64,000 bases of DNA from Pyrodictiaceae archaeon (GTDB taxonomy: Archaea > Thermoproteota > Thermoprotei_A > Sulfolobales > Pyrodictiaceae): contig JALVSY010000007.1 in NCBI GenBank assembly GCA_027036135.1, forward strand, positions 1,124,880 to 1,188,879, read 5' to 3'. The notes below the pieces were generated by a model. It was not told the origin of the DNA. It did not search any database and saw nothing but the letters and a program-made list of their open reading frames with translations. Position numbers and translations under genes: made by a program. Shown one piece after another: positions 1 through 64,000 of the stretch. The first letter of the stretch is position 1. Every line of letters starts with the position of its first letter.

Positions 1-263
1 AGGGTGTTAGGAGGCTAGACGAGCTACTTGAGAGGCTTAAGCCACTCTTCCGTGGCCGCGTAGACCCCGAGGCTGCCCGGCGAGCCATGAAGAGGTACTA
101 TGGCGTAGACATTGATACCGAGACAGCGGTGGATCGTATTCTCGAGATACTTGCGGGCTGGCTCGTCGAGGCTGCTAGTGAGTGGCACATGCTAGCTCTG
201 CGCCCAGGGTGGCGCCGGAGAGAGGACGAGGAGGAACAGGGAGAAGCGGAGAAACGTAACTAG
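1..263 (+). CDS. 3' part of a hypothetical protein (runs off window start)
   Basis: Open frame from nt 3 (GVRRLDELLERLKPLFRGRVDPEAARRAMKRYYGVDID...EKRN) to TAG 261-263; converges on sufB. Confidence 0.7.
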   Translation, partial: GVRRLDELLERLKPLFRGRVDPEAARRAMKRYYGVDIDTETAVDRILEILAGWLVEAASEWHMLALRPGWRRREDEEEQGEAEKRN

Positions 264-1456
264 AGGGCATGCTTCTCCGCGAGGGTCTTCTCAACGCTGC
301 TTATGAGCCTCTTTATAGGGGCTGGCAGCCCCGGTATATCTACGTGGATGAAGCCTCTTAGCAGGATAGCTCTAGCCTGTTCCTCGTCGAGTCCCCGGGC
401 CATTAGGTAGGCTAGTTCATCCTCGTTGAGCTTTCCTATGGCCGCTTCGTGGCTTAGCTCAGCGCCCCGGGCATAGGAGCGTAGCACCGGCACCGTCTCG
501 ACAACGGCTCGGTCTCCTAGTGGTAGTGCTTGGCACTCTATGTGCCCCCTTGTCCTAGGCGCCCAGGCCTCTATAGCTACGCGGTTAACAGCCTTGGAGT
601 CCTCTTTGCCTATTATCCTAGAGACTAGTTCTGCGCTGCTCTCCTCGCCTAGGAGGAGCGCTCTCGTGTCAAGAGTATAGTTGGTCTCCTCCTCGGCTAG
701 TATGACTGAGGCCGAGTATAGCCTTGAGCCCTTCTCCTGCCTTGCAACGACCCTTGACTCTAGGATCCCTACGCCGCCATAGGACATGTAGTACTCGGTA
801 TATCTCGCTCCCTCTTCTAGGATTATCGCGGTTCGCGGCCTTACCTCGCTACCCCTGGTCCAGCTATGGATCATGACATAGTTCAGCGAGGCCCGCTTGC
901 CGAGGTAGGTCTCGGTTGCGCCTATGTGGGCAACCCTGCCAGCGCCGTGGCTCGCGCCACAGCCCGTAATAATAGTGGCCTCTGCGCCATCGCCGAGGAC
1001 GATTATGTTGTGGAGGAGCTGTGTCTCACCACTAGCTGTCACTAATAGGCACACATAGATTGGCTGAGGAACCTTTACTCCGGGTGGCACGTAGACTAGG
1101 TAGCCCTTCCCCTCCCCATAGACCTCGACGAGAGCCGTATAGACATCGTTGTCGACGGGTAGTGCCCTCCAATAGTATTCTTGGAGCCAGCTATGCTTCT
1201 CCAATGCCTCCCCGAGAGGCGCAACTATTACCCCTAGGTCTCTGAGGCGGCGCTCCATGAGGGTCTTCACTATCTCCTCGTTAACTTGTACATAGCTTGC
1301 CTGGTTCAGGGCGCTATCGAGTCCAAGTCTCTTAGCAGCCTCTACTGCTTTCTCATCGAAGCCTCTGAGAACCTTACTCACGCTAGTAATTCCGCGTGAT
1401 CGGAGCAGCCTAAGCGCCCTCTCTCGAGCCTCCGCAGAGAACACCTTGGCTACCAC
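260..1456 (-). CDS. sufB: SufB/SufD-family Fe-S assembly scaffold (SmsB-like)
   Basis: HNIIVL, ITGC, RGHIECQAL, AELSHEAAIGKL..ELAYLMARGL motifs; directly downstream of sufC. Confidence 0.9.
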   Translation of the reverse strand: MVAKVFSAEARERALRLLRSRGITSVSKVLRGFDEKAVEAAKRLGLDSALNQASYVQVNEEIVKTLMERRLRDLGVIVAPLGEALEKHSWLQEYYWRALPVDNDVYTALVEVYGEGKGYLVYVPPGVKVPQPIYVCLLVTASGETQLLHNIIVLGDGAEATIITGCGASHGAGRVAHIGATETYLGKRASLNYVMIHSWTRGSEVRPRTAIILEEGARYTEYYMSYGGVGILESRVVARQEKGSRLYSASVILAEEETNYTLDTRALLLGEESSAELVSRIIGKEDSKAVNRVAIEAWAPRTRGHIECQALPLGDRAVVETVPVLRSYARGAELSHEAAIGKLNEDELAYLMARGLDEEQARAILLRGFIHVDIPGLPAPIKRLISSVEKTLAEKHAL

Positions 1457-1459
1457 GGC

Positions 1460-2182
1460 CTATGCACCCCCGGCTGCCCCCCTCAGCCCTCTCTCCTCTA
1501 GGAGCTGGAGCACGCGACGAGGCTCACCACTAAGTCTTATAACCCCGTCAATCATTACGTTAATCCCCGAGACAATACCTCTCCCAACAAGCTCCTCGAG
1601 GAAATGAGTAGTATGAGTAACTAGGAGAACACCTATCCCTCTCCGAACAGACTCCTCCACGACATCAGCTATAAGCCCCAACGAGTCAATATCAACACCG
1701 CTATCAGGCTCATCGAGAAGCATCACGCGGGGCCGCTGAGCAAGCACAAGGAGAAGCTCGACACGCTTCCTCTCACCACCACTCAGAGAGCCAAGAGGCT
1801 TGTCTAGGAGATCCTCTACTCCGAGAAGCCTAGCATAGCGACGGAGATCCCTCCAAGGCCCATGGATCTTCTCCAACGCCTCCAGTATACACCTTGCTGT
1901 AACACCCCTCATCCGTGGAGGAGTCTGGAACCCTAGCCCAAGCCCACGCCTAGCCCTCTCATAGAGAGTCAAATCATTGAGCCGCTGGCCATCCAGTAGC
2001 ACCTCTCCCTTCACCACGCGGTAGCCTGGCAAACCCATAAGGGCGGAGAGCAAAGAGGACTTACCAGCCCCATTAGGCCCCATCAATACTTGTAGCTCAC
2101 TGCTCTCAACCCGGAGCGAGACACCACGCACCACAGGCCTCCCAGAGGCCTCAACAAATACGTTGCGAAGCTCAAGCACCAT
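1460..2182 (-). CDS. sufC: SufC-type ABC ATPase (SmsC-like)
   Basis: MGPNGAGKS Walker A, LSGGERKRVE signature, LDEPDSGVDID. Confidence 0.9.
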   Translation of the reverse strand: MVLELRNVFVEASGRPVVRGVSLRVESSELQVLMGPNGAGKSSLLSALMGLPGYRVVKGEVLLDGQRLNDLTLYERARRGLGLGFQTPPRMRGVTARCILEALEKIHGPWRDLRRYARLLGVEDLLDKPLGSLSGGERKRVELLLVLAQRPRVMLLDEPDSGVDIDSLGLIADVVEESVRRGIGVLLVTHTTHFLEELVGRGIVSGINVMIDGVIRLSGEPRRVLQLLEERGLRGAAGGA

Positions 2183-2332
2183 ACCAATTATACCCAGTTA
2201 TTGTAACGAGTGAAAACAACACAATATAAGCCTTAACCCAGTCAGAGACAAAGGGTGCGGCAAAATACCTCCTCTATGACTCGTCAATGGTTCGCGTTAT
2301 GCTTAGATAGGAATATTACGCATATATTATAT

Positions 2333-2782
2333 CTATCTAGTGGGTTGCCTGGTGCCTGGCACCATGGTTAGCCAAGGCACCCTATCGAAGTCCTTATCAA
2401 ATGTAGCTATATGCGATACTCCATGATGTCTACACGTTATCGCTATGAGGGCATCATTGGGCATTAAGCTGTAGCTCGTCATAGTATTCACTAGTTCTTG
2501 GGGCGTAGCCCTAATAGGCAAGTTCTCAAATAGTTCTAGTAGTCCAAGAACCCTTGGCAAATAACCGAGAAGCTCGGGATCACTTTTAGAAAGTCGGTCG
2601 CGTATCCTTCCTGCTGACACACCTGTAGCGAGGCGGAGAAATCCAATCATGGTCTCGCTAGCGACAATAGGATTTATGAAACCCTCCCACTCGCCTCTTA
2701 CAATCTTCACAATTATATCCCTTGCTAATGAATCGCCGCCGAGATGAGCTATTAGCACGCTAGAGTCAAGGCATATCTTCAT
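2333..2782 (-). CDS. vapC: VapC PIN-domain toxin
   Basis: LDSSVLI...E...PNDALIA...ATFDKDF PIN acidic motifs; overlaps upstream antitoxin. Confidence 0.9.
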   Translation of the reverse strand: MKICLDSSVLIAHLGGDSLARDIIVKIVRGEWEGFINPIVASETMIGFLRLATGVSAGRIRDRLSKSDPELLGYLPRVLGLLELFENLPIRATPQELVNTMTSYSLMPNDALIAITCRHHGVSHIATFDKDFDRVPWLTMVPGTRQPTR

Positions 2783-3005
2783 CCTCTATCTCCTCGATGA
2801 CTCTCCATACATCCTCTCTCGTTAGACTGGGTCGTATTCTCTTAGCGAGCCCAAATGTCTCCTCAATGGCTCTGAGTTTTTCGTTCTCGGTCTCCTCTAC
2901 GATGACCTCAACGACAGCGCCTTCGCGGAGCCTTACTGGCTCAAGTGGTTTAAGGACACCTTTTTCGAAGCGGGCCCTAAGCCTTATTTTCATATTATTC
3001 CCCAC
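2766..3005 (-). CDS. AF2212/DUF104-family antitoxin
   Basis: ARFEKGVLKPLEPVRLREG is the DUF104 signature; lies upstream of the PIN gene. Confidence 0.85.
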   Translation of the reverse strand: MGNNMKIRLRARFEKGVLKPLEPVRLREGAVVEVIVEETENEKLRAIEETFGLAKRIRPSLTREDVWRVIEEIEDEDMP

Positions 3006-3457
3006 TATATAGAAGGGGCTGATACTAACTTACTATTTTCTATCCTTATCTTATGGTACGGTTTAGAATGATTAAAAACAATCTTAGCGAGTTTTGTAAG
3101 GAATATATTTTCCTTGATATAGTATAGCTCTAAAGAATTTAATAAATATATGTAAGAATGAAGCAACTGTCTATAAATTAGAGACTTAGGAGTATCATAT
3201 AGTCATAGCCTAGTCGCAGTATAAGATGTTTCACAAGTATTATATGCACTGATAATGGAGAGATTAATAATGCTAAGAGTATGGGCAAACAATTTACCAG
3301 ACGACACGCTTTCTTAATCGATAACCTCTTACATACACAATGTCTTATTTAGAGGCATACTCTTAGGTAATGGCTTAGCTACATGCACCTAAATTAGGTT
3401 GATTAGTTATGAAGTTCTCGGCGGGCTAAACCTTAATGAGACTCTTCTTCCTCATTT

Positions 3458-4079
3458 ATGGCTTGGTGCTTTGTAGCTTTGTCGCGGCTTGTACGAGAGC
3501 TGGAGAGGCCTTTGCCTAGGCCTCGGCGCGACCCATTGGGCTATGCTTCTGCCCGTGTCCTAGAGGCCTTGCTCGAGGCTGTATTGGCTCTAGAGTATCT
3601 AGAGAAAGGCTATACCCGTAATGCTGCCGGGAAGGCATTCCAGGCGTGGAGGGCACTGACTGGCGCGCTCCTGGCTCTCGAGAAGATAAAACTGGAGAAA
3701 TATGTGAGTAATGAGGAGAGAAAATGGTTAATAGAGGTCGCTATACCCAGGGTGCCTACTAGTAGGCTTAAGCCCTTATCTAGGCTAGTAGAGAGAGCTG
3801 GGGTACGAGCACTTCTCAGCTTATACCGATAAGGCTCTTGATCTCCACGATTACCAGTATCATGGCTCGGATCCTTCTGGGGAGCTGAGCAAGTACCCCG
3901 GCGAGACTGACGCAGTAGAGGACATCTTGTCTCTGCTAAGAGAGCTGCAACGCATAATCGTTACAAGGGTTAAGCCATTGCTAGAGAAGGAGAATGCCTG
4001 GACCAAGAACCATAGCGAGGCGACTAAGCAGCTAGAGAAGAGACTAACAGGGACGAATCAGAGAGGTTCTCCAGGTTAG
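3458..4079 (+). CDS. PaREP1-family (HEPN-like) protein, frameshifted at G-run 3800-3803
   Basis: RNAAGKAFQAWRAL motif; second frame continues YTDKALDLHDYQYHGSDPSGELSKYP to TAG 4077-4079. Confidence 0.85.
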
Positions 4080-4507
4080 TGCTGTCTTAAATTGTCTGAA
4101 AAAGTTACATTATCTTAATAAATGCTCTATAACCAATGCTAGCGTGAAGACCCCAATAATGTTTCTTCTATTATTACACCCAGTTATACAACAAGAAACG
4201 GGGTCCTTAGTGCCTTGGTGCAGTCCTTTCTTGGAACTCCAGATGCTTACACAGTCTATAAACTCTAAGGCTTATTGTGGTCTGGTGCTTGGAGAATCTA
4301 TGGTTAATTTAAGCCTACTTATACTGTACCTAGTGTTATTGACTAACCCCTCTAGTATACGTGCTAGAATCACTGGATTGGAGGCTTAATTGAAACGCGT
4401 AGTCTTATTTTTCATCTAATTTATTTAATTCTGTTTTGTCGCTCAATTAGTGCTAGGCGTCATACTAGTCGTCCCTTTAGCGTGCTAGTTTTCCGTGAAT
4501 GATTTTC

Positions 4508-5090
4508 TCAGCTGCCTATGATACTCTGTTTCTCACGGAGTTTCTGCAGCGCTTCTTGGTGCTCCTCTGTCCACTTGCTCTGTCTCTCTAGTGCCGGTTT
4601 CACGTACTCATCAATTATCTTTGCTAGTTTGCCTAGTAGCTGTATAGTATCCCTTGCTGCCTCTCCTCGGTCAGGATATTTGCTGAACTCCCCCTGAGGG
4701 GTCTGGGCCGTGGTACTGGTAATCGTGGAGCTCAAGCGCCGTACTTGTGTAATGAGTGTAGTCTGGGTAGCCAGCTTCTTCTACAAGCCTTGCTAATGGC
4801 TTGAGCCTACCGGTAGGAACGCGAGGGATTGCTTTTTCTAGTAACCATTTTATCTGCTCCCTGTTCCTCAATTTCTTGACTATCTTGTCCCGTTCTAGTG
4901 CTAGTATTGCTGCTGTTAGTGCTCTCCATGCCTGGAATGCCTTCCCAGCTGCGTTCCTTGTGTAACCCTCTTCTAAGAACCTTAAGGCTAGCAAGGCTTC
5001 GAGCAAAGCCTCAAGAGCACGGGCAGCAGCATAACCCACTGGATCCCGCTGAGGCTTAGGCAACGGCTTCTCTAGTGCAGCGGTACTCAC
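4508..5090 (-). CDS. PaREP1-family protein, frameshifted at run 4690-4694
   Basis: Paralog of 3458-4079 (RNAAGKAFQAWRAL, LHDYQYHGPDPSG|EFSKYP); removing one base joins the two ORFs. Confidence 0.85.
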
Positions 5091-5198
5091 AGTTCTATCA
5101 TACCCCTGGGATATATGGTAGGGTCTTACTTCTATAGTGTTGCTCCTCTTAGTGGGCTATGTTGATTAGTATCTAGGATAATTGGCTTTACTATCTCT

Positions 5199-6320
5199 TT
5201 ATTTGTTCTGGGCCATGTTGAGGGCTTTTTCGTAGACATCAGCAGGGTCTAGATCGAGGAGGGAGCTTGTCTCGCGCCTTACTGCTTCTATGAGTATGGT
5301 TTTGTAGATAGGGTATTGTGGTAAGTATTGTATGCCATGTCTAGCGCGTTTCGGGTAAGCAATGTTTTGCTCCACTAAGGCGTCGGCTATGAGGCTCAAC
5401 CGATGCTCTAGGAGAGGCTTAATAGGCTTCTCTAGTACCTGGAGAGCCTTCTTTATCAGTTCCCGTGGCTCCACCTCAATGCCTCTTGCCTCGAGACTAT
5501 TACGAGCCTCCGATAACGCCTGCTCAACTAGCTCTATCCAGGTGGCTATTCTCTGCCTAATAATCTCCTGGGTAGAGAGAGGGCAGAGATCAGGCAACAT
5601 TCCAGGGGTTCCACCTACTAGAGCATAGGTCTCCACGAAGCTTGGGTGACAAGCATTCTTCTCCCTGTATTCTCGGTAGAGGGCTTTGAAGTGCTCCTGA
5701 TCAAGATGCTCTACGAGGAGCCAGCTGGCAGAGTAGCCTTCTAGCAGGGCGAGAGCCTTACTCGTAGCCGCGAAGCCCTCGCTCACAGTAACCACTACCC
5801 TGGTCCTCATATCGGACTTTGAGAGGAGGCCAGCAAGGCTGCGGAGATCCTCAAGCGCCTCCTCATAACTAGCTCTAGTGTAGCCCGGGAGCTCGTGGAA
5901 CTCATCAACGAATACCAGCACGGCCTTAAGCCTAGCCAAGACATCTCTTAGGGCTTCCTCGATCCTTACCACTAGGTCGATAATACCGAGATGAGGACCA
6001 AGTGTCTCTATTAGAGCCTCCTTCATCCTCTTAGCTAGTTCTTGCCCCGTCTCAGCCACGAAGCTAACAGCCCCTATTCTCTCCCCGAGGCTACGGGTGC
6101 GCAGCCTCCTTGCATCCACGATAACAGCGGCCCCGCTCCGGTAACGCGTTCGGAGAAAGTAGCGTACTAGTTCGCTTTTACCAACGTTCCGGGGACCATA
6201 GACCACCAGGAGTTTGCGAGAAGCCGTAAGCCTTCCTAGTACCTCTAGCTCGGAGACACGGTCATAGAAGGCAGTACCGAGCAACGTCCTATAGGAATAA
6301 TCAGCATGAATAACGGGCAT
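5199..6320 (-). CDS. Archaeal ATPase (AAA/ATPase_2 family)
   Basis: FYDRVSEL, YGPRNVGKS Walker A, VFVDEFH Walker B, VGGTPG. Confidence 0.85.
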   Translation of the reverse strand: MPVIHADYSYRTLLGTAFYDRVSELEVLGRLTASRKLLVVYGPRNVGKSELVRYFLRTRYRSGAAVIVDARRLRTRSLGERIGAVSFVAETGQELAKRMKEALIETLGPHLGIIDLVVRIEEALRDVLARLKAVLVFVDEFHELPGYTRASYEEALEDLRSLAGLLSKSDMRTRVVVTVSEGFAATSKALALLEGYSASWLLVEHLDQEHFKALYREYREKNACHPSFVETYALVGGTPGMLPDLCPLSTQEIIRQRIATWIELVEQALSEARNSLEARGIEVEPRELIKKALQVLEKPIKPLLEHRLSLIADALVEQNIAYPKRARHGIQYLPQYPIYKTILIEAVRRETSSLLDLDPADVYEKALNMAQNK

Positions 6321-6575
6321 ATCCCTAATTCCCTACCTAGCTTACCTAATCATTCTTACACTATATAAGTACCGAGAAAACAACCTTGCCTCGGAGCAAG
6401 AGCAAAATTATATAGCTTCGTCTATGAATAGCTGCGCAACAGAACTCTTAAGCAATCCGCTTCTAGGCGAGCGCAATAAGTGCCAGGATACGCCTCCATT
6501 ATCGTGCTCCGTGTCATCTCATAGCCCATTTTCTTAAGCATGTATATCTCCGCGGTCTCGTGTAAGAGAAGTAAC

Positions 6576-6755
6576 TTGCCTAGAGAAATCCTAGGAGCTA
6601 TAGGGCCCAAGGATAGCGACCTCGTGGTTGTTGGGGGCTAAGGCGAGCACATAGTTTTCGAGAAGGCTCCAGATGCTTTCCTTCTCGTGGCAAGAAGGAG
6701 AAAGCGGCGTCAACAAGTATCGAGAGGCTCGAAGAGGGGAAGCGAAGCTGGGTAA
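6576..6755 (+). pseudogene. Remnant of AbrB/MazE-type antitoxin
   Basis: LPREILGAIGPKDSDLVVVGG*GEHIVFEKAPD resembles the AbrB core; in-frame TAA and no intact N-terminus. Confidence 0.45.
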
Positions 6756-6818
6756 GAGGGGTGGGAGGCCTAGAGCCTAATGATTCCCCTTAGCCTCCCA
6801 TAGTTTATCTAGGCGCAG

Positions 6819-7330
6819 CTATTTTCGTTGTGATATAATCTTTTTGGCTATTTCTAGGAGTTCTTCTACGTACTTTGCCCGTGCCCTTACCTGGTTACTA
6901 TCCAGGCGTGCTTCGTGGAAGCCCTCTGTGTGGAGGAAGTATGCATGGTCCCAGTCGTCATAGATTCTTCCATCCACTTCCATGGCTAGTCTATTGGCGG
7001 CAAAATCTAGTAGTCTTAGGCTCCACTTATTCCTCTTCCTTGCCTCCTCTGCTTCTGGAAGCCCTAGGACCTCTGCCATTGCCTTGATAGCCTCCTCGGC
7101 TACTTTGTAGAGCTTATCGCTCGCCTGACCGTATCGTTTTCCTCAAGGAGAGAAAGTGCTTCGTGGAGAAATCTCTCGGCTAATCCGAGGTGGAGGCTGG
7201 CCTCCTCACGCGGATCTAGTCCTAGCTCTCTTGTCAGGAGCTCGATAATGCGGGTCTCTATGTCGAGTCCCCGTCTCTTAGCCTCCTCGTAGAGTCTCTT
7301 AGGAATGGTGATTTTAGAGACACCTGCTTC
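6819..7330 (-). CDS. PaREP1-family protein (RHH-like N-terminus plus HEPN), frameshifted near 7127; start approximate
   Basis: ITIPKRLYEEAKRRG...DTV|QASDKLYKVAEEAIKAMAE...WDHAYFLHTEGFHEA; adding one base joins ORFs 7100-7384 and 6819-7079. Confidence 0.85.
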
Positions 7331-7362
7331 AATTATCCGGGGGAGAATAGAGCAGAGCAGGT

Positions 7363-8043
7363 ATGGATAAAGATAGTGTTTCATTACTCCTCTACTATCT
7401 ACTAATTGTAATTGTCTCCAGCTACGTGTCCCGGGACGGGATAAACATAATATATAATCCTGTACAGCCTATTTGCCTAGGCTTCATGGGCCTTATAGCT
7501 ATATGGTCTTGCGGTGCTGCTCTCTTGGCTCGCTCCATGCTTACTAAGTGGCTATGGGTCTACGAGCTTGTATCAATAGCTGTCTCCGCGGCTATTGGGG
7601 TAATGCTCTACTTCTCGGGTAGAACGTCCCCGGTTGAGTCAATAGCTTTTATCCGGAGCCATGGAGTGTTGGATGCTGTGCTCCATATATGGTTGAGCAA
7701 TGTCTCGTCGTTCCTTCTTGCTGCCGTGCTAGTAGTGCTCCATCCTGTGGCCGGTGTCTTTGCGGTTGCGTACACGTCTGTGTTCTTGGGCGAGTTGCTG
7801 GCCTCCTGGCTAGCCGGGTACTGTGGCACCGCCCACATAGCTTACGGGCTCGTTGAGACACAAGCCTATATACTACTATGGGTTCTCGCGGCCCGGACCT
7901 ACTACGTACAACACGCGTGCGGCTCTCTTCTCTGTAGATGGGAGGCCACAGTCAGGGAGACTAGAAGACTACTGGTCTACGTGCTACTCGTGTTCCTAGT
8001 CCTCGGAGTGATCGAGGTCTACGAGGTGAGGATCCTTGGCTAG
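7363..8043 (+). CDS. Multi-pass membrane protein, SpoIIM-like (true start probably ~7486)
   Basis: Several TM segments; IWLSN and YGLVETQAY recall SpoIIM motifs; overlaps next gene. Confidence 0.5.
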   Translation: MDKDSVSLLLYYLLIVIVSSYVSRDGINIIYNPVQPICLGFMGLIAIWSCGAALLARSMLTKWLWVYELVSIAVSAAIGVMLYFSGRTSPVESIAFIRSHGVLDAVLHIWLSNVSSFLLAAVLVVLHPVAGVFAVAYTSVFLGELLASWLAGYCGTAHIAYGLVETQAYILLWVLAARTYYVQHACGSLLCRWEATVRETRRLLVYVLLVFLVLGVIEVYEVRILG

Positions 8044-8539
8044 CTCGGTTAGGGTGCGCAGGCTAGTAGCTGGGCTCGGGACAGCGCTAGTAATAGCACT
8101 ATCATTCTCGACGACGGGTACCCTGCCGGTCAGCGGGCTACCCGGGCTGATCATAAGCGCGATAGGCTCGGTCACGCTCTACGTATCGGTGGCGCTGGGT
8201 GCTGCTATTCATCGCTCCTACCCGGATAGGCACGACGAGCCCAGGGACACGGGGAGACTATTCACTGAGGGGCCCTACGAGCTGTGTAGGCACCCATTCT
8301 ACCTATTCATGATACTAGTCCAGCTCTCCATACCCCTGGTACTAGTTAGCGCGCCCGGGTTAGTCCTCGCAGCGAGCTTGTTGCCGGCGTGGTTGCTCCT
8401 AGTGAGGATAGAGGAGAGGGAACTCCTAGAGTACTGGGGAGAAGCCTACAGGGAGTATATGAGGAGGACGCCAGCCCTAATACCAGACATAAGGAGGCTG
8501 ATAGGGTGGAGTAAAGTCAAGAAGCATGCCTCTTTGTAG
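8036..8539 (+). CDS. Isoprenylcysteine carboxyl methyltransferase/PEMT-family membrane protein
   Basis: LFTEGPYELCRHPFYL and EERELLEYWGEAYREY motifs. Confidence 0.85.
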   Translation: MASSVRVRRLVAGLGTALVIALSFSTTGTLPVSGLPGLIISAIGSVTLYVSVALGAAIHRSYPDRHDEPRDTGRLFTEGPYELCRHPFYLFMILVQLSIPLVLVSAPGLVLAASLLPAWLLLVRIEERELLEYWGEAYREYMRRTPALIPDIRRLIGWSKVKKHASL

Positions 8540-8683
8540 TACTATGCCTGGGTACAGATTGTGTCGTAGAACCAAGGATTATGGATTGAGTAAATCGAGT
8601 AAAGTTGTGGCCTTGGCCTAGGCAAAAACCCTGTTGGTATGGGCCCCGGGGCCAGGGGTGCAGGGGTACGGGATGCGTAGTGT

Positions 8684-9358
8684 TTACTTGTTCTGGTTCT
8701 CGGCGGTGGGTGTTGGGAATGCGCTTGGTAGCTCGGGGAACTCTGACTTCATGCGCTGCTCTGCTACTATTCTCGCTTCCTCCATTATCTTTCTCGCTTC
8801 CTCGCTGTATACTCCGGTCGGCATGCTCATGAAGCTTGTGAACTCGCCTGCCTCTGTTACTACGCTCTCTAGTAGTTCTCCTATCTCTGCCATTTCTAGG
8901 CCTATCTCGGGTACTAGGCCGGTTAGGTAGCGGCGTAGGTCCTTGATCACAGCTACTACTGGTGCTAGCCCAGTTACTACGTCGCCCATCGTCATTACTG
9001 TCTCGAGGCGTAGTGCTACCTTCTCTATCGCGTACTTGGCCATCATTATGCTCTTTATCATCTTCCTTAGCTCTGCTACCTCGCCAGCGTACATCGCTGC
9101 CCGTGTCTGGTCCTTCTCTATCTGCGCCTGCACTACCTTCTCAAAGAGTATCTGGTCGCGCTCCTTCATCTTGTGTATTACGTACTCTAGCTTGTTGTTC
9201 TCTACGCGTAGCTTGTAGAGCGCTAGTGCTAGCTTCTGCCTCAGTGGAGGAGGCGGGTTGATGAAGTTACGTATCTTGTCTACTACACCGGGGCCCTTGG
9301 GCTGGGGATTCCATATCTTGGCAAAATCGTCTGTACGTGCCATGGCTCTCAGCGCCAA
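8684..9358 (-). CDS. cdvB: ESCRT-III/Snf7 (CdvB1/B2-like paralog)
   Basis: Helical protein with RAAMYAGEVAELRK, IEKVALRLETV, EEARKIMEEA..VAEQR..FPELP; no C-terminal wH extension. Confidence 0.85.
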   Translation of the reverse strand: MALRAMARTDDFAKIWNPQPKGPGVVDKIRNFINPPPPLRQKLALALYKLRVENNKLEYVIHKMKERDQILFEKVVQAQIEKDQTRAAMYAGEVAELRKMIKSIMMAKYAIEKVALRLETVMTMGDVVTGLAPVVAVIKDLRRYLTGLVPEIGLEMAEIGELLESVVTEAGEFTSFMSMPTGVYSEEARKIMEEARIVAEQRMKSEFPELPSAFPTPTAENQNK

Positions 9359-9564
9359 TCGTATAATAGCGAAGGGCCTGGTAGGTAACCCAGAGGCCCT
9401 AATGCCACCGAGCCCCAGGGCTTAAAACCCGGGCCAAGGCCCCTCTTTGGTCAAGTCGAGTCCTCTGGGAGAATTATCTCGTATTGTGTGGTAATGGCTA
9501 GGCTTTGTCTATGCTTGTGTAGAAAGGGTGTTACCCTTATCTGTGGGACTGTGTATGTGTGGTC

Positions 9565-10416
9565 TTAGAGGGCTTGCCCCTGCTCTATGATTTCCTGGAG
9601 TCGCTTCTTCAACGCTTCCGTGAATACTGGGTTGCTTATCACGAGGGCTATTACGCCGTGCGGGGCGCTGGGTAAGCCTATTATTACTGTGTCACAGGCA
9701 GCCATTAGATCCATTATCGCCGCATCCGAGGCGACTAGTCTTACCCCGTGCTTCTTGACCTCCTCAACATAGCTGCTAGGGATTGATGCGTTGCGCGGCA
9801 CCACGATAATAGTGCCTTGTGGCAGCTTCTCAACGAGCAGTCCCAGTACCGGCCATAGCTGGCTAAGCCTATCAAGAACCTTGTAGGCCATAAAGACTGG
9901 AGGCTCCTTGCACCTAGCCAGAGTCTCGGCTGCATGGGCAACAGATTCCTCAACACCATACACTATCTTGACGTACTCCTCGCTAGCCTGCTTAGCGAGC
10001 CGGCTTAGCTCCTCGCCCAGCTTCTCTAGCTCAGCTGCCTCAGAGACGGCCTTGGCCACCCTCTCCTCCGCCTTCGCCTTCAATGCCCTGCGTGGATCGA
10101 TGATATAGTAGTGGCCTCCCTCCTCGCCGACAAGTCCTAGTGCGGCAAGGCTGCGAAGAACATCATAGACTCTCTGGGCAGGTATACGCGCAGCCTTAGC
10201 AACCTCGGGTGGACGGGCCCTGCCGAGAGCTAGGAGCGCGAGATAAGCTCGTGCCTCGTATCCTGATAGGCCTAGGAGCCTACGAATACGTGTCTCGAGC
10301 TCGTTCTCGCCCTCTGTTTGCACGGCGGAATCATTCCTCGCAATAGTCTCCCTAAGCCCCAGGTGCCTCGGGGCCGCTTCCTCCTCGGTGATGTGCGGGA
10401 AGGGTTTCTCATCCAC
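9565..10416 (-). CDS. TrmB-family transcriptional regulator
   Basis: LGLSGYEARAYLAL...IPAQRVYDVLRSL TrmB HTH. Confidence 0.85.
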   Translation of the reverse strand: MDEKPFPHITEEEAAPRHLGLRETIARNDSAVQTEGENELETRIRRLLGLSGYEARAYLALLALGRARPPEVAKAARIPAQRVYDVLRSLAALGLVGEEGGHYYIIDPRRALKAKAEERVAKAVSEAAELEKLGEELSRLAKQASEEYVKIVYGVEESVAHAAETLARCKEPPVFMAYKVLDRLSQLWPVLGLLVEKLPQGTIIVVPRNASIPSSYVEEVKKHGVRLVASDAAIMDLMAACDTVIIGLPSAPHGVIALVISNPVFTEALKKRLQEIIEQGQAL

Positions 10417-10565
10417 AACCTGTACATGGATAGAATTTATTGTTTACTCCCCTAGGTGGCTGCCTATTTAAAGAGAAACTATGAAGCTCAGCGAGGAAAG
10501 TCTTGGAGTAGTGAAAAAGCGCGGGGCTAAGAGGGTCCGACGGCTTGTCTGTCTAGGTCTCTTTC

Positions 10566-13500
10566 CTAGTGCTCTATTCTCTTCTTGAGCCCCCATGGCC
10601 ACCAAGCGCTGCGGCCTAGTATTGATACTACTATTGGTGTTAGTAGGTAGGATGCCATGAGTGCTGCCGTGAACACTGTGGTTGCTAGTGCGAAGCCTAG
10701 TTCTCTCATACCCGTGTTGCTCGCTGTCATTAGCATCGCGTAGGCCGTTGTTACTACCAGGGAGAGCCCGATTATGAATAGGCTTACGGCCCCGGAGGCC
10801 CGGATTACTGACTCCTTGGGTTTGCAGTTTGTCTTGTGGCACTCCTCTAGTGCTCTTGCTAGGAAGAAGCTGTTGTAGTCCATGCCTACGCCCATAACTG
10901 CTGCTAGTGTCACTATGTGCATGAACCATAGCATCTCTTTGCCGAACACGTATTTGAATAATAGTATGCTAGCCATTATGCCGGTCATGGCTGCGCCTAT
11001 TATTACTATTAGTGCCGCCACGCTTACCCAGAACCCGCCAAAGATTAGGGTAAACGCCAGTATCATCAATATGGCTGCGCCTGGTAGTACCCTGTGATAG
11101 AACTCACTAGTCAATATGTCATCCATCTCCAAGGTGGCATAGGGCGAGCCATCAACGTATACCCTCAGACCGTGGCTCTCAGCATAGGCGTGGGCTACGC
11201 GGTGGATCTCCCTAACTATCTTTTCTCCCTCCTTGCTATAGGGGTCTACACCTAGAATCACTTGTATCAACACTGTTCTGCCATCAGGGCTTGTGAATGC
11301 CTTGCCACCCATCTTGGCGGCGACTGTGGCGTTCGCTACTGGGCGGCCCATGGGCCTCATGGGGGCCATTACTGTCGCTACTTCCTTGATCTTGGCTATC
11401 GTGTCTACGAGCCCAGTTACTAGTTTCCATTCCTCGGGGCTACTCCATATACTCTTCTTTGTCTCCACTACAACGAATATTGGGTCGGTTATCCCTGCTT
11501 CGAACTTGGTGCTCATCACATGGAATGCTTTAAGCGCTGGGGCCTTCTCGGGCAGCATCAGCTTCATGTCGTGCGTGCCGTGGAAGGTTGCGTAGAAGTA
11601 CCCGGAGACAATTATCAGCGCTATCATTGCCCCAAGCACTATTTTCTCGTGACGCAGTAACGACTCCATTACCTTGCTGCGCCGCTCCACTACCTTTTCT
11701 CTCCGTGGTTTCCTCGGCCACCAGAACCATCGCTTGTCGCCGACAAGCGCTAGTAGTGCTGGTACGAGCGTGAGCGAGGCAGTTGCCGTAGCCGCTACTG
11801 CTATCGGTATTGCTTCGCCGAAGCCTCTTAAGAACGATATATCCCATGCTAGGAGGAGGCTACCGAAGCCAATGACTACTGTCGTGGCGCTCGCTACTAT
11901 TGCTAGCCCTGCTCTCTTGAGGCTTCTACGGGCAGCCTCTCTAGCGTTGCCTACTAGCGCGTATTCTTCCTTGAACCTATAGATTAGGTAGCCAGCATAG
12001 TCTGCTCCGAGACCGAGAGCAGTGGTTATCATGACGCTCTGTGTATTAGAGGAGAAGTCTATTATCCCGTGGCTAGCGGCTATGTAGACTATTGCTCCAC
12101 CAACGGCTAGGCCTAGTATGATACCGATGTAGGGCAAGAATACTGCGAAGAAGCTCTCGAGTAGCGCTAGTAACACTATGAATGTGCCTAGCTCGCTTAG
12201 CTTGGAGGTCTTCTCAGCATCCTTTATAGCGTACTGCCTTACTTGCTGGAGCACTATGTCCTCGCCAGTGATGTATATCTTGGCGCTTATACCGTGCCTT
12301 GATAGTAGCTTGGCCGTGACGTTGCCGACTGCCTCGATGTTCCGGGCTCTCTGCTCCTGGGTCTCGCCAAGCGGCACAACTATTATGCTGAAGGCCCTTA
12401 GATCCTTCGAGACCATTAGGCCCTTAGCCTCGCTTATGATCCTTGGGGCAACCGAGCCGAGTAGCACCTCGTTAGCCAGCTTCTCGGCGGCCTGCTCTAG
12501 GCTAGTCTGGTGCCTTGCTACCTGGATTGCTAGGCTGAGTAGCTCCTTCTCTATCCGTGGCGGCATGGTGGTGCCGTGTGGCTTCATCTTCTTGGCCTGC
12601 TCTGCTAAGAGCTGCTCAACTATCTTCCATTTCTCCTCGGCTGGTATGCCTGGCCCCTTCTCAACAACTATCTCTGCTAGCCTCTTCACCAGCGGTCTCA
12701 TCTCCTTGGGGGCTTTCTCGGTGCTCATGTTCACGAACATTCTCGCCACTAGCTCTCTAAGCGCAGAGGAGTTGTGGAGAACCATGGCTAGTTGCTCCGG
12801 CGTGAAGGGTATCTTGTGCCCCTGCTTCTCGGCGAGCCAGTATAGTGCCTCTATGGCTCTTGTCTCGTTGCTTGCCAGTACCCCCTTGGCCTCGGGGTCG
12901 AAGCGGGAGAGTAGGAGCACTATGGTCTTGGCTGTTTCCTCGCCCTTCTCCTCCCTTATCTTCTCGGAGAGTTTGTTGAGCGCGAGCTTCCTCAGATCGG
13001 AGTCCTTTGCATCGCCCTCGGCGAGCATTAGGGCTAGCTTCTCTACTAGCGCCTTGTCTAGTTTCTGGCCCTTCTGCGTAGCAGCCTTGTAGACTATGTC
13101 AGCGGCTAGCTCTGCAGCAAGGGTCTTGTTGGCCGCGATTCTACCCTCTGCATCGGGATCGGCGGTAGCGACTGCTCCTAGTATTGGCTTGGCTTTCTCC
13201 CCTGCCTTCTCAGCTACTAGTCCAAGCGCTATCTCTGCTAGCTCCTTCCTAGTCGGCTCAGGATGCTCTGAGAGGAGCCCTACCAGCCGTTCTACGAGGC
13301 TCTTCGGCGCCCCCATCTTCTCAAGAAACTCCCCAGCTGCCTTGACTGCAGTCGCCCAGCTTCTAGCCAGTGTATAGTTCGCCCAGGGGTCGTGCTTCAC
13401 GAGGAGACTAGCCAGCGCCATTGACATATTGGTTGGCAGGCCCTGCTTCTCGGCAGCCATCTGGGCTACTAGCCTTGCCACCTTCGCTGCGTCGAGTCTG

Positions 13501-14822
13501 CCCTCAACTGCTTCCTGGGCTAGTTCCCCGGCTAGCTGCTTTGGTATGTTCTTCGAGGCAAGCATATTGGCTAGCAGCGTTGCTGCCTCCTCCTTTGCGT
13601 GGCTCACGACTATCTGGGCGGCTTGCTCGCTTATGTTGCGCGCAATGCCTAGCACCATTAGCTGGGACCTTGCTGTGTTGTTCCCTAGTGCGTAGAGGCA
13701 TGTGAGGCAACTAATGTTGTGAGAGGCCTTGTAGGCGATGAGGCTCTGGTTCCAGGCCTGCCCCGCTACCACTAGGACGGGCTTTACCTCCGCGGAGGTT
13801 CTCTCGGAGAAAATCTTGGATGCGACTATTAGTGCTGCCTCGTCCGGGTTCTTGCCACTACTCACTAATTGCTTTACGAGCCGCCATGCTTCTAGTGCCT
13901 CGTTCCTTGGTAGTGGTGCTAGCTTGGGCGATACCTTGGATAAGTTGGTTATCTCGGTGTATGCTGTGTAGTTCCCGTCTAGCTTGTCTAGGTAGTAGTA
14001 GGCCCTTGTTACCTGCCACCAGGTGTAACCAAGCCCTTGCTCGATACTTGATACTAGTGACTCATTGCTATAGAGTGCTACAAGCCTCTTAGCGGCGCTA
14101 CTGATGTTTTGGTATAGCCCGCTATAGGCCCTATCCATTGCCTGGAGAGCTCTAGCTATCCTTGTGAGGTTACTTGCTAGCTCCCCCACCTTGTTAGTGA
14201 CCTCCACGTAGGCCTCGTCAAGGGCTATTACAGCGCCCATTGTCTTGTTCAGCGCGTCTCTCAGCGAGACTAGGCCTTTATAGGCCTCTACGTAGCCCTT
14301 ATCAGCCTCCATTACGCCGCGCAGGCTCTGGTTAAGCTGCTTCACCTGCTTCGAGGCATTAGCTAGTGCCTCTGCATACGCCTTATCCAACTGCTCTAGC
14401 GTGGTGTAAAGCTTTGCTGCGCCACTAGCTGTCTGGTTGAGCGCCCTGAGCACCTGGTAGTAGATCGTCTTATTGGTCTCTGCTAGTATAAGGGGCAATG
14501 CGTTAATCTTCGAGGCGTAGCGCCCCACCACGCTCTTGTTCAGCTCCACTCCTATCTTGGCGAGCTTTAGGAGCGTCGCGTTATCCTCAAGGTCGACGCC
14601 GTCCACTATTATTAGCCCAGTATGCGTCTCCTTGCCCGCACTAACTCTCTTCATGAGACTCATCGCTTTCATCGACTCACTGTTGCTTGGAAGAGTATAC
14701 ATCTGCTCCTTTATGACCTTGTGCAGGTTAACGAAGAGGGGGAAGGCTAGTGCGGCAACAATTATCCATACAACAACTACTACCCATGGTCTCCGTGTTA
14801 TCGCCTCAGCAAACCCCACCAC
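10566..14822 (-). CDS. MMPL-family (RND) transporter with very large extracellular insert
   Basis: GLGADYAGYLIYRFKEE and GVGMDYNSFFLARALEE motifs; two TM bundles; 1418 aa. Confidence 0.9.
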   Translation of the reverse strand: MVGFAEAITRRPWVVVVVWIIVAALAFPLFVNLHKVIKEQMYTLPSNSESMKAMSLMKRVSAGKETHTGLIIVDGVDLEDNATLLKLAKIGVELNKSVVGRYASKINALPLILAETNKTIYYQVLRALNQTASGAAKLYTTLEQLDKAYAEALANASKQVKQLNQSLRGVMEADKGYVEAYKGLVSLRDALNKTMGAVIALDEAYVEVTNKVGELASNLTRIARALQAMDRAYSGLYQNISSAAKRLVALYSNESLVSSIEQGLGYTWWQVTRAYYYLDKLDGNYTAYTEITNLSKVSPKLAPLPRNEALEAWRLVKQLVSSGKNPDEAALIVASKIFSERTSAEVKPVLVVAGQAWNQSLIAYKASHNISCLTCLYALGNNTARSQLMVLGIARNISEQAAQIVVSHAKEEAATLLANMLASKNIPKQLAGELAQEAVEGRLDAAKVARLVAQMAAEKQGLPTNMSMALASLLVKHDPWANYTLARSWATAVKAAGEFLEKMGAPKSLVERLVGLLSEHPEPTRKELAEIALGLVAEKAGEKAKPILGAVATADPDAEGRIAANKTLAAELAADIVYKAATQKGQKLDKALVEKLALMLAEGDAKDSDLRKLALNKLSEKIREEKGEETAKTIVLLLSRFDPEAKGVLASNETRAIEALYWLAEKQGHKIPFTPEQLAMVLHNSSALRELVARMFVNMSTEKAPKEMRPLVKRLAEIVVEKGPGIPAEEKWKIVEQLLAEQAKKMKPHGTTMPPRIEKELLSLAIQVARHQTSLEQAAEKLANEVLLGSVAPRIISEAKGLMVSKDLRAFSIIVVPLGETQEQRARNIEAVGNVTAKLLSRHGISAKIYITGEDIVLQQVRQYAIKDAEKTSKLSELGTFIVLLALLESFFAVFLPYIGIILGLAVGGAIVYIAASHGIIDFSSNTQSVMITTALGLGADYAGYLIYRFKEEYALVGNAREAARRSLKRAGLAIVASATTVVIGFGSLLLAWDISFLRGFGEAIPIAVAATATASLTLVPALLALVGDKRWFWWPRKPRREKVVERRSKVMESLLRHEKIVLGAMIALIIVSGYFYATFHGTHDMKLMLPEKAPALKAFHVMSTKFEAGITDPIFVVVETKKSIWSSPEEWKLVTGLVDTIAKIKEVATVMAPMRPMGRPVANATVAAKMGGKAFTSPDGRTVLIQVILGVDPYSKEGEKIVREIHRVAHAYAESHGLRVYVDGSPYATLEMDDILTSEFYHRVLPGAAILMILAFTLIFGGFWVSVAALIVIIGAAMTGIMASILLFKYVFGKEMLWFMHIVTLAAVMGVGMDYNSFFLARALEECHKTNCKPKESVIRASGAVSLFIIGLSLVVTTAYAMLMTASNTGMRELGFALATTVFTAALMASYLLTPIVVSILGRSAWWPWGLKKRIEH

Positions 14823-14915
14823 TCTACACCCGACTGGTCAGACTCCGACCCCTCGCTAGCAGATAAAACCCTTTCCCACAAGAACGTAGAAGGGGGGCAC
14901 GGAGCATCCGGGCCA

Positions 14916-15407
14916 ATGGGGGGACTAGCAACGAGCCAGGAAGTAGAATACCTAGAGAGAGCCGTAGAGATGAGGACAAGGTACATGGTACTACTACTCC
15001 TGGCAGAGGGGCCGAAGACAGGCTACGAGATAATCAAGAGGATAAGGGATCTATTATCAGAGATAGGGGGAGGTGCTAGTCCCGGCACGGTATACCCGGT
15101 TCTGCGGCGACTAGAGGAGGAGGGTCTCATAGAGGCAAGCGAGGAGCCCCACGGTGCTCGGCAGAGAAAGGTTTACAGAATAACGCCTCTCGGGATAGAG
15201 TACTTGATGAAGAGTGCTGAGAGGGCACTAAACGCCCTAGATATTGCTCTCAAGCTTCACCTAATCGCGATAAAGGGGATAAAGGAGCCCAGCGAGCTCT
15301 CCCCTATCCTCCGAGAACAATTGATACGCATTATAGAGAAACTCGAATCCATCAAGGCCAAGACAGAGGAGCTGATAAAGATATCAAAGAAGTTTCTTGC
15401 TACCTAG
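14916..15407 (+). CDS. PadR-family regulator, divergent from the MMPL gene
   Basis: GPKTGYEIIK...SPGTVYPVLRRLEEEGLI...RKVYRIT. Confidence 0.9.
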   Translation: MGGLATSQEVEYLERAVEMRTRYMVLLLLAEGPKTGYEIIKRIRDLLSEIGGGASPGTVYPVLRRLEEEGLIEASEEPHGARQRKVYRITPLGIEYLMKSAERALNALDIALKLHLIAIKGIKEPSELSPILREQLIRIIEKLESIKAKTEELIKISKKFLAT

Positions 15408-15534
15408 TCCAGGTACCTTCCTTAGTATTTTCGTGACTGTATTACATGCCCCGCTGTGCCAGGCTTGATACTTTTAGAAACTTTTAGAAAAGGAAGGGCG
15501 GCATTGTTTGTAGCTTTTTGTAATGGAGGGATAG

Positions 15535-16767
15535 GTGTTTAAGAGGCCTGGGCAGACAAGTCTTCACCCGGTTGCAGTGGTTATGTCGATTATCAGTGAG
15601 CCTAGGCCAGCGCCCTACATGCCGAGGCCCAGTAGCGATTACTTCGAGTTACCAGTGATAAAGGGAGCCCTTGAGGTAGCGGATGAACTCGGGTATAGGG
15701 AGGCCCTGGAGCACAGCTTGGAAGGGAGAGCTAGTACGGGAGACATTGTTGAGCTTTATCGTGCTCCTCTCTGGCTCATCGGTCTCATCGCCCGCGGAGT
15801 CGCCGATGCTATAACTGGTAGGCGTGTAGGCTATGTTGTCAACAAGATACTGAACTATACGAATGTCTGCGTCATTGGGTGCAAGTTCTGCGCCTTCTAC
15901 CGCCCGCCCCGGCACCCTGAGGCTTATCGCCTCAGCGTCGAGGAGGCAGTAGCCTCTGTCGTTGCCGACTGGGAGCGCTATCGCATAAGGCAGGTCCTCT
16001 TCCAGGGCGGCGTTGACCCGAGTATCCCGCTTGAGTACTTCGAGGAGGTCTTCCGGGGCATAAAGGAGCGCACGAGGGGCGAGGTAGCTATCCATGGGCT
16101 GAGCGCCGTTGAGATGGATTGGTACTCGCGTGCGTGGCGCATGAGTGTACGAGAGCTCGTCTCTAGGCTCATGGAGGCAGGACTCGATAGTGTACCGGGC
16201 GGCGGAGCCGAGATTCTTAGCCAGCGTGTCCGCGGCATCATTTCCCCGAGGAAGACTAGTGTTGATTCGTGGATAGCTGTGATGGATACTGTTATGTCTC
16301 TCGGGGTACCTGTCAGCGCTACGATGATGTATGGCCATGTTGAGACGTTGGCTGAGAGAGCTGAGCACCTTCTAAGAATACTAGAGCTTCAGAGGAGACG
16401 GGGACTAGTAATGGCCTTTATAGCGTGGAACTTCGAGCCAGGGAACACCGAGCTAGGCAAGCAGATACCCTTCCCCGCGGGAGGCACCGAGCTGTTAAGG
16501 AACGTAGCTGTCGCGCGGATAGTCTTCCGCCACGAGATCCCATGGATCCAAGCTGGGTGGCTGACAGCCGGGACCAGGCTTGGCCAAGTCTCCCTAGACT
16601 ATGGCGCGAATGACTGGGGCGGCACACTCTATGGGGAAAGAGTTCTACCAGCCGCGGGTGTTCCTCTGCCACGGCTTGTAAGAGAGAACATCGAGAGAGT
16701 CATTAGAGGCGCTGGCTATGAGCCCTATGAGCGTGATAACTGGTACCATCCAGTCAAGACGCCTTGA
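15535..16767 (+). CDS. mqnC: Cyclic dehypoxanthine futalosine synthase (radical SAM)
   Basis: NYTNVCVIGCKFCAF, FQGG, PGGGAEIL, AFIAWNFEPGNT, IQAGW; operon with mqnEAD. Confidence 0.85.
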   Translation: MFKRPGQTSLHPVAVVMSIISEPRPAPYMPRPSSDYFELPVIKGALEVADELGYREALEHSLEGRASTGDIVELYRAPLWLIGLIARGVADAITGRRVGYVVNKILNYTNVCVIGCKFCAFYRPPRHPEAYRLSVEEAVASVVADWERYRIRQVLFQGGVDPSIPLEYFEEVFRGIKERTRGEVAIHGLSAVEMDWYSRAWRMSVRELVSRLMEAGLDSVPGGGAEILSQRVRGIISPRKTSVDSWIAVMDTVMSLGVPVSATMMYGHVETLAERAEHLLRILELQRRRGLVMAFIAWNFEPGNTELGKQIPFPAGGTELLRNVAVARIVFRHEIPWIQAGWLTAGTRLGQVSLDYGANDWGGTLYGERVLPAAGVPLPRLVRENIERVIRGAGYEPYERDNWYHPVKTP

Positions 16768-17978
16768 TCAACAATGCTCCTGGGGTGCGGCTAGCAATGG
16801 TTCCTAGCCCTCCTAGGTGGCTCGTAAAGCTCGTAGAGGAGACGGGGTGCACAGCCCTAGAGAAGAGCATACACGGCGACCCCCTAGAGCCCCCCGAGAT
16901 AGAGAAGCTGATAACAAAGGTGCCATTCCACGTGCTCGCAGCAGCCGCGGACTACTATGCCCGCAAGACCCGGGGCAACCGGGGAAGTTTCACAATAAAC
17001 CTCTACGTGACATATACTAATGTATGCGTGACAGCGTGTAGTTTCTGCGCCTTCTACCGCCCACCCGGGCACCCAGAGGCCTATACAAGGAGCCCTGAGG
17101 AAGTAGCCCGCATTGTTAGAGAGGCGGCTGAGAAGCATAGGGTTCTCGAGATACACATGGTTGGCGGGAACAACCCCGAGCTCCCCCTAGACTACTATAC
17201 CAGGCTCATAAAACTGGTCAAGGAGGCTGCCCCCGGGGCTAGGCTCAAGGCATTCACAGCCGAAGAGATATGGTTCATAGCGAGGAACACCGGGCATAGC
17301 GTAACCGAGGTTCTTGAGACGTTTCGTGAGCTCGGGCTAGATGCGCTATCGGGTGGCGGCACGGAGATACTAGACGAGGAGGTTGAGAGGATTATTGCTC
17401 CCAGGAAGATTAGTCCCGGGGAGTATCTAAGGGTTCACGAGGAGGCTCACCGACTCGGGATAAGGAGCAACGTCATAATGATGTATGGGCATGTTGAGGA
17501 CCCTATACACGTTGCTAGGCACATATACCGTGTGAGGAGGCTAGAGGAGAGAGCCCCTGGCTTCATATCACTTATACCAGTGAGGTTCAACCCAGGCAAC
17601 ACGGCGCTCGGCAAGACGAGGCTCTATCGCGAAAAGGCCCGGCTCGACGGGGAGTACGACCTACGCATAGTTGCTGCCGCACGCCTAGCCCTCCTAGGCA
17701 GGATAGACAACATAGTAGCGTACTGGGTAAGCATGGGGGATAAGCTCGCCCAAGCAGCCCTGAGCCACGGCGCAAACGATCTCGGCGGCACGTTTTACAA
17801 CGAGGCAGTCATATCTGCTACCCATGGCCGTTCAACCGGGGGCAAGGAGCCGAGAGAGCTAGCATACATGCTGCTACAGGCTGGCTGGCAGCCCTGGGTA
17901 AGGGACACCTTCTACAACTATCTCTGGAGACCAGAATCATTCACCGCTCCATGGTTGTTGGAGGAGACAGCGCCTTGA
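16764..17978 (+). CDS. mqnE: Aminofutalosine synthase (radical SAM)
   Basis: TNVCVTACSFCAF, EIHMVGG, KAFTAEEI, IVAYWVSMG..LAQAAL. Confidence 0.85.
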   Translation: MINNAPGVRLAMVPSPPRWLVKLVEETGCTALEKSIHGDPLEPPEIEKLITKVPFHVLAAAADYYARKTRGNRGSFTINLYVTYTNVCVTACSFCAFYRPPGHPEAYTRSPEEVARIVREAAEKHRVLEIHMVGGNNPELPLDYYTRLIKLVKEAAPGARLKAFTAEEIWFIARNTGHSVTEVLETFRELGLDALSGGGTEILDEEVERIIAPRKISPGEYLRVHEEAHRLGIRSNVIMMYGHVEDPIHVARHIYRVRRLEERAPGFISLIPVRFNPGNTALGKTRLYREKARLDGEYDLRIVAAARLALLGRIDNIVAYWVSMGDKLAQAALSHGANDLGGTFYNEAVISATHGRSTGGKEPRELAYMLLQAGWQPWVRDTFYNYLWRPESFTAPWLLEETAP

Positions 17979-18772
17979 CGCTCTACATTACGCCTAGCTA
18001 TAGCTACGCCGCGCCACTCGAGAGGTGGCTAAGGCTACGAGGCCTAGAGACCCTCCCAGCACCACCCAGGGAAGCCCTAGGCCTTATCCAGGCAAACCGG
18101 GCCAGTGCAGGCATGGTGCCGCTTGGCTCACTCATAGGCATGGAGGATGTGAGGCCTTGCCCAGGCCCAATGGTGTATAGCGAGTACAGTACGCTGAGCG
18201 TAGCCATAGTCTCTAATACGGCTACAAGGCTGAGGGATTGCCCGAGGATAGCTGTCACGTCGGAGACGAGGACCAGTATACTATACCTACTAGCCGTACT
18301 AGACGAGCTCGGCACCGAGACCAGGGTTGTCCCAGCGAGCACTCATAGATACCAGGAGCTACTAGGCATGGCTCTCTGCGCCCTCGTCATAGGGGACGAG
18401 GCTCTACGAGCAATAGCTAGTGGTGCGAAAATAGTAGCTGACATGGGGGAGCTAGTCCGCGACGTCCTCGGAGCAAGGCCCGTGTACGCGGCAACAGCTG
18501 CGAAGAAGTGCCCCCCGGGGATAGCCGAGCCACCGTGGCCCAAGCCATCTTGGGAAGACGCTCTGCGAACTCATAAGAGGACGGGCCTAGACCCAGCTCT
18601 CTCCTGGCTCTACCACTACGAGCTACTCAAACTAGGATACGACCCAGCTGCACTGAGCGATGCTTTTTCACTTCTCCGCGATGCGGTTAGCGAGAAGCCC
18701 TGCCTCGTCCCAGGCAGTGCTATACGTAAGGCTTCTCGTGTCCCGGTTAGAGCAGGAGTGGGGAGAGGATAA
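17951..18772 (+). CDS. mqnA: Chorismate dehydratase (divergent)
   Basis: TSETRTSILYL and LVIGDEAL...DMGE motifs; position in mqn operon. Confidence 0.75.
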   Translation: MVVGGDSALTLYITPSYSYAAPLERWLRLRGLETLPAPPREALGLIQANRASAGMVPLGSLIGMEDVRPCPGPMVYSEYSTLSVAIVSNTATRLRDCPRIAVTSETRTSILYLLAVLDELGTETRVVPASTHRYQELLGMALCALVIGDEALRAIASGAKIVADMGELVRDVLGARPVYAATAAKKCPPGIAEPPWPKPSWEDALRTHKRTGLDPALSWLYHYELLKLGYDPAALSDAFSLLRDAVSEKPCLVPGSAIRKASRVPVRAGVGRG

Positions 18773-19617
18773 TGGCTATGGGGCGTGTACTTCGATTCGC
18801 TCATACACCCGACCCCGACGACGCGTATATGTTCTATGGCCTAGCTGTTGGCGCTGTAAGGGTTCCCGGGTTTAGCCGCGTCGAGCACATTGTTGAGGAC
18901 ATAGAGACGCTTAACAAGAGGCTCGTCGAGGAGGGATGGGTTGTAGAGGTTTCTGCTGCAAGCGCCCACGCCTACGCCTACATAGCGGATAGGTACTACT
19001 TGATGAGGAGCGGGGCGAGCATGGGCGAGGGCTATGGACCAGTACTGGTCTCCAAGGAGGAGCTTAGCGGCCTAAAGGGCAAGAGGGTGGCTGTGCCGGG
19101 GAAGTATACTAGCGCGCGTTTACTCCTCCTACTAGCTACTGGCGGTGGCTACGAGGAAGTCTTTGCCCGCTTCGACGAGATACCTGGCATGGTTCTACGA
19201 GGAGAGGTTGACGCGGGGCTATTGATACACGAGGCGCAGATAACCTATGAGGAGATGGGGCTAAGGCTCGTACTAAGTCTATGGGATTGGTGGAGAAGCA
19301 CAGTAGGCAACCTACCAATGCCACTGGGCGTCGATGTCGTCTACAAGGGGCTTGGTGAGGAGACTGCTAGGGCTATACGGGAGGCTTTGCAGGAGAGCAT
19401 AAGGTATGCTTGGAGAAACCACCGAGACGCCCTAGTCTATGCCTCTAGGTACTCCCGTGGGGCCTCGCTGGACCAGCTAGACAGGTTCGTGAAGATGTAT
19501 GTTAATGAGAGAACACTGGACATGGGCCAGGAGGGGATTAGGGCACACCAAGTCCTCTACGAGATGGCGTGGGAGAGGAGGCTCATACCCAGCCCCGTTG
19601 AGCCAGAGATAGTATAG
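18772..19617 (+). CDS. mqnD: 1,4-dihydroxy-6-naphthoate synthase
   Basis: HTPDPDDAYMFY, DIETLN, GASMGEGYGP, LLIHE, PLG, MYVNE. Confidence 0.9.
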   Translation: MAMGRVLRFAHTPDPDDAYMFYGLAVGAVRVPGFSRVEHIVEDIETLNKRLVEEGWVVEVSAASAHAYAYIADRYYLMRSGASMGEGYGPVLVSKEELSGLKGKRVAVPGKYTSARLLLLLATGGGYEEVFARFDEIPGMVLRGEVDAGLLIHEAQITYEEMGLRLVLSLWDWWRSTVGNLPMPLGVDVVYKGLGEETARAIREALQESIRYAWRNHRDALVYASRYSRGASLDQLDRFVKMYVNERTLDMGQEGIRAHQVLYEMAWERRLIPSPVEPEIV

Positions 19618-19668
19618 CTCTCGTGGTGTGTTCAACCAGTTTTGTTCCTGGGACAGGCTTTTGAGTCT

Positions 19669-19684
19669 CAGACTCTAGAGTCTG
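19669..19684. promoter_or_regulatory. Perfect 16-bp palindrome CAGACTCTAGAGTCTG, putative operator
   Basis: Ends 16 bp before the start of the ATPase/wHTH gene at 19701. Confidence 0.5.
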
Positions 19685-19700
19685 TACTCTGGGGCCTGTT

Positions 19701-21101
19701 TTGGGCGAATTCGTTGACCGGAGAGAGGAGCTTCGGTGGCTGGACGAGCACTGGGGGAGCAATAGAGCCGAGCTATTACTGGTCTATGGCCGTAGACGTG
19801 TTGGTAAGACGCGACTAGTATGGGAGTGGATGCGCGGCAAGAGAGTATTCTACTTCGTTGCCGAGGAGGTTCCGGAGCAGAGGCTTCTCGAGAGGCTTAG
19901 TAGGGAGCTAGCAGAGTTCACTGGGGACGAGCTCCTAGCTGAGAGACCCTTTACTAGTTGGCGGCAAGTCTTCCTCTACCTAGCTAACATAGCGAGAAGC
20001 GAGAGAATAGGCTTCGTCATAGACGAGTTCCAGTACGCAGCCACTACGAGCCCCGGGCTCTTATCAACGCTACAAGCTATCTGGGACACCAGGCTTAGCA
20101 ATACAAGGGCCTATATGCTGCTAATGGGTAGCCTGGTCTCCTTCACCGAGGGAGTACTCTCAGCCCGAAGCCCGCTCTACGGCAGACTAACCGGTGTCAT
20201 GAAGCTACAGCCACTTGGCCCCCTCGAGACTCGGTGCTTTGTGCCAGGCTGGAGCCCAGGCGACGCCATACGCCTATACACTGTCTTCGGTGGAGTCCCC
20301 GGCTACTTAGCGGAGATAGACCCGGGCCAAGGCCTCTGGAGCAACGTCGAGAAACTAGTACTAAGGCCCAACGCGCGATTCCTCGACGAAGCCCGCTACC
20401 TCCTACGCGAAGAGCTAAGAGAAGTTACACGCTACTACGCAGTACTAGAAGCCATAGCTAGTGGCGCGACTAGCTACGGCGAGATAGCCTCAGAGAGCGG
20501 CATACCAGGGGAGAGCCTCTCGAAGTACCTCCGCATCCTAGAGGAGATGGGGCTAGTGAAGCGCATCTACCCGGTAGTTGGGCGGGCCCGGGCCCGCTAT
20601 GTGGTAGCGGATCATTTCCTCAGGTTCTGGTTCCGCTACGTACCGAGGCACCGGGCAGCGATAGAGCTAGGCCTCTCCGAGAAAGTACTCGAGGCCATAA
20701 GGCGTGACTTCGAGGCAAGCCTAGTGCCGCTGACCTGGGAGGAGACACTGGGCCACATAGTCCTAGCCCTGGCTCGGAGAGGGGAGCTGGGCCTGGTTCC
20801 GACTAAGATGGGGCCCTGGTGGCACCGGGGTATGGAGATAGACCTTGTAGCTCTCGACGAGACCACTAAGCCCCCAAGAGTACTCGTGGCCGAGGCCAAG
20901 TGGTCTACAGTGGACCCGAGCGAGGCCAGGCACATACTAGATAAGCTGAGAGCGAAAGCCCAGCACTTACCCCTAGAGGCCTCGGAGACAAGGTACCTAC
21001 TACTAGCCAGGGAGACAAAGGGGGCGCCAAAGCTCCTAGAAAACGAGACAATACTCACCCTGAGAGACTACGATGAGCTAAGCAAAGACACATGCGGGTA
21101 A
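19701..21101 (+). CDS. Archaeal ATPase with wHTH and C-terminal DUF234/PD-(D/E)XK domain
   Basis: FVDRREEL, YGRRRVGKT, IDEFQY, FGGVPGYL, DHFLRFWFRY, EIDLV..EAKW. Confidence 0.9.
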   Translation: MGEFVDRREELRWLDEHWGSNRAELLLVYGRRRVGKTRLVWEWMRGKRVFYFVAEEVPEQRLLERLSRELAEFTGDELLAERPFTSWRQVFLYLANIARSERIGFVIDEFQYAATTSPGLLSTLQAIWDTRLSNTRAYMLLMGSLVSFTEGVLSARSPLYGRLTGVMKLQPLGPLETRCFVPGWSPGDAIRLYTVFGGVPGYLAEIDPGQGLWSNVEKLVLRPNARFLDEARYLLREELREVTRYYAVLEAIASGATSYGEIASESGIPGESLSKYLRILEEMGLVKRIYPVVGRARARYVVADHFLRFWFRYVPRHRAAIELGLSEKVLEAIRRDFEASLVPLTWEETLGHIVLALARRGELGLVPTKMGPWWHRGMEIDLVALDETTKPPRVLVAEAKWSTVDPSEARHILDKLRAKAQHLPLEASETRYLLLARETKGAPKLLENETILTLRDYDELSKDTCG

Positions 21102-21982
21102 GGGGAGCAATGAAGGAGGGGCATGGGAGCGCCTTGTGGTGTACCCCGGGGACAAGGCTCTACGGGCTCATAGGCTCGCCGATAAGACATAGCCTTAGCC
21201 CGCTAATCCACTGCACGCTCTACAAGAGGCATAGCGTAGACGCTGTCTACCTCGCCTGGGAAACGGGGCTAGATAATCTAGGGGAGAGAGTAGGGGCTCT
21301 CCGGAGCCTAGCCAGCGGCTTCAACGTCACCATACCCCTCAAGGAGAGAATCATAGAGCTATTGGATGAGCTGAGCAGGGAGGCAGGGGAGATAGGCGCG
21401 GTAAACACCGTCGATAATAGAGGCGGCAAGCTAGTCGGCTACAACACCGACTACCTCGGCGTGACAAGGTGCCTAGAGAACCACGAGCCAGAAGTAGTCT
21501 TGGTACTAGGGGCGGGTGGCGCAGCCCGAGCAGTAGTCTATGCTCTCCGCAAGCTAGGGGCCAAGAAGCTGCTAATCGCTAACCGCGGCGTAGAGAGAGC
21601 CGCTAGGCTAGCAGAGTGGGCCAATAGGCTAGGCTTGGAGGCAGAAGCACTTCCATTAACCAGGGCGCATGAGGCAGCAAAAAGGGCAGACACCATAGTA
21701 AACGCTACACCCCTCGGCAGCCAAGCCTGCTGCCCCGAGGAAGCACCCCCGGTACTAAGCGCTCTGGATAACAGCAAGCTGGTATTCGACCTAGTCTATA
21801 AGCCCATCAAGACAAAGCTCCTAAGAGAAGCTGAGAGAAAAGGAGCCGAAATAGTCACGGGGCTCTGTATGCTAATATGGCAAGCACTCTACGCCGACAA
21901 AATATGGCTAGGAATAACACCAAGCGAGGAAGACTACACTTACATAGAGAGGCTCGTAACGGAGAAGCTAGAGCCCAGCTAG
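21092..21982 (+). CDS. aroE: Shikimate dehydrogenase
   Basis: HSLSPLIH, FNVTIPLK, GAVNT, NTDY, GAGGAARA, DLVYKP. Confidence 0.95.
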   Translation: MRVRGAMKEGHGSALWCTPGTRLYGLIGSPIRHSLSPLIHCTLYKRHSVDAVYLAWETGLDNLGERVGALRSLASGFNVTIPLKERIIELLDELSREAGEIGAVNTVDNRGGKLVGYNTDYLGVTRCLENHEPEVVLVLGAGGAARAVVYALRKLGAKKLLIANRGVERAARLAEWANRLGLEAEALPLTRAHEAAKRADTIVNATPLGSQACCPEEAPPVLSALDNSKLVFDLVYKPIKTKLLREAERKGAEIVTGLCMLIWQALYADKIWLGITPSEEDYTYIERLVTEKLEPS

Positions 21983-22102
21983 GTAAGCGCCAACAATATT
22001 TCCGAGAAACCCCGGCGCATTAGACACGGGGCAAAGCGGTCCCTCTGGTCTTGGAGTGCTTCGTTGCCCTCATAGGCACTAGTTTCTCCGGGGAACAAGG
22101 TA

Positions 22103-22516
22103 ATGGATCTAAATGGTGTTCTAAAGAGGATACGTGACGCGCTCAGGGCACTAGAGCTGCGCAAAGGGAGCTACATAGTCATCTTCGGAAGCATGGCTGA
22201 GGGGCGAGAGACGCCTCTAAGCGATGTAGACATACTTGTGAAGGGGATGGGGCTAGAAGAGGCGCTACGAGTCGCAGAACTCGTTGAGAAAATCACTGGT
22301 AAGAGAGCTGATATAGTGTTCTTCGAGCACGCAGGCACGGTTCTCCTCTATGAAGCCCTTAACTATGGCATATTCGTGGCCGGCGACTACGAGGCCTTCC
22401 TCCATGATAAGTGGCTCGTAACGCTTGAGTGGCTAGACTTCGCCGAGGCATATGAGAGAATGCACAGATCTTATCGAAGAAAGGTACTAGGACTGAGCAG
22501 TGAAAGCAAGGGGTGA
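22103..22516 (+). CDS. mntA: MNT (minimal nucleotidyltransferase) antitoxin
   Basis: FGSMAEG...SDVDILV. Confidence 0.85.
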   Translation: MDLNGVLKRIRDALRALELRKGSYIVIFGSMAEGRETPLSDVDILVKGMGLEEALRVAELVEKITGKRADIVFFEHAGTVLLYEALNYGIFVAGDYEAFLHDKWLVTLEWLDFAEAYERMHRSYRRKVLGLSSESKG

Positions 22517-22522
22517 TTATGC

Positions 22523-22948
22523 TTGAGACCGAGTACTAGGCGCCGCATCGACCGGGTACTGAAGGCCCTTGAGAGAATAGATAAGCTAGTAGCGATGGGC
22601 CTAGACGAGCTACTGGAGAATGAGCTTGAGCCCCTTCTTGAGCGCGAGGTAGAGGTCGTTATACAGGGCTTGCTCGATATAGGCGAGTTCATCATTTCTT
22701 ACAAGGGCTTTGAGCCGCCCAGCAAGTACAGCGATGTAGGGAGAATACTTGCAAAGCACAACGTACTGGACAAGGAGAGTGCCGAGACCCTGGTAAGGCT
22801 AGCACGGCTTCGCAACATAATAGTCCACCTCTACGCCGACATCGATTACGAGCTATTATTTGAGCACGCTAGCCAGCTACGAAGCGATGCCCGAAACATT
22901 CTCCACAAACTCATAGACTATATAGAGAGAAACAACATAGACCCCTGA
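22523..22948 (+). CDS. hepT: HEPN (DUF86) RNase toxin
   Basis: RLRNIIVHLY (RX4H); follows the MNT gene. Confidence 0.9.
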   Translation: MRPSTRRRIDRVLKALERIDKLVAMGLDELLENELEPLLEREVEVVIQGLLDIGEFIISYKGFEPPSKYSDVGRILAKHNVLDKESAETLVRLARLRNIIVHLYADIDYELLFEHASQLRSDARNILHKLIDYIERNNIDP

Positions 22949-22954
22949 ACTGTC

Positions 22955-23620
22955 TTAGAGTACTCCGAGCAGTCTCCATGCCTCAAGTAGTTCTCTGAGC
23001 ACGAGCTGGCCTGGGGCTACCGGCTCTCCTAGCGAGGCATAGGTGAATGGCGCGCCTATTAGTGGGGCTAGTATCCTTGATAGCCTGCCCTTCTTGCCCA
23101 TCGCGAACGCTACTATTCTTCCCTTTCTCCACGCGTTTAGCCCTAGGAGTCTCCAGTTATCAGCAAGCCTCCTAGCCATGGTGACTATCTTGGCTATGGC
23201 CGCTCCTCGCCGAATCATGTCGCCGGCATAGCTGTAGAGAACCTCGGGTGCCGGGGTCCAGCGATAATCATGATACGATACTATGACGCGTCCCCGGGCC
23301 TCTTGGAGCGCCTTGTCTAGTAATGGGAAGCGGTACTCGAGGTCTATGAGCCATGCCCTCTTGTCCAATAAGCCTAGAAGCGTAGCGAGCTTCTCCTCGT
23401 CGGGGCCCGAGTACTCTCCTCCCTCCCGCTTATCCCTCAGCGTCGCTATCACGCGGACTCCTCGCTCAGCAAGAAGCGTGACCGCTTTCTCTGCTTCCTC
23501 CCTGGTATAGCCTAGTAGGTCTAGGCGTAGCTCCACCACGCGGCAACCATGCTGCTCCACGACTCTTACTAGCTCCTCTGGCGGTGCCCTAGGCGGTATA
23601 CAGGCTACCTTCTCGAGCAT
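22955..23620 (-). CDS. aroD: Type I 3-dehydroquinate dehydratase
   Basis: ELRLD, TLR..EGG, SYHD..TP, KIV, AMG..G..SR, APGQ. Confidence 0.92.
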   Translation of the reverse strand: MLEKVACIPPRAPPEELVRVVEQHGCRVVELRLDLLGYTREEAEKAVTLLAERGVRVIATLRDKREGGEYSGPDEEKLATLLGLLDKRAWLIDLEYRFPLLDKALQEARGRVIVSYHDYRWTPAPEVLYSYAGDMIRRGAAIAKIVTMARRLADNWRLLGLNAWRKGRIVAFAMGKKGRLSRILAPLIGAPFTYASLGEPVAPGQLVLRELLEAWRLLGVL

Positions 23621-23621
23621 A

Positions 23622-24737
23622 TTAGTCGCCGTGGCTAGCCTCCCTCCAGGCCTCTCTAAGCCCGGCTACAGCCTCTCCCAGGTCTAGCTCTACGAGGACT
23701 GGCTTACCTATCCCCTCTAGGAGTGGTAGTAGTATTTTGTCACCCTTCCTCTTCTTATCGAGCCTTACGAGCCCGATTACCTCGCCGGGCTCGAGGCCCT
23801 TGGGAGGCCTTGTCGGGAGGCCGAGGGATGCTAAGGCGTTCTTTATCTCTTCTACCTCGTCTAGGGGGAGCCCAGTGACGCGGTGCGCAAGATAGGATTC
23901 CACGACAAGGCCTATTGCGACAGCTTCTCCGTGCCTAAGGGAGTAGCTCGTAGCCTTCTCAAGTGCGTGAGCGACTGTGTGCCCGAGGTTCAGTAACGCT
24001 CTATCCCCCCTTCTCTCCCTATAGTCCCTCGAGACAATCTTCATCTTAGTATCTAGGCTGAGACGAATCATCCTGGCGAGGACACCGTGTCTCCTAGCAA
24101 GTATTTCTTCTCTATGGCTGAGGAGCCATTCGAGGAACCATTTTCCCTCTAGGAGAGCGTGCTTAACAACCTCGGCTAGCCCCGCTATGTAGTCTCTCTC
24201 CCTCAGTGTCTCGAGGTGCTCCGTGTCAATAACGACTAGTCTTGGGTGGTGAAATGCACCGATGATGTTCTTGGCGCCGAGGTTGACGGCAGTCTTACCC
24301 CCGACGGAGGCATCAACCATGGATAAGAGAGTCGTGGGAATAACTGCCCAGTCTATTCCACGCATATAGGTAGCTGCAGCGAACCCAGCGGCGTCGCTCA
24401 CTGCTCCACCCCCATAGGCTATTAGTAGGGAGTCTCGGTCAGCCCCGCTTCCTAGTAGCCACTCCCAGAGCTCCTTGACTGTGTCAAGGCTCTTCGCCTG
24501 CTCGCCCCCAGCGATGATCCTTACAACTAGCCTCCCGGTACCCTTCAGCGCCTCCTCTGCGTCTCTCCTAAAGCTCTCTGGGAGCCCGGAGTCAGCCACG
24601 AGGGCTATGAGGGAGTAACCTGTGCCTAGGGAGCCTATGAGCCTGGGTAGTAGCCTCCGGGTGCCGCGCCCCACGAATATGTCTACTCTATGATCGTCGC
24701 TGATAACCCAGCTACTATGCTCCAGCCCGTTGCTCAT
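23622..24737 (-). CDS. aroB: 3-dehydroquinate synthase
   Basis: GGEQAKS, PTTLLSMVDASVGGKTAVN, LNLGHTVAHALE, HGEAVA. Confidence 0.95.
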   Translation of the reverse strand: MSNGLEHSSWVISDDHRVDIFVGRGTRRLLPRLIGSLGTGYSLIALVADSGLPESFRRDAEEALKGTGRLVVRIIAGGEQAKSLDTVKELWEWLLGSGADRDSLLIAYGGGAVSDAAGFAAATYMRGIDWAVIPTTLLSMVDASVGGKTAVNLGAKNIIGAFHHPRLVVIDTEHLETLRERDYIAGLAEVVKHALLEGKWFLEWLLSHREEILARRHGVLARMIRLSLDTKMKIVSRDYRERRGDRALLNLGHTVAHALEKATSYSLRHGEAVAIGLVVESYLAHRVTGLPLDEVEEIKNALASLGLPTRPPKGLEPGEVIGLVRLDKKRKGDKILLPLLEGIGKPVLVELDLGEAVAGLREAWREASHGD

Positions 24738-25552
24738 AGCAGTCTCATCCCTCTTAGCATCCTCATGGTCTCCGCGAACTCGCTGAAGCTTAGCTGCTGC
24801 TTGGAATCACTAAGCGCCTTCTCGGGCTCCGGGTGAACCTCTATCATCAAGCCATGCGCCCCAGCCGCTAACGCTGCCCTGGCAAGCCACGGCACGAGGT
24901 CCCTTCTCCCAGCCGGGTGGCTCACATCAACCACTATGGGTAGCCTAGAGAGCTTCCTAATTATCGGTACAACCGTTATGTCGAGGCTGAACCTCGCATA
25001 CTCGTTGATACACCTAGTTCCTCTCTCGATGAGAGCTACCTCCTCGAGTCCCCCGGCGAGCAGGTACTCGGCTGAGCAGAGCCACTCGTTAATAGTGGCG
25101 CCGAAGTGCCTCTTAAGGAACACTGGCTTACCAGCACGTGCCAGCTCTCTTAGGAGGGGCGTGTTCTGCATATTCCTTGCCCCGACCCATATAGCGTCAA
25201 CGTACTCAGCGGCAACCGAGACGTCGCGGGGATCCATGACCTCAGTCATGACCGGTAGCCCCGTCTTATCCCCGGCTTCGCGGAGCCACTCCAGTGCCTT
25301 GACACCATGGCCCTGGAAGCTGTAGGGGCTTGTGCGCGGCTTCCAGGCACCACCCCTTATGATTACGTTCCTGAGCCCCAGCTCATCTACCAGCACCTTC
25401 CTGATTGTCCTCGCTGTCTCGAGTATCATTTCGGGGTTCTCGATGCTACAAGGCCCAGCTATTATTACGGGTTCCTCTCCCCCGACCATGGCTCTACCTA
25501 TGTGGAAGCGTACTGGCTCGCCACTTTCGCGCAAGACTCTCCGACAATCCAA
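24734..25552 (-). CDS. aroF: DAHP synthase, type I-beta, no regulatory domain
   Basis: IAGPCSIE, GGAWKPRTSPYSFQG, GARNMQN, ERG, DVSH, EVHPEP..ALSD. Confidence 0.95.
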   Translation of the reverse strand: MDCRRVLRESGEPVRFHIGRAMVGGEEPVIIAGPCSIENPEMILETARTIRKVLVDELGLRNVIIRGGAWKPRTSPYSFQGHGVKALEWLREAGDKTGLPVMTEVMDPRDVSVAAEYVDAIWVGARNMQNTPLLRELARAGKPVFLKRHFGATINEWLCSAEYLLAGGLEEVALIERGTRCINEYARFSLDITVVPIIRKLSRLPIVVDVSHPAGRRDLVPWLARAALAAGAHGLMIEVHPEPEKALSDSKQQLSFSEFAETMRMLRGMRLL

Positions 25553-25695
25553 GACCGATACACCCTTATACTGGTGAACCCCTGGCCTCGTTAGACCCGT
25601 GTTAGAACAGACTAGAAAAGGTTTTTACCCCTAACCAGTGGTGATATTGGATGGTTGGATCCACGGAGAAAAGACCCGCGATGAACTAGAGGAGG

Positions 25696-26511
25696 GTGTT
25701 GCCTATTGTATCGAGACTAGAACTAGTAAGGAGAATAGATAGTCTCCCCGCACAGCCCCGAGCCCAGATTCTACACCAAGTCTCCCTCCGCGCTAGGAAG
25801 AGAATCCTAAGAATGGCCTCAATAGAGAAAAGCATACACGTAGGCTCATCCCTAAGCAGCCTCGACATACTAGCAGCCATACTCATCGGCAGGGGGCTAA
25901 GGAGAACCGGGGACAAGCCAACCGAGAAGGACTGGCTAATACTCAGCAAGGGCCATGCAGTCCCAGCGCTCTACGCCCTACTAGTGGAACTAGGCAAGCT
26001 CACCGACAAAGACCTGGACACAATACGAGACATAGACGGGCTAGAGGGACACCCTGATAACGGCCTAGACGGGGTAGACGTCTCAACAGGCAGCCTTGGC
26101 CAGGGACTAAGCATCGCAGCCGGGATAGCCTACGCTATGCGCCTAGACCACACCTGGACGACTCACCGCGTCTTCGTAGTCCTAGGCGACGGGGAGCTAG
26201 ACGAGGGCCAGGTATGGGAGGCAGCAGCCACCATAGCGCACCTGGGGCTAAGCAACATAGTAGCGATAGTCGATGCAAACGGGTTCCAGCTAGACGGGGC
26301 AACCAGCGAGATCAAGAACAAGGGCGACTTGGCTCAGCGTTGGAGAAGCCTAGGGTGGAGAGTAATAGAGATCGATGGACACAACCACGAGATGATACTA
26401 GAGGCGCTCTCCGAGGCAGAGGCATCGCCACAGCCAGTAGTCATCATCGCCTACACGAGGAGGGGTAATGGGCTAGGAGTACTAGAGGCTACTGGTGGAC
26501 AGCATGTCTAG
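25696..26511 (+). CDS. Transketolase N-terminal (TPP-binding) subunit
   Basis: LSKGHA, GHP, STGSLGQG, GDGELDEGQVWEA. Confidence 0.92.
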   Translation: MLPIVSRLELVRRIDSLPAQPRAQILHQVSLRARKRILRMASIEKSIHVGSSLSSLDILAAILIGRGLRRTGDKPTEKDWLILSKGHAVPALYALLVELGKLTDKDLDTIRDIDGLEGHPDNGLDGVDVSTGSLGQGLSIAAGIAYAMRLDHTWTTHRVFVVLGDGELDEGQVWEAAATIAHLGLSNIVAIVDANGFQLDGATSEIKNKGDLAQRWRSLGWRVIEIDGHNHEMILEALSEAEASPQPVVIIAYTRRGNGLGVLEATGGQHV

Positions 26512-27469
26512 CCAGCTAGCCAGCCCAGAGAGCCTCGGAGCGATAAGGGACGCTGTGGGCAAGGCACTGCTACGCCTCGGCGAGGAGGACAAGGACGTAG
26601 TGGTATTGACCGCTGATGTCGCTAGGAGTACCCGTACTAGGTGGTTCGCCGAGAGGTTCCCAGAGCGCTTCGTGAACATCGGTATATCGGAGCAGGATAT
26701 GATAGGGTTCGCGGCAGGCCTAGCCCTTGGGGGCAAGAAGCCATACGCCGCGGCATTCGCGATGTTCATGATGAGGGCCTGGGAGCAGATAAGAAACACT
26801 GTTGACAGAATGAACCTCAACGTCAAGCTAATAGCTACTCATAGCGGGTTCAGCGACCACGGAGACGGCGCCAGCCACCAGAGCCTAGAAGACATAGCCC
26901 TCATGAGAGTCCTCCACAACATGACAGTAGTCATTCCCGCTGATCCCCCACAAGCCTACAAAGCAATCCTGGCAATCCACCGGGTCAGGGGCCCAGTCTA
27001 TCTAAGGATAGGGCGTGACTACTCGCCCCCCGTAACGGATCCCAGCGCGGAGTACAGGCTCGGAGAACTAGAGCTACTGAGAGACGGAGAGGATGTCGCA
27101 CTGGTCTCGGCTGGCCCCGTCCTAGCACATGTTGTCGAGGCTGCAAAGATGCTAGAGGCTAAGGGCCTAAGCGTTGCGGTCGCTAACCTGCACACAGTCA
27201 AGCCAATAGACGAGGCCCGTCTCGTGAGGCTTGCGCAGCGAACAGGGCTAGTAGTCGTGGTCGAGGAGCACTTCCCGAGAGGTGGGCTCTTCGGAGCAGT
27301 AGCTGAGACCCTTGCGCAGCGATACCCGGTACCCGTGGTCCCGGTAGCGGCCAAAGGCTATGGGCATAGTGCTAGGAGCGTTATGGATCTCTACGAGCGC
27401 CACGGCCTAGTAGCAGACAGTATTGCGAAGAGGGTCGTTGAGGCGGTGGAGAAGTGGCGAAAGAGGTAG
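26495..27469 (+). CDS. Transketolase C-terminal subunit
   Basis: NIGISEQDM, RAWEQIRN, DGASHQSLED, TVKPID, EEH. Confidence 0.92.
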   Translation: MDSMSSQLASPESLGAIRDAVGKALLRLGEEDKDVVVLTADVARSTRTRWFAERFPERFVNIGISEQDMIGFAAGLALGGKKPYAAAFAMFMMRAWEQIRNTVDRMNLNVKLIATHSGFSDHGDGASHQSLEDIALMRVLHNMTVVIPADPPQAYKAILAIHRVRGPVYLRIGRDYSPPVTDPSAEYRLGELELLRDGEDVALVSAGPVLAHVVEAAKMLEAKGLSVAVANLHTVKPIDEARLVRLAQRTGLVVVVEEHFPRGGLFGAVAETLAQRYPVPVVPVAAKGYGHSARSVMDLYERHGLVADSIAKRVVEAVEKWRKR

Positions 27470-28517
27470 CTCTACCAGAGGAGTTCCTATGGCTCCGCAA
27501 GGCACTTGAGAGACTCGACGCCGTTCTCCTAGAGACTATCGCGGCGCGGCTAAACACGGTAAAGGCTATCAGCAAGGCTAAGCGCGGCGTAGGGCTCCCC
27601 GTCTACGACGAGAACCGGGAACGAGAAGCCAGAAGCAACCTGGTTGAGAAGGCTAGGAGCCTTGGACTAAGCAGGGAGCTAGCCGAGAAGCTCTACACCG
27701 TGCTTGTCCACGAGTCTAGGTGTGCTCAGCTCTACTGCCCCGAGAGACTAAGAATATACATATACGGCTACGGCAGGATGGCGCGAACCATTGCCTCGGC
27801 CCTGGCCCGGGCGGGTTGCTGGGTGGCGATAGGCGGGCGCGACGAGGAGAAGGCACGGGGGCTCGCAGAGGAGCTAGGAGCCCTAGCCATGGAGCCTCAG
27901 AGAGGGATCGACTGGGCAGACATGGTCGTCTACGCGGTGCCTGGCAGCGTGGTGCCGGGCTTGCTTGAGGAGCACTTAAGGCATGCTAGGCAGAGCATGC
28001 TCTTCACCGACCTAGCCTCGATCAAGAAACCCCTAGTAGAAAAATAGAACAGGTACTAGCGAGGACCGAGGAGCCCCCGGAGTACGCTAGCCTTCACCCC
28101 CTCTTCGGGCCCATAGAGTGCCCAGCAGGAGAGACGGTAGCGATAATACCTGTTAGGCTAGCGCGCTGGAGGGAGAAGCTAGTCCAGCTCCTACACGGTC
28201 TCGGAATGAAAACAGTAACAATAGACCCGGGTACACATGACCGGGTCATGGCTGTTAACCAGGTACTACACCACCTAGTCCATCAACTATACCACGAGGC
28301 CTCCAAGCAACTAGCAACACGACTAGGCATAGACAACGAGCTAGTAGAGAAACTAATGACCAGGAGCCTTAGACAAACAATCCAAGTAACCAACAGGCTA
28401 GCAACCCTGAGCAACGTGGTCGAGGAGATAAGGCGAGAAAACCCCTACAGCAACGAAGCACTCAAGGCACTAAGAGAAGTCGCCGAGAAGCTCACCACGC
28501 AGCTACGAGGGAGCTGA
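27454..28517 (+). CDS. tyrA: Chorismate mutase-prephenate dehydrogenase fusion, frameshifted at A-run 28040-28044
   Basis: AroQ domain (K...GLPVYDENRE), GYGRM, DLASIK; second frame gives EKIEQV..SLHPLFGP..HDRVMAVNQVLHH. Confidence 0.85.
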
Positions 28518-28529
28518 GAGGCCCCCAGC

Positions 28530-29331
28530 ATGCCTCGGCTACGAGTCGCCTACCTAGGCCCAAGGCATAGCTTCACACACATAGCGGCAACAAGGCTATT
28601 CCCCGACGCGGAGTACGTAGCAGCTAAGAGCATAACCGAGGTCTTTAACCTAGTTGAGAGCTACGAGGCCAGCTACGGCGTGGTGCCGCTCGAGAATAGC
28701 CTAGAGGGCCCTCGTCGGAGAGACCCTAGACAACCTAGCATCAACAATGCTGAGCATATACGCTGGGCTCGAGATGCGCATAAAACTAGTACTAGCCACT
28801 GGCTCCGAGAACCCAGCCAAGAAGCTCTACTCTCACCCCCACGCTTATGGGGAAGCATACCACAACGTAGCAAGGATACTGAGTAGCCACGAGTTCATAC
28901 CAACAACTAGCACAAGCCAGGCAGCAACCGAAGCAGCAAGGAACCATGCTTATTGCCTCTGCAGCGAACAGGCAGCGAGAAAGAACAACCTCAAAATAAT
29001 ACTGGAAGACGCCTCGACCGCACCCAACTACACAAGGTTCATCACCATAGCGTGGCACGACCAGCCAAGAAACGCCCACAGAACAATGCTAATAACAGCG
29101 CTACCAGATAAGCCAGGCTCGCTCCACGACTGGCTAGAGCCCTTCGCCAAGCGAGAAATAAACCTCAAAATGATATACTCGCGCCCAGTCCCAAGCAAGC
29201 CCTGGCACTACAACTTCTACATAGAGCTAGAGGGCACAAGACTAGACAAAAACATAGCAGAAGCACTACAAGAGGCTAAGCAAAGAAGCCTAAGAATACT
29301 AGGCAGCTACCCCTACCGCCAAGAAAGTTGA
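28530..29331 (+). CDS. pheA: Prephenate dehydratase, frameshifted at ~28710
   Basis: AYLGPRHSFT, GVVPLENSLEG|VGETLD, YSHPHA, NYTRF, ACT domain DKPGSL..IYSRP. Confidence 0.88.
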
Positions 29332-29366
29332 TGAGTCCTCTGCGAGTCATCGGTGATTATTGTACC

Positions 29367-30497
29367 CTATTCGTCGCCTAGGTTCCTCTCCAGCCAATGA
29401 TAGTGCTCCAGCCTATAGGGTAGCCATCTTAGTAAATGGTCTGTTGTTACTAGGGCTGTTACTGCCTCTACTACTGGTACTGCTCTTATCGCTATTGCTG
29501 GGTCGTGGCGCCCCCGACCCGTTATTGTTGCTTCCTCTAACCCCCTCCAGTCGATGGTTCTTAGTGGCTTCCTTATAGTGGAGGTCGGTTTGAAGGCTGC
29601 TCGCATCACTATCGGTGCCCCGGTGGAGAGTCCGCCGAGGACGCCGCCAGAGTACCCGGGCACTGGTACTGGTGCTCCCTCAGTGCTTAGTACTATGTTG
29701 TCGGTTGCCTCGGAGCCCCGCTTCTCCCCAGCCCTCATCCCTATACCCAGCTCGACACCCCTTACCCCCGGGATGGCGAAGAACGCCTTAGCTAGGTCAG
29801 CGTCGAGCGGGTCTAGTGGTGGCTCGCCTAGGCCTGGTGGCGCCCCGGTTATCCATACCTCTACTACGCCGCCGAGGCTGTCGCCCTCGCGGAGCGCTGC
29901 TATGAGTGCCTTCCTCATCTCCTCCGAGGCCTCCTCGTCGTGGCAGAATACGGGGCTCCTGTTCCTCTCCTCCCTAAGCCTCTCTAGCTCCTCTGCGCTC
30001 CTAGGCTCAGGGCAGGTTGCTGGGCCTAGGCGGCGCAGATAGGCATAGAACCCTAGGCCATGCCTCCCAGCTATCTTCTTCGCTACGGCGCCGGCGGCGA
30101 CGAGGGCAGCAGTTAGCCTACCAGAGAACATACCCCCGCCACGATAATCGTTGAACCCCATGTAGCGAAGCCTAGCAGCTAGGTCAGAGTGGCCGGGCCG
30201 GGGCCTATGACGAACAACCTCCTCGTAGAAACTGCTATCAACGTCACGGTTACGAATAATCCCCGCGATGGGGGCCCCAGTAGTATAGCCCATATAGACG
30301 CCGCTAAGCAGCTCCACCTGGTCCTCTTCGCGCCTAGGACTAGTAAGCACCCGGCCGGGGCGGCGAAGCGCAAGCTCCTCATTAATCTCCTCGACACTAA
30401 TAGCTATACCTGGCGGAACACCCTCAAGCACAAAACCAACACAACAACCATGACTCTCCCCGAATAATGTAAGGCGGAGAAGCTTACCAAGCGCCAA
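29367..30497 (-). CDS. aroC: Chorismate synthase
   Basis: FGESHG, RPGHSD, RGGGMFSGRLTA, FKPTST, GRHDP. Confidence 0.95.
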   Translation of the reverse strand: MALGKLLRLTLFGESHGCCVGFVLEGVPPGIAISVEEINEELALRRPGRVLTSPRREEDQVELLSGVYMGYTTGAPIAGIIRNRDVDSSFYEEVVRHRPRPGHSDLAARLRYMGFNDYRGGGMFSGRLTAALVAAGAVAKKIAGRHGLGFYAYLRRLGPATCPEPRSAEELERLREERNRSPVFCHDEEASEEMRKALIAALREGDSLGGVVEVWITGAPPGLGEPPLDPLDADLAKAFFAIPGVRGVELGIGMRAGEKRGSEATDNIVLSTEGAPVPVPGYSGGVLGGLSTGAPIVMRAAFKPTSTIRKPLRTIDWRGLEEATITGRGRHDPAIAIRAVPVVEAVTALVTTDHLLRWLPYRLEHYHWLERNLGDE

Positions 30498-30645
30498 GCG
30501 TTACCAGCCCCTCTACCAAGGCAGCCGTAGCGCTCAAAATAGCTAATCCTCCCTTGCAGAGAAACTATCATTTTTCTTGGGTTTAATCAATGGCTCCATG
30601 AGAGACGGAAGAGACCCAAAATTAGCTTACTATATTTATCTTTTG

Positions 30646-30930
30646 TTACTCTAGCCGTCTCCGAAACTTCTCGTATATAGTGTCGCGGTGCCCGACAGCT
30701 ATTATATAAACAGTGTCGCGGGCAGGTACGTAGCAATAGACGAGGCGATAGTCTCCCCGCCTAAGCTTGAAGCAGTATAGGTTCCTCAGGCTCGGGGGCA
30801 GGCGTAGCCTTTCCCCAATAAATGGATCCTTCTCCAATTTATCAATAAGCTCTAGGGCCCATTCAACAATATCCCTTGGTAATTGTTTTAAATCACGCCT
30901 CGCTGCTCCAACGAGACGTACACTGGGCAA
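30646..30930 (-). CDS. relE: RelE/ParE-family toxin
   Basis: KLRRGDYRLVY...VGHRDTIY. Confidence 0.88.
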   Translation of the reverse strand: MPSVRLVGAARRDLKQLPRDIVEWALELIDKLEKDPFIGERLRLPPSLRNLYCFKLRRGDYRLVYCYVPARDTVYIIAVGHRDTIYEKFRRRLE

Positions 30931-30974
30931 CTTTTCGGAGCCTCTAAGAAAATTAACACTAGTACATAGATGGA

Positions 30975-31178
30975 TTAGGTGTCTTCTTCCTCTTTCTCGC
31001 GTAGAATCTCTACTAAGGCTTCTCGGGCAGGGACAGTGTCTCTATTAAGCAGGACATCGATTATCCGCTTAGCAAGCTCTCGGCGAAACTCCTCCCTGTA
31101 CACACCCTCGTCGTCGCCCTCGGGGGTCTCAATCTCCACTACTACCTTGACCCTAGATGCACGCAAGATCCGAGACAC
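30975..31178 (-). CDS. Probable antitoxin of the RelE toxin
   Basis: Small acidic ORF directly upstream of relE on the same strand. Confidence 0.6.
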   Translation of the reverse strand: MSRILRASRVKVVVEIETPEGDDEGVYREEFRRELAKRIIDVLLNRDTVPAREALVEILREKEEEDT

Positions 31179-31334
31179 CTATACCAAGGCATAATATAGC
31201 TACTAATCATTAAAAGCGAGTATAGCCCAACTATACAAAAGTTAAGGACAAACCTTTATAAGCGTCTTGGATTCGCCTGCCACGTCTCTTGGCTCTCGCT
31301 CATTGCTGCTCTTTTGAAGAGGAGCCAAAGAAGG

Positions 31335-31481
31335 CTACTCGTTCCAGCCCTTGTCCCTGCTTTCCCGTATAATCTTCGCGGCAAGGTTCTCCTCAATACT
31401 CCTTGTTTTCTCGCGGATTCTGTCCATCTCTTCCGCTATTTTTCTTAGCCTATCTACTTGTCGCATGTCTCCCGGCACCAT
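31335..31481 (-). pseudogene. Orphan fragment resembling a VapB antitoxin C-terminus (48 aa)
   Basis: MVPGDMRQVDRLRKIAEEMDRIREKTRSIEENLAAKIIRESRDKGWNE; IIRE.RD tail typical of archaeal VapB; no DNA-binding N-terminus or toxin. Confidence 0.4.
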
Positions 31482-31523
31482 AGCCTCCTTATCTCTATTT
31501 GCAAGGCTATAGTCTTTTCCTCA

Positions 31524-32816
31524 TTAGTGCTCGTAGCTTATCCTCGCTCCTAGGCTTACTAGAGTGTCCCAGAACCCGGGGAAGGATTTCGCTACGACCA
31601 TGGGGTCTAGTATCTTGACCGGTTTCTCCGAGGCTAGGCCGAGGAGTGCTGCCAGCATCGCTACTCTGTGGTCACCATATGTGCTATAGGTTACCCCGCC
31701 GGGTAGCTTGCCACACCTCCCCCTCACTTCTATGCAGAGCCCCTTGTCCCTGTCCTCTACTAGCCGGGCCTCGACACCGCCTCTGCGGAGCACGTCGAGT
31801 ATTGCCTCTACACGGTTACTCTCCTTCAGCCTAAGCCTCTCGGCACAACAAATCCTCGAGACACCACAGGCAATGGCGGCGAGGGCTGCTAGCACTGGGC
31901 CTAGATCGGGGTAGTCGCGTATACAGGTCTCGAAGCCCTCTAGCCGCCCTCTCTCTGCCTCGGCGTAGTCCTCGCCAAGGCGTACACAGGCCCCAGCAGC
32001 CCTCAGTACATCGATTATCGCCTTGTCTGGCTGGGGATCCCCTGGGTAAACACTCTCTACGCGAACCCCGCCAGCAATAGCCCCCGCGGCTAGTAGCGCT
32101 GCAGCGCTACTCCAGTCACCCGGTACACGGTACCTCGTGGGCCTAGGAGAGCCCCTTGCAGCGAACCATGAGTAATCTCTGCGCTCGACCTGGGCACCAA
32201 AGGCCTCGAGAACGACAACGCTTATATCAACATAGGGTCTGGACTCGAGGCCCACGACACTTATCTCTAGCTCGCTGAGCCCGGCACCGAGGAAGAGCAG
32301 CGCCGACAAGTACTGGCTACTCTCCCGCGCATCAACCACGGTGCGGCCACTGGTAACCGGGCCCTGGACGACATGAGGCGGGCAACAACACCCCGAGACG
32401 AGGTAACGGGCCCCGAGAACCGCCATAGCCTCGAGCAAGGGCCTAACCGGCCTCTCATGAAGCCTCCCAGAACCATAAACAAGCACAGGCTTATCGAGGA
32501 GCCCTAGGACACCGGTAACAAGCCTCATAGTAGTACCAGACTCCCCCGCATCAATACACCGGGGCCAACGAAGCCCCCTGGGCCCAGGAGACTCCACGAC
32601 AACCCTATCTCGGCTCCTCCGCGCCTCAGCGCCCATGGCCCTAACCGCCTCGAGAGTCGCAAGGGTATCACTACTCCACAACGGGTTCTCGATAATGCTA
32701 GTACCACGAGCCAGCAACGCAGCGAGAAGAGCACGATGAGTATAGCTCTTAGAAGGAGGAGCCCTCACAACACCACTAACACTACCCGGGTAGACAACGA
32801 CAGCCCTGTTACTCAT
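31524..32816 (-). CDS. aroA: EPSP synthase
   Basis: PPSKSYTHR, ESGTTMR, SSQYLS, GDWSSA, LRLKESNR, DHRVAM, KSFPGF. Confidence 0.95.
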   Translation of the reverse strand: MSNRAVVVYPGSVSGVVRAPPSKSYTHRALLAALLARGTSIIENPLWSSDTLATLEAVRAMGAEARRSRDRVVVESPGPRGLRWPRCIDAGESGTTMRLVTGVLGLLDKPVLVYGSGRLHERPVRPLLEAMAVLGARYLVSGCCCPPHVVQGPVTSGRTVVDARESSQYLSALLFLGAGLSELEISVVGLESRPYVDISVVVLEAFGAQVERRDYSWFAARGSPRPTRYRVPGDWSSAAALLAAGAIAGGVRVESVYPGDPQPDKAIIDVLRAAGACVRLGEDYAEAERGRLEGFETCIRDYPDLGPVLAALAAIACGVSRICCAERLRLKESNRVEAILDVLRRGGVEARLVEDRDKGLCIEVRGRCGKLPGGVTYSTYGDHRVAMLAALLGLASEKPVKILDPMVVAKSFPGFWDTLVSLGARISYEH

Positions 32817-32972
32817 TATTACACCCTAGGGACCCCATAGCGAGCTTCGTAACAAGTCCCTCTTAGGGGGCTTGTCCAGGGTTCTTCTATTACTTAGGTA
32901 TACCCTAGCCTACGAGATTATATGAGTAGAGACAAGGACTATGACGGTATCGCAGCGAGCAGGTTACTAAAA

Positions 32973-33536
32973 CTACTCCTTTCTCCTACTGTGTTTTTCT
33001 AGGCAAAGCTCACTAAGCATCCCAGCTATGTACCTTATTACACGGTACGATAGGAGGGCCCCGAGAACCACTAGCGTGATAGAGAGGAGGATTACCTCGT
33101 AGTACGTGGTGCTCGTTAGCTTGCTCTTATAGTTGAGGGCTACTATTGGTAGTATTGCTCCGCTCACGATCACCGATAATAGTAATGGGAGGACAACAAT
33201 CAAGGCGACATGGACGCGCCTAGGCAGGAGAGCAAAACAAAGCTCCAGCTCAACCAGCCCTACCCCCTTCCTAAAAGCTCTATATAAGTACACCACGTAA
33301 GCGACAAGGAAGACCAGAACAGCAACCCCTACACCGATTAGAGAGACACGGGCCCCAAGCTCTGAGGCACCAGAGCTTCTACGAGACAACTCAAGGAAAA
33401 CATCCACAGCTATGGTAGCTATTATGCCCACGAACCCGGCTAAGAGAACTCCTTCCCGGCGACGACGAGCACCAATACCAGCAATAACACCGAAAACAGC
33501 ACCAATAATAACCAAGACAAACGAGACAGAACCCAT
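32973..33536 (-). CDS. Multi-pass membrane protein, paralog family A (candidate immunity)
   Basis: ATG 33536 after GGAGGG; 5-6 hydrophobic segments; similar to 35560 and 36178 ORFs. Confidence 0.75.
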   Translation of the reverse strand: MGSVSFVLVIIGAVFGVIAGIGARRRREGVLLAGFVGIIATIAVDVFLELSRRSSGASELGARVSLIGVGVAVLVFLVAYVVYLYRAFRKGVGLVELELCFALLPRRVHVALIVVLPLLLSVIVSGAILPIVALNYKSKLTSTTYYEVILLSITLVVLGALLSYRVIRYIAGMLSELCLEKHSRRKE

Positions 33537-33599
33537 CCCTAGCCCTCCAGCTTCAAACAATAATAATGACGAGATTCGGTAAAAACGGTTCTAATCAGG

Positions 33600-33788
33600 T
33601 TAGGAATGACATATAAAGAGACATATTGCTGCGTTAACCCCAGCGTCCACAAGGAGGCAGAGAACACAAGCTGGACATGTTATCTCTAACGGCGTATATA
33701 GGCAAGGGAGACAAACCCTAAGGCGTATACTAGCAATGCTCTGCATAAAGTGCTCAGCAAGACATTCTGCTACGCATTGCCGGTAACC
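33600..33788 (-). pseudogene. Cys-rich hydrophobic peptide C-terminus (halocin C8-like pattern), 5'-truncated
   Basis: Open frame GYRQCVAECLAEHFMQSIASIRLRVCLPCLYTPLEITCPACVLCLLVDAGVNAAICLFICHS* (9 Cys); absent from the ORF track. Confidence 0.6.
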
Positions 33789-33896
33789 TTACCGGCATCT
33801 ATGCATTAATCTAGCGGAATAGGCTACGAAGCCTGACAAGCTCGTAGTAGACAATGGTGAGGTGAGAGGGGACATAGCGAGACGAGGTAGAAACAA

Positions 33897-34319
33897 GTGT
33901 TAGGCAAGAAAAAGACTAGACGGAAGTGCGTAATTCACTATCCTACTATAAAGACGCTTCTCCACGCAGTAGAGAAACTAAGACAACTTTACCCAGAGGA
34001 TCACATACACGTAGTCTCTAGAAGCGCCCTAGAGGACGCTGTTTCAGCTGCTAAATTCGCCGCCACATTTACGAGAGAATCATGCAAAGAGAAGAAACTC
34101 GTAGCTGCAGCCACGCTCTTCTATGAGCTAGTAACTAGGCACCCGCTGAGCGATGGTAATAAGAGACTAGCAACAGTTGTGTTAGCAGCGTTTTTGAAGA
34201 AGAACTCGTTGAAGACACCATGGCCAGGTAGGGTTTGGAAAGTAGCTGTCCACGTAGCTACTGGCGAGTGGGATATTGAGAGAACGAAGCGCTGGCTTGA
34301 AAGAATTCAGCACGAGTAG
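33897..34319 (+). CDS. Fic/Doc-family toxin
   Basis: HPLSDGNKRLA Doc-type motif. Confidence 0.85.
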   Translation: MLGKKKTRRKCVIHYPTIKTLLHAVEKLRQLYPEDHIHVVSRSALEDAVSAAKFAATFTRESCKEKKLVAAATLFYELVTRHPLSDGNKRLATVVLAAFLKKNSLKTPWPGRVWKVAVHVATGEWDIERTKRWLERIQHE

Positions 34320-34325
34320 GGACGA

Positions 34326-34460
34326 CTACGCCTTGGCTGGCTTCTTAGCAGCTTTGAGATCATATTCTCTGAGCTTATCCAGGTCTTCACGGTATTCCTG
34401 TATAGCCCAGTCTATGGCTTCTCTCCACGTCACGGCTTTCTTGTGCTTCCTTGTAGGCAT
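34326..34460 (-). CDS. Small charged protein, possible antitoxin of the Doc toxin
   Basis: MPTRKHKKAVTWREAIDWAIQEYREDLDKLREYD...; converges on the Fic gene with a 6-bp gap. Confidence 0.45.
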   Translation of the reverse strand: MPTRKHKKAVTWREAIDWAIQEYREDLDKLREYDLKAAKKPAKA

Positions 34461-34830
34461 GGATTCCTGCCCATGTATAGGATAGAGGTGGTCTAGCTTT
34501 GAGTTTTGTGGAGTACCGTGAGGCAATCAACTATGTTTAGGTCTTATACAGGCTTTAGATCAATGGGCTAAGACGGCGCGCTTCTGCAACGCATACATTG
34601 AGCGCTCTCGCCTGCGCCTTTTATCAATACTTGCCAAGAAACGCCTAGGATGATGCACGAGAAAGCAATAATAATAATAGTAATGGATTTCAATGTGTGG
34701 TGTTGTTTCAGTTATAGTAGGCTTAATAGATAGTCTCGTAGGGGACTCGTAGCTGCTATCCATATGTCTTTTTCTGTGAGCAAGTAATCGCATATACCAG
34801 CGCGTGTAACTATATCCTATTATATGACGG

Positions 34831-34934
34831 TGCTTGAGCTATATCGAGGCCATGCTAATAGGTTGCGCAGCGTGTGTAGCGTATGTAGCAGAGTGTTCTG
34901 GTGCAACATATGGGTGCTTGCATGCTGTACTTGA
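34831..34934 (+). pseudogene. Degenerate Cys-rich peptide C-terminus no. 2
   Basis: CLSYIEAMLIGCAACVAYVAECSGATYGCLHA then TGT ACT TGA in the shifted frame; GAGGAGG follows immediately. Confidence 0.45.
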
Positions 34935-34947
34935 GGAGGGGTACCAA

Positions 34948-35298
34948 GTGAAGGAGCCCTCTACCCTCAAGCTTTTTCTCATACTTTTTGTAAAGATATT
35001 CCTACTAGTAGCGATAATATTGCACGAGTTTACTCCCTTAAATCCCGTCTTTGGCCCTATGCAGGCCGTGATAGCTCTTGCTATTATCTTTGTTCTCTCT
35101 ATAAGGAAGAGACTAGGACATTGCTTATCGTTGCTCACCGATCTCATTATAGCCTTGGACTTGTCTACGTACTTTATCGAGTTAGCGCCAAGGGAGTTCG
35201 AGGCTGCTAAGCCCTTGTTAAACCCTGGTTACTCGTTGCTCTTTCTCAGCCTAATCCTCGTGGTATTTGCACTAGCTAGGCTCATGGTGGAGGAGTGA
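34948..35298 (+). CDS. Small 4-TM membrane protein (candidate immunity)
   Basis: GTG 34948 preceded by GAGGAGGGG; hydrophobic 116 aa. Confidence 0.65.
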   Translation: MKEPSTLKLFLILFVKIFLLVAIILHEFTPLNPVFGPMQAVIALAIIFVLSIRKRLGHCLSLLTDLIIALDLSTYFIELAPREFEAAKPLLNPGYSLLFLSLILVVFALARLMVEE

Positions 35299-35314
35299 AT
35301 CTTGTGCTTACTAG

Positions 35315-35497
35315 CATCCTTGCTACACCAGTAGGGGATGGGCATGGGACTCTCCGGGCTTGATACGAGATTGGCTTGTTTATGGCTTTACGTGCTACGA
35401 GGAGAGTGCAATACGGTTTCCAGAGACTTGCCTGCCCTGCCTAGCATGTGTGGGGGTAGCGGCTACGTTTTGCGCTATAGAGTGCGCACTTATCTAA
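35315..35497 (+). pseudogene. Degenerate Cys-rich peptide C-terminus no. 3
   Basis: Frame reads ...GFTCYEESAIRFPETCLPCLACVGVAATFCAIECALI* (TAA 35495-35497). Confidence 0.55.
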
Positions 35498-35559
35498 TCT
35501 ATTTTGTCCTATTTTTTCTCGGGTAAGCATCTCTTTTCTCTTATCGTAGGAGGTGCGTC

Positions 35560-36177
35560 TTGGTGGGGAGAAGGCATCTTATCTATACTATTGTGGCTGC
35601 TGCTCTGGTTCTCTTGGTGGATTTAATTGGGTATCCCCGCATATTTGGTCTCGCCGATATAGTTGTTAGTGCGGTATTGATAGGTGTTGCTGTATGGGCG
35701 GCCTCGGCCTATGACCGGGGAAGGCTTGATCGCTACACCATCGGCCTCTTAGTGGCCATGGGCATCGTGTTGGCCCAGGTAATTATTTCTCTGAGTCTTA
35801 GCCCTCATAGCCTCTTCATGGTTGTGCTGGGAATGGGTATTCTCATGGGTTATCTTGTCTTTGGTGCGTTGTATTACTTGGGGCGGAGGAGGGGGCTTCG
35901 TCTCTCAGATATTAATATGTGCTCTTTGGCTGATAGGCGTGTCCTCTACGCCTCTATGCTGGCTACTCTCCTAGTCATAGTAGTAGTTGGTGGCGTTGCG
36001 TATGCTCTGCTGGCTTACTGGTATAGGGCTAGGCTTGGCCACTGCATTGCCTGGAGAGAAGCAGTTGACTGGGTAATCATCCTCATAAGCATCTATGCAG
36101 CGTACAGGCTCATGGAGTGGAGCGTGGAGAAGTGCGCAACCCTTAAGAGAGGGAGCGTGAGCCATGGGTTCTCCTGA
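35560..36177 (+). CDS. Multi-pass membrane protein, paralog family A (candidate immunity)
   Basis: AGGAGGTG RBS; ~6 TM; GLRLSDINMC..DRRVLYA and C-terminal YR...EKC shared with paralogs. Confidence 0.75.
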   Translation: MVGRRHLIYTIVAAALVLLVDLIGYPRIFGLADIVVSAVLIGVAVWAASAYDRGRLDRYTIGLLVAMGIVLAQVIISLSLSPHSLFMVVLGMGILMGYLVFGALYYLGRRRGLRLSDINMCSLADRRVLYASMLATLLVIVVVGGVAYALLAYWYRARLGHCIAWREAVDWVIILISIYAAYRLMEWSVEKCATLKRGSVSHGFS

Positions 36178-36768
36178 GTGATTCCTAGCTTTTTGATTCA
36201 CTCATTGCACTGTAGTAGGGTGCTCGGTGGCTTGGTTGGTGTTGTCGAGGCACTGGTTATCTCCGCTGGTGTCGTCGCTGGCGTGGTGGTCGCTGTTAGT
36301 GCTAGGAGGAGGGCTTGGAGAAACTACGTTGCTGGCCTCATGGCTCTTCTCGTGACCGATGCTGTGTGGGGGCTCCTTCAGCTACGGGGCCAGGAGTATA
36401 ACGCTCCAAGTGTCATGGCGTTTATCGGGTCCTTGGCGAGCATCGCTGTACTACTCATCTACGTGCTTGTCGCCGAGCTACGTGGAGTAAGGCTCGTGCA
36501 AGTAATGGAGTGCATTTACCTGGATAGAAGCGTCCTCGTCGCAATAGTAGTTCTGCCCACGGCGCTAATATTCCTCGCCGGGGGACTAGTGGTTATAGCT
36601 GTGGTTGTTCTTAGCCCGGGGAACCAGCCATTCATAATCAACGCGGAGGTAGTGGCTCTAGCCACTGGCATGACCATCGCTGGGTTCCTCGGCGTACGCG
36701 CCTCGATAAACAAGTTATCGAGCTGCATAAGGGCGGCGAAGAAGACTAGCGGGAAGAGAAAAACATAA
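36178..36768 (+). CDS. Multi-pass membrane protein, paralog family A (true start probably TTG ~36232)
   Basis: SARRR..AG, GVRLVQVMEC..LDRSVLVAIVVLP, basic tail; aligns by eye to 32973-33536. Confidence 0.75.
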   Translation: MIPSFLIHSLHCSRVLGGLVGVVEALVISAGVVAGVVVAVSARRRAWRNYVAGLMALLVTDAVWGLLQLRGQEYNAPSVMAFIGSLASIAVLLIYVLVAELRGVRLVQVMECIYLDRSVLVAIVVLPTALIFLAGGLVVIAVVVLSPGNQPFIINAEVVALATGMTIAGFLGVRASINKLSSCIRAAKKTSGKRKT

Positions 36769-36897
36769 CAACGGTAAAAGGTCTCGAAAAGTGCCAGATG
36801 GTCTTGCTAGTCCTTGTTATCGATACAGCGCCTATCGCCTAGGGGCTCACGGCTTCCCTTGCATAGCTTCCCACGTTTTCCTCGGCGTCTTTACTAG

Positions 36898-37251
36898 CTA
36901 GTATAGCTGCTCAAGCCTCCTCGTGGCTCTGAGGAAGAGCTTTGCCCTGTTTTCATCAACTACTATGAGGTTTATTGGGTAGTCCCAGGGCAGTCCAAGC
37001 CTGAATGCCTCATCCCATATCCTTATGGAGGCCTCGATGAGGTCTCGGCTACTATGCCTCCCTGGAAGTATTACTAGGATATCGACGTCGCTTAGCGCGG
37101 TATAGGTTCCTTCGGCCACGCTTCCTATGAGGTATACGCGTGCGCTTGGCGCAATCCTCTTCACGGCCTCGACTACGTATCTTGCGTAGTGTCTCCACTC
37201 GCGTAGGAGCCTAAGCCTCTCCAGCGCTAGCTTCTCCCATGTTAGTTGCAA
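36898..37251 (-). CDS. MNT nucleotidyltransferase antitoxin
   Basis: YLIGSVAEG..SDVDILV. Confidence 0.85.
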   Translation of the reverse strand: MQLTWEKLALERLRLLREWRHYARYVVEAVKRIAPSARVYLIGSVAEGTYTALSDVDILVILPGRHSSRDLIEASIRIWDEAFRLGLPWDYPINLIVVDENRAKLFLRATRRLEQLY

Positions 37252-37660
37252 GCCTCTCCACCTCCTCCAGGAGGCTCCACAGCCTCTTCGCTACCGAGAC
37301 GAGCTTGGAGGCAAGCTCATGGTCGTATTCCAAGTGGCCATACCTGGTAAGCGTGTAGGCATCCTCGAGTGCCCCGAGTAGGCTGCGATAAGTCCTAGTG
37401 AACTCGTCTATCCTTTCGGCGGCCTGGACTAGGCCTGCCCGGAGCAAATTATTCCTCATCAAGCCCAGCAGCCATCTAACACTATGACTGCGTGGCGTAA
37501 CGCCCCAGAGTCTATAAATAATTGCTTTTAGCCTGAGCTGCACAGCTTGTTCAGCATTAAACACAGCTAGATCATACTCTCCTTTCCCGAGAAGGTCTTC
37601 GGCAAGGCTCAAGAATGCACGGGCCCGTCTAGCTAGTAGCCTATAGTAGTCACCACTCAT
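37211..37660 (-). CDS. HEPN-domain protein
   Basis: YDLAVFNAEQAVQLRLKA, PRSHSV, LEDAY..TRY. Confidence 0.85.
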   Translation of the reverse strand: MSGDYYRLLARRARAFLSLAEDLLGKGEYDLAVFNAEQAVQLRLKAIIYRLWGVTPRSHSVRWLLGLMRNNLLRAGLVQAAERIDEFTRTYRSLLGALEDAYTLTRYGHLEYDHELASKLVSVAKRLWSLLEEVERLATNMGEASAGEA

Positions 37661-37743
37661 AGCCATGCCTCCAAGGAAAATATTGACGAGGTGTAGCGGG
37701 GTTATGCCAAGTAAATAGTAAATCCTATGGGTAATTATTGTTT

Positions 37744-38988
37744 CTATGTACATAGAGTCTCAAGTGATTTAACGATTTGCTTGTACATTTCCTCGAGTCC
37801 TTGGCGAGGTTCTCCCTGTTTCTCCTTGCTTTCTTCATCTCTATAGGTTTCCTCGGGCCTAGCAGTATATGTTTCGTAGAGTAGTTTGAGTATGGCTACT
37901 CTAGTGACCCTGTTAGCTGGCGCGATGACGCTGGGGATGCCTATGCCTCCGCCTCCGCAGCCGTGGTGGCAGCTTGTGTTGCACTCCCTGTTCCAGCCAT
38001 AGATCCCTAGGTATCTTGGGTCGCCGTATTGTAGTATGTTTTCCTGTACGAGCTTCTCTACGAGTTCTCTATAATTGTTTGCTTCATCGGCTCCTAGAGA
38101 GGTTTGGGCAACCTGGTAGAGCAGGGCTGTGGTATTCGGGGTTTCCCGGGCTATGTCTCTGAGCCTGAGAATGGCTTGCTCATATAGCGCGCATACTTTG
38201 TCAACGCCGTAGGCGCGCGTGGATAGTAGTAGCTGTGGATGCCCACCAATAACCTCCATTAATTCCCTGTCTATTCCGTATTCCCTTGCCAATGCCTCGG
38301 AGTCCCTTAGCGTCATCTCGCCGAGGTAGAACGGGACAACGTAGAGAGGGCTAATAGGGCTACGCAATGCCCGGAGGCAAAAAGCATAGTCACTCGTAAC
38401 CATTACGAGCTTCGCTCCCAGGCCCTCTAGGGCTAACTCGTGCTGAATATCTGCAACAAGCTTGATGAAGCCACGTATAGCCTCGTCCTCTAGGCTGAGC
38501 AGGTACTGGGCCTCATCAATAACTATGACTGTGCCCTTCTCGCTGCTCTTGGCAGCTAGCCTTAGGAGAAACCTATAGTACTCCTCCACTCCCTGCCTAT
38601 AGAAGAGGCTCACTATGCCACTAAGCTCCTGCTCGGCCCCAAGAACTTTCTCAACGAGGACGCCTAGCCCAAGCTCAGCTGCAACCCTCTTAACGAGGCT
38701 ACCAGCTATCCCTAGGCTGCGCACCACGCCCCCCAATAGCTCCTCGAGAACCTTTTCCCGGCTCACCGGGCCAAGGCACTGCAGCGCTACATACGCTGTG
38801 CCATAGCCCTCGTTTCGCAGCTTCTCAGAGCCTCTAGGACGAGCCTCGTCTTACCTATACCACTAGGGGCCGTAGACTAGGACAACGTCCTTAGGGCTCT
38901 CAAGCGACGGTCTAATGTACTTAACTAGGCGCCTAAGCTCGCAGACTCGGCTAACGAATCTCTCTGTCAACTCTCCTCTTGTCCCCAC
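37744..38988 (-). CDS. Archaeal ATPase; Walker A region displaced by two compensating indels (~38868, ~38822)
   Basis: Upstream of the listed ORF: RFVSRVCELRRL...LVYGP|SGIGKTRLVLEAL|KLRNEG; Walker B IVIDEAQ; IGGHP. Confidence 0.8.
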
Positions 38989-39095
38989 TACGTTATTCCT
39001 AGCAAGCGAGTACCTAATAGCCTGAACTAGGCACAATAAGAGACTAAATAGAGAGCCCCTGCGATATCAGGCAGTGCTAAGGAGGGATAAGTTAC

Positions 39096-39986
39096 TTGGC
39101 CGCCGAGCGTGCTAGTGCCAGGGCTCACGCGGGTCTTGGCATTATTAATGCTATTGGCTCTGGAGGCTTTGGGGCCGCGACTGCCCTGGATCTATGGCTG
39201 CGCCTAGAGGCTTGGCGGTGCAATAGCAGCGGGGGCTACGTGGTTACTCGTGGCGAGCGCGTCGAAGTAGCTAGGGACATACTTGACTCAGTGACCAGTG
39301 TCGTCTCCGAGTACGCTGGCCGCGGCCTCCCGGGGCTGTGTACGAGGGGCTGGTCAGAGATACCCCTCGAGGCTGGGCTTAAGGGGAGTAGTGCCCTCAT
39401 AAACGCGCTGATACTGGCAGCGCTGGAGCTTGTGGGGGCTAGTGATCCTGGGCTGGAGATGTTGGCGAGGCTGGGGGTTAGGGCGGCGCGGCTAGCAGGC
39501 CTAACAGTCACAGGGGCTCTTGACGATCACCTCGTGGTCAGTGGGTGCGGTACCTACCTCACAGATAACCCTGGGCAACGAGTACTGGGCCACCTCGATG
39601 GCCCGGAGCGCTTCGTGGCGATAATTGTCCCGGGTAGGAGGAGTATAAGGAGCATAGAGCCAGGAGAGTTCCGCGCCTATGCTCCGCTCTACCTTGTTGC
39701 TTGGAGGCTCCTAGAGAAAGGAGAGTGGGGCCCAGCAGCCCTGGTCAATGGTGTCGCGACGAGCCTGGCGACGAGCACTTCTCCGAGAACCCTAGTAGAC
39801 CTAGTAGACATGGGCGCTGAGACAGCAGGGGTCTCGGGCAAGGGGCCAGCAATCTACGCGGTCACGGAGACCAGGGAGAAGGCCGAGAAAATAGCAACGG
39901 TTATGCAGAGAAAACATGGCGGCGAGGCACTTGTCACGCACACAATCCCGTGCACCGCGCAAAAGAGGAGAGAACCCTCTAGCTAG
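39096..39986 (+). CDS. aroK: Archaeal (GHMP-type) shikimate kinase
   Basis: IINAI..G.GA, SEIPLEAGLKGSSA, TVTGALDD, GVSGKGPA. Confidence 0.92.
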   Translation: MAAERASARAHAGLGIINAIGSGGFGAATALDLWLRLEAWRCNSSGGYVVTRGERVEVARDILDSVTSVVSEYAGRGLPGLCTRGWSEIPLEAGLKGSSALINALILAALELVGASDPGLEMLARLGVRAARLAGLTVTGALDDHLVVSGCGTYLTDNPGQRVLGHLDGPERFVAIIVPGRRSIRSIEPGEFRAYAPLYLVAWRLLEKGEWGPAALVNGVATSLATSTSPRTLVDLVDMGAETAGVSGKGPAIYAVTETREKAEKIATVMQRKHGGEALVTHTIPCTAQKRREPSS

Positions 39987-40881
39987 GGGCTACGAGTTCC
40001 TCCTCGGTCCCCAATGCACCCTTCTCGCCTATGCCCGCGCCCACGATGAATGGCTTGTGGCCGAGCACCGGGACCAGTATGCGCGCAGCGCGCTCAGCAG
40101 CCCCGGGGCCGCCTCCAACTATGACTAGGTGGCCCAGGTACGGGTCAACACCAGCACCGATAGCCCCCTCCTCTAGCGCGGCCTTCCTAGCCTTATCCAC
40201 GGCCTCGGCCACCACAGCGTCCCACGGCGATGGCTGGGAGAGGAACCCTTGCGGCCTCTCGTCCCAGCCACCGCTAGCGACGTGGCCGATTAGCGCCCCT
40301 AGCCCGGTAACGATTTGCCTCACCCGGTCAATAGTCACCATTACCTCCTCGCCTCGGGGCAGCTCTGCTCCAGCCTCAACAACATAGATGCTCCACGAGG
40401 GTCTACCCGGTAGCCTCGCATAGAGCGCGGGATTCTCTGAACCAGCAGCCACCCCGCCATAGAGCGCAGCAGCGACTAGAGGAGCCATCGGGGACCCTGC
40501 GGCCTCAGCAACCACGCTGTTAAGAACCCTGGCAAGATCCATGGGCGCAGGCTCAACGCCTAGTAAGTTGATAAGGGCAGCAGCGACCCCGGCGACAACA
40601 GAGGCCACGGGGCTCAGGCTCGGAGACGCGAGCCAAAGCCTTACCCGGAGCCGAGCCTCCTCACCCATCTCCTCCAAGAGCCTAGAAGCAGCCAAGTAAG
40701 CAGCCCGGGCCACGGTCCCAGTAGCCCCGCTAACCTCTACACTGATACCCTCCTCGCCGAGAAGCTCTACTACAACACGGGCCTCTACACGGTCAAGGGC
40801 AGCTCCGAGTGCCCCCGCTGCGATGCCTGGGAGAGAGACGACGCTCGGAGCGAGGGATGTGTAGCTCTTGACAGAAGCCAT
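39979..40881 (-). CDS. Divergent GHMP-fold protein, homoserine-kinase-like, lacking the canonical P-loop
   Basis: VAAALYGG, ARKAALEEGAIGAG and terminal IGEKGA match the ThrB layout; PxxxGLGSS replaced by ASPSLSPVAS. Confidence 0.55.
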   Translation of the reverse strand: MASVKSYTSLAPSVVSLPGIAAGALGAALDRVEARVVVELLGEEGISVEVSGATGTVARAAYLAASRLLEEMGEEARLRVRLWLASPSLSPVASVVAGVAAALINLLGVEPAPMDLARVLNSVVAEAAGSPMAPLVAAALYGGVAAGSENPALYARLPGRPSWSIYVVEAGAELPRGEEVMVTIDRVRQIVTGLGALIGHVASGGWDERPQGFLSQPSPWDAVVAEAVDKARKAALEEGAIGAGVDPYLGHLVIVGGGPGAAERAARILVPVLGHKPFIVGAGIGEKGALGTEEELVAPS

Positions 40882-41099
40882 GAACCAGATCCCTCCTGAA
40901 CCGGAGCGGGTGCTCGGATCCCTAGTAGCCTCTAGGACTAGGATGCGCAGGGTATACGCGTGCTCCATGCAATATATGGCGTAGCTTTCCCTAATTAATA
41001 CTAACCAGTCCGCCACTGGAGAAGAACGCTGGCATGGAGAAGGGGCAAGGAGTCAGCGACAAAAAACTAGTAAGATGCTTCTTGGGGGCTCCCACTTGT

Positions 41100-44000
41100 C
41101 TATATGACTACAGCTGTCAGTTCTAGTGGCAGTATTGACCAGTAGAAGAAGTAGTTTGTTGAGCTACAGCAAGTATTACCAACAGCCGTTACTGGTATTC
41201 CGTCTATACTTACGGCATACGATAGTGCATAGTTACCTGGTGTTGCTGTCCACTTAGCCTTAATATATAGTGTTGCCATTAGTATTGTTGTGCGCCAGTA
41301 ACTTGAGGCGAAAGTCCTTAACGTCTTTGTATAGAAGTATTTGCTGAACACTCTGGAGCCACCATAGTAAATGCTTGTTCCTATACGCTTTAGGAATTCA
41401 TTGGTCGATGTTATTGCTAGGCTTGGGTTGCTCAGCCTAGCTGGCATATATACTACGACTCTGGTATATATACCATAGCCCTTGCTGAGATACAGCGTCT
41501 GCGGATATATTCTTACTAGTACAGGTGTTATCTTTATAGTAAATGGCTCCTCTAGGCTCTTGCCGCTGAACTGTATGTTTCTAACAACTATTCTGTAAAC
41601 GCCTGGACCACTTATTGGCACTATAATTCTCGCATATCCAGGTACTGGTTCGTCAAAGGGCATTTTGAAATCGAGCGTTAGCTTTGCGCCGAGCTGGAGC
41701 CCGTGCACTACCATCGTCTTAACAGGGTACAGGTGTGCACCATTACTATCAGTATATGTCTTTGCGCCTATAATGGCCATGTGGTACTTATAGGGACCAT
41801 ATACTTGTATGTCAAGATTACTTGCGTAGTTCTTATCACTTACAGGCCACGACAGCTCTACTAGTAGGTATTTTATCGAAGGACTAGTAACTATTAGGGG
41901 GAATACCCTCCAATCGCCGCTTTCATATCTCCAAGTATAGTCAAAGACTCCTCTTAGATAGTAGTTCTGGTATAGGTTCTTTCTATCTATCCAGCTATAT
42001 CTCTTATAGCTTATTACTACACCATTGCCTATTGATGAGAGCTTATAGGCGTTGACGATGGTCGTTGGCACTAATACCTTATTGTGACTGAATATATTCT
42101 CTACCACAACGTAGCCTTCCTCAATACCTTTAATCGGTATTCCAAGGGTTCTTACTGGAAGATATGTTGTGCCTCTCACATATACAAATGAAGTCATAGG
42201 TAATATGCTGTACCATCTTGTGAACCTATAGCCCTCTATCCTCACAAGAGCATATGTTTTTGCACCAGTACCGCTCCAGCTGTTGCCGAAGACTCTATAA
42301 ACGAGCACTAGTTTCACGGGATAGTTTTCAACATTAATACCCGTATAAAGGCTCACTAGCTTCTTGATTTCAGCTATTTGGTATTTTAGATTTGCCACTT
42401 GTAAGTGGAAGCTGTTTGCACCTCGCAAGTCATACTGGATTCTGGCAGTTTCCCACGGCTCTATTTTACCATCATGGTTTAGGTCTATCCATGCCCACAG
42501 CTCTATACCGTTAAATAATATTCCCTTAGAATAGTTGCTGTATCTACCACTTGTATTGAAGTATTTGAATGGATATGCTAGACTTATTTCAATCATGTTA
42601 TACTTTTCGTATACAGCTGGGTTAATGATAGCTAATACTCTTGTATCGATATAACTCATTTTACCAAGGTCTAATAGCACTCTACCATTAATACAACGTG
42701 TCATCATAGTCACGCCAGGAGCGCCGCAAAGGCTGTGGCTGAAGACAAGCGTAGGCTTGACGGCATATACATGGTATATACCGTGACCATGTATTACTAA
42801 TGTCTCACTTCGTAGCCCAAGACTTGGAACAAATATCAGCTTTGGCTCATACCAGCTTAGCTCCACTGAACTTCCTTTACCATATGTAAATGCTGATATA
42901 TCATCATCCAGTAATACGTGATAAGCCTTCATAAAGTCCTTGTTATAGACTAGTGTTCCTTCTCCTCTTACTAGCTCGACAGCCCTAAGGGCATCAACGA
43001 AGCCAGCTCCCTGGCTAAATGGGTCAAACCCCGTATCATATGCACTATTCATCAATACGGTCTTTAGTAAAGGTGCTGGCATTCTGGCCCCATTATGTAG
43101 TTCCTTATACATTGTTACAACCAATGCAGCTACGCCAGCGGCCATTGGTGTTGCTTGACTAGTACCTCCAAAGAGATTAAATGCTAAGAAACCACTAAGA
43201 TGCCCCCATGTTAATGAATCCCATGGTCTTCCAACAGCGAAGGCAAAGCTCCCTATAGCTACTATATCTGGCTTTGATAGAAATGTCTCAGCAGGTCCTC
43301 GATCGCTCCAAGATACTATCTCCTTGTTGCCTCCTGGTAAGTACCCGAAGAGCGGTCTATAAGTGAACTCGGTGGCAGCACCCACGGTTATTACCATACT
43401 TGCTGCTCCAGGGACTGTTACAGTACCCCAACCAGGACCACCATTACCAGCTGCAACGAAGTCGGCTGTACCGCTAATAGCACTTGTATAATCAAATATC
43501 AAGCTGACAGGATCCATGCCGCTAGCCCAGCCCCATAAAGCCCAGGCGCTTATGCCGTAACTATTGCTGGTCTCATCAACTTGATGTCTACCAGTATATG
43601 TCCATGTCCACATCCCTCCCGCAAACGCTGTCCATGGATTCTGTGTACCGGGTACCGGCTCTACGAAGTATGGCTTACCATATGGTGTTTTCTCGTCGAA
43701 ACCGCTAAAGAAATACACCGATGTCAGTACATTTCCTAGCCATAGCGCAGAGGCAGCAGCTATCTTAGCCTCGGGTGCCTCGCCAGTAACTATGCTCCAG
43801 CCATTGTTTATGGGTCCATATCCTGTATAGGCGTAAACAGGGCGCCCAGCAGCAGTTGTTGCACAGAACGTTCCATGACCATAGAAATCATACTCTAAGT
43901 CAAAGTATTGCCCGCTCCATATATCCATGCCAGGCCAGATATAGCCAAGGCTTTCAAAAGTCCATGTATCCCATAGAAGTGATGAAGATATAGCATATCC

Positions 44001-45503
44001 TTCTTGTAGTTTGTTCATGATATGTTCCAGTACTCCTTTCTCCTGCATTAATATTAATCCTAAGGCGTCATTTACGTATCCAGCCAATGTGCCTACGCTG
44101 AAGTCGTAATACCCATCTCCGTTTATATCAAGTGCTGCTATTTCGTGTCCATAACGTATTGGGGTCTCGTTAGCAAAGCTATAGATAGGCCTCGATACAG
44201 GTGGAGGCGGGAAGTAGCTTGCAAGCCCGCACTCACTCGCAGCCTCATAAAGATAGTAGTAAGCAGTCTTCATATCAAGCAATATGGTGTCGTAGTACCC
44301 GTCTCCATTACTGTCATAAATTATTGCAGGGACAGTAAATGCTATTTTTCCTATAGGTGTATCTAGTACCCTTACTACAAGACCAAAATGAGGTGGTACA
44401 CGGGACTTAGTCACATTTACTGGTACTTGCCAGTATTCTGACAAGTTATAGATCACTTGACAACTACCAACAGAGGCGAATCCTTTATTATACTTGAATA
44501 CATATATTGGTGGCACGAAGAAGTAAAGTTTGCTTAGATTAACGTAGACATAACTGGAGTTTACTGGTACTGCCGCCACGGGCGTCAGCACTAGCCCATA
44601 CTCGTCGGAGTCGAGGATCAATGGTATACCATTGCTATCCCTCGCTATTGCGTCTAGGCCTAGGCCTGGGCTAGCATAATCCACACCAGTATCTATTATG
44701 GCTATTGTGGCGTTTTGGCCCATGTCGCCGTACTTGTACCACACATCTATAGCCTTTGTTATATTAACCGTGTAGTGTATTGGGCCGAACCCGCTACCCT
44801 CTGTCGGCAGAACTGCTGGGTTCTTTAGGCTAGGCTTCTGCTTTGCAAGCTTCTCGGCCTTAGCAAGATCTATGCTTGGCCTCTTGCCTTCAACAAGCTT
44901 CTCTAGTGCTATCTTGTCCCCTCTCCCTAGTAGCTCTTCTAGGGCCTTCTTGACCTTGGCCTTATCTACTGCATATATTGGCTTGCTTGTCGAAGCTAGC
45001 AGCTCGTCTATCCTTACATCTGGGAGTATTGCTGCTACAAAGCCGAGCCTCGATATCTTATCAATACTTGTCGGGGTAACCCAGCCAGCGACAACAGTGT
45101 AGAGATGCGTCGGGTAGACACCGGTTATCACCATGTACCTTGCTAGCTCCCTGATGTCCCTGAGGCTAACACCCTTTGGTAGGAGTAGTAGAGCCCTCGC
45201 ATATGGCTCCTTGGGCTTCTCCAGCTTGATGTGGGCGTGCTCGGCGAACTTCTCGGCAAAGTCTAGCACCGGGTCAAGTATACGACTCGTTGTCAGCGCT
45301 CCTTTTTGCCAGAAAGCCTTGCTGCGGAACGCTGGGTGGACGTAGGTTGTTAAGTGGTACTTGGGCTTAATAGTTGCGGCCGATGCTGGCGCGAACATTG
45401 CTGCATAGGGTAGAACCATGACGGCTACGACTATGACTGCGAAGAGTACGCGTAGAACATGTGGCCTCATATGCCCACACCCTTTTATTACCGCTGTTAA
45501 CAC
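41100..45503 (-). CDS. Large secreted S8 subtilase (pyrolysin/STABLE-like)
   Basis: Signal peptide; IIDTG, GHGTFCA, AAGNGG, SDRGP, KPDIVA, GTSQATPMAAG. Confidence 0.92.
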   Translation of the reverse strand: MLTAVIKGCGHMRPHVLRVLFAVIVVAVMVLPYAAMFAPASAATIKPKYHLTTYVHPAFRSKAFWQKGALTTSRILDPVLDFAEKFAEHAHIKLEKPKEPYARALLLLPKGVSLRDIRELARYMVITGVYPTHLYTVVAGWVTPTSIDKISRLGFVAAILPDVRIDELLASTSKPIYAVDKAKVKKALEELLGRGDKIALEKLVEGKRPSIDLAKAEKLAKQKPSLKNPAVLPTEGSGFGPIHYTVNITKAIDVWYKYGDMGQNATIAIIDTGVDYASPGLGLDAIARDSNGIPLILDSDEYGLVLTPVAAVPVNSSYVYVNLSKLYFFVPPIYVFKYNKGFASVGSCQVIYNLSEYWQVPVNVTKSRVPPHFGLVVRVLDTPIGKIAFTVPAIIYDSNGDGYYDTILLDMKTAYYYLYEAASECGLASYFPPPPVSRPIYSFANETPIRYGHEIAALDINGDGYYDFSVGTLAGYVNDALGLILMQEKGVLEHIMNKLQEGYAISSSLLWDTWTFESLGYIWPGMDIWSGQYFDLEYDFYGHGTFCATTAAGRPVYAYTGYGPINNGWSIVTGEAPEAKIAAASALWLGNVLTSVYFFSGFDEKTPYGKPYFVEPVPGTQNPWTAFAGGMWTWTYTGRHQVDETSNSYGISAWALWGWASGMDPVSLIFDYTSAISGTADFVAAGNGGPGWGTVTVPGAASMVITVGAATEFTYRPLFGYLPGGNKEIVSWSDRGPAETFLSKPDIVAIGSFAFAVGRPWDSLTWGHLSGFLAFNLFGGTSQATPMAAGVAALVVTMYKELHNGARMPAPLLKTVLMNSAYDTGFDPFSQGAGFVDALRAVELVRGEGTLVYNKDFMKAYHVLLDDDISAFTYGKGSSVELSWYEPKLIFVPSLGLRSETLVIHGHGIYHVYAVKPTLVFSHSLCGAPGVTMMTRCINGRVLLDLGKMSYIDTRVLAIINPAVYEKYNMIEISLAYPFKYFNTSGRYSNYSKGILFNGIELWAWIDLNHDGKIEPWETARIQYDLRGANSFHLQVANLKYQIAEIKKLVSLYTGINVENYPVKLVLVYRVFGNSWSGTGAKTYALVRIEGYRFTRWYSILPMTSFVYVRGTTYLPVRTLGIPIKGIEEGYVVVENIFSHNKVLVPTTIVNAYKLSSIGNGVVISYKRYSWIDRKNLYQNYYLRGVFDYTWRYESGDWRVFPLIVTSPSIKYLLVELSWPVSDKNYASNLDIQVYGPYKYHMAIIGAKTYTDSNGAHLYPVKTMVVHGLQLGAKLTLDFKMPFDEPVPGYARIIVPISGPGVYRIVVRNIQFSGKSLEEPFTIKITPVLVRIYPQTLYLSKGYGIYTRVVVYMPARLSNPSLAITSTNEFLKRIGTSIYYGGSRVFSKYFYTKTLRTFASSYWRTTILMATLYIKAKWTATPGNYALSYAVSIDGIPVTAVGNTCCSSTNYFFYWSILPLELTAVVI

Positions 45504-45765
45504 GGAATAATATTAAATTACCCATATAAATGCATCGCCGAGGCCCTAAGAGGGGAGACAATAACATATCCACGGTATACTGGGTCAGGGTGAGCAGTTC
45601 CACCCATATCTATGAGTACTCGGTGCCGCTAGGCGGGAACTAAGCAGTGTGCTCATTAACCTCGGAGCAGCAGCGCCATGGATGCGTGCTATTCCTGGCG
45701 GAATACAGTGGTAACTCTGCTGTGATACTGAGCGGCCTTGGCCAAGCCCTTGGCTATCTGGCGGT

Positions 45766-46038
45766 TTGCTTCAAAGGGTAATACATGGCAAAGATAATGT
45801 CATGGGGTGTGCACTGGTCTTGACGAGGCTCACACTCTATGCCCCAGGCGAGGAGAACGCCTCGCTAAGGGAGATTGCCGAGAAGCTCCAGAAGCTTGGC
45901 TACCACGTAGAGATGCGCGTAGCCTATGACGTATCGGGCCCTGTCCTCGTAGGTCCTTTTGGTAAGGTAAAGGGGCTTAAGGAGATAATGATCATTATGC
46001 GGCAGCTAGAGGCTAGTGATAGGGGCATCGAAGGCTAA
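45766..46038 (+). CDS. Small hypothetical protein (start uncertain)
   Basis: 90-aa ORF with protein-like composition; no motif recognised. Confidence 0.5.
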   Translation: MLQRVIHGKDNVMGCALVLTRLTLYAPGEENASLREIAEKLQKLGYHVEMRVAYDVSGPVLVGPFGKVKGLKEIMIIMRQLEASDRGIEG

Positions 46039-46077
46039 TCTATTACTTGCTTATATTTGCACCGAGTCTTTTGGTAG

Positions 46078-47202
46078 CTAGCTCCAGAAGAGCTTTATGA
46101 GGAATCGGAGTAGTTGTTCTAGTTCCCTGTAGTATTTCTCTAGGCCTTCAACCCTGGAATAGAACGAGATGATATAGGCTGGGTCATGTAGACCAGTATT
46201 AGGCGTGTAGACTAGCTTGGCGAGGCTCACTAGCTCTGATACGAGGTAGCTCACCGGGTGCCTCGACACAGCAGCGGCGAGCACCATTACTGCTAGGAGG
46301 GCCAGTGCACCGCCTATGGCCACCTTGCCCCAGTTGATGCCCTTCATGGCTGCCTTTGCCGCGGAGTAGCCAAGGTTGTAGCCCAGGAGCCCTATCAACC
46401 ACGCAATAGCAGCAGTCATGGCTGCCTCTAGGCCGAGGCCCGGGTTCTCAATCCTCAGTGCCCGGAGAATTCCCTGAGCAACTGGATACGCTAGCGGGGA
46501 GACAAAGAACCCAACGAGTACTCCCAGGACCCTGGGGAAGACCCGGTGGTACCACGTCTCCATTCTCTCCACAGCGCTTCTCTCGAGGCGTAGCTGCTCC
46601 TCAATCATTCTCTCAACGGCGTAGCCGGGGCTCGCTAGTGCCTGGAGTAGTGGCGCTACTAGGCGGGAGGAGACCCAATAGACTATGCCGAGCATAGAGG
46701 TGTAAAGGATTATCCTCACCACTATGCTTCTAGAGGCTAGTTTCCAGAACTCAGAGAGGGCTCCGGGGAGCTGAATGGAGAGCAGGGAATCGTAGAGCCT
46801 TGCTAGTAGCAGTGAGCCTAGATAGGCAGAGGCCAGCAAGGAGCCATAGATGACCGAGAGGCTCGCAATGGTGGCGTACCGGCAAGTGGTGCTGCACTCC
46901 CTCTTGGCCGCTAGGCCCCTCTCCGAGAGTAGCTCGTAGCCGGCCTCGAGGACTAGTGATGCGAGGACGAGGCCGAGCACAGTGCCTAGTCCCCGGGGGT
47001 TCTGAGCAACAGCCACGGCTGAGGCGATAATGGCTACTCCTAGCCCGAGCCGTGGCCTAGCAATAGCGGCTACCAGCGCTGTGGAGGCGAGCAACGCCTC
47101 TGCTACGAGGAGCCCGGGGAACAACAATGCAGCAGAGTAGGCGGCTAGCACCGCGACCGCTACCACTACCAGTATCCTCGTAACTAGCCTAGCCTCGGCC
47201 AT
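46078..47202 (-). CDS. Multi-pass membrane protein, last gene of the DUF58 operon
   Basis: Many TM segments; overlaps the DUF58 stop. Confidence 0.75.
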   Translation of the reverse strand: MAEARLVTRILVVVAVAVLAAYSAALLFPGLLVAEALLASTALVAAIARPRLGLGVAIIASAVAVAQNPRGLGTVLGLVLASLVLEAGYELLSERGLAAKRECSTTCRYATIASLSVIYGSLLASAYLGSLLLARLYDSLLSIQLPGALSEFWKLASRSIVVRIILYTSMLGIVYWVSSRLVAPLLQALASPGYAVERMIEEQLRLERSAVERMETWYHRVFPRVLGVLVGFFVSPLAYPVAQGILRALRIENPGLGLEAAMTAAIAWLIGLLGYNLGYSAAKAAMKGINWGKVAIGGALALLAVMVLAAAVSRHPVSYLVSELVSLAKLVYTPNTGLHDPAYIISFYSRVEGLEKYYRELEQLLRFLIKLFWS

Positions 47203-48560
47203 GTCCCCATCAGCCTCGCGTACTCAACTAGGCGCGCCAGCTCGCGGAGAACAATGCTCGGCGAGGAGTGGAGGACGGGGACTCCCTGGCCCTGTAGCTC
47301 CTCGGCGACAAGGGCCTGTTGCCTAGCAATGCCAAGGGCCTCGAGCCCGCTAAGAGGGTCTCTTACCGCCCCCGGTCTCGGGATAACGACTAGTACTGGG
47401 GTGCCTCGGCGCCTCGCTACACGATAGACCTCGTCGCTGAAGCGCCTCGCAGCCTCAGCGCTAAGACCCATATCGGTGACAAGAACTATGGCTGATTGGC
47501 TCCGTGGAGCTAGGCGCAGCAGGTCGCGGTAGAGACCAATAGTCTCGCTCGGTGCCCGTGGATAAGCTGTGCTTGGCCAAACTGTGCGTTCAGCTAATAA
47601 CTTATTGGCGTGGATAAGTGCCCGCCGGCCCCGTAGCCACCTTGTATAGTGGATCCTCCTCCCAGTAGCGGGTATAACAGCGGCCCGGACGACGTCGCCT
47701 CGGAGACCACTATAGGCCACGAGGCCGGCCACGAGCCGAGCGCCCTGCTCGAGAGGCGTGGCTCCGAGAGGTCCCTGGAACATCGTAGGAGACTCGTCGA
47801 GAACCACTATGAGCCTAACGATGCCTTCTTGCTCGAACACCTTTACTGCTAGTCTCCTCGTCCGCGCATAGGCCTTCCACTCTATGAGTCTCATATCGTC
47901 CCCTGGCTGGTATTCCCGTAGCTCGAGGAACTCTACGCCAACGCCACGCCTACGTGTACCCGCGACGCCACCCGGCTGATAGACAAGCGTTGCTGCTGCT
48001 CTGCGCCTCGGCAGCGGGGGCACCATTGGCTGGACACTCACCGTCGTGGAGGAGCCAATTCTCTGAGTGGCCCTAAGCAGGCCCAGCGGGTCTAGGCTCT
48101 CCACCTTGACGGGGCCCCACTCGTGCCTACCAATCACGGGCTTAACAACATAAGCTATCTCCACGCCGCCCTTGGCTGGTATGAGCGTAGCTGTACGGGG
48201 AGGCTTCTCGGCGACGAAGAGCCCCGGGGGCTCATCAGCTATAACCGTGTTGTCCAGCGCTACTAGGCTATCATTGACTACTCGTAGCCTTATAGTGGCC
48301 GCCTTGCCCTCGGTTAGGGGCTCAGGCACTATTCTCTCGACGCGTAGCCCGGCTATGACAGAGGACTTTACTGAGACGAGGTAAGCGGCTATGAGCATGT
48401 ATGCTAGCAGGGCTAGGCTAGCTGAGAGAAGAGCAGAGGCTAGGCGGGTATCTGGCTGAATAATCCCGGCAGCGCCCAGGGTGAGGGCTAGGGCTAGGAA
48501 TAAGCGGCCACAATGAGTCATCGCGACCGAGCCGCCTATGCCGAACCCTGTGTTAGCCAA
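47184..48560 (-). CDS. DUF58 (vWA-like) MoxR-associated protein
   Basis: DPLGL, GVEFLELREYQPGDDMRLIEWKAYART..L.VK.FE, LDESPTM. Confidence 0.9.
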   Translation of the reverse strand: MANTGFGIGGSVAMTHCGRLFLALALTLGAAGIIQPDTRLASALLSASLALLAYMLIAAYLVSVKSSVIAGLRVERIVPEPLTEGKAATIRLRVVNDSLVALDNTVIADEPPGLFVAEKPPRTATLIPAKGGVEIAYVVKPVIGRHEWGPVKVESLDPLGLLRATQRIGSSTTVSVQPMVPPLPRRRAAATLVYQPGGVAGTRRRGVGVEFLELREYQPGDDMRLIEWKAYARTRRLAVKVFEQEGIVRLIVVLDESPTMFQGPLGATPLEQGARLVAGLVAYSGLRGDVVRAAVIPATGRRIHYTRWLRGRRALIHANKLLAERTVWPSTAYPRAPSETIGLYRDLLRLAPRSQSAIVLVTDMGLSAEAARRFSDEVYRVARRRGTPVLVVIPRPGAVRDPLSGLEALGIARQQALVAEELQGQGVPVLHSSPSIVLRELARLVEYARLMGTWPRLG

Positions 48561-49834
48561 GGTCTCTGCTCTCCTCCTTGCAGCTCCTCAAGCAAGGGGG
48601 CTAGGTCTCGTAGTATCTTCTCAAGGGTTCTCCGCGGCCTAGCGACGAGTAGGCACCTAGCCCGGGAAGAGGCTAGTGCCGAGAGCCTACGGAGAGCAGC
48701 GAGCTCCCGTGGGCCTAGTTTCCTGGGCCTAGCCTCTTCCTCTAGGAGGTTCCAATCGTAGCGAGTCCTCCACGCAGCCAGTAGCGCCTCGTACACTGTC
48801 TTTGCGGCTCGGTGTAGCTTGCCGGGGGCTGGCCTGTGCCTCGGCAGCTCCTCTACCAGGTCTACTAGGCCGCGTCGGTGCAGCGGGGAGGCTCTCTCCT
48901 CTTCCTCGGGGAGCGTTGCGGCCCCAATAGCCTCCCTCATGACGAGGTACATGGGCGCAGCTATAACCAGTGAGGCAGCGGCTAGCGCGCCCGGCAGCGC
49001 CTCCAATGCCTTGATTACTCGGTGCTCCTCTGCGCTTAGGTATGAGAGGGCCTCGATTATCAGTATTCCTGGGTGTATCTTGGTTGCCACCTCAGCGGCT
49101 GTGTACTCTTGTCGATAGAGATAGAGCGGGACGATGACCGTGGTGTTGCCTGGCTCCGCGCCCGCCAAGCTCATCAACATTGCTACTTCTCCTAGGGGGT
49201 TCAGCCCAGTCCCGTTCTCCGCCAATAGCACCGCATTGGTGAGCGCGTCGCTATCCGGTATGTAGACTAGTGTGTAGCTCGAGGAGTTGTAGACGAGTAG
49301 GCCTGGGAGCGCGTCGGGGTACGTGTAGCCCTCTATGCGCCACTTACCAGTAGGCTCCGTGACCATCACTGTGTGGAGGGCGAATAGCTCCCCGCTCCTT
49401 GTGAATACGACGTAGTCTCTCGGCGAGACACTATAGGTTATGGGCTGGCTTATCCCCAGCAAGCCAGCGAGGGAGGGGGCACAGAGGGACTCGTCGCTAA
49501 TCACTATGGAGACGTGCGCCCCGAGGCTAATGAGTCTCTCCACTTCGTTCACGAGCTGCTCGAGGCCTTGGGGGGAGCAGCGAGTAGGATTAGAGACAAG
49601 ATAGACAACACTCATCGAGCCGGTATTGCTTGCACAAGTCTCGAGCACCACGTCGTAGCCAAGCCTGGTCAGTAGCTTCACCAGCAGCGAGGAACCCCAA
49701 GGGGAATCATCATCGGGGCCGCCGATGTGGGTCCCATAGCCTATTGAGAGCCTCACAGCCTTCGGCGCAGCATAGATAGCCGCTACGAGGGCAACGACTA
49801 CTAGCCCTAGGATGAAGAGACGCTCGCCGAGCAA
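48536..49834 (-). CDS. DUF4350-like membrane-anchored protein
   Basis: N-terminal TM, SPWGSS motif, DSDALTN, second TM; operon context. Confidence 0.6.
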   Translation of the reverse strand: MLGERLFILGLVVVALVAAIYAAPKAVRLSIGYGTHIGGPDDDSPWGSSLLVKLLTRLGYDVVLETCASNTGSMSVVYLVSNPTRCSPQGLEQLVNEVERLISLGAHVSIVISDESLCAPSLAGLLGISQPITYSVSPRDYVVFTRSGELFALHTVMVTEPTGKWRIEGYTYPDALPGLLVYNSSSYTLVYIPDSDALTNAVLLAENGTGLNPLGEVAMLMSLAGAEPGNTTVIVPLYLYRQEYTAAEVATKIHPGILIIEALSYLSAEEHRVIKALEALPGALAAASLVIAAPMYLVMREAIGAATLPEEEERASPLHRRGLVDLVEELPRHRPAPGKLHRAAKTVYEALLAAWRTRYDWNLLEEEARPRKLGPRELAALRRLSALASSRARCLLVARPRRTLEKILRDLAPLLEELQGGEQRPWLTQGSA

Positions 49835-49836
49835 AG

Positions 49837-52800
49837 CTAGTCCCTTCCTCCAGTGAGCCTCTTGATCGCGTTCCTTATCCTCTCGAGATGCTTCTCCGTG
49901 ACGGGGTGGCTGCTGAACCTAGCCTCCTCGTACGCGAGAGCAGCGTCAGTCATCGTGCTTCTATCTGGCTCGGGGAAGCGGGCAACGTACTCGCGATGAG
50001 TCTCGCTGGGCTTACGGGGCCCATAAATCTGTGCAGCTACTCGTAGCAGCTTATCGAACTCCTTCACTACTCTTTCCCTGAGGCCCCGGGCCTGCTTCTC
50101 CCCGGAGACGCCTAGCCGAGAAGCAACTGGCTCAAGGGCTCTACGCAGCATGACTATCCTCTCAGGTTTCGATGAGAGCCATAAGAGGAGCATAGCGATA
50201 ACCAGTATGGAGCCGAGCAAGACCGCTGCTATACCCGCTACACCGCCCTGGCTAAGCCTGGGCACGCTTAGCCGGGGAGTGTGAAGAGTCATGGGGGCCG
50301 ATGTGTTTCCACTACTTGTCTCTATCCTGCCTTCCCTGTGGACGACGAGGACTTCTTCCCTCGGCTCCTGGCTGTGAAGCATGCTATGGATAAGCTTGTT
50401 CACTGTGCCCGGGTTAAGGTAGTTCAGTAGGGTTGAGACGTTCATCCCGCTCCGGCTTAGCTCTTGCAGGGCCTTGGCTGCCTCCTCGGGGTTGGAGCGC
50501 GTCATGTTCTCTAGTTGCCTTGCTGCCTCGCCTAGCCTTCCCTCCCGTATCAGCTTGATTAACTCGCCCACATCTATGCCCTGGCTGGCTGCTCCCCGGG
50601 CTCCTCTTCCTTGGCTCAGCACCGCGTTGGCTATACTCAGTATGCCTGGCTCGGGGTTCTCCTCGAGGAGGCGATTAAGCCTCTTAACAAGGGGTTTAAC
50701 CACTTGGGGCGGGTTCCCTGTAGATGCTATTCTCTTCGCCAAGGTTCTCGCTGCTGTCTCGTTGCCCTCTACGAGGCTCCTCGCCAGCTCCTCTAGCTCC
50801 TCGGCTAACTGGTTCTCGCCCTGCTTCCTCAGCTCCTGGGCAAGCTCGTCGAGTAACTGCTTAGCAGCAGCCACCTTAGAGGCCTCTTGGCCGCCGAGTG
50901 TCTCTACCTGCTCCAGGGTCTTCAATAGCTCTGCGACGCCTCTCTCTCCTAGGGCCTTCTTTATGAGCTCTGCTTCCTCTCCACCGCTCTCAATGGCTTC
51001 CCGGACCCTCTTCGCCAAGAGGACTGACTGGGGCAGGTTCCCGGTCTCGACACCCGTAGCTATCTTCTCGAGGGTCTCAGCTGCATGCGTGAGCTGTATA
51101 GAGACATTAGCATAGGCAGGCGTCCCTGCCGCTTCTCTTAGCCGGGCTGCTGCCTCCTCTAGGCCTCCTAGGCTCTCCTTGACGAGCACCCTTGTGTTAA
51201 CCGGATAGGGTGTCTGCACTAGTCCTAGGGCCCAGTATGCCAGCACGGGGTTCTTCTCCGAGACCTGTTTAACGGCGCTGCGCAGCTCAGCGACATTGTC
51301 TACTAGGAGCCTTGCTAGCCCCATCGCGTAGGCATAGTTTATGACGAGCCTTCCACCCATTACCCGTATAGAGGCATACCTCGTATAGTAGCCGAGCCAC
51401 TTAACCAGATCCTCGGGGCTTCTTATCTCCCTAGCGGCACTTATGGCCTGGCTAAGGGCAACCGATAATATCGCGTAGCGTAGCGGGTCACTACCCGGTC
51501 TAATACCGGCGCGCCTAGCTATTATCGCGGCATCCGACTGCTCTATGTAGCCTAGCAAGCCACGCTCATAGGTGTTTATAGCGGCTAGGACTATCACGGC
51601 TGGCCATGGATGAGCCACGCTAGTAGCATAGCTAGCTAGTGCTTCAACACCCTTCTCGCTAAGCAGGCTAACCGCTTCCTCGGCCCCCGGCATCGCTATG
51701 CCGCTCGAGCCGAGTATCCAGGGGTCAAGCGGCACAAAGGGATCTAGGACGAGAACCGTGAGAGCTACACTGGTTACATAGCTCGGCGCCAGGGCTATGA
51801 GGGCCGAGGCCTCGCCGCCCACGGTACTCCAGTTAATCGGGTTAAACCCTGCTCTAAGAATTGCTTCTCGTAGCTCGTCGAAGGGCTCGGCACTGGGCAA
51901 GGGGCTACTGGGGCCTCGGAGCAACTTGTCGCGGGGAATGGCTAGGGCGAGGCCGAGGGGCACAGTATACTCCTCGTCACCGATGAGCAGGCGCACAGGG
52001 AGGGCATGGTGGCGGGCAATGTAGCCCAGCACGCTAGGCGCTAGAGCACCAACCCCGCTAACGGTTACGCCTCCTGCTCCTAGCTCTACTACTCGGTTAA
52101 GGAGACGAGAGTATAGAGGGTAAGCAGCGGTGCTGAGCACGGCTAGCGCGGCAGCTCTCACATAGTCTCCTCGGGCAAGGCTCTCATTGACTAACCTCAC
52201 TAATTGCTCTGGCTCGCTAGCCGAGTAGCTAGGAGCAATAATGGCTAGCATCCTCCTAGCCGTGACGGGGCTGAGGCTAGCCGGGTTCACTAGAGCTGCT
52301 ACCAGCTCTAGGCCGGGCTCGTCGAGAAGCAGCACCATTCTCCAGTAATCCTTGTCGGGGACGCCGCTAAGCGCGGCAGTCAGCGCCATGCCGTGGATAG
52401 CGGAGTAGACGTCAACTCCCTTTGCTATCTCTCGGGGGTAGTAGGTGAACACGATGCTCCTCACATCACTGCTTGCCCCGGCGTAGCGTAGGTTGTTAAG
52501 GAGTATTGCTGCTAGGCGCTGAACAATCTTCGCAGGATCAACCACGCCTAGGCCCAGCGGGGTAGGACTCATGGAGGCAACAAGGTATACGTGGTAAAGA
52601 AGACTACTAGGACAACTATACGGCGGAGGACTCGTTGCCAAGAGGGAGACGAGGGTCTCCAACGCGAGTCTCTTCTCGTCAAGGCTAGTATTCGAGGCAA
52701 GGACACTGGCTACCCATAGTGCTCGCTGTGTAGCGTTGCCCGGCCAATTAGTGGTACAGTTAACTAGTGCCTCTAGGTAGCTAGCTGCCTCCCCGTACCC

Positions 52801-52986
52801 TATCACGCCGAGAGTATACTGGGCTAGGAGAGCGCGGAACCGCTTAGCCAGCTGCTCCACAACACCCTGCTCATTCTCGCTAGCAGCTAGTGCTCCCAGC
52901 TCTGAGCCTAGCAGAGCAACCAGAAGCAGTAGCGCGAGTACTACTCGCCTACTAGTCCTCTTCACTGCTATGGCGAGGCCCCTCAT
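49837..52986 (-). CDS. Large secreted/membrane-anchored protein with C-terminal DUF4129-like domain
   Basis: Signal peptide, TM near C-terminus, PSETHREY...YEEARFS. Confidence 0.75.
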   Translation of the reverse strand: MRGLAIAVKRTSRRVVLALLLLVALLGSELGALAASENEQGVVEQLAKRFRALLAQYTLGVIGYGEAASYLEALVNCTTNWPGNATQRALWVASVLASNTSLDEKRLALETLVSLLATSPPPYSCPSSLLYHVYLVASMSPTPLGLGVVDPAKIVQRLAAILLNNLRYAGASSDVRSIVFTYYPREIAKGVDVYSAIHGMALTAALSGVPDKDYWRMVLLLDEPGLELVAALVNPASLSPVTARRMLAIIAPSYSASEPEQLVRLVNESLARGDYVRAAALAVLSTAAYPLYSRLLNRVVELGAGGVTVSGVGALAPSVLGYIARHHALPVRLLIGDEEYTVPLGLALAIPRDKLLRGPSSPLPSAEPFDELREAILRAGFNPINWSTVGGEASALIALAPSYVTSVALTVLVLDPFVPLDPWILGSSGIAMPGAEEAVSLLSEKGVEALASYATSVAHPWPAVIVLAAINTYERGLLGYIEQSDAAIIARRAGIRPGSDPLRYAILSVALSQAISAAREIRSPEDLVKWLGYYTRYASIRVMGGRLVINYAYAMGLARLLVDNVAELRSAVKQVSEKNPVLAYWALGLVQTPYPVNTRVLVKESLGGLEEAAARLREAAGTPAYANVSIQLTHAAETLEKIATGVETGNLPQSVLLAKRVREAIESGGEEAELIKKALGERGVAELLKTLEQVETLGGQEASKVAAAKQLLDELAQELRKQGENQLAEELEELARSLVEGNETAARTLAKRIASTGNPPQVVKPLVKRLNRLLEENPEPGILSIANAVLSQGRGARGAASQGIDVGELIKLIREGRLGEAARQLENMTRSNPEEAAKALQELSRSGMNVSTLLNYLNPGTVNKLIHSMLHSQEPREEVLVVHREGRIETSSGNTSAPMTLHTPRLSVPRLSQGGVAGIAAVLLGSILVIAMLLLWLSSKPERIVMLRRALEPVASRLGVSGEKQARGLRERVVKEFDKLLRVAAQIYGPRKPSETHREYVARFPEPDRSTMTDAALAYEEARFSSHPVTEKHLERIRNAIKRLTGGRD

Positions 52987-53045
52987 AGATACATGGTTAC
53001 ACAGGGGACTAGTCTAATCACTCTTTCGCCGCGCTAATCCCTTCC

Positions 53046-53891
53046 TTACTCTCTTGGAAGGAGCTGGGCTAGCGCCACGAGGCCCGCTCCCATGGCGAAC
53101 CTCGTCGTAACCGGCTCGTGGAACAACAAGACCCCCCATGTAACGGCTAGTACTAGCTCGAGCGTCGCTGCGACAGAGGCGCGGTGGGCAGAGACTCCTA
53201 GGCTTAGCCCCTTGTAGAAAAATATGTAGGATAAGTGGCTAATCACTATGGCTAGGTAAGCGACTGCTACGAGACAAGCACTCGTCACCACGACGTTGCC
53301 GCGGATAAGCGCTATGGGCAGCGCCCCGAGCAGGAGCCATAGCTGCACACCAGCAGCAAGCGAGACCGGGTCGAGGCCCCTGGCGAGCCTAGAGGAGGCA
53401 TAGATAGAGGCACCGTACAGAGCACCGCTCAGGAGACCCACAAGGTAACCAATACCAGTTATGGGGCCCCCGGCCTCGGCCTCAAGGGCTATGAGCCCCG
53501 CCCCCGCTAGGACTAGGAGGGAGGCAACAAGCCCCCTGATACACGGCCTCTTCTTCTCCAAGACAAGCTGATAGACAAGGACCCAGAGAGGAGCAGTGTA
53601 GAGCAAAACCTCCTCCCTGGCAACACCGAGGTAGTCCACGCCGTAGTAGAACGAGGCATAGAACGGAGCGAATACGGCAGCGCCGAGAAACACGACCCTC
53701 GTATCAAGGACTACGTGGACCCGATAAACACCGGCCAGGACCCCCAGGACAGTGATAAGCGCGGCTAGTGCCTGCCTGCCGAGCAGGACCCCGCTCGGCG
53801 AGCAGCCCCCAAGGTAGCCATACTTTGTCGCGACAGCTATTGTTGACCAGGTAGCAGCTGCTAGGTATACGTAGAGAATGGCGCGCCGCAT
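53046..53891 (-). CDS. EamA/DMT-family transporter
   Basis: ~10 TM; LLYTAPLWV, LELVLAV.WGVLLFHE. Confidence 0.88.
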   Translation of the reverse strand: MRRAILYVYLAAATWSTIAVATKYGYLGGCSPSGVLLGRQALAALITVLGVLAGVYRVHVVLDTRVVFLGAAVFAPFYASFYYGVDYLGVAREEVLLYTAPLWVLVYQLVLEKKRPCIRGLVASLLVLAGAGLIALEAEAGGPITGIGYLVGLLSGALYGASIYASSRLARGLDPVSLAAGVQLWLLLGALPIALIRGNVVVTSACLVAVAYLAIVISHLSYIFFYKGLSLGVSAHRASVAATLELVLAVTWGVLLFHEPVTTRFAMGAGLVALAQLLPRE

Positions 53892-54089
53892 CCCAGCCCT
53901 TGCTCCCAGGAGGACCTAGTGAGGCAATGAGGCCTTATAAGGAGCGAGGAGAGGATAAGCTAGTCCACAATTATACTAGGGGAGCCCCGTGGGAACAAGG
54001 CCTCGCCGGGGACAGGTAAGGAGCAATGAGCTTGTGCAGGGGAGTGTTTATAGATATCCACCGATAGCTCCCAGTATTATGGGGCCTCA

Positions 54090-54698
54090 TTGCCACTATG
54101 TAAACCAGTTAAGCTAAGCCCCGATACACGTGTCGATGCCTACGTCTTCGGCCACGTGACCCGGGCATATGGTGTCAAGAGGTACTATGCTGGCTACCCC
54201 GAGGACCTAATCATCATAGACCGGTACATGTACGTAGTCAAGATGCCTATCGGGGTCGCAGAGGACAAGAGGATAAAGATGGTATTCGTGCTAAGAGCCT
54301 ACATCGGCGACAAGGTTATAAGATTCAATGACTGCTGGCTTGTCAGGGTATCAGCACCGTTCCCCATCTATCACCCGCTCAACTTCAAGAGGGCATTGAT
54401 ACCCTACAAGGTCTACAATGGCTGGGTGATGAAGCTTTATCGAAGAAGGATAGACGAGGTAGTGTTCCTCGCGAGCAGCAAGGAGATAGCAGAGGAGATA
54501 TCGTGGAGAATAATGGTTGGTAGACGAGTACGCACCCTGGCTTATCGCTACCTCTACCCGGTTGCGTGCTATAAGTGCCCCAAGAGCCTCCTAGTATACG
54601 ATAAGCCCGTGGAGCGCAGCACATTCTATGCAAAGTACCCCGAGGACTCCCGGGAAGAAGAGACCCCGGGGAAGAGGCTAGCGGGCAAGAAGGCCTAG
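54090..54698 (+). CDS. Hypothetical protein (basic, Tyr-rich)
   Basis: 202-aa ORF; TTTATA ~40 bp upstream. Confidence 0.6.
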   Translation: MPLCKPVKLSPDTRVDAYVFGHVTRAYGVKRYYAGYPEDLIIIDRYMYVVKMPIGVAEDKRIKMVFVLRAYIGDKVIRFNDCWLVRVSAPFPIYHPLNFKRALIPYKVYNGWVMKLYRRRIDEVVFLASSKEIAEEISWRIMVGRRVRTLAYRYLYPVACYKCPKSLLVYDKPVERSTFYAKYPEDSREEETPGKRLAGKKA

Positions 54699-55694
54699 TT
54701 TCTGAACCATCTCGGGGAGAGGCATGGGCTCCAGGGACCACTTCTTCTCAAGGGGGTTATACATCTCCACCGGTATTATCACGCCAAACCCCGTCGTTAT
54801 CACGCCGGTATAGATTATACAGTCTCCTAGCTTCCTCCTAACAGTCTCCGTCTCCTCGTCCCCGAGCACCATTACTGTCGCAGCTGTCTCCTCTCCCACA
54901 AAGATACTTGGAGAGGAGCGGGTTGAGGCAATGACCTCGTAGAGCTCTGTATAGCAGTCTCGCTTAACCTTCATGTAGAGAGGTATTACGCGGGGATTAT
55001 TTAGGCGGGGTACCGCGAGCAATAATACCCTGCCAATAACCCCTGCCTCGCTTAGCCTGCGATACGCCTTAGACAACTTGCTATAGCTGAGCCGGTGTCC
55101 AGGTATCCTCTTATCCAGTCTCTCCCAGTACACGACATTGATATCCGTGAGGTCCTGGAGAGACATGAGCGGCTCACGGTCTAGGAGAGCGTAGAGCAGG
55201 AGATCCAAGAGGCTAGGCTTGTAGTTCTCTGGTAGTCCCCTTATCCTCGCCACTATATCCTTGCATGGGTAGACGGGTATAGTCACTCCTGGCTCTGGCT
55301 CACCCAGCTTGCTCAGCTCATCGAGGAACTCGTCGAAGAGCTCCCTTGGAGCCAAGTAGCTGTAGACATGCTGGTTATCAAGCGTGGCTCGGTATGAGTA
55401 GAGGTAGCGATATAGCGGCACCTTCCCAACGAGGTCGCGCATCATCCTTATCTCGCCGAGGGGCTTATCAGAGTGAATAACAACGGTTTGCAGCCCGAGC
55501 GGCCTTAGGTCACGTATATGCTGGGGCCAGAGCTCCATGCCTTTCTCTCGTAGCTTCCTCAGTATCTGCCGAACATAGTTCACCGAGGAGTGTAGCCTTT
55601 TAGCTATCAGCTCGGCCTCTAGCCTGAAATCATAGCAGGCTATTAGGTCTGCTACCTCCTTCTCTCGGGGCGTTAGCCAGCTCATACCACTCAA
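54678..55694 (-). CDS. HTH transcriptional regulator (tandem Lrp/AsnC-like architecture)
   Basis: LTPREKEV..IAKRLHSSVNYVRQILRKLREKG; second HTH-like segment LDLLLYALL..KAYRRLSEAG. Confidence 0.6.
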   Translation of the reverse strand: MSGMSWLTPREKEVADLIACYDFRLEAELIAKRLHSSVNYVRQILRKLREKGMELWPQHIRDLRPLGLQTVVIHSDKPLGEIRMMRDLVGKVPLYRYLYSYRATLDNQHVYSYLAPRELFDEFLDELSKLGEPEPGVTIPVYPCKDIVARIRGLPENYKPSLLDLLLYALLDREPLMSLQDLTDINVVYWERLDKRIPGHRLSYSKLSKAYRRLSEAGVIGRVLLLAVPRLNNPRVIPLYMKVKRDCYTELYEVIASTRSSPSIFVGEETAATVMVLGDEETETVRRKLGDCIIYTGVITTGFGVIIPVEMYNPLEKKWSLEPMPLPEMVQKLGLLAR

Positions 55695-56003
55695 CTCTTA
55701 GGGCACGTGTTTCTCCGAAATACCTTGCTATCTAGCCAGTAAGGGCCAGGGGGCCTTCCTGGGGTGAACGAGAAGGCGCCATCACTATACTTGTCGCTGG
55801 GGCTGTGTTTATGCATTAAGTTTTCAAGAGTGCTTCTTGTATCTGAGAGAAATGCTTAAAAGTTAGCAAATCCTATTCCATAGGCTCTCCATGTCTATAC
55901 CCGGCTCAGTATTGAGGCACAAATAATAGCTAATATCTGAAAATTTAAGCTGGACTAATACTTAAAGCCACTACACCAGTATTCTCTGCCTGGGTGAGCC
56001 TCT

Positions 56004-56384
56004 ATGCCAGGACTACGTCGCGTAAAAGAACTGATAGCATCCCTGCTAAAACGCTACCCGGGACTACGTGAGCGGAGACGCCTACAACTAACATATACTG
56101 CCGTTAAGAGCCTCGAGGAGCGAGGAGAAAAAATCACCCTGGAAAACGTGGTCAAGGAGGCTAGGAGAATAATAGAGGAAACAGGAAAGGACATAGACTG
56201 GGGCATAAAGCCGGACGAGTACACAGAGGAAATAGCTGCTCCTCTCCTCCACGAACTAGCTGAGATGGGCGTCATTGAGTTGTCGCCGGAACTACTAAGC
56301 GAGATCGCTAAGAGGCTGAGAAAGCGAGCCGAGACAGAGACCACACCCATTACGGGAATAGCGGTGTTCACTAGGCCGGTGTAA
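56004..56384 (+). CDS. Hypothetical protein
   Basis: 126-aa charged helical ORF; TTAAAG element upstream. Confidence 0.65.
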   Translation: MPGLRRVKELIASLLKRYPGLRERRRLQLTYTAVKSLEERGEKITLENVVKEARRIIEETGKDIDWGIKPDEYTEEIAAPLLHELAEMGVIELSPELLSEIAKRLRKRAETETTPITGIAVFTRPV

Positions 56385-56455
56385 CGTGGTTTCTTTTTCA
56401 CAGCGCTTATTTTATCAACCCGGCCTCGCCTTTTCCTCTTACTAGGTGCCTCGTA

Positions 56456-58942
56456 GTGCATAGAGCGGTTCTCCTATCACTACTCGCCGCCGTAGCGTTG
56501 TCCATAGCGGCTCCTGCAGCTAGTGCCTCGGCGAGAAAGGATAACGTAATTATTCTCAGCGGTATCGCTGGGCCCGATGGCCTCGCCTTTGTACACGCTG
56601 TGCTTCCTCCAGGCAAGTACCGTGTCGCCTCTATAGCAGGCGCCGAGGAGTCTCCACGAGCCGCTGCATCGGCGCCTATGCTGCTCAGCTTCCTACCCGA
56701 CCCGTCGCTGTGGCAGCGGCTTAGAGACGTACCAGTAGTGGGGCCACTGTTTACCCCGGTTACGCGCTTCTTCGATACTGGTAGCGGCGTGGAGTTTGTT
56801 GCCTGGATCCCAGCCAAGCCCGGAGCAAGGGTAAGCATTGTATTGGAAAAGCTCGGCTCAGGCAAGACCAGTACAGCTAGGCACGAGGGAATGGTGATAA
56901 TTGTCCCGGATAACCCATTATTACTAGCTGCTGCTAAGAAGATAGCCAGACTACATGAGAAGCAAGGTATCAGTGTAAGGATAGTCACTACCAGCTATAT
57001 CTACCGCAACTACAAGCCAGCGAAGCCCCCGGTAACTATGTGCAAGAACTTGCCAAAAGAGTATAATGTGAGCCTCGCGCTACGAATACTATCCTTTGTC
57101 AAGAGCCTCAAAGGCACCAACGTGAAGTACATATTACTGATAGGTAATGCGAGAGACGTGCCCCCAATATACTACTGTAGCCCAACGCTCCGCGAACTCA
57201 TAGGTCCGAAGGAAGGCATTGTGCCCAGTGATTATTATTACGCCGACCCAGACGGCAATGGGGTAGTGGACTTCGCGGTCGGGAGAATACCATTCAGCGA
57301 CCCCGCGAAAGTGATGGCATACATCAATAGCCTTGAGGCATGGATTAAGGGAGGCAGCTGGCTGCACAAGGCTTTCCTTGCCGGGGGCGCCCCCTTTGCC
57401 ACAGACCTCTTCGTCGGCGAGTCAGCCGTCCTCTCAACACTTAGCGAGATAGGAAGCCTCGGCCTAAAAGTCTCCGAGCTACTGCTGAGCACCCCAGGCT
57501 ACTCCGCTACGAGCTTCTCAGAGTTCATAGGCAAGTATGGTCTCTACTACCTAGTTGTCCACGGCACAGGCAACGCCATGCTCGACTACGTTCCCGGCGG
57601 GCTCTGGAACTACAACTTTGAGGAAAAGCTAACAGCTAAACAAATACCCTACACGAGCCACCCCGGCGTCTACCTCACGCCAGCGTGCCGAGTCGCTTAC
57701 TGGGACTACGACTTATTCAACCCGCCCTTTACTCCACCGAGTATAGCCGTGGCGATGCTTGAGCGCGGAGCAGCTGTAGCGTTCATAGGCCCTAGCCGCG
57801 TAGCGGTGGAGGCGATAGACGCTGTACAGCTAGGGCTAGGCGGTGCCTCTCTCAGCTTCGCTGGGGCCGATGCTCCTCTCCAGCTCTTCCTAGGCATGCT
57901 TCCAGGCTCAGAGACTCTCGGAGAGGCATGGATGAGAGCCCTAAACGCTTACTTGGCATCCCCTAAGAGCAAGTACAAGATCTACCTCACGAGTGGAGAG
58001 GAGGAGATAGGGAGCTTGATAGTCCACGAAATGGAGTTCCTCGGTGACCCCGCAGCCCCTAACCCGTGGAGCAAGGCAACCGGATCCACGGGCACAGTCC
58101 CCGCGATGATTCCTCCCTTGGGCTCGATCAATGTAGATGCCTCGGTGATAGCAATGCCCCTAGCAAGGTACGTCACTGGGGTACTCCCGGCTTATAATCC
58201 TGGCCCAGAGACGAGCATAAGCTTCACAATAAGCCATAGCTGCCCCGAGGACATTGAGGCAAAGGCACTGGTAAGGATAGAGGGCTACCTCCTTATAGGG
58301 CTCCGAGACATAAGGGTAAATGCCTCAGCCACGGACAATGGTTGCAGAGTAACGCTCAGCGTCCCATGGAACTCCCCGGGCGTCGTAAGGGTGCTAGCGC
58401 TGTGGAACAACACTGCTGCTGCCTACTACCTAGTCGTCGCCGGAGCCTACCTAGACAAGGAGCATGATACGCTGGTTCTACGCGGCCTAGACGTCCTAGA
58501 AACCATAGGGGATGAACCTCTGCTCGTGGAGCTAAATAACACCGTGAGAACCGTAGTGCCGGGCGGAGCTACTAGCTACAATATATCACTAGGCCTCCTT
58601 ACTCCGAGGAAACAAGGCCTCTATAAAGTGTCGGTTATACCGGCTTATCGCTACGACGTGATATACGGCGGAGAATTAGTAGCGAAGGCTATTCAAGAGC
58701 TGAGAAGCCTTTATACAGTCACATTTAACAACACGGCGCCCGTCATGGGGCATACAAGTACACCGATGTTCAACGAGAAAAAGCCAAGTATACCATTGTT
58801 ATCAAGCCTGGCATCCACAGGGACAGCTGTACCGAACAAGGAGAAGCCGCTAATGAGCCAAGACTACGCAAAGGCTATAATAGGGCTCCTCTCGATAACG
58901 ATATTCCTCCTCTCGCTCCTGCTTATCACGAGGAGGCACTAG
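56456..58942 (+). CDS. Peptidase C25 (gingipain-family) cell-surface protease
   Basis: Signal peptide; YILLIG..VP, SDYYYAD, VGRIP, HG, AC (His/Cys dyad), FLGDP; C-terminal TM plus RRH. Confidence 0.85.
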   Translation: MHRAVLLSLLAAVALSIAAPAASASARKDNVIILSGIAGPDGLAFVHAVLPPGKYRVASIAGAEESPRAAASAPMLLSFLPDPSLWQRLRDVPVVGPLFTPVTRFFDTGSGVEFVAWIPAKPGARVSIVLEKLGSGKTSTARHEGMVIIVPDNPLLLAAAKKIARLHEKQGISVRIVTTSYIYRNYKPAKPPVTMCKNLPKEYNVSLALRILSFVKSLKGTNVKYILLIGNARDVPPIYYCSPTLRELIGPKEGIVPSDYYYADPDGNGVVDFAVGRIPFSDPAKVMAYINSLEAWIKGGSWLHKAFLAGGAPFATDLFVGESAVLSTLSEIGSLGLKVSELLLSTPGYSATSFSEFIGKYGLYYLVVHGTGNAMLDYVPGGLWNYNFEEKLTAKQIPYTSHPGVYLTPACRVAYWDYDLFNPPFTPPSIAVAMLERGAAVAFIGPSRVAVEAIDAVQLGLGGASLSFAGADAPLQLFLGMLPGSETLGEAWMRALNAYLASPKSKYKIYLTSGEEEIGSLIVHEMEFLGDPAAPNPWSKATGSTGTVPAMIPPLGSINVDASVIAMPLARYVTGVLPAYNPGPETSISFTISHSCPEDIEAKALVRIEGYLLIGLRDIRVNASATDNGCRVTLSVPWNSPGVVRVLALWNNTAAAYYLVVAGAYLDKEHDTLVLRGLDVLETIGDEPLLVELNNTVRTVVPGGATSYNISLGLLTPRKQGLYKVSVIPAYRYDVIYGGELVAKAIQELRSLYTVTFNNTAPVMGHTSTPMFNEKKPSIPLLSSLASTGTAVPNKEKPLMSQDYAKAIIGLLSITIFLLSLLLITRRH

Positions 58943-58987
58943 CCCGGAGGGGCTTGTTTTTAGACCAGGCACCATTCTAGGCTCTCT

Positions 58988-59764
58988 ATGCTTGGGCTAA
59001 CTGGTATGGGGCTAGCGGAGAGGCTCCGAGAACTATTACCCAATGGGGTCTGTGGAGTAGCGCTGGACATTGATGGGACGCTGACCGAGGAGCGGAGAAT
59101 TGGCTCGTTCCGTGTCTCGCTCGGCGCTATCAGGGCTATCCGCCGCCTAGAGGACAACGGTGTAAGAGTGATGCTGGTGACTGGTAACTCTGCCTACGTT
59201 GTCGCTGGGTTCGCGCGCTACATAGGCGCCTCTGGGCCCCATGTGGCCGAGAACGGGTGCATAGTCTACCAGAGCGGCTCTATATGGAGCGTGTGCAGGC
59301 TCAGCGCTAGGCCCGCAGCGAGGCTCGTCGAGGAGGAACTTGGGGGCCTTGTCACCCCTAGTTGGCAGAACCCTTGCCGGCGCCACGACTACGCCTTCAT
59401 CTCCCACGAGCCAGGCATTGTTGAGCGCGTCAAGGTGTTGCTGACAAAGAGGGGTCTTGACTGGGTGAAGGTGAGCCATAGCGGCTACGCAATCCATCTC
59501 CGCCCACGGGACGCGAGCAAGGGGAGAGGCCTTCTCCACGCACTACGCCTAGCTGGGCTGAGCCCGGGCTGCGTGGTAGCGGTAGGCGACTCTGGCATGG
59601 ACTCGGAGATGCTAGAGGCGGGAGTGGTGCTTGCCGCGGTTGGTAACGCTGAGGAGGAGTTGAGGAAAAGAGCGCACCTGGTGCTGCCTGGCAGGAGCGG
59701 GGAGAGCGTAGAGAGCCTCGTGGACGCGGTCTTCGAGGCGGGACTAGTAAAGGAGAAGAACTAG
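58988..59764 (+). CDS. HAD-IIB phosphoglycolate phosphatase-like hydrolase
   Basis: DIDGTLT, TGN, AENG, SKG, VGDS..D, VGNA. Confidence 0.88.
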   Translation: MLGLTGMGLAERLRELLPNGVCGVALDIDGTLTEERRIGSFRVSLGAIRAIRRLEDNGVRVMLVTGNSAYVVAGFARYIGASGPHVAENGCIVYQSGSIWSVCRLSARPAARLVEEELGGLVTPSWQNPCRRHDYAFISHEPGIVERVKVLLTKRGLDWVKVSHSGYAIHLRPRDASKGRGLLHALRLAGLSPGCVVAVGDSGMDSEMLEAGVVLAAVGNAEEELRKRAHLVLPGRSGESVESLVDAVFEAGLVKEKN

Positions 59765-59791
59765 TAGCCAGGAGAGGAGGCGATAAGAGGC

Positions 59792-60187
59792 TTGGAGAAG
59801 CCGCTAGTCCTCCGCGGCAAGAGGACCCAGGGCCTCGGTGTCGGCGGGCGCTACGTCTCAATGGAGTACTACTCTACGTGGTTCCGCCGACTTCTCGGCT
59901 GCGAACCCTATCCGGGCACTCTCAACTTCAGCGGTAAGGCTGATTGGAGGGAGCTAGCTGGGCTCTGTGAGCCGCTAGTCATACCTGAGAAGAGGATGGG
60001 TGATAAGAGGCTTGGAGCAGTCTATGTGTGGAGAGCTAGGCTGAGAACAGTTACTGGTAAGAGAGATGTCTTGGTCATAAGGCCTCTCCTGAGCAGCCAT
60101 GAGCCAACGGTATTGGAGATTGTTGCTTGTGAGAGACTGGCATCAGTGCTCCCCGACGACGAGATAGAGGTTGAGATAGAGTGCTAA
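59792..60187 (+). CDS. ribK: CTP-dependent riboflavin kinase
   Basis: GLGVGGRYV, PYPGTLN, RP..S.H...LEIV. Confidence 0.85.
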   Translation: MEKPLVLRGKRTQGLGVGGRYVSMEYYSTWFRRLLGCEPYPGTLNFSGKADWRELAGLCEPLVIPEKRMGDKRLGAVYVWRARLRTVTGKRDVLVIRPLLSSHEPTVLEIVACERLASVLPDDEIEVEIEC

Positions 60188-60646
60188 GCTCTCCCCAGGA
60201 GCCTTAACAAGGCCTCCCGGTAGGCGGGGAGCTGCCAGGCATAGTATCTCCCTATGCCGAGGCTGGGTCGGGCTCGAGCCTCCCACTAGCTAGCAGAGAG
60301 TGCCCGGTATGGGCTACGAGGTTGTTCTCCTCGAGGAGGCTTAGGAGCCTAGTATCCGCCTCGAGCAAGTAGTCAGGGTTATTGATGGCCTCTACTAGCT
60401 GGTCTACGAGGCCCTCCTGCTTAGCCCTGCTAACTGGCTCAACTAGTCTATCCTCCAGCTCCCTGAGCCACTCGTTTGTGTTCCAGCTATGCGTCGTGGC
60501 TATCTCGAGTAGTCTCCCGGGGTTCCCGCTGATGAGGCTCCATAGCTCCTCCACTACATCTACGCGGCCAGAGAATGGTCTCGGAGCCCCCGGAGCGCTA
60601 GGTCCTCGAGAACCTCTAGCTCCCTCTCCTTGTCAACGAAGGGCAC
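60184..60646 (-). pseudogene. Internally deleted archaeal ATPase
   Basis: N-terminal VPFVDKERELEVLEDL joined to C-terminal EELWSLISGNPG...GIGRYYAWQLPAYRE; Walker A/B region absent. Confidence 0.7.
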
Positions 60647-60699
60647 AGCCTTGGCCAGGGCCCAGTCTTCCTCTAATATAGCCCTGGTCTCTTCTATGC

Positions 60700-62029
60700 C
60701 TATACTAGTTTCTTTGCCAATTTGTGGAAGTAGCGGCGATAAGTATAGGCGAAGACTATTGACCTAACATAGAGGTCTAGGGCCATGATCAGCCACGCTA
60801 CCAGGGGGCATGATGCCCCGTGGAAGCGGCCCGCCAAGACAAGGCTGGGTGCTACGCGTACCAGGTAGAGACCGGCTAGGTTGATTATTGTCGGCACTGT
60901 TGTTTCCCCGGCACCCCTTATGGCGCCGCTTATGCCCATTACGAGCCCCAGGGCTGGCTCGGAGAGCCCAGCGAGCACTAGGTAGAGGATTACCAGCTTG
61001 CCTATCTCCCAGCTAGGCGCGAAGACTACTGCTGCTAGGGGAGAGGAGGCTATGAGCCCGAGCCCTGCTAGCACCATGAAGCCCGCGCTGGCCTTCGCTA
61101 TCTCCCATTCCCGTTTCTCAGCCCCCGCGTAGTCCTCGGAGCCTACTAGTTGCCCGACCTCGCTAGAGGCGTAGGTCTGGAGAGCGAAGCCCGGCATGTA
61201 GGCGAAGGACTCTATCCTTATACCCACGGTGTGAGCAGCTAGCGCTGCTGTGCCACACCTCGCCACGGCCCCTAGGTAGAAGTAGTTGCCCCCGGCGAAC
61301 AGCATTCGCTCAACCATGGCTGGTAGCCCTACCCTTATCACGCGGTTAGGCCTGTCCACGGGGGAGACCTAGTGTTACCGGGAAGCCTAGGCTCCCCCTA
61401 CCCCGTGCAAGCATGTAAGCTGCGCCAGCAAGGTTCCCGATGTTGCTAGCAAGGGCTGCGCCCGCTACACCCATCCCGGCCCCGAATATCAGCACAGGGT
61501 CAAGAACAGCATTCGTCACCACGGCTACCACGCTTCCCCAGAGAACACCCATGTTAGCCCCAACGGCCCGGTAAGCCGCATCCATCACCATTATCAACGC
61601 GTTGAACGGGAGCCCAGCAAGCAGCACAGCCAAGTAGAGGGTAGCGGTCTCGGCTGTAGCCTCGTTGCTAGAGACGAAGCCCGTTAGGAGAGGCGCTGCA
61701 AGCATCCCAGCTATGCCTAGTGGCAGGGAGACAAGGAGCGAGGCAACAATAGTCTCCCCGAGGATTCTCGATGCAAGGTCTAGCCTCCCGGCCCCATAGG
61801 CCTGGCTAACCACGACCATGGCCCCAACATAGAACATGGCCAGGACAGTGGTTAGGAGCCACTTAACATACCCACCAGCACCAACACCCGCCAAGGCTAC
61901 CGCGCCGAGCCTCGACACAAAGAACATATCAGTAACATTGAGGATGCTGAAAGTGGTCTCAGCCACTACCAGGGGCCAAGCCTCCCTCATAACCCTAGCA
62001 ACAATCCCGGCTAGTTCCCTTACAGTCAT
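60700..62029 (-). CDS. MATE-family efflux transporter, frameshifted at run 61360-61364
   Basis: DMFFVSRLG..ALAGVG, NAVLDPVLIFG..GVAGAALA, IESFAYMPGFA, GAIRGAG. Confidence 0.88.
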
Positions 62030-62286
62030 ATCAGCAGCACCAAGGCCACGAGGAACACTATTAACTCGTATGCGGTGGGGAAGGAGTACTCCGCTAAGAA
62101 GCCCTAGGCACGGCTCTTGCGAGCTATGCCTAGCCTAGATCCATGCTCGGTGCCATATTATCCGCATAGGCCCCTGTATCAGCGTGGGCTATTATCGCTA
62201 TGGCTAGGTGATACTCGCCTCTGTATCGCTCCAGGTATAGCGCCTCGTTGCAATGAGGGAGAACTTATCTAGGAGCAAAGCTGTCT

Positions 62287-62296
62287 ATACATGTAT
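62287..62296. promoter_or_regulatory. ATACATGTAT palindrome, putative RHH antitoxin operator
   Basis: 10-bp perfect palindrome 14 bp upstream of the vapB start. Confidence 0.35.
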
Positions 62297-62310
62297 GTAC
62301 GGGGACAGAC

Positions 62311-62598
62311 GTGTCGGTAACATTTACTGTTCGTATCCCGAGAAGGCTAGCCGAGAAGATGAAGAGGCATAGCGAGATCAACTGGAGCGAGATAGTGAGG
62401 AAGAGTATTGAGGAATACCTAGAGCGCCTAGAAGAGGCAAAGACACGGGTAAGCGCGGCTGAGGTACTAGAGGAGCTAAGAGAAATGGGCCTAGACGAGG
62501 AGCTGCTAGAACCCCTCGGGCCCGATAGGGAGAAGAAGCTCTACGAGGAAATGGTGAAGAAGGAGTGGAAGAGGCTATCTATGACACGAGCGCGGTAA
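62311..62598 (+). CDS. vapB: RHH/CopG-type VapB antitoxin
   Basis: TVRIPRRLAEKMK...INWSEIVRKSIEEYL. Confidence 0.88.
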   Translation: MSVTFTVRIPRRLAEKMKRHSEINWSEIVRKSIEEYLERLEEAKTRVSAAEVLEELREMGLDEELLEPLGPDREKKLYEEMVKKEWKRLSMTRAR

Positions 62599-62987
62599 TA
62601 GAACTAGTAGCTCGTAAAAGGCAGAGGATACCTGGCTACGTCTCAGCGCTCACCGTTGTAGAGTACCCGCCGGTCCTGCGCTTCGTAGACGAGGTGCTCT
62701 ATCCCAGGAAGAGGGACTACCTACTAGCAACAAAGTGGCAGGCAGAGCTAAGGAAGATAGGCACACCGTTGCCAGCCGTGGACCTAGTAATAGCCGCACA
62801 AGCCTATAACGAGAACCTGGCCCTAGTGACCCTTGACAAGCACTTCAAGCTACTAAAACAACTAGTAGCACCCAGGCTAGAGATAAGGGACACTATCCAG
62901 GGCAATAGCCCTACGCGCCACTATTTTGCCCCGCCACATACCCGGGCTTCTCCCGGGGTGTCTGAATTATGGGTTCTCGGCGCGTAG
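62565..62987 (+). CDS. vapC: VapC PIN toxin
   Basis: YDTSAVI, TVVEY, GTPLPAVDLVIAA, LVTLDKHF. Confidence 0.88.
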   Translation: MEEAIYDTSAVIELVARKRQRIPGYVSALTVVEYPPVLRFVDEVLYPRKRDYLLATKWQAELRKIGTPLPAVDLVIAAQAYNENLALVTLDKHFKLLKQLVAPRLEIRDTIQGNSPTRHYFAPPHTRASPGVSELWVLGA

Positions 62988-63529
62988 AGGTTGAGGCCAA
63001 GATCGTTCTCCCGGGCTGCGACTTGCTAAGAGTCGTTGAGGAGAGGCTTCGGGGCCTCGGCGCTGTGCACGAGAAGAGCGTGGTCGAGGAGGATACTTAT
63101 TATCAGCACCCGTGCCGGGACTTCGCTGAGACCGACGAGGCTCTCCGCATCAGACGAGTAGATGGAAGATATGAGCTCACGTATAAGGGGCCTAAGAGGG
63201 TCATAGATGGCTCCAAGGCCCGCGAAGAGATAACTATACAGCTCACCAGCGCCTCCCAGATGGCTAGGCTGCTTGAGGCCCTAGGGTTCCGCCCAGTAGC
63301 CATTGTGCGCAAGCACCGAGACTACTACAAGCTAGGAGACATAGTTGTTAGCCTAGACGAGGTAGAAGAGCTGGGCTGCTTCCTCGAAGCAGAGTATAGT
63401 GGCGAGAGAGGCCCCGAGGAGGCGGCGAGAGCCATAAGGGAGGCCCTAGAGAAGCTCGGCGTATCGGGCTACGGGTCAACCACCAAGTCCTACCTAGAAC
63501 TAATCCTTGAGTCAAAAAGGAAAGCGTGA
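62969..63529 (+). CDS. cyaB: Class IV adenylate cyclase/CYTH protein
   Basis: EVEAK, DTYY..P.RDF..DEALRIR, LTYKGPK, K.R..Y, LG.FLEAE. Confidence 0.88.
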   Translation: MGSRRVEVEAKIVLPGCDLLRVVEERLRGLGAVHEKSVVEEDTYYQHPCRDFAETDEALRIRRVDGRYELTYKGPKRVIDGSKAREEITIQLTSASQMARLLEALGFRPVAIVRKHRDYYKLGDIVVSLDEVEELGCFLEAEYSGERGPEEAARAIREALEKLGVSGYGSTTKSYLELILESKRKA

Positions 63530-63740
63530 TTCATATACTATAAGGGTGTAGCACGGAGTGCCTTGATCAGTAGTCTATAGTCTACAAAGTTTTTCGAGGC
63601 CTAGCCCTAGAAACTCGTAGGGCTTTTACTTGTCTCGGCTATAATGTGAAGCATTATTTGTCTAATAAGGTGACTTTATTTCTATGGTATATGTGGTTCT
63701 TCTTAGTGCTTCTTTGCAAAAACGATATAAAACTAGAGTG

Positions 63741-63754
63741 ACTGACCGGTCAGT
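63741..63754. promoter_or_regulatory. Perfect 14-bp palindrome ACTGACCGGTCAGT between TATA box and start of the CDF gene
   Basis: TATAAAA at 63726-63732 with A-rich BRE; palindrome precedes AGGTGA and ATG 63768. Confidence 0.6.
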
Positions 63755-63767
63755 TAGGTGATAACTT

Positions 63768-64000
63768 ATGCACAAGCATCTTCACAGTATCGCCGAGGAA
63801 AGAATGTGGGCAGTACTCGCCCTAAACATGGCAATAACGCTCGCTGAGCTAATTGGCGGCATATTATCGGGTAGCGTGGCTCTTCTCAGCGACGCTATTC
63901 ATAATCTGGGCGATGCATTAAGTGTTGCAACAAGCTATGTAGCGATGCTCATAGCTAGGCGCCCAGCAACTGAGAGGTATAGTTTCGGCTACAAGAAAGC
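63768..64000 (+). CDS. Cation diffusion facilitator (CzcD/ZitB-like), 5' part
   Basis: MHKHLH...ELIGGILSGSVALLSDAIHNLGD...RRPATERYSFGYKK; not in ORF track because truncated by window end. Confidence 0.9.
   Translation, partial: MHKHLHSIAEERMWAVLALNMAITLAELIGGILSGSVALLSDAIHNLGDALSVATSYVAMLIARRPATERYSFGYKK

Follow-up and report, generated by a model that had tools for sequence, protein, structure and literature searches.

Two Cys-rich open frames in the window, by which we mean the whole 64,000-nt stretch of DNA analyzed, are real relics of the variable C-terminal tips of a secreted-protein family, as judged by homology to tips in other genomes, the decisive test. The locus that holds them is probably an array of orphan cassettes of toxin–immunity type, derived from this polymorphic family of hyperthermophilic Thermoproteota. 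Such tail-ends before membrane genes resemble bacterial toxin–immunity cassettes and may mark a new archaeal weapon family. The features discussed are as follows.

Accessory island, 32817–39095, no strand: ∼6.3 kb between aroA (EPSP synthase) and a GHMP-type shikimate kinase gene.
A1, 32973–33536, minus strand: polytopic family-A membrane protein of 187 aa, putative cognate (immunity-like) partner of pep1.
pep1, 33600–33788, minus strand: complete orphan C-terminal tip with 9 Cys; stop-to-stop ORF of 62 codons plus stop.
Doc, 33897–34319, plus strand: island gene (Pfam/NCBIfam).
pep2, 34828–34947, plus strand: Cys-rich stretch (5 Cys) sharing its frame with the membrane ORF that comes next; candidate tip only.
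B, 34948–35298, plus strand: membrane protein of 116 aa (154 aa from TTG 34834); coding score 0.118.
pep3, 35315–35500, plus strand: orphan tip of the pep1 type, 60 codons, 7 Cys.
A2, 35560–36177, plus strand: family-A membrane protein of 205 aa, directly after pep3; profile E 2.3e-71.
A3, 36232–36768, plus strand: family-A membrane protein of 178 aa, after A2 and without a tip of its own; profile E 5.9e-80.
MNT, 36898–37251, minus strand: island gene (Pfam/NCBIfam).
HEPN, 37211–37753, minus strand: island gene (Pfam/NCBIfam).
ATPase-like gene, 37744–38766, minus strand: island gene (Pfam/NCBIfam).

Full-length members of the parent family are present in 15 of 301 genomes, spread over 7 of the 13 families of the order; signal-peptide precursors with a Cys-rich end, as envisaged in the original prediction, were thus found. 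They share a plan: a signal peptide, a conserved, beta-rich and sequon-rich N-domain of ∼200 aa, a DGxW(D/S)C junction, and a hypervariable tip of 50–75 aa with 8–14 Cys, hydrophobic and predicted to be helical. All 16 distinct genes listed have 8–14 Cys within the last 70 aa. Of these genes, 9 begin with a hydrophobic, signal-like stretch, and so does the one in genome G277 (from a different family of the order) when its upstream ORF is included. N-parts that are 95–98% identical bear tips only 26–57% identical. For example, P0006 and P0007 have 160 of 169 residues in common ahead of the junction and 14 of 53 aligned residues in the tip, and the corresponding counts for P0009 and P0010 are 251/255 and 43/76. 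Variable cassette content had been predicted and is what these tips display.

The type of tip and the membrane gene behind it vary together. In 14 of 15 loci, a same-strand ORF has its start at –72 to +130 nt relative to the stop, and 13 of these 14 directly downstream ORFs have at least two TM-like segments. Downstream genes are alike (z ≥ 5) in 5 of 120 locus pairs; the tips are alike in all 5, and none of the 120 pairs combines like downstream genes with unlike tips, a count that overstates the support because related genomes are not independent. Among like-tip pairs, 11 of 16 have unlike first downstream ORFs, part of which may be explained by the crude choice of ORF. Tip and partner can be alike on unrelated N-parts: between G004 and G183, z is 21.3 for the tip, 8.9 for the downstream gene and –0.5 for the N-part. 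A full pair in G027 is followed by an orphan partial tip and a membrane gene. The sequence comparisons support the original reading of a polymorphic system.

Cys-richness by itself is weak evidence for kinship. At least 6 Cys in 35 aa occur in 335 of 36,147 stop-to-stop ORFs of at least 30 aa, mainly off-frame in real genes, and at least 7 Cys in only 12 of 3,720 intergenic small ORFs, pep1 (9) and pep3 (7) included. The original prediction had described three tips with a common Cys skeleton. With composition controlled, likeness among pep1, pep2 and pep3 is marginal: the pep1–pep3 score was equalled in 45 of 3000 shuffles, whereas the pep1–pep2 and pep2–pep3 scores were equalled in 922 and 727 of 3000.

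A profile built only from the C-terminal tips of P0007 and G277, that is, from other genomes, was run against 46,697 six-frame pieces of the window genome. It matched exactly pep1 (top match, E 1.3e-8) and pep3 (E 9.3e-6), and the next match had E 1. Against the G277 and P0007 tips, z was 11.8 and 9.9 for pep1 and 9.7 and 7.9 for pep3, with 0 of 1000 shuffles reaching the score. Neither outside carrier of this tip type is flawless: a TAA interrupts the G277 gene, and P0007 lacks its first ∼80 residues.

The alignment to outside tips covers the entire pep1 ORF, from junction to stop. pep1 begins at the G-Y of the family's DGYWDC junction, immediately after an in-frame TAA (33789–33791), keeps 9 of the 10 Cys positions common to P0007 and G277 (counted on the alignment), and stops 63 nt before the ATG of A1 (33536). 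Its stop is still a stop in three other runs (TAA to TAG). Its coding score reads as coding only with Cys codons masked, and large protein searches with pep1 as query returned no homologue. pep3 stops 59 nt before the TTG of A2 (35560). Its C-terminal half retains the Cys skeleton; its N-terminal half is decayed (RGWAWDS instead of DGYWDC), it scores as non-coding even with Cys codons masked, and run X10 has indels in this region at 35304, 35319 and 35337. A signal peptide or convincing start context was looked for in pep1 and pep3, and neither is present; pep1 also has no N-domain. In six frames, the window genome gave no N-domain with the full-length-family profile (best E 0.76), in keeping with the predicted lack of signal peptide and pro-region. 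Because the N-domain is absent from the genome, its tips are orphans; a backbone copy could lie in unassembled DNA, since the assembly consists of 40 contigs.

Placement of a Cys-rich end before a membrane gene was thus as originally described for pep1 and pep3 but not for the second peptide. The pep2 frame, with CLSYIEAMLIGCAACVAYVAECSGATYGCLHA, has no stop at 34934 and runs via AVLEEGYQVKEPS into the 154-aa ORF 34834–35298; the TGA at 34932–34934 is in a different frame. Against 19 outside tips its best z was only 3.5, and it was not among the tip-profile matches in the six-frame genome (46,697 pieces). A 1-nt insertion behind 34939 breaks the frame in run X10, and 34834 T>C abolishes the TTG in runs X4, X6 and X10. 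B has GAGGAGGGG 6 nt upstream of its GTG at 34948. Comparison with family A (E 0.0052, 171 pieces) and with the downstream genes of G004 and G015 showed no significant similarity, and no relatives of B were found.

As predicted, the membrane genes are intact: A1, A2, A3 and B are all open frames that score as coding in the window genome, each preceded by a GGAGG-type motif of its own. For A1 (family-A profile E 5e-81), GGAGGG lies 6 nt upstream of an ATG that homologues P0001–P0003 also use as start, and the coding score of 0.12 bits per codon is in the range of real genes. A2 has GGAGGTG 4 nt upstream of its TTG. The start of A3 is residue 19 of the longest ORF, as in the Atlas record; a non-coding 36178–36231 fits, because runs X7 and X10 have indels at 36199–36228. 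Identity among the three paralogues is only 21–28%. In G277, a tip of the pep1/pep3 type is followed 53 nt on by a family-A gene (E 2.9e-15), which matches A2 with z 20.8. Family-A genes also lie 949 nt and 590 nt downstream of the precursor in G004 and G015, respectively. The expected Cys-rich tip before homologues of the membrane genes was therefore seen in G277, but none was detected within ∼1.2 kb upstream of the family-A genes in G157 and G277:C162 or of a fragment in G019. By eye, the 3′ end of pep1 contains a TATA-like TTTATAT that could be the A1 promoter.

For the full-length family we infer secretion, via the N-terminal signal peptide, as well as cleavage, toxicity and protection. 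Activity would reside in the tip, which would be directed at membranes and either released from the cell or presented on its exterior; the cognate membrane protein would neutralize the tip by binding within the membrane. Tip-plus-partner cassettes may shift between backbones via recombination at the junction. The window organism would have lost, or never had, the exported backbone, while keeping two tips of one type, pep1 intact from junction to stop and pep3 half decayed, each standing before a family-A gene with its own ribosome-binding motif. It also retains one more family-A gene, A3, and, following the candidate stretch pep2, the unrelated membrane gene B. From these tips and membrane genes without a backbone, the organism would be an immune non-producer, its tips relics or recombination donors.

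A model of the A1–pep1 complex places pep1 inside the A1 helix bundle. It scored 0.72, versus 0.00 for the best of 3 controls, which were unrelated natural proteins and probably not hydrophobic peptides; the verdict was ‘supports binding’. Of the solved complexes, 58 of 80 attained that mark, as did 2 of 110 mismatched pairs; these counts hold only roughly because we used our own alignments. At least 92% of contacts are shared between runs, and partner pLDDT is at least 77. Helix bundles in general may accept a greasy helix hairpin, and a Cys-rich hydrophobic C-terminus could be a mere membrane anchor. In a sulfidic anaerobic habitat, stabilization by disulfides is uncertain.

We think it unlikely, though worth weighing, that the family is a surface glycoprotein and not a weapon, its Cys-rich end an anchor that pairs with the downstream membrane protein. 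The two would form a surface or recognition complex, serving for instance adhesion or the recognition of kin within the cell networks that this archaeal family forms; the polymorphism would then provide specificity of recognition, and the orphans would be spare or dead alleles. Hydrophobic, predicted-helical tips suit such an anchor, and the position of pep1 inside the A1 bundle is as compatible with a stable partner as with an immunity protein. Fold comparison of the N-domain gave no toxin-like or known fold (best Z 5.6), and the short flanks examined showed no processing protease, dedicated exporter or ABC exporter. Yet the unrelated N-parts of G004 and G183 bear like tips, orphan tip-plus-partner cassettes occur, and genomes that lack the exported protein contain lone partner genes, features that are hallmarks of toxin–immunity exchange (general knowledge of CDI and Rhs; available part of PMC3482391). 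If the partner were structural, losing the anchor protein would leave it without a use, but A1–A3 are open and coding-like.

We give somewhat less credence still to the tips being dead relics with no present role, next to family-A genes of unrelated function, with the adjacency left over from a decayed operon in a junk-collecting island. This differs from the toxin–immunity reading in present role alone, the origin being the same. The decay and non-coding score of pep3, the missing signal peptides and start contexts, the possible promoter within pep1, and the family-A genes without tips all point that way, as does an island that also gathers Doc and HEPN-MNT, with a ParE-like gene just outside. 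Set against this, pep1 is open over 62 codons with 9 of 10 skeleton Cys and a stop kept in three runs, this tip type again stands before a family-A gene in another family of the order (G277), and 21–28% paralogue identity is the diversity expected of specificity partners. It is very improbable that the Cys-rich ORFs arose by chance as open frames within promoter or leader sequence. Off-frame Cys-rich ORFs are common, unmasked coding scores are poor and the large protein searches with pep1 found nothing, but the outside-tip profile, with its clean gap to E 1, the z-scores of 9.7–11.8 and the junction-to-stop alignment refute chance for pep1 and pep3; pep2 still fits it.

Among known systems, the family comes close to the bacterial polymorphic toxins with orphan CT/immunity modules, CdiA-CT/CdiI and Rhs. 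As there, a delivery part that is conserved leads through a short junction motif to a C-terminal tip that is hypervariable, and a small cognate gene lies directly downstream; arrays of 5′-truncated orphan tip-plus-partner cassettes and like tips on unrelated N-parts are further shared traits. Pfam and NCBIfam scans showed no homology to CdiA, Rhs/YD or known toxin domains. Where CDI and Rhs build a giant filament or shell, this family has as its backbone a small protein with Sec-type secretion, and short, hydrophobic Cys-rich peptides take the place of enzymatic tips. Its partners sit in the membrane as polytopic proteins instead of being soluble, and in the window orphans nothing of the conserved part is left upstream of the junction. 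In membrane-active class II bacteriocins, a small hydrophobic peptide gene lies beside the gene of a small polytopic membrane immunity protein. Here, by contrast, the tip terminates a glycoprotein-like precursor of ∼300 aa and is no leader-peptide product; it is far more Cys-rich and is exchanged as a cassette, with no ABC exporter in the flanks examined.

Halocin C8 of haloarchaea (ProC8–HalI) is likewise a Cys-rich hydrophobic C-terminal end of ∼70 aa from an exported precursor of ∼300 aa; ProC8 has 283 aa and a mature peptide of 76 aa, cleaved after export (available part of bioRxiv 10.64898/2026.07.27.741052). The halocin C8-like domain raised in the original prediction was not borne out. 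TIGR04449 (halocin_C8_dom) matched neither pep1, pep3 and B nor anything in the whole window genome, reached only 10.6 and 11.3 bits in 2 of 12 full-length members (cut-off 24), and gave a profile–profile probability of 0.1% between the family and true TIGR04449 proteins of the same order, which have another N-part and another downstream gene. Membership was therefore rejected, and halocin C8 serves as analogy only, homology being unsupported. In ProC8 the N-part is the immunity protein, whereas in the present family variation falls on the tips and the N-part is conserved, which makes the variable downstream membrane gene the better immunity candidate. In a protein-language-model search, the cluster nearest to P0006 was 17% ‘Gpos_C8-like’ (score 0.88), a lead only.

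The island itself is variable. In G004, from the genus of the window organism, both aro genes are divergent with 112 nt between them. Contigs of the locus from other vent metagenome runs carry internal deletions and rearrangements, which agrees with the predicted variation between strains. A ParE-like gene (30646–30930) lies just beyond the island edge.

The Cys-rich peptide ends and their membrane-protein neighbors lie in accessory DNA inserted in an aromatic amino-acid gene cluster. The assembly is 2.2 Mb in 40 contigs and 99.6% complete, and the DNA of the window is also present in hydrothermal-vent metagenome runs. In the complete genome G004, of the same genus, the two flanking aro genes are divergent and 112 nt apart, with no gene between them. 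The layout of the window around this island is as follows.

31524-32816, minus strand: aroA/EPSP synthase
32817-39095: accessory DNA of about 6.3 kb, between aroA/EPSP synthase and the GHMP-type shikimate kinase; also holds an MNT/HEPN pair and an ATPase-like gene
32973-33536, minus strand: A1, membrane protein of family A
33600-33788, minus strand: pep1, Cys-rich peptide end
33897-34319, plus strand: Doc-family gene (Pfam Fic, 1.1e-7; TIGR01550, 1.4e-10)
34326-34526, minus strand: convergent 66-aa ORF (coding score 0.18 bits per codon; no family)
34834-35298, plus strand: 154-aa ORF, N-terminal end of which is pep2
35315-35500, plus strand: pep3, Cys-rich peptide end
35560-36177, plus strand: A2, membrane protein of family A
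36232-36768, plus strand: A3, membrane protein of family A
39096-39986, plus strand: GHMP-type shikimate kinase

Rfam gave nothing at E ≤ 1, and PHROGs gave nothing for the peptides or the membrane genes. No antitoxin gene precedes the Doc-family gene on its own strand; the space is filled by pep1, on the opposite strand.

The original prediction held that three unannotated Cys-rich ends each stop shortly before a membrane-protein gene. For pep1 and pep3 the sequence is as described, while the third peptide proved to be a frame error. Cys-richness by itself is unremarkable: 335 of 36,147 ORFs of at least 30 aa have 6 Cys or more within 35 aa, and almost all of these are off-frame in real genes. 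At least 7 Cys occur in just 12 of 3,720 intergenic small ORFs, pep1 and pep3 among them. The three peptides, said to share a skeleton, resemble one another weakly once composition is controlled, with 45, 922 and 727 of 3000 shuffles reaching the observed score. Relatives sought in the genome itself did not appear, tblastn with pep1 returning self matches only. In a very large protein search, the pep1 query gave no candidate among proteins of 26–84 aa. The sole pep1 match in an exhaustive search of 1.84 billion representatives, P0005, is a 525-aa repeat protein with seven matched stretches, which we judged spurious. After this negative first round, and before homology to outside tips was found, chance ORFs in leader DNA were the most likely reading. 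The peptides might also have been off-frame pieces of family-A genes, but this was rejected; the family profile finds A1–A3 only, in the island and in the genome.

The link to a parent family came through A3. This protein weakly matched (E = 6.3e-4) a frame-split family-A gene in G015, a genome of another genus in the same family. Upstream of the G015 gene are a 107-aa membrane gene and a 328-aa precursor, the latter with a signal peptide and a hydrophobic end packed with Cys. The closest relative of this precursor in G004 is 314 aa long, with a 175-aa family-A gene (z = 6.5 against A1, z being the score relative to shuffled sequences) 949 nt downstream. There is a warning about methods here: the pep1 query brought up nothing but the spurious repeat protein in two very large protein searches, and the weak match of a neighboring membrane gene gave the link.

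A library search yielded six members of this secreted Cys-tip family. Run on 301 genomes of the order, a profile built from those six found the family in 15, belonging to 7 of the order's 13 families, with up to four matches per genome. The family is not covered by any model in the copies of Pfam and NCBIfam that were used. In each of the 16 distinct genes listed, the last 70 residues contain 8–14 Cys, and several N-x-S/T sequons are present. Nine of these 16 visibly begin with a hydrophobic, signal-like N-terminus, as does G277 via an upstream ORF. Between N-part and tip, full-length members carry a junction motif (DGYWDC, DGFWSC or DGGWDC). The model of P0006, based on 19 aligned sequences, has a beta-rich N-domain at residues ∼100–245 that is confident (pLDDT 85–98) and a helical tip that is not. 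The N-domain has no clear structural relative: Foldseek gave no match at E ≤ 0.001, and the best VIA-align Z was 5.6.

As in polymorphic toxins, a conserved N-part switches sharply to a variable tip. P0006 and P0007 are identical at 160 of 169 positions up to and including the motif, versus 14 of 53 aligned positions in the tip. The corresponding counts for P0009 and P0010 are 251 of 255 in the N-part and 43 of 76 in the tip. Like tips also sit on unlike carriers, since the G004 and G183 tips match with z = 21.3 and the preceding 120 residues give z = -0.5. Decay of the family seems common. L030 (G027:C1:264344-264766) is a degenerate precursor copy with 10 in-frame stops, and the L015/L027 precursor (G277:C91) is cut by one TAA into ORFs of 125 and 169 aa. 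Neither outside carrier of the pep1/pep3 tip type is intact: the one in G277 is split by this TAA, and P0007 is missing its first ∼80 residues.

It is the tips of these two carriers that pep1 and pep3 resemble. Against 19 outside tips, pep1 scored z = 11.8 with G277 and 9.9 with P0007, and pep3 scored 9.7 and 7.9, respectively; none of 1000 shuffles did as well. A profile of the G277 and P0007 tips only, run against all 46,697 six-frame pieces of at least 25 aa from the window genome, found pep1 at E = 1.3e-8 and pep3 at E = 9.3e-6, the next match having E = 1. The alignment of pep1 spans its entire ORF, which opens with GYRQC where DGYWDC stands in the parent, directly behind an in-frame TAA. 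At the aligned place, pep3 reads RGWAWDS. Counted on the alignment, pep1 keeps 9 of the 10 Cys positions common to P0007 and G277. In pep3, the C-terminal half of the skeleton is kept (TC..C..C.G.....C...C) and the N-terminal half is decayed, with indels in the same half in X10, another vent metagenome run.

The peptides were also predicted to lack a signal peptide and pro-region, and this is borne out: the full-length profile had no match in the six-frame genome (best E = 0.76). The N-domain is thus absent from the whole assembly, and pep1 and pep3 are therefore orphan tips. The window copies are fragments and not genes of the secreted family. Codon-model scores are -0.13 bits per codon for pep1 and -0.27 for pep3, or 0.18 and -0.08 with Cys codons masked; pep3 looks non-coding. 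Among the 40 of 682 differences listed from other runs, those in pep1 comprise one stop-to-stop, two synonymous and three non-synonymous variants. A 16-nt near-palindrome (33780-33795; CCGGTAA-GG-TTACCGG on the minus strand) lies across the TAA stop and the first pep1 codons (GGT TAC), at the very point where tip and conserved part would be joined in the parent gene. It may be the mark of a past recombination or be due to chance.

Family A comprises proteins of about five helices with an invariant Cys (C100) after a basic loop. The family profile matches A1–A3 with E-values between 5e-81 and 2.3e-71; these are the sole copies in the genome and are 21–28% identical to one another. Among 5.8 billion proteins, family A has only four close homologues (76–97% identity to A1); scans of metagenome contigs and genome contigs found no locus for the DNA around them. 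The Atlas gave nothing for A3, and the model of A1 is of low confidence (pLDDT 64). In one metagenomic homologue of A1, P0004, the first ∼24 residues match another frame of the A1 5' region (33443-33538, minus strand), which points to a frameshift variant, or to a start called wrongly, in that population. Within the order, relatives of the family occur in G004, G015, G277 (two copies), G157 and G019. No tip was found within ∼1.2 kb upstream of the strong family-A genes in G157 and G277:C162 or of the fragment in G019. The stand-alone family-A gene of G157 (L039, G157:C1:25282-28770) adjoins a small ORF that is AbrB/SpoVT-like in our own reading of the sequence, and its neighborhood, like the window, is rich in toxin–antitoxin genes.

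In 14 of 15 precursor loci, a same-strand ORF starts between -72 and +130 nt from the precursor stop, the 15th locus reaching the contig end; 13 of these 14 adjacent ORFs have at least two TM-like segments. Of 120 locus pairs, five have first downstream genes that resemble each other (z ≥ 5), and all five have like tips too. None of the 120 pairs combines like downstream genes with unlike tips, and 11 combine like tips with unlike first downstream ORFs. Tip–partner co-variation is thus supportive but not strong, because the choice of ORF was crude and the related genomes are not independent, kinship inflating the count. The G277 tip, the closest relative of pep1 and pep3, is followed 53 nt later by a family-A gene (E = 2.9e-15; z = 20.8 against A2), so a tip of this type stands before a family-A gene in another family of the order as well.

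Orphan cassettes, each a tip plus its partner, are found in the window as pep1–A1 and pep3–A2, and in G027. There, a full gene and a 114-aa membrane gene are followed by a tip fragment that lacks its 5' part and by a membrane gene of 94 aa. The truncated tip and 94-aa gene resemble a second locus of the same genome and make up an orphan cassette outside the window. Cassette content also varies between strains. In run X6, a 184-nt deletion (35522-35705) takes out the start of A2. In X10, a contig joins the end of A2 to the end of Doc through 815 foreign letters; a joint of 32828 to 35420 in that run would drop A1, pep1, Doc, B and half of pep3, but this is weak, resting on one contig with a 66-nt side. 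Hence full-length precursors, a family-A gene downstream and varying cassettes, the three things named in advance as support, were all found, and they support the proposed reading of the architecture.

Signals for expression lie with the membrane genes. By our own reading, GGAGG-type motifs are located at A1 (33543-33548), B (34933-34941) and A2 (35549-35555). No such motif was seen at the tips, where the only start is an internal ATG in pep1 and a TTG in pep3. Expression of A1 could be driven by a TATA-like TTTATAT that lies within the 3' end of pep1. Two candidate tip–partner pairs stand out: pep1 and A1, and, in G004, the tip and its 128-aa partner. A complex model of A1 and pep1, made with our own alignments, falls in the class ‘supports binding’ with a score of 0.72, versus 0.00 for the best of three controls. 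This mark is reached by 58 of 80 solved complexes and by 2 of 110 mismatched pairs, a calibration that is rough for own alignments. At least 92% of contacts are common to the runs, and the partner has a pLDDT of at least 77. The modeled interface sets A1 residues ∼69–80 and 116–125 against pep1 residues 39–51. The controls were unrelated natural proteins, so the score may also reflect a general tendency of greasy hairpins to dock on helix bundles.

The remaining Cys-rich stretch, pep2 (34828-34947), had been read across two frames. Its true frame has no stop and enters the membrane ORF, contrary to the claim that it ends before that gene. It is missing from the matches of the tip profile, and its best score against the 19 tips (z = 3.5; reached by 4 of 1000 shuffles) is not significant for 19 tests. 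It is conceivable, from sequence, that pep2 is a very diverged tip type. The membrane protein B (116 aa) probably starts at GTG 34948, 6 nt behind GAGGAGGGG. The TTG at 34834 reads CTG in three other runs, and in X10 a 1-nt insertion behind 34939 uncouples pep2 from the membrane part. B is not a member of family A (E = 0.0052 among 171 pieces), and both pep2 and B are without relatives.

To our knowledge, few archaeal antagonism systems have been described, mainly halocins and sulfolobicins, and we know of none from organisms growing near 100°C. The Cys-tip family, which occurs in at least seven families of a single archaeal order, displays the full grammar of a polymorphic toxin–immunity system: a conserved carrier for export, a motif at the junction, hypervariable tips, adjacent membrane genes that co-vary with them, and orphan cassettes. 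This grammar is that of the polymorphic toxins of bacteria, which also have orphan modules, but the archaeal family differs from them in its small Sec-type carrier, peptide tips and membrane partners. An antagonistic function for the tips and their membrane partners is the reading we lean toward. The Cys-rich hydrophobic C-terminus could instead be a membrane anchor. We put forward more tentatively, at slightly less than even chance, a broader version of the antagonistic reading. Hyperthermophilic Thermoproteota of the order would harbor an undescribed class of archaeocins, Sec-exported glycoproteins with short tips that are packed with Cys and directed at membranes, and whose cassettes of tip plus membrane immunity are swapped across genera and even onto unrelated carriers; some strains in vents, that of the window included, would be immune non-producers with a library of immunity genes and dead tips. 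If active, the tips would be peptides of extreme heat stability that are directed at membranes and countered by antidotes embedded there; they would also give direct access to conflict between strains of vent communities. Our literature searches found no paper describing the family, which may be covered in a 2019 survey in mBio or in supplements. That survey, by Makarova and colleagues, reportedly treats archaeal polymorphic toxins and halocins.

A recent preprint describes halocin C8 as a Cys-rich hydrophobic peptide that ends an exported precursor of ∼280 aa (bioRxiv 10.64898/2026.07.27.741052). Halocin C8 is an apt analogy, in that a Cys-rich hydrophobic peptide stands at the precursor end, but membership fails. 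The suggested search with the halocin C8-like domain model, TIGR04449, came up empty for pep1, pep3 and B (E ≤ 0.1) and for the genome (E ≤ 1). Of 12 full-length members, two scored 10.6 and 11.3 bits, versus a curated cut-off of 24 bits, and hhalign against true TIGR04449 proteins of the same order gave a probability of 0.1%. Those true proteins differ from the Cys-tip family in both N-part and downstream gene. In a language-model search, the cluster nearest to P0006 was partly labeled ‘Gpos_C8-like’ (PF27906), at 0.88; this is below the 0.9 bar and serves as a lead. The true halocin C8 domain occurs in ∼220-aa proteins (26–32 bits) at L031–L035 (G050, G121 and G127), in one family of the order. 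At L032, L033 and L035 (G121 and G127), a protein of ∼180–200 aa follows, with two TM segments and a helical C-part. These loci are a different candidate archaeocin system from that of the window.

Other features of the window lie outside the cassette locus. A ParE-family toxin gene (30646-30930, minus strand; Pfam 3.9e-8), with a 67-aa ORF upstream (30975-31178, minus strand), is inserted between chorismate synthase and aroA and is a second accessory insertion (30646-31178) in the aro cluster. The chorismate mutase/prephenate dehydrogenase/prephenate dehydratase region (27454-29331) consists of three separate ORFs, which match PDH_N (27454-28047), PDH_C (28206-28517) and, in its C-terminal part alone, PDT (28747-29331); frameshifts or gene decay could underlie this three-way split. 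A 1467-aa ORF (41100-45503) in a low-GC stretch (0.44–0.49) contains a subtilase domain (Pfam 1.7e-24).
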